From the NCBI GenBank assembly GCA_964394085.1, contig CAYMWF010000014.1:27167-59166 (forward strand): a DNA stretch of 32,000 bases. Direction: 5' to 3'. The translations under genes and the position numbers were made by a program. Below are positions 1 through 32,000 of the stretch, in pieces; the first letter of the stretch is position 1, and each line of letters starts with the position of its first letter. The DNA is from an uncultured Gemmatimonadota bacterium. GTDB taxonomy: Bacteria > GCA-2686955 > CAYMWF01. Under the pieces are notes generated by a model, which saw only the letters and a program-made list of their open reading frames with translations, did not search any database and was not told the origin of the DNA.

Positions 1-2
1 AT

Positions 3-239
3 CCGAATATCGGCGAGCTTCTTCCCGCTATGGGGTATGGCGATAAGCAGGTCCGGGACCTCCAGGAGACGATAGCCGCAACCGAATGTGATGCGGTGAT
101 AATCGGCACGCCGATCGATCTGCGCAGAATAGTAAAAATCGATAAACCGAGCCACAGGGTCAGGTATGATATTCAGGAAATCGGCTATCCCGATTTACGT
201 TATGTGATTGATGAATTCCTGTCGAAAACCGGCGTCTGA
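3..239 (+). CDS. C-terminal fragment of a predicted GTPase related to cyclic 2,3-diphosphoglycerate synthetase (runs off left edge)
   Basis: The open frame continues to the left edge (PNIGELLPAMGYGDKQVRDLQETI...). C-terminal motif CDAVIIGTPIDLRRIVKIDKPSHRVRYDIQEIG resembles that family. It sits directly upstream of carbamate kinase. Confidence 0.7.
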   Translation, partial: PNIGELLPAMGYGDKQVRDLQETIAATECDAVIIGTPIDLRRIVKIDKPSHRVRYDIQEIGYPDLRYVIDEFLSKTGV

Positions 240-250
240 ATGTAAATAAA

Positions 251-1201
251 ATGAATAAACGAGCAGTCGTAGCCGTTGGTGGAAATGCCATCACGGGCCC
301 CGATGATACCGGGGAGATCGCGGAGCAGTTTGCGAATACGCGTCGTTCCCTCGAAGGGATTGTGAAGCTTATCCGGGAAGGATGGGAACTTGTAATAACC
401 CACGGGAACGGTCCCCAGATAGGCAATGCCCTCATTAGGGTGGAGGAAGGAAGCAGGCTGGTCCCGGTGCTGCCTCTCGGAGTTCTCGTTGCCGACCTGC
501 AGGGCGGAATAGGTTACATGATAGGGCAATCCCTTCAGAACAGGCTGCACAGAGACAGAATCAGCAAATCGGTGGCTACCGTCCTTACCCAGGTGATAGT
601 CGAAAGTGACGATCCTTCCCTGAAAAATCCGACAAAGCCTATCGGCCCGTATTTCAGCGGCCGAAGAGCCGGGGAACTGGAAAGGGAGCGGGGCTGGTCG
701 ACCAAAAGGGTGGAAAAGGAGAAATACAGAAGGGTCGTTCCGTCTCCTCATCCTTCGGTCACTGTGGAGCGTGAAACGATCCGCAGCCTGCTGGACGCGG
801 GCAATATCGTGATCGCGTGCGGCGGCGGCGGTATTCCGGTATATGTTGAAGATGACGGAACCCTGGAAGGGGTGGATGCAGTAATAGACAAAGACAAAGC
901 TTCTGCTTTACTCGCTTCGGAGATAAATGCGGATCTGCTCGTTATCCTTACGGGCGTTCCGAAAGTCTTTCTCGATTTCGAAAGTCCGGATCGCTTACCT
1001 CTCGACAAGGTCAGCCTGCCTGTCATCGAACGCTATTATAATGAGGGGCACTTTCCGGAGGGGAGCATGGGACCCAAGATAGAAGCGAGTATCGATTTCC
1101 TTAAATCGCGTGGTGGCGAGGCCAGGGTCCTCATCACTTCGTTCGACCGTCTGCCCGACGGACTCGAGGGGCGAGACGGAACTCTGATTATTAACGATTA
1201 G
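251..1201 (+). CDS. arcC: Carbamate kinase
   Basis: 316 aa. N-terminal AVVAVGGNAI; THGNGPQIGNALIR; IACGGGGIPV; VIDKDKASALLASEINADLLVILTGV; C-terminal EGSMGPKIEASIDFL. Confidence 0.95.
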   Translation: MNKRAVVAVGGNAITGPDDTGEIAEQFANTRRSLEGIVKLIREGWELVITHGNGPQIGNALIRVEEGSRLVPVLPLGVLVADLQGGIGYMIGQSLQNRLHRDRISKSVATVLTQVIVESDDPSLKNPTKPIGPYFSGRRAGELERERGWSTKRVEKEKYRRVVPSPHPSVTVERETIRSLLDAGNIVIACGGGGIPVYVEDDGTLEGVDAVIDKDKASALLASEINADLLVILTGVPKVFLDFESPDRLPLDKVSLPVIERYYNEGHFPEGSMGPKIEASIDFLKSRGGEARVLITSFDRLPDGLEGRDGTLIIND

Positions 1202-1310
1202 CTTCAGGCGATTCCCGACAGCCGTTTCAGGCCCGGGATACGCCGCGCAGTATCCGACACCCACAGCGAACGATCCGGTTCGTGCAGGGAACGGATTAAA
1301 GGAGTGCAGG

Positions 1311-2444
1311 ATGAAAATCCACGAATACCAGGCGAGAGAAATATTCGCCTCGCAAGGCATCCCGGTGCCCGAAGGCGGGATTGCGATGACGGCGGAAGAA
1401 GCCGGGGAAATCGCATCGGGTATTGATGGACCGGTGGTTGTCAAGGCGCAGGTCCATGTAGGCGGTAGAGGTAAAGCGGGAGGTGTCAAACTCGCCGCGA
1501 ATCCCGGAGAAGCGCTTGAAAAAGCAGCAGGTATTCTGGGAATGGATATTAAGGGGCTGCAAGTAAAGAAAGTGCTTGTAGCGAAGGCCGTTGACATCGT
1601 TTCCGAAGCTTATGTGGGCATTATTGTCGACAGAAAAACACAGAAACCTGTTTTGATGGTGAGTCCGGCGGGAGGGGTGGATATCGAGCAAGTGGCCCGC
1701 GAGACGCCTGAAAAGATATTCAAATGTGAAATAGAGCCGGCATACGGGTTACTGCCCAGCCAGGCTAAACACCTTGCTTTCAAACTTTTCGATGATAAGA
1801 AAAAAGCCTTTCAGACTGCTGACATAATCTCCAAGATGTATGAGGCCTTCATCAAGATCGACGGTTCGCTGGCGGAAATCAACCCTCTCATTGAAGATAC
1901 AGACGGAATAATCTGGGCAATCGATGCGAAAATCAATATCGATGACAGCGGGCTTGTCCGGCATCCGGATATCGAAAGACTGAGGGATATCGACGAAGAG
2001 ATCGGCTCGGAGGTCGAAGCGAGGAACGCCGGGCTGTCCTACGTCAAGCTGGATGGTAATGTAGGATGCATTGTGAACGGTGCCGGTCTGGCGATGGCGA
2101 CAATGGATCTGATAAAACTTCGCGGCGGAGAACCTGCGAACTTCCTTGATATCGGCGGCAGTTCGAATCCCGAGAAGGTTTTGAATGCGATGCGTATTAT
2201 CCTGAAGGATCCCAACGTGAAAGTCATCCTGTTCAATATTTTCGGAGGAATCACCCGTTGCGACGACGTGGCGCGGGGAATCGGGCAGGCTCTGGAAGAG
2301 ATCGATTGCGGCGTGCCGATTGTGATCAGGCTTGCCGGCACGAATAGTGAGGAAGCTGCAGAAATTCTGAAGACAATGAATCTAGAGTCGGCCGACACGA
2401 TGGATAACGGCGTCCGCAAAGCGATCGAGCTTGCGCAGGTTTAA
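1311..2444 (+). CDS. sucC: Succinyl-CoA ligase (ADP/GDP-forming) beta subunit
   Basis: 377 aa. MKIHEYQAREIFASQGIPVPEGG ATP-grasp start; AQVHVGGRGKAGGVKLA; NGAGLAMATMDLIKLRGGEPANFLDIGG; followed by sucD. Confidence 0.97.
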   Translation: MKIHEYQAREIFASQGIPVPEGGIAMTAEEAGEIASGIDGPVVVKAQVHVGGRGKAGGVKLAANPGEALEKAAGILGMDIKGLQVKKVLVAKAVDIVSEAYVGIIVDRKTQKPVLMVSPAGGVDIEQVARETPEKIFKCEIEPAYGLLPSQAKHLAFKLFDDKKKAFQTADIISKMYEAFIKIDGSLAEINPLIEDTDGIIWAIDAKINIDDSGLVRHPDIERLRDIDEEIGSEVEARNAGLSYVKLDGNVGCIVNGAGLAMATMDLIKLRGGEPANFLDIGGSSNPEKVLNAMRIILKDPNVKVILFNIFGGITRCDDVARGIGQALEEIDCGVPIVIRLAGTNSEEAAEILKTMNLESADTMDNGVRKAIELAQV

Positions 2445-2458
2445 GGGGAGGATGACAC

Positions 2459-3328
2459 GTGAGTATCTTTCTGAACAGCGATAACAAGGTCCTGATCCAG
2501 GGTGTAACCGGACGGGACGGAGCATTTCATACACAACAGATGGTAGATTATGGTACCAAGGTCGTGGCCGGCGTCACCCCGGGGAAAGCGGGCACCGAAG
2601 TACATGGTGTTCCCGTTTTCAACTCCGTAGAGGACGCTGTAAACGCGACCAATGCCGACACATCGGTAATCTATGTGCCCGCAATGTTTGCCGCTGATGC
2701 AATCATGGAAGCTGCGGCCAACGGTATCAAACTCATAATAGCCGTAACCGAAGGGATTCCGGTTCTCGATGTATCCCGCGCAGCGAAGTTCATTTCGGAG
2801 CGCGGAGCGAGGATGATCGGACCCAACTGTCCCGGTATAATCTCGCCAGGCAAATCAAAGGCAGGTATTATGCCGGGATATATCCACCGGGAGGGTCCGA
2901 TAGGGCTGGTTTCCCGGAGCGGAACGCTCACGTACGAAGTCGTGCACCTTCTGACCGAAGCAGGCCTGGGTCAATCGAGCTGCATCGGTATTGGCGGCGA
3001 TCCGATTATCGGCACTAATTTTATCGACTGCCTCGATGCCTTCGAAAAAGATCCCCAGACGAAAGGGATAGTTTTAATCGGTGAGATCGGCGGCACCGAC
3101 GAAGAGGAAGCGGCACGCTATATCGAGGAACATATAACAAAACCCGTGGTCGGTTTCATTGTCGGACGAACCGCGCCCCCGGGAAAGAGAATGGGTCATG
3201 CGGGCGCAATCATTTCCGGAAGCGCCGGAACCGCCGAAGACAAGATAAAGGCATTGGCTGCTGCAGGAGTGCCGGTAGCGGACAGCCCGTCCGGCATAAT
3301 AACCTTGATGAAGGAGCGCCTGGCCTGA
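2459..3328 (+). CDS. sucD: Succinyl-CoA ligase alpha subunit (GTG start)
   Basis: 289 aa. [33 protein letters not shown]; [21 protein letters not shown]; active-site context [18 protein letters not shown]. Confidence 0.97.
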
Positions 3329-3402
3329 TTTTTTGAATCGAACCGGGGGGCATCGTACTCGAGTCTCCCGGTTGGTTCTTTACATCGGCGACGGATATCC
3401 GC

Positions 3403-4323
3403 ATGAGTGAACTGTCAGCAATATTGCCGGAGGAGATGATCTTCACGGATATAAGCGCGAAAACGAAATGGAGCGCTATTCGTGAAATCTTCGACAAGAT
3501 GTCCGAAGTCATGACTTTCGTCGACCGGGAGCCGCTTGTTCAGGCCGTCGTGGAAAGAGAGCAGATTTCCAGCACATCGGTGGTGAAAGGCGTCGCTTTC
3601 CCCCACGCCCGCACTCACCTGACCGATCAGCTTGTAATCTCCCTGGGCATTTCAAAAACCGGCATCGATTTCTTTCGTGAAGACAGGACGCCGGTTCACT
3701 TGATCTTCCTGATGTTGACACCTGCGAGCGTCAGCAGGTTATACCTTAATACTCTGTCCGCACTGGCGGAATTTCTCAAAGCCGACGGTGCTCTGGAAAA
3801 TCTTGTTGATAAAGAAACGCCCCGGGAGGTCTGGCAGGCGATCAGGGATGCGAGAATCAGGCTCGAAACAAGTATGATCGCATCGGATATAATGAATTCC
3901 CGCTATTCAGTGGCGCAGCCTGATATGTCTCTGCAGGAGGCGGCGAACATCATAGCAGAGAATAATATCTCCTGCCTTCCCGTTGTGAATGAGCGAAACG
4001 AAGTGGTCGGACTCCTTTCAGAAACCGACCTGATCCGTATTGCTTTGCCGAGGCTGAAGGAATTTACAGGTGAGCTCGAGCTGAAATCGGACAAAACCAC
4101 CATCCTGGAGAAACTGCTCGGCGGCAGTAAAAGAAATGTTGGAGATGTGATGTCTACGCAGGTCCTGTGCATATCGGCGACTGCGACCCTCCAGGAAATC
4201 GCTGCGACTATGATTTCCCGGGATATCAGGATCCTTCCGGTGGTTGAAAAAGGAACCCTCGTCGGGATAGTCGGGAGCGCGGATATCCTCCGGAACATCA
4301 TCCGTCGTGTCGGGCGCGTTTAG
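3403..4323 (+). CDS. PTS EIIA type-2 (PtsN-like) domain fused to a CBS-domain pair
   Basis: N-terminal EIIA fold signature with KGVAFPHARTHL (phospho-His context). C-terminal pair of CBS domains (MNSRYSVAQPDMSLQEAANIIAENNISCLPVVNERNEVVGLLSETDLI ... MSTQVLCISATATLQEIAATMISRDIRILPVVEKGTLVGIVGSADIL). Confidence 0.88.
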   Translation: MSELSAILPEEMIFTDISAKTKWSAIREIFDKMSEVMTFVDREPLVQAVVEREQISSTSVVKGVAFPHARTHLTDQLVISLGISKTGIDFFREDRTPVHLIFLMLTPASVSRLYLNTLSALAEFLKADGALENLVDKETPREVWQAIRDARIRLETSMIASDIMNSRYSVAQPDMSLQEAANIIAENNISCLPVVNERNEVVGLLSETDLIRIALPRLKEFTGELELKSDKTTILEKLLGGSKRNVGDVMSTQVLCISATATLQEIAATMISRDIRILPVVEKGTLVGIVGSADILRNIIRRVGRV

Positions 4324-4372
4324 TATTTAAATATTGACATGGAATTCGGCTGAATTTAGATTGCGGCCTTTT

Positions 4373-4807
4373 ATGAAAAAGCTTGTCTACGATATCCGGG
4401 AGCTTCCCGAAGGCAATACAACCATAGGTCGATCGATCGATCCCGATGAGTTGGAGTTGGGAGCTTTTGAATCGGTTCGTCTCGAACCGATCGAATTGAA
4501 TGTCCGGATTCAAAAAACAGACCATGTAATATCGATCAGCGGGAAGAGCGAAGGACGATATCAATACGAATGCAGTCGTTGTCTGAAGGTCTTTCATGAG
4601 TCGTTCGAGATTCAGGTGGAACACAGCCGAAGTACCGAGGATCTTGAAACAGCGTATTCCGGGAAACTCGATATCGGAGAGATGATTCGGGAGGAAATCC
4701 TGATAGGAGTTGATGAACGGCCACTCTGCGAACCCGACTGCAAGGGTCTCTGCGCCGGGTGCGGCGCAGATATGAATGAAGAGATCTGCAAATGCAATCC
4801 TGTATAG
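4373..4807 (+). CDS. DUF177/YceD family protein upstream of rpmF
   Basis: The ORF track starts at TTG 4334; ATG 4373 (MKKLVYDIRELPEG) is the more likely start. CSRCLKVFHESFEIQVE and CEPDCKGLCAGCGADMNEEICKC are typical YceD metal-binding motifs. It lies immediately upstream of L32. Confidence 0.85.
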   Translation: MKKLVYDIRELPEGNTTIGRSIDPDELELGAFESVRLEPIELNVRIQKTDHVISISGKSEGRYQYECSRCLKVFHESFEIQVEHSRSTEDLETAYSGKLDIGEMIREEILIGVDERPLCEPDCKGLCAGCGADMNEEICKCNPV

Positions 4808-4955
4808 GATTGAAATATCAATAAAGAATAACCGGTCCACAGGAAGGTCAACCCGGGATGTTGTGACAATATTCACGTATCTGCAACGATTGAATCAGAC
4901 AAGAAGAAACAACGTGGATTTGACTGCAGAGGATCGGTGACAAGGGAGAATAAAC

Positions 4956-5138
4956 ATGGCAGTACCAAAACGAAAAATCTCGAAGGCGAGAGGTGCAAAA
5001 CGCAGAACCCACTGGAAAGTCAAGGCACCCGGCCTGGCCACCTGCAGCCATTGCGGCCAGCCCGTTCAGCCCCACAGGGTTTGCCCTCATTGCGGGTTTT
5101 ACAAAGGTGAAGAGATAATTCCAGAAGAGACTGATTAG
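4956..5138 (+). CDS. rpmF: 50S ribosomal protein L32
   Basis: 60 aa. MAVPKRKISKARGAKRRTHWK and zinc ribbon CSHCG...CPHCGFYKGEE. Confidence 0.97.
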   Translation: MAVPKRKISKARGAKRRTHWKVKAPGLATCSHCGQPVQPHRVCPHCGFYKGEEIIPEETD

Positions 5139-5209
5139 TATATTTCAAGGTGAAACAGACAGTTTCCTGAGACGTCCTTCATCCGTAACACCTTAGAGGA
5201 CAATGCTAT

Positions 5210-6148
5210 ATGGGTAATAGATCGGTATGGTTGTTTCCGGGGCAAGGCTCCCAGCATGTGGGTATGGGGCGTGAGTTATTCGACTCTTTCCGCGACGTGA
5301 AAGATCTTTACGCTGAAGCGGATGAAATTCTCGGCTTCTCGATCTCGAAACTTTCTTTCGGCGGTCCCGATGAACGGCTGGTTGAAACGAGGAACGCTCA
5401 GCCGGCGCTTTTTGTGCTCAGCACGGCCGTTGCGGGTTTGTTGACTTCCGCGGCGCCATTGCCGGAAGCTGCAGCAGGACACAGCCTCGGCGAATACTCC
5501 GCCTTCCATGCCGCAGGGGTATTTTCTTTCGAGGAAGCCTTGAGAGTCGTCAGGTTGAGAGGTGAGTTGATGTATTCCTCCGGCATCGCCCGGCCTGGAG
5601 CTATGGCTGCGGTTATCGGGCTGGACGGAAATGCGGTTGAAGAGGTATGCAGAGGTTACCGAGGGGATGGCGAAGTCACTGTAGCGAATTTCAATTCGCC
5701 GAACCAGTCGGTTATATCGGGAGACGAAACTGCGGTAGCTAATGTGGCTGACGAGATGAAACAGGCCGGTGCGCGACTTGTGAAGAAACTCCATGTCAGC
5801 GGAGCCTTCCACAGCAGTCTCATGGAACCGGCCTCGGAAGAATTATCCAGACGCCTCGATGAGGTAGAATTCGTCACGGCCCGGTTTCCGGTGGTTGCCA
5901 ATGCGAGCGCTGAATATGTCGATACCCCGCAAGGTATCGTGGATTCTCTCAAGAACCAGTTGACATCTCCGGTGCAATGGCTTCGTTCGATGGAGAATCT
6001 GGATGTTCTTGAACCCGATGTTTTTGTCGAATGCGGTTCCGGAAATGTTCTTGCGGGGCTCATGAGAAGAATCAACGGGCGGAACAGGGTCCTGACCACC
6101 AGAACACCGGCGGAGGTAGAGACTGCGATTTCGGAGATCCTGAAATGA
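5210..6148 (+). CDS. fabD: Malonyl-CoA:ACP transacylase
   Basis: 312 aa. VWLFPGQGSQHVGMG; active-site GHSLGEYSA; VSGAFHSSLM. Confidence 0.96.
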   Translation: MGNRSVWLFPGQGSQHVGMGRELFDSFRDVKDLYAEADEILGFSISKLSFGGPDERLVETRNAQPALFVLSTAVAGLLTSAAPLPEAAAGHSLGEYSAFHAAGVFSFEEALRVVRLRGELMYSSGIARPGAMAAVIGLDGNAVEEVCRGYRGDGEVTVANFNSPNQSVISGDETAVANVADEMKQAGARLVKKLHVSGAFHSSLMEPASEELSRRLDEVEFVTARFPVVANASAEYVDTPQGIVDSLKNQLTSPVQWLRSMENLDVLEPDVFVECGSGNVLAGLMRRINGRNRVLTTRTPAEVETAISEILK

Positions 6149-6900
6149 GACCGTCATACCGGCTGGATAATAAAACAGCATTCATCACGGGAGCATCGGG
6201 TGGCATCGGCAGAGCTGCAGCTCTGAAATTCGCTGAGGCCGGAGCGCGATTGCATCTCGCCGATCTCGATTTGGACGGTTTGAGTGAAACGGAAGAGCTG
6301 GTCAAACAGTCCGCTGCAGCATGCTTCAGTCATGAACTCGACGTCGGCGACAGCGTGAGCGTAAAAAAAGTAACTGAGACGATTCTCAAGCTGAGTGATT
6401 CCATCGATATTCTCGTGAATATTGCCGGCATCACCAGAGACAACCTGCTTATCCGTATGAAAGATACCGAGTGGGACGATGTGCTTCGCGTTAATTTGAC
6501 GGGTGCTTTCTATTGTACCCGCTCCGTTTTGCAGATCATGATGAAAAGACGTTCGGGGAGTATAATCAACGTTGCATCGGTTACCGGGATAACGGGAAAT
6601 ATCGGACAGGCCAACTATTCCTCTTCGAAAGCGGGACTGGTCGCTCTGACAAAAACCGCGGCACGGGAGGGCGCTCTGCGAGGAATCCGCGTGAACGGAG
6701 TGGCTCCCGGATTTATTGAAACAGCCATGACCGGTAAACTTTCTGAAAAAGCGCGTGAACGTGTTATTCAGATGATTCCTCTCGGTTCTCCGGGTATACC
6801 CGATGATGTCGCTGAAGCAATACTGTTTTTAGCATCCGATGCCGCCGGATATATAACCGGTCAGACTTTGCTGGTTGACGGCGGCCTGATGATGAGATAA
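6145..6900 (+). CDS. fabG: 3-oxoacyl-ACP reductase (SDR)
   Basis: The track ORF starts at 6031 inside fabD. ATG 6145 overlaps the fabD stop (ATGA). FITGASGGIGRAAALKFAEAGA; NIAGITRDNLL; YSSSKAGL. Confidence 0.95.
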   Translation: MRPSYRLDNKTAFITGASGGIGRAAALKFAEAGARLHLADLDLDGLSETEELVKQSAAACFSHELDVGDSVSVKKVTETILKLSDSIDILVNIAGITRDNLLIRMKDTEWDDVLRVNLTGAFYCTRSVLQIMMKRRSGSIINVASVTGITGNIGQANYSSSKAGLVALTKTAAREGALRGIRVNGVAPGFIETAMTGKLSEKARERVIQMIPLGSPGIPDDVAEAILFLASDAAGYITGQTLLVDGGLMMR

Positions 6901-6956
6901 TTAATCGGAGCATTTTCACGAGGTAGAAATTTATAGCTCATCGAAAGGAGCAATCC

Positions 6957-7199
6957 ATGACGCTGGAAGAAAAAGTAAAGGAAATCATCGCTGAGCAGTT
7001 GAGTATCGAAGTATCACAGATTAAGGCTGAATCCTCGTTTATCGAAGACCTCGGAGCGGATTCCTTAGCCACGGTCGAGCTCATTCTCGCTCTCGAAGAT
7101 GCTTTCGATATCGAAGTGCCGGAAGAAGAGGCCGAAAAGCTGCTTACTGTTCAGAATGCAATCGACTATATTAAAGGCACCGTAGACTGGGAAGGATAG
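6957..7199 (+). CDS. acpP: Acyl carrier protein
   Basis: 80 aa acidic protein with phosphopantetheine site [14 protein letters not shown]. Confidence 0.98.
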
Positions 7200-7338
7200 A
7201 CCTCCTTAAGCCGGCCGGTGATCAGGTCAGTTTGATGAATTTCGTTTTGGAGGGTGTGTTGCGCTTTTACGCTATATTGTCGATACGTGCGATATGTCGT
7301 TATCGGATTCTTTCCGGCAGGGGAAAGGGGGGAACGGT

Positions 7339-8577
7339 ATGCGGAAAATCGTAGTCACCGGTATGGGTGCCGTGACCCCTATCGGGAACAGTGTGAATGC
7401 CTTCTGGGATTCACTGGTTGAAGGCAGATCCGGCATCGGCCCCATTACTTTGCTTGATACGAGCGACCTTCCCGCCCACATCGGGGGTGAGGTCAAGGAG
7501 CTTGATTTCAACAGTCATCTTTTGACACGCGAGGAAAAGATTTCCGACCGGTACACAAAATTCGCACTTATCGCAAGCCAGGAGGCGGTTACACAAGCCG
7601 GTTTGACTGTCGATGAGAGCAACGCCGATAGAATCGGTGTCCTTATCGGGACCGGTATCGGCGGGATGAAGACTATCGAGACGAACATCGAGAGGACTCT
7701 GAAGCGGGGCCCTCGAAAAATGTCCCCTTATGCAATCCCGATGAGCATTCCGGATATGGCATCCGGACTTGTTGCAATCAGGCTGGGCGCCCTCGGACCG
7801 AATTTCAGCATCGCTTCCGCCTGTGCTACCGGCGCCCACGCGATCGGTACATCCATGAGGATCATTCAGTACGGAGATGCTGATGTAATGATTACCGGGG
7901 GAACCGAGGCATCGATAACAGATTTCGCCGTTGCCTGTTTCGGAAACATGAAAGCGCTCAGCAGCCGTGAGGAACCTCCTGAAGAAGCAAGCTGTCCTTT
8001 CGACAAAAGAAGGGACGGGTTCGTTATAGCCGAAGGTGCGGGCGTTTTGGTGCTTGAATCGGAGGAATCCGCCTTGGCGAGAGGGGCCGATATCCTTGCC
8101 GAGCTGTCCGGATACGGTGCATCGGCTGATGCCTATCACATAACGGCGCCGGATGTCACCGGGCGCGGCGCTAAACTGGGAATGAGAATGGCCGTCAAGG
8201 ACGCCGGGATATCAGGGAATGAAATCGATTATATCAATGCGCACGGAACCTCCACTCCTTTGAATGATCCGATGGAGACCCGCGCAATCAAGGATGTCTT
8301 CGGGCAGGAAAAGGCCGCTGAACTGAAGATAAGCTCGAGCAAATCGATGATCGGTCATCTGCTCGGCGCAGCCCCTGCGGTAGAAGCAATAGCATCCATA
8401 ATGACCATCCGCAGCGGAGTTGTTCATCCGACGATCAATTACCGGGAGCCTGATCCGGACTGTGATCTCGATTACACGCCGAATGAGCCAGTTGAAAAAA
8501 AGGTTGGTGCGGTCCTGTCCAATTCTTTCGGGTTCGGCGGTCATAACGGATGTCTTATATTCAGGAATTATGATTGA
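7339..8577 (+). CDS. fabF: Beta-ketoacyl-ACP synthase II
   Basis: The track ORF starts at 7294; ATG 7339 (MRKIVVTGMGAVTPIG) is the more likely start. Catalytic Cys in ASACATGAHAIG, His in NAHGTSTPLND, and KSMIGHLLGAA. Confidence 0.96.
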   Translation: MRKIVVTGMGAVTPIGNSVNAFWDSLVEGRSGIGPITLLDTSDLPAHIGGEVKELDFNSHLLTREEKISDRYTKFALIASQEAVTQAGLTVDESNADRIGVLIGTGIGGMKTIETNIERTLKRGPRKMSPYAIPMSIPDMASGLVAIRLGALGPNFSIASACATGAHAIGTSMRIIQYGDADVMITGGTEASITDFAVACFGNMKALSSREEPPEEASCPFDKRRDGFVIAEGAGVLVLESEESALARGADILAELSGYGASADAYHITAPDVTGRGAKLGMRMAVKDAGISGNEIDYINAHGTSTPLNDPMETRAIKDVFGQEKAAELKISSSKSMIGHLLGAAPAVEAIASIMTIRSGVVHPTINYREPDPDCDLDYTPNEPVEKKVGAVLSNSFGFGGHNGCLIFRNYD

Positions 8578-8638
8578 TACAGATTGAATTCCTGATAATT
8601 CAAAAATCCTGTCGTTAGGATGGATGCCGTAATTTTTT

Positions 8639-9415
8639 ATGTTTTCAAAATTTTTTAAAACCAGGCAAGGGGAAGTTGAAGGTTTCCTGGGTAAAAGCAG
8701 GATGGCAGCACTGAAGGAATTCCAGAAAAAAGCGGGATTGTCATTTAATAATCCCGCTCTTCTCAACCAGGCCCTTTGTCACCGTTCTTTCGTTCATACC
8801 ATTGGAAAATCGGGACTCGATTCGAACGAGAGGCTCGAATTCCTTGGGGATTCGGTCCTGGAACTGGCGGTAAATGAGCATTTATACCGCATTTATCCTG
8901 ATTACCGGGAGGGTAAACTCACGCAGATCAGATCACTGGTGGTGAGCAAAGTGTATCTCTCGAACAAAGCCAGAAGTCTCGGGCTTGGAGAGTACCTCCT
9001 GCTCAGCAGGGAAGAAGTGCTGTCCGGAGGTCGAAACAGGCATTCCATCCTCGGAGATACATACGAGGCCCTGATAGGCGCTATATATCTTGATAGAGGA
9101 TGGAAAACCGCTCAACAGTTCATCAATAAAGAGATCCTGTCATCCATAGAAGAGATAGATCCGGTCGATAATGTACTGAATACGAAGAATCTCCTGCAGG
9201 AATGGGCTCAGAAGCAAAAGGGCACCCAGCCCAGGTACAAACTTCGCTCGAAGGATGGGCCGGATCACAGTAAGCGGTTCATAGTGGATGTGTTTATATC
9301 CAGGAAAAGAATGGGGACGGGACGCGGTGGAACCAAGAAAGAAGCAGAGCTTGCATCCGCAAGGAGTGCACTTGAAAAGATCAATAAAAAGTATCCAGAT
9401 AGGAGGAATTCATGA
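8639..9415 (+). CDS. rnc: Ribonuclease III
   Basis: NERLEFLGDSVLELAVNEHLY signature, GDTYEALIGAIYLD, and C-terminal dsRBD (GSGRG-like GTGRGGTKKEAELASARSAL). Confidence 0.95.
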   Translation: MFSKFFKTRQGEVEGFLGKSRMAALKEFQKKAGLSFNNPALLNQALCHRSFVHTIGKSGLDSNERLEFLGDSVLELAVNEHLYRIYPDYREGKLTQIRSLVVSKVYLSNKARSLGLGEYLLLSREEVLSGGRNRHSILGDTYEALIGAIYLDRGWKTAQQFINKEILSSIEEIDPVDNVLNTKNLLQEWAQKQKGTQPRYKLRSKDGPDHSKRFIVDVFISRKRMGTGRGGTKKEAELASARSALEKINKKYPDRRNS

Positions 9416-10191
9416 AAATAGCCGTTTGCGCAAAACAAGTACCTGATTCAGAGGTGAAGGTCGAAATTCAGGATGGGAAAATCCAGGATCAAGACTTCAC
9501 TTACATTGTTAACCCATACGATGAATTCGCGGTGGAAGAAGCGCTGAAGATCAAAGAGGCGAAAGGCGATGGTGAAGTGACCGTGTTCACAATCGGCGGC
9601 GAACGAGCCAAAGAAGCAGTAAGAACATGCCTGGCCATGGGTGCCGATAAAGCCGTATTGATAAATGATCCGCTTCTTGAGAATACTGATTCGAACGGTC
9701 GAGCCCTGGCGCTCTCGAAGGCGATCGGAAACGGCGGTTACGATCTGGTCATCTGTGGGAAACAGGCGATCGATCTCGATGACGCCCAGACCGGTATCAG
9801 GTTGGCTGAAAAACTCGGCTTCGCACATGCCGGGTCGATAAACAAGCTTGAATGGGCGGACGATTATTCCGGGTTCAATGCCCACAGGGATATCGAGGGC
9901 GGTACTGAAGTTTTGAGTGCATCGCTCCCTGCAGTCATCGTGGCCACGAAAGGGCTGAACGAACCGCGATACGCTTCTCTCAGAGGTATAATGATGGCTA
10001 AGCGGAAACCGATCGAAGAGGTGGATGCGGCGGGTCTTGAACTTTCGGAAGAAGATCTCAAGCCCAAAGTCTCGCAGGTCAGCGTGGCGAAACCCCCGGA
10101 ACGGAAGGCGGGCATAACCGTGACCGGTGATGCGGATGAAACAGTGCCGCAGCTCATGGATTTTCTCAAGAACGAAGCAAAGATTATATAG
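9412..10191 (+). CDS. etfB: Electron transfer flavoprotein beta subunit
   Basis: MKIAVCAKQVPDSEVKV; NPYDEFAVEEAL; CGKQAIDLDDAQTG; adjacent to etfA. Overlaps the rnc stop by 4 nt. Confidence 0.95.
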   Translation: MKIAVCAKQVPDSEVKVEIQDGKIQDQDFTYIVNPYDEFAVEEALKIKEAKGDGEVTVFTIGGERAKEAVRTCLAMGADKAVLINDPLLENTDSNGRALALSKAIGNGGYDLVICGKQAIDLDDAQTGIRLAEKLGFAHAGSINKLEWADDYSGFNAHRDIEGGTEVLSASLPAVIVATKGLNEPRYASLRGIMMAKRKPIEEVDAAGLELSEEDLKPKVSQVSVAKPPERKAGITVTGDADETVPQLMDFLKNEAKII

Positions 10192-10237
10192 ACAAAAAAA
10201 CGTTAATACCCCGCCCGGGTGGGGTAAGGAGATAGTA

Positions 10238-11221
10238 ATGAGTGTGAAGATACTGGTTTTCGCTGAAGTAAGGAATGGAGAGATAAAGAAAGCCGCTTTC
10301 GAAGCCCTCGGCGTTGCGGGAAAGGTCGCAGGTGAAGCGGGAGGTTCCGTGGCGGCGGTGATGATCGGTTCCGGCATCGATGGTCTGCACGGCGAACTCG
10401 CGGGTTATGGAGGGACGGAAGTATTCGTCTCGGATAATCCTGTATTGAAAGACTACTCACCGGATGGATATGCTTCGATCATTGCTCAGGTCGCGGGCGA
10501 ACAGGGACACAGCATCATCATGGTGCCTGGTACCGCGATGGGCAAGGATCTGGGGCCTCGCGTGGCGGCCAAGCTCGAAGCAGGTATGGTCAGCGATTGC
10601 ATCTCCCTGGAGTTTGCGGATGGCGAAGTCGTTTATGAACGCCCGGTTTTCGGTGGAAAAGCCGTTGGAAAATACAAGCAGACGGGCGGCGCGCATATCG
10701 TTGCGGGTCTACGACCCAACGTTTTCCCGGTTCCCGATAAAGACGGATCAACGGATATTGCAAAAACCGATGTCCAATTGGATATCGCGGAAGATAAACT
10801 TCTCGCGAAAGTGACTGAAATTCTAAAACCTGAAAGTGAACAGCTCGATGTCACGGAAGCATCAATCGTAATATCAGGCGGCAGGGGGATGAAGGAGCCC
10901 GGCAACTTCAAGATAATCGAAGAACTTGCCGAACTGCTTCAAGGCGCTGTCGGAGCATCCCGAGCGGCCGTCGACGCCGACTGGATCCCTCATGCAAACC
11001 AGGTAGGTCAGACAGGTAAAGTGGTAACACCCGACCTTTATATCGCATGCGGCATTTCAGGCGCAATTCAGCACCAGGCTGGTATGCGCTCGTCGAAATA
11101 CATCATAGCTATCAACAAAGATCCTGACGCACCGATATTCAAGCTCGCGGATTTTGGCATAGTCGGTGATCTGTTCGAGGTTTTGCCGAAGATCAAAGAG
11201 CAGATTGAAGGGCTCGGTTGA
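10238..11221 (+). CDS. etfA: Electron transfer flavoprotein alpha subunit
   Basis: The track ORF starts at 10127; ATG 10238 (MSVKILVFAEVRNGEIKK) is more likely, with upstream AAGGAGA. C-terminal FAD-binding motif SGGRGMKEP ... DLYIACGISGAIQHQAGMRSSKYIIAINKDPDAPIFKLADFGIVGDLF. Confidence 0.95.
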   Translation: MSVKILVFAEVRNGEIKKAAFEALGVAGKVAGEAGGSVAAVMIGSGIDGLHGELAGYGGTEVFVSDNPVLKDYSPDGYASIIAQVAGEQGHSIIMVPGTAMGKDLGPRVAAKLEAGMVSDCISLEFADGEVVYERPVFGGKAVGKYKQTGGAHIVAGLRPNVFPVPDKDGSTDIAKTDVQLDIAEDKLLAKVTEILKPESEQLDVTEASIVISGGRGMKEPGNFKIIEELAELLQGAVGASRAAVDADWIPHANQVGQTGKVVTPDLYIACGISGAIQHQAGMRSSKYIIAINKDPDAPIFKLADFGIVGDLFEVLPKIKEQIEGLG

Positions 11222-11255
11222 TCCTTGTTCAACAAGTGTTGATCTGAATCATGCA

Positions 11256-11300
11256 GGAGGGGGAGCGCTCTACCCAACCGAAACGAAGGGTTCCCCCTCC
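11256..11300. repeat. Inverted repeat / hairpin downstream of etfA (possible terminator or structured element)
   Basis: GGAGGGGGA (11256-11264) pairs with TCCCCCTCC (11292-11300); nested ACCC (11272-11275) pairs with GGGT (11288-11291). No obvious U-tract. Confidence 0.45.
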
Positions 11301-11564
11301 AGTCGACCTCATTCCGGAACAGCCGGTGTGTGAATGGTTGTTTGAGAATCGAATACCCGCCTCGTATTGTTTCATCAGGGCGTCTTCATAAGCTCCCCTC
11401 GTACGAGCTCTTTGCGATGCGCAGAACTGATTATATATCAGGAGGATATAGAAGCATCGCAAATCGATTTACCCCATATTTCCACCATGTTTATTGAACA
11501 TACGGCAGCGGTTTCTGTTCGAGTCGGGAAATTGACCCCATGGATACCGGCACGCTCCAGGCGG

Positions 11565-11717
11565 TGAGGGAGCGTCTTCCCTTCTCCCTGTTTCCGTAAA
11601 GTTGCTTTTCAACCAGGTTCAGAAGATTCGAAAGGAACATGTGTTCCTGAAAAACTCTTGTCCGAACCCCTCCCGGATGACTCCGCTATATCCGCCTGTC
11701 GGAAAGACGCTCCCTCA
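11565..11717. repeat. Long-range inverted repeat in gene-poor interval
   Basis: TGAGGGAGCGTC TTCC (11565-11580) versus GGAA A GACGCTCCCTCA (11701-11717): 12 bp plus 4 bp complementarity with a single-base bulge. Confidence 0.45.
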
Positions 11718-11828
11718 TCGACTCCACGGTGACGGGAACTGGGTAGGGAAACTCTGTAACATATTGAAGTTGTTGCTGGAATTTGGTGGTTGGAAAAAAT
11801 AATATGGCAGCCTGAACTACAAAACCAA

Positions 11829-11847
11829 ACTACCGGATTGGCCGGTA
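11829..11847. repeat. Perfect 7-bp hairpin
   Basis: CTACCGG-ATTGG-CCGGTAG. Confidence 0.4.
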
Positions 11848-11867
11848 GAAGGAGGGAGAATCAGAAT

Positions 11868-11896
11868 GAGCTGATGAGGAGTCTGGTCAAATCAGC
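11868..11896. repeat. Perfect 7-bp inverted repeat
   Basis: AGCTGAT (11868-11874) ... ATCAGCT (11890-11896). Confidence 0.35.
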
Positions 11897-12194
11897 TGCA
11901 TAGATTGAAGACAAAAGCAACGGAGGTCAAGCCGGAGAGAGAAACCTGTACCAAACACCACTATACATCATGATAAATGATACGTCTCCAATATTGTGAA
12001 CTTCAATATCCATGTCGCACTCATCGAATAAGCTGCAATACCGGGGAAAGAGATGACTCCCTGGATAAATCCCTTAAAAAACACCTGCAGCGCAAATAGC
12101 TCCGTACAGGTAAACCTTGACATATCCATTCAAAACTTGCGGCTTGATCAATTACAGTCGGCCAAGTCGACTTGATTTCGAGTGAACCAGGATA

Positions 12195-12521
12195 TCAATT
12201 CATGTGGAAACGACGGATGTTGAACGGAAGAGAATCATCGGTAACCGACTGAAAAGGGTCATTCTCATGAATCATTTCATCCGGTCGCCTATCCCGAAGT
12301 TTATTTTCAGGCGCTTGTCCCTGCCACACATCGGCCATGATCTGTTTGATGCGTCCCGAGAGAAAAATCCGGATTTTACGGTAATTCCTTTCAGGAGCTC
12401 GGGCCGGTGCCGGCTGGGGTAAAAAGCAGGAGGTAACAGCAATAGCAAGAAGAGACGGAAAAAACAACGGAACGAATATCCATGAAAGATATTTGTTCTG
12501 TGCATGCATGCTCGTGTTCAT
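12195..12521 (-). CDS. Hypothetical small protein with possible lipoprotein-like N terminus (may be spurious)
   Basis: 108 aa minus-strand ORF in an otherwise empty interval. Hydrophobic stretch WIFVPLFFPSLLAIAVTSC could be a lipobox-like signal, and GAGG lies upstream of ATG. No recognised family; the two other overlapping ORFs make it doubtful. Confidence 0.15.
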   Translation of the reverse strand: MNTSMHAQNKYLSWIFVPLFFPSLLAIAVTSCFLPQPAPARAPERNYRKIRIFLSGRIKQIMADVWQGQAPENKLRDRRPDEMIHENDPFQSVTDDSLPFNIRRFHMN

Positions 12522-12668
12522 CAGTTTTCCTCAGCACCCTGTCTCTTTTACCGTGTTAGAATATTGCAACTGGCATGCCGGAAGAGGAACGAGGTCAAGT
12601 TATGCTGTAATGCAATGATTTAAAATACGTTACGGAGAATTCGTTTAATCGCCGGGTTCATTTCCCCT

Positions 12669-12822
12669 GGGTGAATTGCAGATGTCAATGCATAATGCAC
12701 TATCACCCGATAACATCCTGGATGGGTCTTTTACCGCAGAAGGCTGGGTGAAACAGCCCATGCAAACCGGTTCTACCCCGGTTTGTGAGAGCGGTTTCAC
12801 ATTTGTGGATCGCGTAACCCAC
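12669..12822 (+). promoter_or_regulatory. Cluster of hairpins/inverted repeats upstream of the polysaccharide export operon (operator/UAS or structured RNA)
   Basis: GGGTGA-at-TGCA...TGCA-cta-TCACCC (12669-12718); GGCTG...CAGCC (12742-12758); CAAACCGG-TTCTACC-CCGGTTTG (12763-12785); GTGAGA-gcgg-TTTCAC (12785-12800); GTGG...CCAC (12805-12822). Confidence 0.4.
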
Positions 12823-12869
12823 TTATTTACCAATGATTAAACATTCCTTAACCACTTTCTTCAGACATG

Positions 12870-12885
12870 TGGTATACAATTTGCA
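12870..12885 (+). promoter_or_regulatory. Candidate sigma-54 (-24/-12) promoter
   Basis: TGGTATACAATTTGCA against consensus TGGCACG-N4-TTGCA. GG (12871-12872) and GC (12883-12884) have the diagnostic 10-nt spacing. It is 55 nt upstream of the export gene start. Confidence 0.45.
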
Positions 12886-12939
12886 CAAACTCGAGCTAAG
12901 TTGAATACTATGGGATAGTTGCCCGATGGGGAGAGCCGA

Positions 12940-13593
12940 ATGAAAATGAGAAAATTAATCACCACCTGCTTCGCCCTGATCCTTCTCCTTCCGAATGTAT
13001 CTTTGTGTGCCAACGGCGATTATGAAATTCAGGGTGGAGACAGGCTTTATATCGAAGTAATGGATCATACGGAATTGAGTAAAAGCGTAACAGTAAGACC
13101 GGATGGCAAAATATCTTTTCCTCTCATCGGGGATATCTATGCCCGCGGTTTCACTGTAACGCACCTGCAGGAAGTGCTGACGGAAAAACTCGCAGATTAT
13201 GTCCGAGGTACTCACGTCACGGTATTCGTCGAAAGATTTTTCTTCAGCCATGTGCTCGTACTCGGTGCCGTAAAGAATCCAGGCCCGCTTGAAATTTTCG
13301 GTCCTGTGGATGTCATCCAGGTACTGGGAATGACCGAATCGGAAGACAGGGAACCGAAGCGCATCAGGATAATTAGGAAAAATGGAGATGTTACGACGGT
13401 GAGCCTCACCTCCGTGTGGAAGCAGGGGGGTGTGATACAGCACCGGGAAGATTTGCTTCTGCATCCCGGGGATACAATGATCGTTTACGAGAATACGAAA
13501 CTCACCTGGGAGATGATCATGCGTGTAATTATTCTAACGACATTCTTTATGACTGCCTACAATTTCACATATACAGTTACAACCCGCGATTAA
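12940..13593 (+). CDS. Polysaccharide export (Wza/OPX-like) protein, small form
   Basis: The track ORF starts at TTG 12919; ATG 12940 follows GGGGAGAG and gives the signal peptide MKMRKLITTCFALILLLPNVSLCA. Poly_export motif YEIQGGDRLYIEVMDHTELSKSVTVRPDGKISFPLIGDIYARGFTV, an SLBB-like segment VLVLGAVKNPGPLEI, and a hydrophobic C-terminal segment. Confidence 0.85.
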   Translation: MKMRKLITTCFALILLLPNVSLCANGDYEIQGGDRLYIEVMDHTELSKSVTVRPDGKISFPLIGDIYARGFTVTHLQEVLTEKLADYVRGTHVTVFVERFFFSHVLVLGAVKNPGPLEIFGPVDVIQVLGMTESEDREPKRIRIIRKNGDVTTVSLTSVWKQGGVIQHREDLLLHPGDTMIVYENTKLTWEMIMRVIILTTFFMTAYNFTYTVTTRD

Positions 13594-13622
13594 ATTGAAC
13601 TTCAGATCAGAGGTGAAAAACC

Positions 13623-15758
13623 ATGACAGAAAAGACTGACAGAATGAAGAGAATCAAGGAGTTCCTGCCGGAACGAGGTGGAGAGGCGGCATCCGCGCCT
13701 AAAGATACACCTTTCGACATCCGGCAGTACTACTCGGTTCTCATGCGGCGGAAAGGGCTGATACTCCTGGTAACGGCACTTTTCTGTTTCGTATCGATTT
13801 ACCATTCACTCAGCAATGTTCCGGTATACCAGTCCACGGCAAAGCTGCTCCTCGAGTCCGGGGGCGGGCTGGTGGTTCTCAACCAGAAGCTGACCTATGT
13901 GCCGGGGTACTCGATGAACACATTCATCGAAATTATGAAATCTCCGATGGTGCTCGGTAAAATAATCGATCGGCTGAACCTGGATATGACACCCAAGCAG
14001 CTGTTGAACCATGTCCAGTACCAGCCGAATCAGAATTCGAACATTCTGAGCATATCAGTAACCCATCCTGATGACAGGTTGGCCAAGGGCATTGCCCAGA
14101 CCGCAGCCGAGCTTGCCGTGGAAGAAGTCAATAACATCTATAACGCTTCCACTACCAACGCATACAATACAATCAATGAGCAGCTCGAAATAACCAAGGT
14201 CCAGTTGATGAAGGCCGAGGAGAGCATCAAAGAATTCCTCGCATCGAAGGGTTACAGGAATATCAAGAGCGAAACGACTGCCAAGCTCTCCCGTCTGGCC
14301 AACCTTACCTCCCGATACAACGATTCAAGGGTCGAGATGAACACCAATTCCAAAGTGCTGGAATACCAGCGGACGACACTTGAAGAAACGCCGGATCTCA
14401 TTCTTAAGGAACAGACGATTACAACGCCAATCCAGATGGAAATCGTCAAGCTGGAGACCGAGCTGGCCAAGAGTCGGATAAGCTATTCCGAAAACCACCC
14501 CAAGGTGCAGTCTCTCGTCGGTAATATCGAAGCCCTGAGAGAGCTGATCGGAAACGGAGTCGAAGATGATCTGACCGTGGAAACGGTTGGTGAAAATCCG
14601 GTGAAGCAAGCACTGCTGAATGAGATTAACCTGCGGAAGTCCGAACAGGTGCAGTCTCATGCAAGACAGACTGAGCTTGCACGGTTGATCGATGAGGTCG
14701 AGTCAAGGTTGAGAAACGCACCTTCCGATGAATTGACCCTCGCCCGCCTCGAGCGTGAGAAAAAAGGACTCGAGAATACGTACTTCTCGCTTCTGTCTAA
14801 ATTCGAGGAAGCGAGAATGATGAAAGATACATCCGCCGGCAACCTGAGCATTCTCGAAGAGGCGGATCTCGTCGGCCCCATCCGTGACAATATTTTCGTC
14901 AACCTGCTGTACGCACTTATCCTCGGGCAGATCATCGGAGGGATCCTGGCGGTAATAATCGACACCCTCGACCCGAGAATCAAGTTCAGCTCCAAGATCG
15001 AGGATTCTCTCGGGATACCCGTCCTGGGTCTCATTCCCGATTTGAGAGAAGATGAGCGTTTCGTAAGGTTCGATTCACCGAAATCGAGGATTACGGAAGC
15101 TTACCATATAATAAAATCGAACATCAATAACGCCATGCCGAAAGACCGGGCATGGACCCTCATGGTGACAAGCGCCTTCCAGGGTGAAGGCAAAACGCTC
15201 ATGAGCACCAACCTGGCTACCGCGATGGCGCTTACCGGCAAACCGACCGTACTTATCGATGCGGATATGAGACGCACCTATCTCCATGAGCGCTTTAAAC
15301 TTCAAAAACATGGTGGTCTGTCGGAATATCTCTTAGGCGAGGCAGGGCTCGAAGATATACTGAAAGACACGGATGTCCCCAGCCTGAAAGTCATTACAGC
15401 GGGCAGAAAACCTCAGAATCCGGCTCAATTGCTCCATTCACCCGAGATAACCAGGCTCTTCGAAGATCTGATCAAGCGAGGTTACTATGTAATAGTCGAC
15501 TCACCGGCTCTTCTGCCGATTGTCGATTCATCCATCATGGCAACATACGTAGACGGTGTAATACTGGTATTCAAAGAAGAATCCACCAGGAAATACACCG
15601 CACAGAAGACGATTGAAAGAATGGTTCGGATCGGTGCGAACATCACCGGCTCGATTTTAAACCAGGCTTCAATCAAGGGATACGGTTACTATTACTACTA
15701 CGGATACCGGTATGGGTACGACTATGGGTATTCCGAAAAAATGGAAACCGGCGCCTGA
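13623..15758 (+). CDS. Wzz chain-length determinant fused to BY-kinase (tyrosine autokinase)
   Basis: N-terminal Wzz domain with TM (FDIRQYYSVLMRRKGLILLVTALFCFVSIY), long coiled region, second TM, then a kinase with Walker A SAFQGEGKTLMSTNLATAMA, Walker A' VLIDADMRR, Walker B-like YVIVDSPALLPIVD, and a C-terminal tyrosine cluster. Confidence 0.93.
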   Translation: MTEKTDRMKRIKEFLPERGGEAASAPKDTPFDIRQYYSVLMRRKGLILLVTALFCFVSIYHSLSNVPVYQSTAKLLLESGGGLVVLNQKLTYVPGYSMNTFIEIMKSPMVLGKIIDRLNLDMTPKQLLNHVQYQPNQNSNILSISVTHPDDRLAKGIAQTAAELAVEEVNNIYNASTTNAYNTINEQLEITKVQLMKAEESIKEFLASKGYRNIKSETTAKLSRLANLTSRYNDSRVEMNTNSKVLEYQRTTLEETPDLILKEQTITTPIQMEIVKLETELAKSRISYSENHPKVQSLVGNIEALRELIGNGVEDDLTVETVGENPVKQALLNEINLRKSEQVQSHARQTELARLIDEVESRLRNAPSDELTLARLEREKKGLENTYFSLLSKFEEARMMKDTSAGNLSILEEADLVGPIRDNIFVNLLYALILGQIIGGILAVIIDTLDPRIKFSSKIEDSLGIPVLGLIPDLREDERFVRFDSPKSRITEAYHIIKSNINNAMPKDRAWTLMVTSAFQGEGKTLMSTNLATAMALTGKPTVLIDADMRRTYLHERFKLQKHGGLSEYLLGEAGLEDILKDTDVPSLKVITAGRKPQNPAQLLHSPEITRLFEDLIKRGYYVIVDSPALLPIVDSSIMATYVDGVILVFKEESTRKYTAQKTIERMVRIGANITGSILNQASIKGYGYYYYYGYRYGYDYGYSEKMETGA

Positions 15759-15789
15759 TTTATTTGAGTTCTCGATATTACACCTGTTA

Positions 15790-15819
15790 GTTCCGGTTTC
15801 CTTCGGTGGAAACCGGAAC
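15790..15819 (+). terminator. Strong stem-loop between polysaccharide and motor cassettes, likely terminator
   Basis: Perfect 12-bp stem GTTCCGGTTTCC-TTCGGT-GGAAACCGGAAC, 31 nt after the upstream stop codon. The following sequence is AT-rich (AAGTTATTGAT) but not a classic U-tract. Confidence 0.65.
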
Positions 15820-15942
15820 AAGTTATTGATAAAAGAACAGGGTCACACCAAATTGGGATTCGTCGCAAAGCGATCAAACAATTGAATTGAATACGAAATT
15901 TCTGTAGGATGCGGTTTGATCGCTGAATTCACGGGAGGAAAT

Positions 15943-17508
15943 ATGAATAGAAGGGACTGCCTGCGTATTATTTTTTCACTGGTCATACTCTCATTTACGG
16001 TCTTGACAGCGACAGCCCAGATGGTGAGCGGCGGTTCGGATGACGATAACCGGCAGGCTGAAAGAGGCAAACTCGGTCTTTTCGAAGCCGAGTATGAAGG
16101 CGAGTTCGGCCGGCAGCTCGAATCCAAATTGATGAAGCTTACCGGGAGTGAATATTTTCTGGTGCAGGTGGATATCTCACTCTATGCAGAACAGGACAGA
16201 GATCGTTTCGGCGGCATGACCTATGATAACAGGGCGTCCTTGCCCGGATTACCCGTATCACGATCGACGGAGGTGGATGAAGGCAGCGAAAATTATTTCA
16301 TCTCATCGATGAATATTCAACTTTTTTACGATGAGAGCATTGATCAGGAAATTCTAGCCGAAGCCAGAAAATGGGTGCCTTACTGGCTTCCTACGGACAA
16401 TGCCAATCTCGAATTCATTCCCGTGACCTTTAACAGAGAACTCGGCTATGCGGACCGTCTGAAAATGTTTTTCATGTCACTGGCCGGAGTCGTTTTCGCA
16501 CTGCTTCTTCTCCTGGGTTTGTTCCTTCTATTCAAAATGATTTCGAAAACTTTGAAGTCCGCGCTCAGGGAAGGGAGTGACATGGACGCCAGTCTGATCA
16601 GTGAAACAGAAGGTGGTGGAGCGCCGACGCCCGGATCCGGGGTCGGCGGCGATCAGGGGGATGGTGATGGGGCTGGTGGAGCCGGTTCGTCTTCACTCAG
16701 TGATCTGGCCGAGCAGCTGGGTGACGCCGAATCCCTTGACGGATTATCGGGAATGATGGGTGGCGGACCCCAAAAATCGCAAGCGAGGAAATCGAAAGTG
16801 AGACCATTACACGAAAAATCTTTTGCGTTTCTGCTGAACTTGTCAGACGAGCAGATACTGAGCCTTATAAGAGAGTTACCCCCACAGCACATCGCGGTTG
16901 TACTGTCAAGTTTTATTCCCGAACGGGCCAGCGCTCTTTTCAGGATGCTGGACAGCGATCAGCAAATGACGATTGCCGAGCTTCTTGCAGATGAAGATAC
17001 GATACAGAGCGAAGAGCTTCTCCAATTAAAGGAACTGCTGCAGGAGCGTCTCCGCAGCAGGTTCATAGAACCGATGGAAGTGAGCAGGGGAGGAGAAGGC
17101 TTTTTCTCTTCACTTACTTCGCATCTCGACCTGGGTCTGCTCTCCAATCTCGTGGATAATCTCAAAGATCGCAACCCGGACCTTGCGCGGCAGATACGAA
17201 AGAAGCTGTTTCTGTTTGAGGATACTGTACAGCTCGAGGATAATGCGATAAGGATGATAATACAGGCAATCGATTTGAAGGTGCTCGCATTGGCATTGAG
17301 AGATTCGTCACTGGAGGTTAAGGATAAATTCATCCGGAACTGTTCGGACAGGGTACAGGACATAATCGAGGAAGAGCTTGAGATAAGTGTCTCTCAGCCG
17401 AATGAACTTGCCGAGCTTGCGCAAATTGAAGTCGTTAAACTAGTGAGGAATCTTGCAGAGGCCGGCCGGATCGAACTTCCGGTCGCCAATGAATTACCAA
17501 TTCAGTAA
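15943..17508 (+). CDS. FliF C-terminal-like / FliG-like chimeric membrane rotor protein
   Basis: The track ORF starts at 15916; ATG 15943 has upstream GGAGGAA. Signal peptide (MNRRDCLRIIFSLVILSFTVLTATAQ). FliF-C-like segment LESKLMKLTGSEYFLVQVDISLYAEQDRD..., TM MFFMSLAGVVFALLLLLGLFLLFKMI, Gly-rich linker, then FliG M/C domains (RELPPQHIAVVLSSFIPERASALFRML ... LFEDTVQLEDNAIRMIIQAIDLKVLALALRDSSLEVKDKFIRNCSDRVQDIIEEELE). Confidence 0.8.
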   Translation: MNRRDCLRIIFSLVILSFTVLTATAQMVSGGSDDDNRQAERGKLGLFEAEYEGEFGRQLESKLMKLTGSEYFLVQVDISLYAEQDRDRFGGMTYDNRASLPGLPVSRSTEVDEGSENYFISSMNIQLFYDESIDQEILAEARKWVPYWLPTDNANLEFIPVTFNRELGYADRLKMFFMSLAGVVFALLLLLGLFLLFKMISKTLKSALREGSDMDASLISETEGGGAPTPGSGVGGDQGDGDGAGGAGSSSLSDLAEQLGDAESLDGLSGMMGGGPQKSQARKSKVRPLHEKSFAFLLNLSDEQILSLIRELPPQHIAVVLSSFIPERASALFRMLDSDQQMTIAELLADEDTIQSEELLQLKELLQERLRSRFIEPMEVSRGGEGFFSSLTSHLDLGLLSNLVDNLKDRNPDLARQIRKKLFLFEDTVQLEDNAIRMIIQAIDLKVLALALRDSSLEVKDKFIRNCSDRVQDIIEEELEISVSQPNELAELAQIEVVKLVRNLAEAGRIELPVANELPIQ

Positions 17509-17529
17509 ATAACCGGAGGATAGTCGCCG

Positions 17530-17739
17530 ATGATCACGATTCATAGGCTGGACGGAACAGAACTGGTTTTAAATGCGGAACTTATCGAGAATCTGGAACG
17601 AAAGCCCGACACAATTATCACCTTGACCAACGGCAAACGCCTGGTTGCGAAAGAAAGTGTCGAGGATATTTGTGATCTGGTGATTGAATACAGGCGAACG
17701 GTTTACAGCCGGAAGAGAGATAAGGATGCAGGGGTCTGA
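17530..17739 (+). CDS. flbD: FlbD family protein
   Basis: 69 aa. MITIHRLDGTELVLNAELIENLERKPDTIITLTNGKRLVAKESVEDI matches the FlbD pattern and lies directly upstream of motA. Confidence 0.88.
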   Translation: MITIHRLDGTELVLNAELIENLERKPDTIITLTNGKRLVAKESVEDICDLVIEYRRTVYSRKRDKDAGV

Positions 17740-17757
17740 AAAAACAGGAGCTGAGTT

Positions 17758-18504
17758 GTGGGCGTATTCAGTTTATTAGCGTTAATGATTGGGTTTGTTA
17801 TCGTAGCGGGATCGATCGTACTGAACGGAGATCCGCAATGGTTCATTTTCTGGCCGGGAGTGGCGATTACCATGGGCGGCACAGCCTGTGTGGCGATAGT
17901 AGCATATCCGATTCGCCAGATCGGGCACTCGGCGAGAGTGTTTTTCCAGATGGCCGCCAGGAGGAATCCAAAACCCGAAAAGGCTTATGATCGACTCCTG
18001 GATATAGCCCGAACGGCCCGTCGCGAAGGATTCGTCGGCCTTTCGCTGGATGAGAAAAAAGACAGTAATCTGCAATTCCTCCAGACGGGAGTAGAACTTC
18101 TGGCGGATGGAGCCGATCCCGACCAGATTACCGCGATTATGGATTCCAAGTCGGATATGGTTTCGGAGGAATACCTGGTAGGTGAAAAACTTTTTACGAC
18201 GCTGGGAACCGTCGCACCGATGTGGGGCCTGCTCGGGACCGTTATCGGTCTCATCCTCATGTTGAATAATGTCGATAATCCTGAATTGATTCCCAAATCG
18301 ATGGCGATCGCCATGGTGACGACTTTTTACGGCATTTTTCTTGCGGCTCTTTTTATGATTCCTATTGCCATGAAATTCAAAAGCTTCAGAGAGAAGGATG
18401 AAAAAATCCGGGAGATGATTATAAGAGGGGTTCTCTCAATCCAGTCCGGCGACAGTTCCAGGATCGTGCAGGAGAAACTCGAATCTTACAACCTTCTGAG
18501 GTAG
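17758..18504 (+). CDS. motA: MotA/PomA-type stator channel protein
   Basis: 248 aa, 4 TM. MIGFVIVAGSIVL; WPGVAITMGGTACVAIVAYP; GEKLFTTLGTVAPMWGLLGTVIGLILML; IPKSMAIAMVTTFYGIFLAALFMIPIAMK. Confidence 0.93.
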   Translation: MGVFSLLALMIGFVIVAGSIVLNGDPQWFIFWPGVAITMGGTACVAIVAYPIRQIGHSARVFFQMAARRNPKPEKAYDRLLDIARTARREGFVGLSLDEKKDSNLQFLQTGVELLADGADPDQITAIMDSKSDMVSEEYLVGEKLFTTLGTVAPMWGLLGTVIGLILMLNNVDNPELIPKSMAIAMVTTFYGIFLAALFMIPIAMKFKSFREKDEKIREMIIRGVLSIQSGDSSRIVQEKLESYNLLR

Positions 18505-18509
18505 GAATA

Positions 18510-19256
18510 ATGAGCACAAGAGGTCTTTATACTCAAAAGAAGCGAGCTGGCTCCGGAACCGCCCTCCCACCTTGGATTACAACCTACAGCGATCTCATCA
18601 GCCAGCTACTGGTTTTCTTTATCATGTTGTTTTCTCTGACAAAAGCCGGCAGGATCGTAGAGCTCCAGGAATCCCTCAAGGAGTTCCAGGAAAAAGTCGA
18701 AATGGGATACCTTGTCAAGGACGGTGAGAAGCCGGGTGAAGTGGTGCTGAGGCTGGAGGCGGAGGTCCTTTTCGATTCCGGAAAGGCTCTGTTGAAGGAG
18801 ACCGCCCGACCTGCGCTCGACAATGTATATGAAATCATCCTGGAAGACATAGATCGCAGGGGGGCCGCAACCATCAGAGTGGAGGGGCATACCGATACGA
18901 GGCCCATTCACACAGTGAGGTTCCCCTCCAACTGGGAGTTGTCGGCGGCAAGAGCCATCAGTGTCGTCAGGTATTTCCTGGCAAAGGGGCTTTTTACGCC
19001 GGATAATATGCAGGCGGTGGGCTTCGGAGAGTTCAAACCGATAGCTCCCAACGACACCTACGCGAACATGCAGAAGAACCGCCGGGTAGAGATCAAGATC
19101 ATCAGAACCAATATCACTACCGAGGATGTCGCATTTCCAACCCTTACCGAGGAAGGAATTATCACTGTCGATACACTCGGACAGGAGTTGGTAATTCCGC
19201 ATATCGATAAGAAATTCGAGGAATTTTTAGGGGAAATCGATACTGTCGAACAGTAA
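18510..19256 (+). CDS. motB: MotB/PomB-type stator protein with OmpA-like domain
   Basis: N-terminal PPWITTYSDLISQLLVFFIMLFSL with the ion-binding Asp (D28), and C-terminal OmpA/MotB peptidoglycan-binding domain (IRVEGHTDTRPI...NWELSAARAISVVRYFLAKG...VGFGEFKPIAPNDTYANMQKNRRVEI). Confidence 0.93.
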   Translation: MSTRGLYTQKKRAGSGTALPPWITTYSDLISQLLVFFIMLFSLTKAGRIVELQESLKEFQEKVEMGYLVKDGEKPGEVVLRLEAEVLFDSGKALLKETARPALDNVYEIILEDIDRRGAATIRVEGHTDTRPIHTVRFPSNWELSAARAISVVRYFLAKGLFTPDNMQAVGFGEFKPIAPNDTYANMQKNRRVEIKIIRTNITTEDVAFPTLTEEGIITVDTLGQELVIPHIDKKFEEFLGEIDTVEQ

Positions 19257-19281
19257 AAAGATCTAATGGTATTGGGGAAAT

Positions 19282-22200
19282 ATGCAAACCAAAAGCAAAA
19301 CTTTACTAATCTTCACAACCATTTTTATTCTTGCTGCCCACCATGCCGTTCTCGCTCAGCAGGCGGAGTTTGATTTCAGCAGGTGGCCCGGAACCGTAAA
19401 CCTGGAAGGAGAACACTTGGGGGATCTCCTCGGTTCCACCGTCGTTGCCGGTGATTTTGACGGTGACGGGTGGCAGGATCTTGTTATCGGAGCACCCCAA
19501 TCTGATGAGCCGGGCAAAGCTTCCTGCGGCAAGGTATACGTTATTTACGGAAAAGCGGGATACGAGGGGAGCTACGTGTTAGACGATCCGTTCGTCGATC
19601 ATTTGACCCTCTCGGGTGATACAGGGAATGATGAACTCGGCAATGTTATCGATGTATGGGATGTGGAAGGAAACGGATCGGATGATCTGCTGCTGGGGGC
19701 TCCAAAGGCGGATGTCTCCGGTAAGGTTGATGCAGGAAAGATTTATCTGTTATACGGGGGATCAAGGACGACAGGGGAGTTCAATATCGGTGAATTTCCA
19801 GGTATGCTCCGGGTTGATGGAAACGAGGCTGCGGATCAGTTCGGCGCGTCGGTTGCAGCCGGTGATTTTACCGGTGATCTTGAAACCGATTTGATTGTGG
19901 GCGCTCCGCTTGCGGAGCCAGCCGGTGAAGCGTCTACAACGGGCATCGCCTATCTTCTGAAAGGACCGCTTGGAAGCGGAGTGAAAACTCTGGATGCACT
20001 TGCATCGATGGTAGTTTACGGCGAACAGACCGATGATCGCCTCGGTTCGCAGGTTCTCGGGCTTAATTTAAACGACACCGGTCCGGATGATATGGTCTTT
20101 GCCGCTCCCAACGCGGATCTGCCCGACGAGCAGAGGGAGCGAGGCATTCTTTACGTAATGTTCGGCTCAGGATCACTGCCCGCGGAGGTTGAATTGGCCC
20201 AGGGGGATTCCGCTGATGTGACGATGGCCGGAAATGCAGGCTCTTCCCGTTTCGGAACCGCACTCGATGGGGGTGATATAGACGGGAACGGGTACGATGA
20301 GATTGTAGCCGGGGCACCGGGCGGCGGAAGCGTATTGGTAATCGAAGGACGGTCGAGCTTCGACCCTTTCATCGATTTGACCTATTCCAGTCCCGCTCTG
20401 TCAATATCCGGCAGTGATTCTCTCGGGTCGGTGCTTCAGGTAAATGATTACACCGGGGATGGTCTGGCTGACATCTTTTTAGGTACACCTGCCACCGCTC
20501 CGAGCGGGAAAGCATACCTGGTAAACGGCGGTCCGTTGACAGGGGCATCAGGCTCGGTTCCCGATCTGGGCCGCTGTATTTTCAGCGGAGACAGAACCGG
20601 CGATAGACTTGGTCAGGCTGTCTGCCTGGGTGATTTTGTTAAAGACGGCAAACCCGATATGATCATCGGCGCTCCCCAGGCTGAGGGAGAAGAAGGTACA
20701 GATGCCGGGCTCGTTTATATCGTGAAGGGCGGGACGCCATACTTGACCGATCTTTATCCAGGATACGGGGAGAGTGGAATACCAGCGGATTTCGACATGG
20801 AATTCTGGATTCGGGATGACCTTACTGCAAGTGAAGAGGACATCAATCTCAACACATTGGAAGTATATCTTTCGGGGTATACCTTCACTGCAGCGGATTT
20901 CGACACCACGGGCTCAGTTGGTGCGGAGGCGATTCACGTGCTTCTCGATATAGTGCCCGGCACCTTCCTGCCCAATACAGCCGTCGACGCTGAGATAACT
21001 GGATTCGACAAGGCCGGTAACGAGATCCCGACGACACAGTACGTTTTCCATATGCTGAATGATTTCACGGGGCCTTGGCTCGAGAACATTGCTCCTCCGG
21101 ATTCTTCGAAATACCAGCCGGTTCAGCCGGAAATCGCCTTCAGCATTCTCGACGCCGCCAGCGGTGTGGATCTCGATGAAGTCTGGATGCATGTCGCCTA
21201 CGATACAACGGCGGGCATGCCCGTTACCGACACCTTCTTCCCTAAAACGGATACGTTGATCGTGGTTGACACCATTTCGGTATCCCCACTGGGATACAGA
21301 ATCAGCTATATACCGCCTGAGCCCTTTATGATGGGCGACCAGATACATGTAGAAGTCGAAGGAAAAGACTTCGCGGGTTTTCCTCTGCAGGATCCCCGGA
21401 AGTGGCTCTTTACCACGGTGGACAATGATACTTTACCGCCCATCCTACAGAATGAATTTCCCGCGAACGGCGCTTCCGGAGTAGAGGTCCAGGCTGTAAA
21501 TGTGGATGGCTTTCTGGTAGAGATCTATGATGAGCAAACAGGGGTTAATCCCGCATCCATAGATGTCACCAGGACTTACGAAGCTATTTCAGGAGACACG
21601 ACAGTATCGATCACAGATTTGATCGAAATCGGGAGAATTGATGCGAATCTTTATACTGTCTCGTATCGTCCGACCGGACAGGAAGGTGATCCTCAGTTTC
21701 AGTATGGCGAAACAGCCAGGTTCAATGTACGTGCTTTTGATCTTGCGTTCGAGCCGAACCTGATGGATACGACATATTCATTCATCCTCGAAACCGACAT
21801 AAATCCGCCGGAGATCACCGGACGGCAGCCGAACCCTGACCTGGTCGATTCGATATCGGTGTTCTCAGAAATCAAGTTCGATATCACCGATGACAAGAGC
21901 GGAGTCGATGACTCTACGATCGTTTTCAAGGTGAATAATGAAGAAATAGACATTGAGGACCTGATCTCTCCGAATGAATACCTGGGATATACGATCAGAT
22001 ACCCGAACATCCCTGACTCCCTGGAACAGGTGCCGCTCCCAGAAGATACGGTCACCGTTTCCGCCTGGGCCGCCGATAACGTCGGCAACGAGATGGTGCT
22101 GCCGGAAGAATGGAGTTTTATCGCCGTTCCGGATTCAAGAACGCCCAGGATGACATTTTCGATGGAAATGCTTCTGGTGGAGCAGTCCGACACTATAGAA

Positions 22201-22881
22201 GTCTGGGAGACAATCCCGCCTTCCGATTACCTCCTCAATAAAATCCCGCAGGACTCGATCCGTATCTCCTTTACCGTAACGGATACTATTGATGAATGGG
22301 AATCAGGTATCGACCTGTCGACGATGCTGATAATGATGGAGCTTGAGAATACCGGTCCGCCCCCGATCATTCTTCTCAGTGAGGGTGAGGAAACCCATAC
22401 CGGGTACAAAACCGGCACCATGGATATCGACGAAACTGAATCACCCGGTTTATATAACGTTAGTTTCGAACCGGACCGTCTTTCAATTGCCGAAGAGGTG
22501 ACACTGTCCGTCTCTGTCAGGGATAAGGGCGGAATCCAGGTGGTGGAGCAGTTACGGTTTAATATCAGTTACGGCGGAAGGCTCAATAAACCGTTCCCTC
22601 CTATAATCACTCCGGCTCATGGCTCAGATCCGAATAACCGAACGACAATCCTTTTCCTTGGTGAGGGTTCGGGAACATTTACGCTTTACAACCTTGAAGG
22701 ATACGCGGTTTACAGCGAGGAGAACATACCTCCTCTCAGCGGCTCCCTGTACAAAGTGACATGGGGCGGAGAATACGGCGCACCGGGGAGCAGCCAGAGA
22801 ATCGTACCGGCCGGTCTTTATGTATATCAATTCAAATCGAGCTCAAAGGTTTATAACGGCACAATCGCCGTAGCGCGTTAA
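19282..22881 (+). CDS. Large secreted/surface protein: FG-GAP (integrin-alpha-like) repeats, Ig-like modules, C-terminal FlgD-Ig/sorting-like segment
   Basis: 1199 aa with signal peptide. Repeated GS/DxxGDGxxDLxIGAP motifs (AGDFDGDGWQDLVIGAPQSD, VWDVEGNGSDDLLLGAPKAD, GGDIDGNGYDEIVAGAPGG, VNDYTGDGLADIFLGTPAT). Ig-like modules with SGVD motifs. C-terminal IVPAGLYVYQFKSSSKVYNGTIAVAR. Confidence 0.88.
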   Translation: MQTKSKTLLIFTTIFILAAHHAVLAQQAEFDFSRWPGTVNLEGEHLGDLLGSTVVAGDFDGDGWQDLVIGAPQSDEPGKASCGKVYVIYGKAGYEGSYVLDDPFVDHLTLSGDTGNDELGNVIDVWDVEGNGSDDLLLGAPKADVSGKVDAGKIYLLYGGSRTTGEFNIGEFPGMLRVDGNEAADQFGASVAAGDFTGDLETDLIVGAPLAEPAGEASTTGIAYLLKGPLGSGVKTLDALASMVVYGEQTDDRLGSQVLGLNLNDTGPDDMVFAAPNADLPDEQRERGILYVMFGSGSLPAEVELAQGDSADVTMAGNAGSSRFGTALDGGDIDGNGYDEIVAGAPGGGSVLVIEGRSSFDPFIDLTYSSPALSISGSDSLGSVLQVNDYTGDGLADIFLGTPATAPSGKAYLVNGGPLTGASGSVPDLGRCIFSGDRTGDRLGQAVCLGDFVKDGKPDMIIGAPQAEGEEGTDAGLVYIVKGGTPYLTDLYPGYGESGIPADFDMEFWIRDDLTASEEDINLNTLEVYLSGYTFTAADFDTTGSVGAEAIHVLLDIVPGTFLPNTAVDAEITGFDKAGNEIPTTQYVFHMLNDFTGPWLENIAPPDSSKYQPVQPEIAFSILDAASGVDLDEVWMHVAYDTTAGMPVTDTFFPKTDTLIVVDTISVSPLGYRISYIPPEPFMMGDQIHVEVEGKDFAGFPLQDPRKWLFTTVDNDTLPPILQNEFPANGASGVEVQAVNVDGFLVEIYDEQTGVNPASIDVTRTYEAISGDTTVSITDLIEIGRIDANLYTVSYRPTGQEGDPQFQYGETARFNVRAFDLAFEPNLMDTTYSFILETDINPPEITGRQPNPDLVDSISVFSEIKFDITDDKSGVDDSTIVFKVNNEEIDIEDLISPNEYLGYTIRYPNIPDSLEQVPLPEDTVTVSAWAADNVGNEMVLPEEWSFIAVPDSRTPRMTFSMEMLLVEQSDTIEVWETIPPSDYLLNKIPQDSIRISFTVTDTIDEWESGIDLSTMLIMMELENTGPPPIILLSEGEETHTGYKTGTMDIDETESPGLYNVSFEPDRLSIAEEVTLSVSVRDKGGIQVVEQLRFNISYGGRLNKPFPPIITPAHGSDPNNRTTILFLGEGSGTFTLYNLEGYAVYSEENIPPLSGSLYKVTWGGEYGAPGSSQRIVPAGLYVYQFKSSSKVYNGTIAVAR

Positions 22882-22898
22882 CAACGGGGAAAATCAGG

Positions 22899-24542
22899 AT
22901 GTTTTTCAAGGCTCGGAACCAGCTCATACTCTCTGTTCTGATCATCGTCGCTGCAGCTTTGCCTTCCGAGGCTTCTTTCGAGAGGAGGGCAGGAATCCGT
23001 GCGCTGGGTATGGGGGGCGCTTTTACCGGAGTCGCCGATGATGCTTCAGCCCCTTACTGGAATCCTGCCGGAATTGGGCGGTTTTCAGCGGTTGAATTCA
23101 GAGCCGAGTATGCCCGGCCGTTTACCGGAGCTGCAAACATTGATATCAACGATGTGGATTTTGCTTTCGCGTATCCTTTCGGTAACTGGGGAACCATGCT
23201 GGGTGGTTACGACTATCTCGGTAACTACCTGTACAATGAAGGAGTCGGGATTTTTTCATACGGCTTAGGTCTTCTCAAGCGTAAACCGCTTCTTGTCGGA
23301 TTTAATGCGCGTCTTTACAGTGTCAATTACAGCGTCGGGGGGCTTTCGTCCGTGGATGCAGGTCAGGTTAAGAAGGATCTCCTGTTTTCGAATTATGGAT
23401 TCGGTGAATCGGCTTTCGGCTTTGATCTGGGTGCTTTATACAGGTACCGGAATAAATGGACGGTCGGAGTTTCACTGTTCAATCTGAATGCACCATCGAC
23501 GAGCCTGAATCCGGACGATCAAGACGAACTTCCTCTCACTGGCCGGATAGGGATATCGTATTTATTCAAAAGGCTCACGGGAGCACTCGACCTGGAATAC
23601 AGGGATCAGTACTTCATGGACAGCAAGCCTGTATATATTCATACAGGCGTTGAGCAGGAGCTGTTCAGGAAACGACTGCACCTTCGGGCCGGTGCTTTCG
23701 GTATGGTTTCCCCCGAATTCTCACCCCGCCTTACAGCCGGATTCAGCTACAACTTCCTCAGAAGGGAATGGGTCGAATTCGGCACGGATCTTCTTGACGG
23801 CAAGGAATACCAGTATCTTAAACGGCTCTGGCTCACTCTCGAATACGGCGCGGCGTTCCCAGTTGCATCAGGTTCCTTTGAAGGCTCTTTCGGAGATCAG
23901 CGTATCGGTCTCAAAATCACATTCGACACTGCCAAGGAATACAAAAAATACATGACGCGCCAGGAACTGGAAGAAATGCTGAAAGACAAGAAGATAGAGG
24001 TCGCTCTCGATATCACCGAGTCGCTTCTCGAAAAGGAATTCGAGATCATCGAAGGTGAGAAAGAGATGATCCAGCAGGAACTCCAGGAGAGGTTCGACCA
24101 GGAACGGCAGGAGCTCATGCAAGACCTCGAGATGCAGCAGGAGCTGGAACTCGAGCAAAAACGTATAGAGCAGGATCTATTGACTGCAGGACAGCAGGAA
24201 GAGCTGGAAGAACAGATTCGTCAGTTGCAGGAGATTATCAGGCAGCAGCAGCGGGCGATCGAAATGAGCACCAAGACGAATGAAGCGCTTCAGCATCTCA
24301 TGCTTGCCGTCAGATATTATTTTCTGCAGCAGTACGGGGAGGCTGAAAAGGAATGTTATATAGCCATCGAGCTCGCCCCTCATATCGCACTGGCATACAA
24401 GCGTCTGGGATCGATTTACTACAAGCAGGGCAGGTTCAGCGATGCCAGCGCCGCATGGAAGAAGGCGCTTGATATCGATCCGACCGATGAAGAACTGCAA
24501 AATTGGCTTGAAAGATTCAGGAAAGGGAAAAATCTCGAATGA
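22899..24542 (+). CDS. PorV/UPF0164-like outer-membrane beta-barrel fused to a coiled coil and TPR domain
   Basis: AGIRALGMGGAFTGVADDASAPYWNPAGIG is the typical PorV/UPF0164 start and is followed by barrel-like strands. A Glu/Gln-rich coiled coil (about 23950-24270) and TPR helices (AEKECYIAIELAPHIALAYKRLGSIYYKQGRFSDASAAWKKALDIDPTDEE) complete it. Confidence 0.85.
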   Translation: MFFKARNQLILSVLIIVAAALPSEASFERRAGIRALGMGGAFTGVADDASAPYWNPAGIGRFSAVEFRAEYARPFTGAANIDINDVDFAFAYPFGNWGTMLGGYDYLGNYLYNEGVGIFSYGLGLLKRKPLLVGFNARLYSVNYSVGGLSSVDAGQVKKDLLFSNYGFGESAFGFDLGALYRYRNKWTVGVSLFNLNAPSTSLNPDDQDELPLTGRIGISYLFKRLTGALDLEYRDQYFMDSKPVYIHTGVEQELFRKRLHLRAGAFGMVSPEFSPRLTAGFSYNFLRREWVEFGTDLLDGKEYQYLKRLWLTLEYGAAFPVASGSFEGSFGDQRIGLKITFDTAKEYKKYMTRQELEEMLKDKKIEVALDITESLLEKEFEIIEGEKEMIQQELQERFDQERQELMQDLEMQQELELEQKRIEQDLLTAGQQEELEEQIRQLQEIIRQQQRAIEMSTKTNEALQHLMLAVRYYFLQQYGEAEKECYIAIELAPHIALAYKRLGSIYYKQGRFSDASAAWKKALDIDPTDEELQNWLERFRKGKNLE

Positions 24543-25753
24543 CGGATCCCCCTGTCAGAGAGCACAGTTATTTAGCCAGGAATTACTCGAAAATCCAAAA
24601 AGGTGTATACCTGCTGTTATTACTGGCCCTGAGCGTGGCTGTTATACTGGTGATTTTCGCACTTATATCCTCTCCGGAGCAGAAATCTTATCCATTCAGC
24701 CCCGATAGTGATGAAGTTGCCAAGATGGTCTCGGTAACTGTCACGGGCTCCATCCACAGACCGGGAACATTCGAATTACCGGAAGGTTCGACTGTGTATG
24801 ATGCCCTGGTACTGGCGGGTGTCAAGAATACCGCGGACCTTGGAAACCTCGTTCTCGAACAACGCTTTGCCAGCAGTGAGAATTTTATCCATGTCGACGA
24901 AATAGAAAGGGATGAAGATGCCGCTGTAGACATGAATCCGTATATCGTACCGTTGATTGACAGTGGCGAAGACAGTTTAGAATCGAACAAAGGTAGTGAT
25001 ACCGGGGATGAAACTTCCGACATAGCCTCGTTAAACGTCGTCAATATACTTTATGTCGGAGCTCCTCATGTATTCCTTCTGGCATCTGTCGCTCCGGCGA
25101 CCGGAAACGGATCGTTTCTGGTGATCCCGCCCCAGACCCGAATTTCTCATCCCAGGTCCGGAGCCGGCAATCAGCTCAGCCACCTTTACCTTCTCGGCGG
25201 CGCCGGCTCGATTGTCGCATATGTCGAACGGCTCCTGCAATTACCTGTTCACTACTACGTGGAAGACAAGCAGGAAACGTTCATTACAACCGTAGAGCTG
25301 ATCGGAGGATTCCGAGTCAAGCTTGATAATGAAATAGCGGAGCATCTCCAAAAGGAGCCGGGATATCAAACCCTCACCGGGATGGACAGTTTTCGATTCA
25401 TTCAGTATTTCGATATATCCTCCAATGCGGATACTTACAGGAGAAGCACGCAGACCCGTATGTTGAGGTGGCGCCGATTCCTGGATTCCGTCTACGCTAA
25501 TTTTCGTGGCATGGACTGGCGTCAGACCATTCTCCTTGCAAGGCACATCATTCTCAACCTCGAGACGAACCTGGCACTGCAGGATGTTTTATATCTTGCC
25601 AGGAGCGCCAGAACCCACGGAGGGTTCAACTTCGACTTCCACCTGATTCAGGGTTCATACCAGAAGATCGGTGATAAGGTCTATTGGGAAATCGATGACA
25701 GCGTCGCCAGGATCGAGGGCTTGAAGCTTATTGAAATGGTTCTGAATCGGTGA
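24539..25753 (+). CDS. SLBB domain fused to LytR-CpsA-Psr (LCP)-like domain, membrane anchored
   Basis: N-terminal TM (GVYLLLLLALSVAVILVIFALI), SLBB-like VSVTVTGSIHRPGTFELPEGSTVYDALVLAGV, LCP-like FLVIPPQTRI ... SIVAYVERLLQLPVHYYVEDKQETFITTVELIGGFRVKL. Overlaps the upstream stop by 4 nt. Confidence 0.72.
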   Translation: MTDPPVREHSYLARNYSKIQKGVYLLLLLALSVAVILVIFALISSPEQKSYPFSPDSDEVAKMVSVTVTGSIHRPGTFELPEGSTVYDALVLAGVKNTADLGNLVLEQRFASSENFIHVDEIERDEDAAVDMNPYIVPLIDSGEDSLESNKGSDTGDETSDIASLNVVNILYVGAPHVFLLASVAPATGNGSFLVIPPQTRISHPRSGAGNQLSHLYLLGGAGSIVAYVERLLQLPVHYYVEDKQETFITTVELIGGFRVKLDNEIAEHLQKEPGYQTLTGMDSFRFIQYFDISSNADTYRRSTQTRMLRWRRFLDSVYANFRGMDWRQTILLARHIILNLETNLALQDVLYLARSARTHGGFNFDFHLIQGSYQKIGDKVYWEIDDSVARIEGLKLIEMVLNR

Positions 25754-27002
25754 ACTCGACATCCCGAATCTGAGCATCCTGTTCCTTCTCGCTTTTTTTA
25801 GCCCCCAGGTAGATAACAATAGCGACCATTCCGATTATTCCTATCCCCTGGAGGATTACGATCAGGGCGCCGATCGGGTCGAGGTTGTCGAGGAGGGTTG
25901 CATTTATCCCAAGGCAGAATGTCAGCAGATAGATGAATTGCACGGCCTGCGGCTGCGTCAATCCCAGACGGACCAGCTGATGCGAGAGGTGGTTCTGATC
26001 CCCGAGGAATATGGGAGCTCCCTGTTTCAGCCTGACGTAGATTACGGAAAAAGTATCGAAAAGAGGCAGCGACATGATGAGAACGGGCATGAGCGCCGGA
26101 AAGACGAAAGAACTTTCCGGTGTTGCGAAAGTGATCAGAATGGATGCCGCGGCCAGGATGAAGCCGATAAAGAGGCTGCCGGCATCACCGAGAAAAATCG
26201 TCGACGGATAGACATTGTATCTGTAGAATCCGAGCAGCGCTCCCCCCAACGCAGATAGAAGCAGAGCCACAAAGAACTGACCGTGATGGATTGTCACAAA
26301 TGCCAAGATTCCCGTTACGATCAATGCCACCCCCGAAGAAAGCCCATCCATATTATCAAGCAGATTGAACGAATTCGTAATACCGACGATCCATGTGATA
26401 CTGATCACGATGTTAACGAGGTCGAATAATGGTACACCGCTGAAAAAAGATGTTCTGATTCCCGCTGCTACCAGTATTGATGCTGCGATTACCTGGCCGA
26501 CCAGCTTCAACCTGGCCGGGAAGTAAACACCATACAGATCATCGATAAGGCCGAGCAGGACGATCAGTGTGCTCCCTATCACCAGGGCAAAAAGCTGAAT
26601 CTTGACATACCTTACACCTTGGAACAATTCGATCGTGTGAGCCATGCTCCCGTCTAACCAGCCGGTGGGAAGAATGTAGAAGAACAGGATACAGGAAAGG
26701 GGTAAGAGACAAGCCGGACAAAAGACAGCCAGCCCCCCGAGTAAAGGTTTCACGCTTACGTGAACTTTTCTCTCTCCGGGATGGTCCACTATATCGAATC
26801 TAAAGGCGATCCACTTGCAAAGTGGAATGAGCATCAGGGAGAATATGAGCGAAATGAGGAATACGCCCGTAAAGACAATAATCTGTTCAAGATCTCTCGG
26901 CATTACACTTAATAACGGAATCAAAACCTGAATTATCAAGGATTTTCCGTTATTCTTTCTGCTGAGGACCGACATGGTCCCGGAGACGCAAACCGATACC
27001 AT
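25728..27002 (-). CDS. MraY/WecA-like polyprenyl-phosphate sugar-1-phosphate transferase (glycosyltransferase family 4 type)
   Basis: Multi-TM protein with VLLGLIDDLYG, NSFNLLDNMDGLSSG, STIFLGDAGSLFIGF, DTFSVIYVRLKQGAPIFLGDQNHLSHQLVRLG. The true start may be ATG at about 26903. Confidence 0.92.
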   Translation of the reverse strand: MVSVCVSGTMSVLSRKNNGKSLIIQVLIPLLSVMPRDLEQIIVFTGVFLISLIFSLMLIPLCKWIAFRFDIVDHPGERKVHVSVKPLLGGLAVFCPACLLPLSCILFFYILPTGWLDGSMAHTIELFQGVRYVKIQLFALVIGSTLIVLLGLIDDLYGVYFPARLKLVGQVIAASILVAAGIRTSFFSGVPLFDLVNIVISITWIVGITNSFNLLDNMDGLSSGVALIVTGILAFVTIHHGQFFVALLLSALGGALLGFYRYNVYPSTIFLGDAGSLFIGFILAAASILITFATPESSFVFPALMPVLIMSLPLFDTFSVIYVRLKQGAPIFLGDQNHLSHQLVRLGLTQPQAVQFIYLLTFCLGINATLLDNLDPIGALIVILQGIGIIGMVAIVIYLGAKKSEKEQDAQIRDVEFTDSEPFQ

Positions 27003-27128
27003 ATGTTTCTGAACGTGTCAACAAAGTGCAAAACCTTTGTCCCCGGAACAGAATTATGGTAGTTCTCTCATCGAATCACAAGGGAGCGTCCGGACTCCGG
27101 TTTGAACCAGGATAAGCAGCCTCTGACC

Positions 27129-28157
27129 ATGAGCGGGGATATTCTTTTTCTGAGAAAAGGTTACCTTGGCGACATAGTTCTACTGTGCCGCCTGGTTTCT
27201 TCATTAAAAGCTAGCGTTCCCGATCTGTCGGTGGGAATCGCGACTCATGATCGTTACCGCGATCTCGTCCGCCTCTTTCCGGCGGTCGATTCATGGTTCC
27301 GTTTCCCCGACCGCCTCTCTCCGGATATTTCGACGGTTTCGGCAATAACTCCACTGGCAATTTCGCGATATCGCTGGATCCTGCCGGTCAATTACGATCG
27401 CAGATACAATGTTCTCGCGCGTCTGGTCGCTTTTCTAGGGGGGGGGAAGGTATTGGCGATGCCCGGTTCGGAATCAGGCTGGAGCTGCGGGAGCCGGCAT
27501 CGGGCCGGGTTGATCGCGGACGCGCTCCTTCCGATTGCTGATATCGATTTCTCCATAGAAATCGAACCGTTGAAGCCGGACAGGGATAGTCTGAGCAGGT
27601 TGGCTGGAATATATGATCTTCTGCAACAATCTCCGGTCGTGATTTTCCCCGGAGGAGGGGATCACCGGAAGGTTCACCCCGATCCCAGGCGCTGGGCGGA
27701 AAGGCATTTCGCGACCTTGATCGACATTCTGGATGATGCCGGTGTGGGGCCGTTGATACTCCAGGGATCCGCGGAAGAAAACAAGATTCTTTCGGATGTG
27801 GCGGCTCGCTGCAAAACGGAAGTTGTGGTTCTGTCCGGAAAACTGGGATTGGTGGAGCTTGCTTCTTTCCTTTCCCTCAGCAGGCTGGTAATCGCCGTCG
27901 ACAGCGGACCGATTCAACTGGCTGCGGCCGCGGGATGTGCCACATTGATGTTAAGCGGGCCCGTTGCGCCGGAGACGAGCAATCCGGCGGGACTCAATCA
28001 CAGGTATGTAAGAGGTTATGATGAATGTATACCCTGTTTTCCGGCTCCGAGACTGGTTGAATGCCGGGAGGGTATACCATTGTGTATGAGCAGGTTGACT
28101 CCTGAAACAGTCGCTTCGACGGTTCTGGAGATGCTCGGTTGCGGAATGGAATGTTGA
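27129..28157 (+). CDS. Heptosyltransferase-like glycosyltransferase family 9
   Basis: ILFLRKGYLGDIVLLCRLVSSLKA start; VVIFPGGGDHRKVHPDPRRW; GKLGLVELASFLSLSRLVIAVDSGPIQLAAAAGCATLMLSGP. The track ORF starts at TTG 27102. Confidence 0.87.
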   Translation: MSGDILFLRKGYLGDIVLLCRLVSSLKASVPDLSVGIATHDRYRDLVRLFPAVDSWFRFPDRLSPDISTVSAITPLAISRYRWILPVNYDRRYNVLARLVAFLGGGKVLAMPGSESGWSCGSRHRAGLIADALLPIADIDFSIEIEPLKPDRDSLSRLAGIYDLLQQSPVVIFPGGGDHRKVHPDPRRWAERHFATLIDILDDAGVGPLILQGSAEENKILSDVAARCKTEVVVLSGKLGLVELASFLSLSRLVIAVDSGPIQLAAAAGCATLMLSGPVAPETSNPAGLNHRYVRGYDECIPCFPAPRLVECREGIPLCMSRLTPETVASTVLEMLGCGMEC

Positions 28158-29008
28158 AAGTCCAGGCTGTTGTCATCCACTATGGAGATACGAATCTGCT
28201 TCAGAACTGTCTCTTTGCGCTGGGTAAAGCAGGTATCGGAAAAGTTGTGATTGTTGATAATTCCCAGAATCTGCCGTCGCTGGAATCACAAGGACAAATT
28301 GATGTTTCCGTGATCCGGCCTGTAGTAAACCTGGGTTTCGCGGCTGGAGTCAATGAAGCGGCAGGATCGATTACCTCCCGGTACTTTCTGGTATTAAATC
28401 CCGATACCGTAATGAACCGTAATGCTCTTGAAGAGTTGACGCGCATCATGGACGCTGAGCCCGGAACCTGGGTCGCGGGTCCGATCCTCAAGGATGAAGC
28501 AGGCAAAATCCAATCATCAGGATTCAGGACACCGTCCCCTGCCTCATTTTTCAGGCAGGCTTTCAGAATACGCAAGGGTTACAGTCAGCCTTACCGCGCT
28601 CTGGCGAGAGGGAAAAGTCCCTACGATGCCGGGTGGATTCTCGGAGCGTGTTTGCTGGTGAGAAGCGACAGGTTCAGGGAAATGGGCGGAATGGACGAAC
28701 GCTTCTTCCTTTACGGAGAAGACAAGGATTTCTGTATCAGATCCGCTCGACGGGGGGGGGGTGTGCGAATGGCTCCCGCAGCGGTGGTGAACCATGCCGG
28801 AAACAGCTCGGATCTGTCGGAAGCCGCCAAGATCACGCATTTTTTCGAAAGCCAGATTCAGTATATTCGCAAACATTTCAAAGGAACGGGGAAGATTGTC
28901 GCAACACTCGGATTATTCATCGGTGCATCCGGCAGAGCTCTGATCAACCTGCATAAACCGGAGCGCCGGTCCGTTTATTCCAGGGGAGCGAGGAGGTGCC
29001 TGTTTTGA
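28151..29008 (+). CDS. Glycosyltransferase family 2 (rhamnosyltransferase-like)
   Basis: VQAVVIHYGDTNLLQNCLFAL; VIVDNSQN; RPVVNLGFAAGVNEAAG; FLVLNPDTVM; LLVRSDRFREMGGMDERFFLYGEDKDFCIRSAR. The track ORF starts at 28139. Confidence 0.92.
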   Translation: MLKVQAVVIHYGDTNLLQNCLFALGKAGIGKVVIVDNSQNLPSLESQGQIDVSVIRPVVNLGFAAGVNEAAGSITSRYFLVLNPDTVMNRNALEELTRIMDAEPGTWVAGPILKDEAGKIQSSGFRTPSPASFFRQAFRIRKGYSQPYRALARGKSPYDAGWILGACLLVRSDRFREMGGMDERFFLYGEDKDFCIRSARRGGGVRMAPAAVVNHAGNSSDLSEAAKITHFFESQIQYIRKHFKGTGKIVATLGLFIGASGRALINLHKPERRSVYSRGARRCLF

Positions 29009-30948
29009 TCTCCGTCCTGATTCCAGTTCGGGATGAAACAACCGGTCTCAGGAGGGCGGTGGAAAGCGTCCGCTGGATACCTGTGGAGCACAGGTATATC
29101 GCTCTGGATCCGCGAGGCGGCAACGGAATCAAGGAACTGGCATTGAACCTTGCGGGGAATGTGTCGACACATCTGTATTTTGACAGTGCGAGTTTCAAAA
29201 ACAAAGCGATCGGTGATTTTGATATAAAAACGGAGTGGCTGCTGCTGCTCGATGCGGATGAAGAAGTACCTGAAGAACTGGGCGGGGAGATCAGGGAAAG
29301 TATTGCGGGAAAGGAAGTTGACGGATTCTATATCCCTCGCCGGAACTTGATAGGCGGAAAGTGGATAAAGCGGGGCGGGTGGTTCCCAGATCATAATATC
29401 AGGCTTTTCCGCACCGGAAAGGGAGAATTCGAAAACCGGCGTGTCCATTCTGAATTAAAACTCGATGGAAAGATCGGATTCCTGAAAAACAGCATTCTTC
29501 ACCACTGCAGGGAAGATGTTTCAGAACACAGGAAGTACGTGGCCCGATATGCCCGGTTCAGGGGGCTGGATGCATATGACGGAAAGCGTCCCCTCGGAAG
29601 ACTGGATTTAATCCTGTTTCCGAAAATCCCGGGAAAACCCGTCAAGCTGATCTGGCGGTTGTCCCCCCCGGTTCTCCGGTCCGTGCTGCTGTTCATGTGG
29701 CTGTACTGGTTCAAACTCGGTTTCCTCGACGGCTCAAGCGGAATAAAACTCGCTCTTGCGGAAAGCTCCGAACCGTATCTGGCAGCCCGGTTCCGATCAC
29801 GACTCAGATTAAGGCAAAGCGGTCCGGGCACCTGTCGCACGGCTGTCAGGACACTGATTCGAGGATTCTTCAGACGTGCGGTCCGGCTCGCCATTACACC
29901 GGGGGCTTTATTCAAGACACCGCCTGATCGCAATACAATCCGCGATATACTGGTAGTTCATCTTTTCGGTATGGGCGACGTGATAATGGCGCTGCCATTT
30001 TTTGAGCGGCTTCGACGCGAACTGCCTGATGCCGGGATCACGATACTCGCGAGACCGTCGGCAGTTGAACTATTGAAGAGTTGCGGTTATGCGGATTCAG
30101 TAAGAGAATATACAGGATTGAAAACGATCACCGGTTTACGCAGGGACCTGAAAGGTGTTTCATTCGACCTGGCGCTCCTCCCCTTTACCGGGCTCTCGAA
30201 CTTTTTCGCTGCAAAAGCCCTCGGAGCCCGTGTCGCAGCCGGCTACATATCCGGCACGTCGATAGAATCCGATTTCAGGATGAGAACGCGGCCGAGCGAT
30301 CGAGGGTGGAATCATCCTGCCGAGAAAGCGCTGGACCTTCTGAATGCACTGGGAATCGGGTCTCCGGAGTTTCAACCTTATCAGCTTTCGTTATCTCTCA
30401 AACCTCCCGGGGGATTCGAGGCCCTTGTGAAGAAGGCTTCCGGAGGTAGACCGTACGTTGTTTTGTACCCTGGAGGATTTTCACCGTCAAGGCGGCTGAA
30501 ATTTGAAAAAGCGGCAGCCGTTGCGGATTACATCAGGGGTGAGCTGGGATACGGCGTAATCCTGGTGGGGGACCTGTTCGACAGACCGGACTCTGAAAGA
30601 ATCGAATCCGAGGCCGTTTGTCCCGTGATGAATCTCACCGGCATCACCGATACGGCGGAGCTCGCCGCAGTCCTTGGTGATTTGAACTGTCTGCTGGCGG
30701 TGGCCGGTGATTCCGGTGTGATGCACCTGGCGATTGCGCTCGGGAAACCGGTTGTCGCATTGTTCGGTCCGACATCCCCGGCCCTGAGATTACCCTCGGA
30801 GTTCAGCGGCACGGTTCTCCGGACTCCGAGGGATTGCGCTCCCTGTTTCGGAGGAGAACATGAGCCCGTATGCAGACAGAGAGCTTCGTGTCTGGACCCG
30901 ATACCTCTCGAACAAATCTTCGGCGCCATAAAGGGTATTACCGGATGA
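29005..30948 (+). CDS. Bifunctional glycosyltransferase: N-terminal GT2 and C-terminal GT9 (heptosyltransferase-like)
   Basis: N-terminal ISVLIPVRDETTGLRRAVESV, EWLLLLDADEEVPEE, NIRLFRTGKGEFENRRVHSELKLDG. C-terminal ILVVHLFGMGDVIMALPFFERLRRELPDAGITILARP, YVVLYPGGFSPSRRLKFEKAAAVADYI, VAGDSGVMHLAIALGKPVVALFGPTSP. The track start is GTG 28996; TTG 29005 has AGGAGG 8 nt upstream. Confidence 0.88.
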   Translation: MISVLIPVRDETTGLRRAVESVRWIPVEHRYIALDPRGGNGIKELALNLAGNVSTHLYFDSASFKNKAIGDFDIKTEWLLLLDADEEVPEELGGEIRESIAGKEVDGFYIPRRNLIGGKWIKRGGWFPDHNIRLFRTGKGEFENRRVHSELKLDGKIGFLKNSILHHCREDVSEHRKYVARYARFRGLDAYDGKRPLGRLDLILFPKIPGKPVKLIWRLSPPVLRSVLLFMWLYWFKLGFLDGSSGIKLALAESSEPYLAARFRSRLRLRQSGPGTCRTAVRTLIRGFFRRAVRLAITPGALFKTPPDRNTIRDILVVHLFGMGDVIMALPFFERLRRELPDAGITILARPSAVELLKSCGYADSVREYTGLKTITGLRRDLKGVSFDLALLPFTGLSNFFAAKALGARVAAGYISGTSIESDFRMRTRPSDRGWNHPAEKALDLLNALGIGSPEFQPYQLSLSLKPPGGFEALVKKASGGRPYVVLYPGGFSPSRRLKFEKAAAVADYIRGELGYGVILVGDLFDRPDSERIESEAVCPVMNLTGITDTAELAAVLGDLNCLLAVAGDSGVMHLAIALGKPVVALFGPTSPALRLPSEFSGTVLRTPRDCAPCFGGEHEPVCRQRASCLDPIPLEQIFGAIKGITG

Positions 30949-32000
30949 TCCTGGTTGAACTGACAGTTGCAGCCGGCCTCCTGCTGGGCTTTTCCGTATA
31001 CATCGGATATCCGTTCCTGTGTTTCGGCTCCGGTATGCTAGCGAAGACCCGGCCGACCCGGGGATCCCGAAAGCAAAAAATACCGGGTGATGGTTCGAGG
31101 GAAAAGAACGGAACCGCAATTCTTCCGTTTGTTTCCATAATCATTTCGGCGAAAGACGAAGCTGACCATATCGAACGAAAGATCGAAAATACATTCGCTC
31201 TGGAGTATCCCGGGGATCGGTTCGAGATTATAGTAGGCGTCAACGGTTCGGCGGACAGTACCGAGAAGACCGTAGCCGGGTTTGCAAAAAATGGGGTTCG
31301 GTGCTTTATTTCGAAAATCCCGGGAAAAACACGGACTCAGAACCTGGTTGTTCCTGAATCCAGGGGCGAGGTGTTATTTTTTACGGATGCGGATATGCTC
31401 CTTGAACCCGACGCCCTTCTCCGGCTGGCGGAGAAATTCGATGATCCCGCCGTGGGTATCGTTCATGGTTCGATACGCTTTCGAGGAGATCGGCATCAGG
31501 CGCTGTACTGGGATTATGAATACACTCTGAAAAGACTCGAGAGCGAATCCGGGCGATGCCTTACCGCGCTTGGAGGGATTATGGCCGTCCGGAGAACTGT
31601 ATGGCGCACACTCGACCCCTCGATTATGGAAGATTTTGCTCTTCCCATAGCCGCAGTATCGGACGGATACGACTCGGTATTCGTTCAAGATGCGCTTGCT
31701 TACACAGACTTCTATCCGGATCGCGCTGCGTGGCTCGAGAGCAAACGGAGGATCGCCGCCCAGGATATGTTCGGCTACATCAATTCGGCAAGCTCGCTTC
31801 TCGCGCGTAAACAATGGGGACTTCTCGTCTTGCTCACGCTCCGAAAGCCTTTGAGGTGGCTGGGTCTCGTGTACGTTCTGCCTGTTCAGCTCGGTCTTGT
31901 TCTGCTCGCTCTGGATGGAGGGGTGATGGTTCTGCCCGGTATGGCTGCAGTCGCCGTCGCGGTCTGGGGCGTTTTCGGCATCATTGCGGCCAGGCCGAAC
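30945..32000 (+). CDS. Membrane-associated family 2 glycosyltransferase, partial at right edge (absent from the supplied ORF track)
   Basis: ATG overlaps the upstream TGA (ATGA). My translation is MILVELTVAAGLLLGFSVYIGYPFL...VSIIISAKDEADHIERKIENTF...IIVGVNGSADST...VLFFTDADMLLEPDALLRL...ALGGIMAVRRTVW...EDFALPIAAV, with C-terminal TM segments. It stays open to the window end. Confidence 0.88.
   Translation, partial: MILVELTVAAGLLLGFSVYIGYPFLCFGSGMLAKTRPTRGSRKQKIPGDGSREKNGTAILPFVSIIISAKDEADHIERKIENTFALEYPGDRFEIIVGVNGSADSTEKTVAGFAKNGVRCFISKIPGKTRTQNLVVPESRGEVLFFTDADMLLEPDALLRLAEKFDDPAVGIVHGSIRFRGDRHQALYWDYEYTLKRLESESGRCLTALGGIMAVRRTVWRTLDPSIMEDFALPIAAVSDGYDSVFVQDALAYTDFYPDRAAWLESKRRIAAQDMFGYINSASSLLARKQWGLLVLLTLRKPLRWLGLVYVLPVQLGLVLLALDGGVMVLPGMAAVAVAVWGVFGIIAARPN

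Follow-up and report, generated by a model that had tools for sequence, protein, structure and literature searches.

Why should parts of a flagellar motor be encoded among genes for polysaccharide export and surface adhesins? The question is raised by four adjacent, co-directional ORFs in the stretch of DNA analysed here (32 kb, the window), which run in the order rotor-like fusion, FlbD, MotA and MotB. An earlier note on this DNA had placed four such genes at 15943-19256, and ORFs were found at exactly those bounds:

15943..17508, + strand: mini-FliF/FliG(MC) fusion, putative rotor subunit, 521 aa (Pfam, profiles, AlphaFold/Foldseek)
17530..17739, + strand: FlbD/SwrD-family small protein, 69 aa (Pfam FlbD, E 3e-24, 84.7 bits against a cut-off of 24.7)
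17758..18504, + strand: MotA/PomA-type stator A subunit, 248 aa (Pfam MotA_ExbB, E 8e-26)
18510..19256, + strand: MotB-type stator B subunit, 248 aa (Pfam MotB_plug, E 2e-9; OmpA, E 6e-18)

The genes are separated by 21, 18 and 5 bp, in that order, and JGI gene call P0001 is the same protein as the fusion read from the ATG at 15943. On sequence grounds, all four products are homologous to flagellar motor parts, and none of the four reaches the NCBIfam equivalog cut-off for flagellar FliG, PomA/MotA or MotB. Among the window ORFs scanned against Pfam (32 kb), none codes for a rod, hook, export or filament component of a flagellum, in agreement with the earlier note, which had seen no hook, rod, export or flagellin genes nearby.

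The first product had been described as a FliF/FliG chimera, and sequence profiles and fold agree on this. Its predicted parts are as follows:

15943..16020, + strand: signal peptide or TM1, aa 1-26, ending ...ATAQ (hydrophobic aa 6-24; model helix 3-26)
16042..16425, + strand: periplasmic FliF RBM3-like ring-building domain, aa 34-161 (PDB profile, Foldseek; core pLDDT 87-96)
16447..16587, + strand: TM helix (TM2 equivalent) and cytoplasmic extension, aa 169-215 (hydrophobicity peak 179-197; model helix 169-215)
16594..16794, + strand: disordered linker rich in Gly/Ser/Asp/Glu, aa 218-284 (pLDDT below 50)
16807..17067, + strand: FliG middle domain (ARM_M), aa 289-375 (Pfam; alignment to T. 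maritima FliG; pLDDT above 90)
17095..17460, + strand: FliG C-terminal domain with torque helix, aa 385-506 (Pfam; Foldseek)

In the C-terminal half of the 521-aa protein, Pfam detected FliG_M (E 6e-9) and FliG_C (E 1e-25); for FliG_N it gave only a sub-threshold match, which mapped to the M/C region. The FliG_C domain was matched by Foldseek to T. maritima FliG_C and to 8ucs, where the matching chain is FliG_C bound to MotAB, with TM scores of 0.86-0.95 and rmsd of 1.0-1.3 A. R470 and E477/E478 of the window protein occupy the positions of E. coli FliG R281 and D288/D289, and the GG linker (G383-G384) and an MFXF-type motif (LFLFED, 422-427) are retained. The EHPQR FliM-binding motif is degraded to ELPPQH, with the Arg missing. 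Across the FliGs of the family, the R281/D288/D289 equivalents, the MFXF motif and the GG linker are likewise kept and EHPQR is lost.

The FliF half of the window chimera had no Pfam match by itself. When a profile of 15 family N-domains was compared with the PDB, the three best matches were FliF M-ring chains (E 2.4e-4 to 4.9e-4); the PDB matches covered FliF residues 234-275 and 404-443. Pfam YscJ_FliF_C was matched by 11 of the 15 N-domains (best E 7.9e-5), and the family HMM retrieved genuine FliF genes adjoining ordinary fliG on unrelated contigs. For the AlphaFold model of the chimera N-domain (pLDDT 77), the top Foldseek matches were the FliF S-ring/RBM3 structures 8z4d, 8z5v and 6sd1 (E 2e-4 to 4e-3, TM up to 0.54). 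The RBM3-like domain has the layout alpha-beta-(hairpin)-beta-alpha-beta, with the beta-collar reduced to a stub; FliF RBM1 and RBM2 are absent, and the linker stands where FliF would have its C-terminal tail and FliG its N domain. The sole basis for inferring cleavage of the signal is that its end is A-x-A/Q-like across the family. Collectively, homology indicates that the chimera joins a periplasmic RBM3-type domain to cytoplasmic FliG M and C domains via one TM helix and a flexible linker, and that the parts tying FliG to the rest of the flagellum are gone, namely FliG_N, EHPQR, RBM1/RBM2 and most of the beta-collar.

The presence of FlbD and a full stator pair, also proposed earlier, was borne out by the Pfam matches listed above, and the stator is complete and PomA-like. 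Window MotA aligned over its full length with Vibrio PomA (E 5e-39); its R88 and D98/E99 take the positions of R88 and E96/E97 in PomA, and the two conserved prolines are present. The Arg at the PomA R88 position was found in all nine family MotAs, which keep both prolines too, and the E96 position is acidic in most of the nine. Window MotB has a TM helix with the channel Asp28, a plug and an OmpA-like peptidoglycan-binding domain, and the channel Asp is conserved in 12/12 family MotBs examined. Judged by homology, MotA and MotB lack nothing expected of a 5:2 flagellar stator that conducts ions and is anchored to peptidoglycan. Between types, the cassette MotAs are 29-36% identical, and they are 30-34% identical to Vibrio PomA, i.e. 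no closer to each other than to PomA, a point against a flagellum-independent module.

Window MotB also matched the ZorB models (E 3e-22), and ZorAB is a known non-flagellar relative of MotAB, a MotAB-like complex outside the flagellum, as the cassette stator would be. We nevertheless give almost no credence to a Zorya-like anti-phage defence built on a MotAB-type motor. The ZorB match is confined to the shared OmpA/MotB region, no ZorA match was obtained for MotA, and no PADLOC match was obtained for the chimera or for the FG-GAP and barrel proteins encoded downstream. ZorC/D-like genes are absent. ZorA differs in its long cytoplasmic tail and Zorya in its defence context, and the locus is syntenic across relatives beside the housekeeping genes fab, rnc and etf, unlike a defence island.

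The neighbours had been described as polysaccharide export and surface-protein genes, and this held on both sides. Wza-like and Wzc-like genes lie upstream of the cassette, and FG-GAP, barrel+TPR, LCP and glycosyltransferase genes lie downstream:

12919..13593, + strand: Wza-like polysaccharide export protein (Pfam Poly_export, E 8e-23)
13623..15758, + strand: Wzc-like chain-length determinant/tyrosine autokinase with a Tyr-rich tail (Pfam Wzz, GNVR, P-loop)
19282..22881, + strand: FG-GAP (integrin-like propeller) surface protein, 1199 aa (Pfam FG-GAP, E 2.5e-36)
22899..24542, + strand: PorP/SprF/PorV-like OM barrel with charged coiled coil and C-terminal TPR (Pfam PorP_SprF, TraF_2, TPR)
24539..25753, + strand: SLBB and LytR-CpsA-Psr (LCP) glycopolymer transferase-like protein (Pfam; first 4 bp shared with the gene before it)

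The run from the chimera to the LCP gene has operon-like spacing, with gaps of 5-25 bp down to the 4-bp overlap. The true start of the Wza-like gene is probably the ATG at 12940. Its product matched the NCBIfam XrtA/PEP-CTERM export protein (E 2e-28, under the cut-off), and the Wzc-like protein matched NCBIfam eps_fam at 163.9 bits, over the cut-off of 108, and is 94% identical to its orthologue in locus L001 (dN/dS 0.03). The Wza-like and LCP genes are conserved in position in L001 and L006, and L015 also has a Wza-like gene upstream of the cassette. The FG-GAP protein probably bears a type-B T9SS C-terminal signal, as suggested by a CHU_C match that is marginal in the window protein (E 0.055) and stands at E 6e-6 in the L006 orthologue and E 1e-7 in L011. 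The barrel+TPR protein matched the NCBIfam PorV/PorQ family (E 1e-13, under the cut-off), and full-length homologues of it adjoin the cassette in L011 (E 4e-49), L003 (E 2e-13), L018, L020 and L021.

The same architecture and cassette were found in about 15 divergent loci (24-38% identity), assigned to at least two phyla. Gemmatimonadota MAGs show full synteny with the window; one of them, L006, reads Wza-Wzc-chimera-FlbD-MotA-MotB-FG-GAP(CHU_C)-PorP/TPR-LCP. Other loci read chimera-MotA-MotB-FG-GAP(CHU_C)-PorP/TPR (L011), Wza-CheY-like receiver-chimera-MotA-MotB (L015) and barrel+TPR-chimera-unknown protein-FlbD-MotA-MotB (L003, L018, L020, L021). In the Omnitrophota-type loci L007, L008 and L013, the order LysM-chimera-FlbD-MotA-MotB-MotB lies within exopolysaccharide clusters containing Bac_transf, Wzy_C, deacetylase and exosortase genes; in L007 the chimera halves are separate neighbouring genes, the first with a YscJ_FliF_C match. 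FlbD is present in L001, L003, L006, L007, L008, L013, L016, L018 and L020 and absent from L011, L012 and L015. Since the conserved partners vary by subtype (T9SS adhesin and barrel versus LysM and exopolysaccharide genes), the output may differ between loci. No rod, hook, export-gate, FliM or FliN genes were seen in the Pfam gene tables of the cassette loci, a check that was limited to Pfam scans of selected proteins for L006 and L020 and to comparison with the window's own proteins for L018 and L021. In a neighbour-joining tree of FliG_MC, the subfamilies were supported at 91-100%, but the whole family was united in only about one quarter of bootstrap replicates, so a single origin of the family is not shown.

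Because the fusion is conserved, FliG_N is missing, the FliM-binding motif is lost and the synteny is recurrent, a merely rearranged flagellar locus, the plainer alternative in the earlier note, fits poorly. Decay of a lost flagellum could also leave only a subset of flagellar genes, as the cassette holds; rotor proteins occur in 11% of non-motile genomes, for which remnants have been raised as one possibility (PMC12199754). Such a remnant is unlikely on present evidence, and we give it very little weight. All nine cluster genes are under strong purifying selection (dN/dS 0.03-0.12 against a 76%-identical orthologous locus), with values of 0.06-0.08 for the four cassette genes, for which dS is saturating. 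No reading frame is broken, catalytic and interface residues have been preserved, and the fused architecture and its conserved partners are maintained in loci assigned to different phyla.

Given that in several bacterial lineages the cassette lies among polysaccharide-export and surface-adhesin genes and not flagellar ones, we suggest that a cell-surface machine not described so far has taken over the torque generator of the flagellum. A reduced or repurposed motor, as first proposed for this DNA, is favoured by a real chimera, a complete stator and conservation with non-flagellar envelope genes in about 15 loci, gliding being an inference. We put at roughly 0.55 the probability that the cassette encodes an ion-driven rotor-stator module that works independently of a flagellum and is coupled to an adhesin or to polysaccharide export; its rotation and output are inferred, and that its hosts lack flagella is not established. 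In the literature searched, no description of such a cassette was found. The fusion protein would form a membrane ring through RBM3 and ARM_M-ARM_C stacking. Ion flow would rotate MotA pentamers, which would press against FliG_C and set the minimal ring turning, and FlbD/SwrD may aid the stator, as is thought for Bacillus and spirochaetes. Torque would be delivered to the cell envelope instead of a filament, most likely through the co-operonic barrel-coiled-coil-TPR protein and the FG-GAP adhesin as type IX secretion cargo, and/or through Wza/Wzc export; the physical link from the ring to outer-membrane proteins is inferred. Adhesins might then move in a gliding-like way, or the deposition of surface polymer might be driven by the module.

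Cassette hosts may also have complete flagella, since no whole-genome search was made. Gemmatimonadota and Omnitrophota each include flagellated members, and motAB is frequently separate from other flagellar genes. In a flagellated host, motAB (with flbD) could supply stators to a true flagellum, and the FliG-like membrane protein could be a regulator, e.g. a decoy or a parking site where stator units are sequestered or primed. This would suit the end-to-end alignment of MotA with flagellar PomA/MotA, with its rotor-contact charges retained, the assignment of relatives to phyla with flagellated species and the fact that FlbD is otherwise known solely from flagellar operons (Pfam description; PMC13232269). 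We regard it as unlikely, however. The roughly 15 loci place the cassette by envelope and not flagellar genes, the ring-building domain and torque helix are under purifying selection although a mere tether needs neither, and the four proteins miss the flagellar equivalog cut-offs.

A non-rotating role is possible, if doubtful. A MotAB-type channel on a FliG-like platform might report PMF or envelope state, or organise or gate the Wza/Wzc or T9SS cargo machinery, and so regulate exopolysaccharide or adhesin output. In Pseudomonas, Caulobacter and Vibrio, stators are known inputs to the control of c-di-GMP and exopolysaccharide, and signalling genes neighbour the cassette in L015 (the CheY-like receiver) and L013 (a histidine kinase and a GGDEF response regulator). 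There is also no obvious shaft or rod joining the ring to the outer membrane. Conservation of the torque-transfer residues (the FliG R281/D288/D289 equivalents, MotA R88 in all, acidic E96 in most) speaks against a static platform, as do the retention of the RBM3 ring domain and, in most loci, of FlbD/SwrD, which is genetically tied to torque output.

Compared with the flagellar motor core (FliF, FliG, MotAB/PomAB, FlbD/SwrD), the cassette has the same torque helix, MotA charges, MotB Asp, plug and peptidoglycan-binding domain, and its flbD-motA-motB order matches spirochaete and Bacillus-type operons. It differs in that its FliF retains only one RBM3-like domain and a stub of the collar, and therefore has no seat for an export gate or rod, and in that its FliG lacks the N domain and EHPQR and is fused to FliF. 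It also lacks accompanying C-ring, export, rod, hook and filament genes, its conserved neighbours being polysaccharide export and T9SS-type adhesin genes. Orphan flagellar genes (Chlamydia FliF/FlhA/FliI, Lysobacter; PMC9927559, PMC12199754) are likewise subsets kept without a filament, but they consist of export or regulatory components or of dispersed relics, and in none of them does a fused minimal rotor share a conserved envelope-gene operon with a stator of its own. Engineered FliF-FliG fusions (Salmonella; Vibrio PDB 8z4d/8z4g) share the 1:1 covalent rotor subunit, and 8z4d was matched by both chimera halves. However, they are full-length laboratory proteins of 945 aa that still build a flagellum, whereas the window chimera is natural, about half that size and without RBM1/2 and FliG_N. 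Natural full-length fusions retaining FliG_N were also found (P0134, P0140) and are distinct from it.

AglRQS, which with Nfs moves spore-coat polysaccharide in Myxococcus, is a precedent for the proposed module. As is proposed for the cassette, AglRQS (Glt gliding, Nfs spore coat) combines a proton-driven stator homologue with envelope complexes by which adhesion sites or polysaccharide are moved, and it too is encoded near polysaccharide export functions. It is of the TolQR/ExbBD type, termed "generic" (PMC12505986). Unlike the cassette, it has no FliG-like partner and is thought to travel and not to turn a fixed ring. The GldLM/PorLM motor of type IX secretion and gliding is also an ion-driven 5:2 motor, as the cassette is proposed to be. 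It is encoded with, or acts on, a large adhesin whose C-terminal domain is of the type-B T9SS kind and whose partner is a PorP/SprF-family OM protein, and, like the cassette, it is found in the FCB superphylum. The SprB adhesin, paired with SprF, is driven by GldLM, which is thus a second precedent. GldL and GldM are, however, unrelated in sequence to the cassette rotor, and the Omnitrophota-type loci have no T9SS link. GldM spans the periplasm itself, whereas the driven element of the cassette would be a FliF/FliG-type ring.

The four genes that the earlier note had described as adjacent and co-directional are present at exactly the coordinates it gave, with the Pfam assignments listed here.

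Genes of the cassette (coordinates in the window, strand, product)
15943-17508, + strand, chimera gene; Pfam FliG_M and FliG_C in the C-terminal half of the product
17530-17739, + strand, FlbD gene; Pfam FlbD
17758-18504, + strand, MotA gene; Pfam MotA_ExbB
18510-19256, + strand, MotB gene; Pfam MotB_plug and OmpA

The gaps between the genes are 21, 18 and 5 bp, and JGI's independent gene call (P0001) agrees fully with the chimera from the ATG at 15943. The cassette lies in a surface-polymer block, preceded by a Wza-like and a Wzc-like gene and followed by genes for an FG-GAP protein of 1199 aa, a PorP/PorV-like barrel ending in a TPR, an SLBB+LCP protein, one GT4 and several GT9 glycosyltransferases. 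Elsewhere the window carries ordinary chromosomal genes (sucCD, fabD/G/F, rnc, etfBA). No flagellar structural, export (gate), rod, hook, C-ring (FliM/N), switch or filament gene was found among the Pfam-scanned ORFs of the 32-kb window, and for these ORFs the description of the neighbours as polysaccharide export and surface-protein genes rather than flagellar ones holds. The Rfam scan gave zero matches, and promoter and terminator signals were not in excess of those in shuffles.

In the ~1.7 kb that separate etfA from the Wza-like gene (11222-12918), GC content is lower and neither a convincing ORF nor an Rfam match is present; the equivalent gap of L001, a 76%-identical orthologous locus, holds an 83-aa gene call. 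The Wzc-like protein has an exceptionally Tyr- and Gly-rich C-terminus (15690-15758), GYGYYYYYGYRYGYDYGYS, presumably the BY-kinase's cluster of autophosphorylation sites. The ORF at 3403-4323, with a PTS EIIA-2 domain and two CBS domains, is unrelated to the cassette.

L001 is fully syntenic with the window over ~20 kb. For the nine window genes from Wza to LCP, comparison with L001 gave dN/dS values of 0.03-0.12 with dS > 1. Since values in this range across all nine genes count against a decaying remnant, that explanation was excluded for practical purposes and is left with only a marginal chance.

Residues 289-506 of the 521-aa chimera are bona fide FliG middle and C-terminal domains (FliG_MC). 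Pfam FliG_M and FliG_C were matched with 36.4 bits (cut-off 25) and 90.2 bits (cut-off 23.3), the crystal structure of T. maritima FliG MC (PDB 1lkv) was matched with an E of 1e-25, and this part of the AlphaFold model has a pLDDT > 90. The modelled FliG_C superposes on T. maritima FliG_C and on the MotAB-bound FliG_C chain in 8ucs (TM 0.86-0.95, rmsd 1.0-1.3 A). The stator-facing residues R470 (E. coli R281) and E477/E478 (D288/D289) are retained and an Arg occupies the K264 position, while no equivalent of R297 (E. coli numbering) is retained. The GG hinge and an MFXF-type motif (LFLFED) are also kept, and when 19 family members are aligned with 24 ordinary FliGs, almost no variation is seen at G384, F423, F425, D427, R470 and E477. 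An MgtE_N match in the chimera (20 bits, below cut-off) reflects the known fold kinship of FliG and MgtE_N and was rejected as a sign of a magnesium transporter.

Judged from sequence and model, the features that tie FliG to the rest of the flagellum, namely FliG_N and the FliM-binding EHPQR motif, are missing from the chimera. FliG_N scored 19.2 bits (cut-off 25), and this sub-threshold match maps to residues 314-407 in the M/C region; as residues 218-284 are disordered in the AlphaFold model, there is no room for a folded N domain. In place of EHPQR the window has ELPPQH, with no Arg at the R160-equivalent position, and the motif is degraded or variable in all 18 aligned family members. The score of the chimera against the NCBI FliG equivalog TIGR00207 was 119.8 bits, below the cut-off of 226.7.

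The assignment of the other half to FliF was upheld by the family and by fold, not by Pfam on the window alone, where the N-domain gave zero matches. Besides ordinary FliGs, an exhaustive search of 1.8 billion representative proteins found, at the 50% cluster level, ~20 proteins of the same architecture: a signal peptide/TM1, a ~130-aa periplasmic domain, a TM helix, a low-complexity linker and FliG_MC, to which some add a second FliG_C or a C-terminal TPR. When a profile of 15 family N-domains was compared with the PDB, the best three matches were FliF M-ring proteins (E 2.4e-4 to 4.9e-4), aligned over two helix-strand units of RBM3, the first (Salmonella FliF 234-275) and the last (404-443), the latter carrying the 'RGDxL...F' motif immediately before TM2. 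Individually, 11 of the 15 N-domains matched Pfam YscJ_FliF_C (best E 7.9e-5), and other families did not recur. In the Omnitrophota-type locus L007 the two halves are separate adjacent genes, the first with YscJ_FliF_C on record, and the N-domain HMM retrieves, from unrelated metagenome contigs, genuine FliF genes (517-534 aa) that precede an ordinary fliG. AlphaFold models the N-domain (pLDDT 77; 87-96 for the core within the full-length model) as alpha-beta-(short hairpin)-beta-alpha-beta, and the top Foldseek matches of this model were the FliF S-ring/RBM3 of Vibrio and Salmonella, followed by PrgK/SctJ and SpoIIIAG. RBM1 and RBM2 are absent, with YscJ_FliF unmatched in Pfam and a periplasmic part of only ~130 aa; the full beta-collar is also absent, and a short hairpin (strands 91-94 and 106-109) stands at its position in the model. 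Given the profile, Pfam, HMM and fold results, the N-half is taken to be a mini-FliF made of RBM3 with a stub collar and without RBM1/RBM2, and the chimera, as predicted from sequence and model together, is this mini-FliF fused to FliG_MC.

The RGD of 'RGDxL' has been lost through a 3-residue deletion (~aa 145-150, window 16375-16390), which the window chimera has in common with its 76% orthologue; most relatives retain the RGD.

FlbD and a full MotA/MotB stator pair, also claimed in the earlier note, were borne out by Pfam, by alignment to PomA and by retained residues. MotA residues 3-244 align end to end with Vibrio PomA 3-241 (E 5e-39), followed by other flagellar MotA structures, and TolQ appears only at an E of 1e-3. 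The features of a flagellar-type A subunit (four TM, expanded cytoplasmic torque domain) are met by alignment, although the torque-domain helices were not modelled. R88 and D98/E99 of MotA correspond to PomA R88 and E96/E97, and both conserved prolines are present; across nine cassette MotAs, taken from different loci, the Arg at the R88 position is invariant, and most have an acidic residue at the E96 position. MotB matched MotB_plug (37.1 bits) and OmpA (65.5 bits) and has the channel Asp (D28), the plug and an OmpA-like PG-binding domain; the channel Asp is found in 12 of 12 family MotBs, including both copies where two paralogues occur. By the criteria of a recent classification that treats the PomA/MotA-type stator architecture as flagella-specific (PMC12505986), the stator is, on sequence, flagellar-type ('FIT', PomA-like) and not of the generic TolQR/ExbBD type. 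FlbD (PF06289) scored 84.7 bits against a gathering score of 24.7 over profile positions 1-58 of 59. This is the SwrD family, which is genetically linked to torque output in Bacillus; hexameric FlbD rings were reported in a 2026 preprint, with a MotA partner that is predicted and unvalidated (PMC13232269). All four cassette proteins fall under the NCBI equivalog cut-offs for flagellar FliG, PomA/MotA and MotB, the best MotA scores being 171.8 bits against 341 (PomA) and 157.4 against 237 (PRK09109).

Two adjacent MotB paralogues occur in several related loci (L007 12936-14473, L008 12528-14150, L013 12995-14558, L020 14612-15991). Because both copies keep the channel Asp where they were read (L007, L008 and L013), the pairs suggest a putative heterodimeric B-subunit axle; the L020 pair consists of phmmer matches only.

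A stator pair outside a flagellar locus could also belong to a defence system such as Zorya. PADLOC gave only generic ZorB (MotB/OmpA) matches, and ZorA, ZorC/D and ZorE were absent; Zorya or another defence system was rejected on these results and is considered highly improbable.

The comparative context is the main evidence for our reading of the locus. With a single protein, the word-index search found only 4 relatives and the genome-collection scan had zero matches; profile searches with the N-domain (A1, A4) found only the database protein P0153, hydrophobic and low-complexity words having probably swamped the candidates. The genome-collection scan with alignment A3 found relatives in three Gemmatimonadota MAG contigs at 34-39% identity, and the closest syntenic relatives of the window carry a Gemmatimonadota label. 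Assemblies with the cassette include the Gemmatimonadota MAGs CAZBBK01, NYZA01 and CAZFNT01, Omnitrophota GCA_042566865.1, GCA_964397495.1, GCA_044232495.1, the 5.4-Mb contig ctg38566l of ERZ21862645 and the 237-kb contig Ga0315312_1000048. In the Gemmatimonadota MAG locus L006, the order is that of the window (etfA, Wza, Wzc, chimera, FlbD, MotA, MotB, FG-GAP, PorP/SprF+TPR, SLBB+LCP), and the FG-GAP protein has 1301 aa and a CHU_C type-B T9SS signal. L011, on a 5.4-Mb contig, has a 27%-identical chimera, MotA, MotB, a 1556-aa FG-GAP/CHU_C protein and PorP/SprF+TPR, with FlbD and Wza/Wzc absent beside the cassette, and the AT-rich contig of L015 has a Wza-like gene, a CheY-like receiver, the chimera, MotA and MotB. 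In a third type (L003, L018, L020, L021), a barrel+TPR protein, a chimera that itself ends in a TPR, a ~770-820-aa protein of unknown kind, FlbD, MotA and MotB (twice in L020 and L021) adjoin housekeeping genes and a 2035-aa protein; L018 and L021 were compared only with the window's own proteins. The barrel-coiled-coil-TPR protein is homologous between types (E 4e-49 to L011, 2e-13 to L003). A fourth type (L007, L008-10, L013) consists of a LysM protein, chimera, FlbD, MotA, MotB and MotB, the chimera having two FliG_C domains or being divided into two genes, and it lies within exopolysaccharide loci (Bac_transf, Wzy_C, polysaccharide deacetylase, exosortase EpsH/EpsI, glycosyltransferases, a Wzx-type flippase). 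Databases name the relatives in generic terms only ('FliG C-terminal domain-containing protein', 'flagellar motor switch protein FliG'); at NCBI the L013 protein is labelled 'FliG C-terminal domain-containing protein [Candidatus Omnitrophota bacterium]'.

The Pfam gene tables on record for related loci contain no gene for rod, hook, export gate, FliM, FliN, FliH/I/J or flagellin, and none of these was seen among the L006 and L020 proteins that were Pfam-scanned; the locus views span only +/-10 kb around the matches. The ordinary flagellar loci from the same scan (L017, L028) have a full FliF and then a 336-338-aa FliG. An accessory role of the cassette for true flagella is conceivable with views of this span and is given little weight.

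A stand-alone CheY-like receiver gene lies immediately upstream of the chimera in L015 (1408-1779), and the cassette of L013 has genes for a histidine kinase and a GGDEF response regulator beside it (6494-9160); these are possible control inputs to a rotor without a FliM-binding motif. Other FliG arrangements were also encountered. In L026 (OEAS01000389.1, 3786-11984), six FliG_MC-like ORFs (235-501 aa, of which one has two FliG_C) follow one another in an unexplained tandem array that adjoins a BspA-type leucine-rich-repeat protein. In L019 (Ga0209755_10010427, 476-6067; also P0011), a 996-aa protein comprising FliM, DUF4116 repeats, FliG_M and two FliG_C comes after an 861-aa protein that is related to the barrel+TPR protein. 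The database proteins P0134 (817 aa) and P0140 (920 aa) appear, on sequence inspection, to be natural full-length FliF-FliG fusions; they retain FliG_N and in this differ from the truncated chimera family.

The truncated RBM3 that family members have in common, in which G68, P101 and W148 do not vary, suggests a single origin of the family. Such an origin is not proven, since the whole family was united in only about a quarter of the bootstrap replicates in neighbour-joining of FliG_MC and since the MotAs of different cassette types are about as distant from one another as from PomA, so that identities do not separate cassette stators from PomA. In the FliG_MC tree, type A had 94% support, the Omnitrophota type with the 459-aa split form 91%, and two more pairs 98-100%; the branches are long, and attraction artefacts are possible.

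Homology, so far as sequence can, shows the stator to be ion-conducting and PG-anchored and the chimera to be one membrane protein with a cytoplasmic FliG torque helix and a periplasmic ring-building domain. The FliF MS-ring is an assembly of about 33-34 subunits. RBM3 oligomerisation, together with ARM_M/ARM_C stacking like that of FliG in the C-ring, would likewise bring the fusion protein into a ring, ion-driven MotA pentamers would push on this ring and turn it, and FlbD may assist the stator. The models are of monomers only and both ring and rotation are inferred, which leaves room for a non-rotary sensor or scaffold role; set against the conserved stator-facing residues, such a role seems unlikely to us.

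The output is the weakest step of the proposal, and its most consistent partners are the outer-membrane barrel and the FG-GAP adhesin. The FG-GAP protein of the window matched CHU_C only marginally (E 0.055); CHU_C passes in the orthologues of L006 (E 6e-6) and L011 (E 1e-7). The barrel protein scored 25.2 bits against PorP_SprF (cut-off 22.3), with the NCBIfam PorV/PorP models below their cut-offs; its charged coiled-coil and TPR would be periplasmic. For Gemmatimonadetes, the presence of a T9SS is possible according to PMC11285876. An undescribed trans-envelope machine can be pictured, in which a FliF(RBM3)-FliG(MC) ring spun by MotAB acts on a T9SS-delivered FG-GAP adhesin via the barrel-coiled-coil-TPR protein, or on polysaccharide extrusion; in this detail the picture is tentative, with the odds somewhat against it. 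If true, such a machine would add a third way of gliding or of handling surface polymers, derived from the flagellum, in Gemmatimonadota-like bacteria, Omnitrophota and further uncultured lineages. It could have arisen from the flagellar motor by reduction or be related to a pre-flagellar rotor-stator core.

All parts of the cassette belong to known families. To our knowledge, the FliG-MotA torque interface has been described only inside flagella, and a flagellar rotor-stator functioning without a flagellum would be new at the level of the system. No description of the cassette was found in the literature, most subscription journals being outside our coverage, and a 2026 review of gliding motors treats GldLM, AglRQS and others and nothing built on FliG and MotAB. 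Rotor proteins have been reported in 11% of non-motile genomes, and whether rotor parts have another function has been asked (PMC12199754). A cassette that keeps the torque parts, drops those for flagellum building and switching, and stands with adhesin and polysaccharide export genes would mean that the rotor-stator pair is reusable as a module. It would also offer structural and biophysical work a natural minimal rotor, with MS-ring and FliG in one polypeptide, and point to an unknown energy-coupling step in the exopolysaccharide or T9SS-cargo biology of poorly studied phyla.

Collectively, our preferred reading, with a probability of roughly 0.55, is a rotary module that works independently of a flagellum and drives a process at the cell surface, be it adhesin movement or polymer extrusion; the evidence is at the level of the locus, and rotation is inferred. 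The partners of the module call known systems to mind: the barrel and FG-GAP adhesin resemble SprB and SprF as paired for type-B T9SS cargo in Flavobacterium gliding, and the lineages with exopolysaccharide synthesis and export partners recall the Agl/Nfs motor, which moves spore-coat polysaccharide in Myxococcus.
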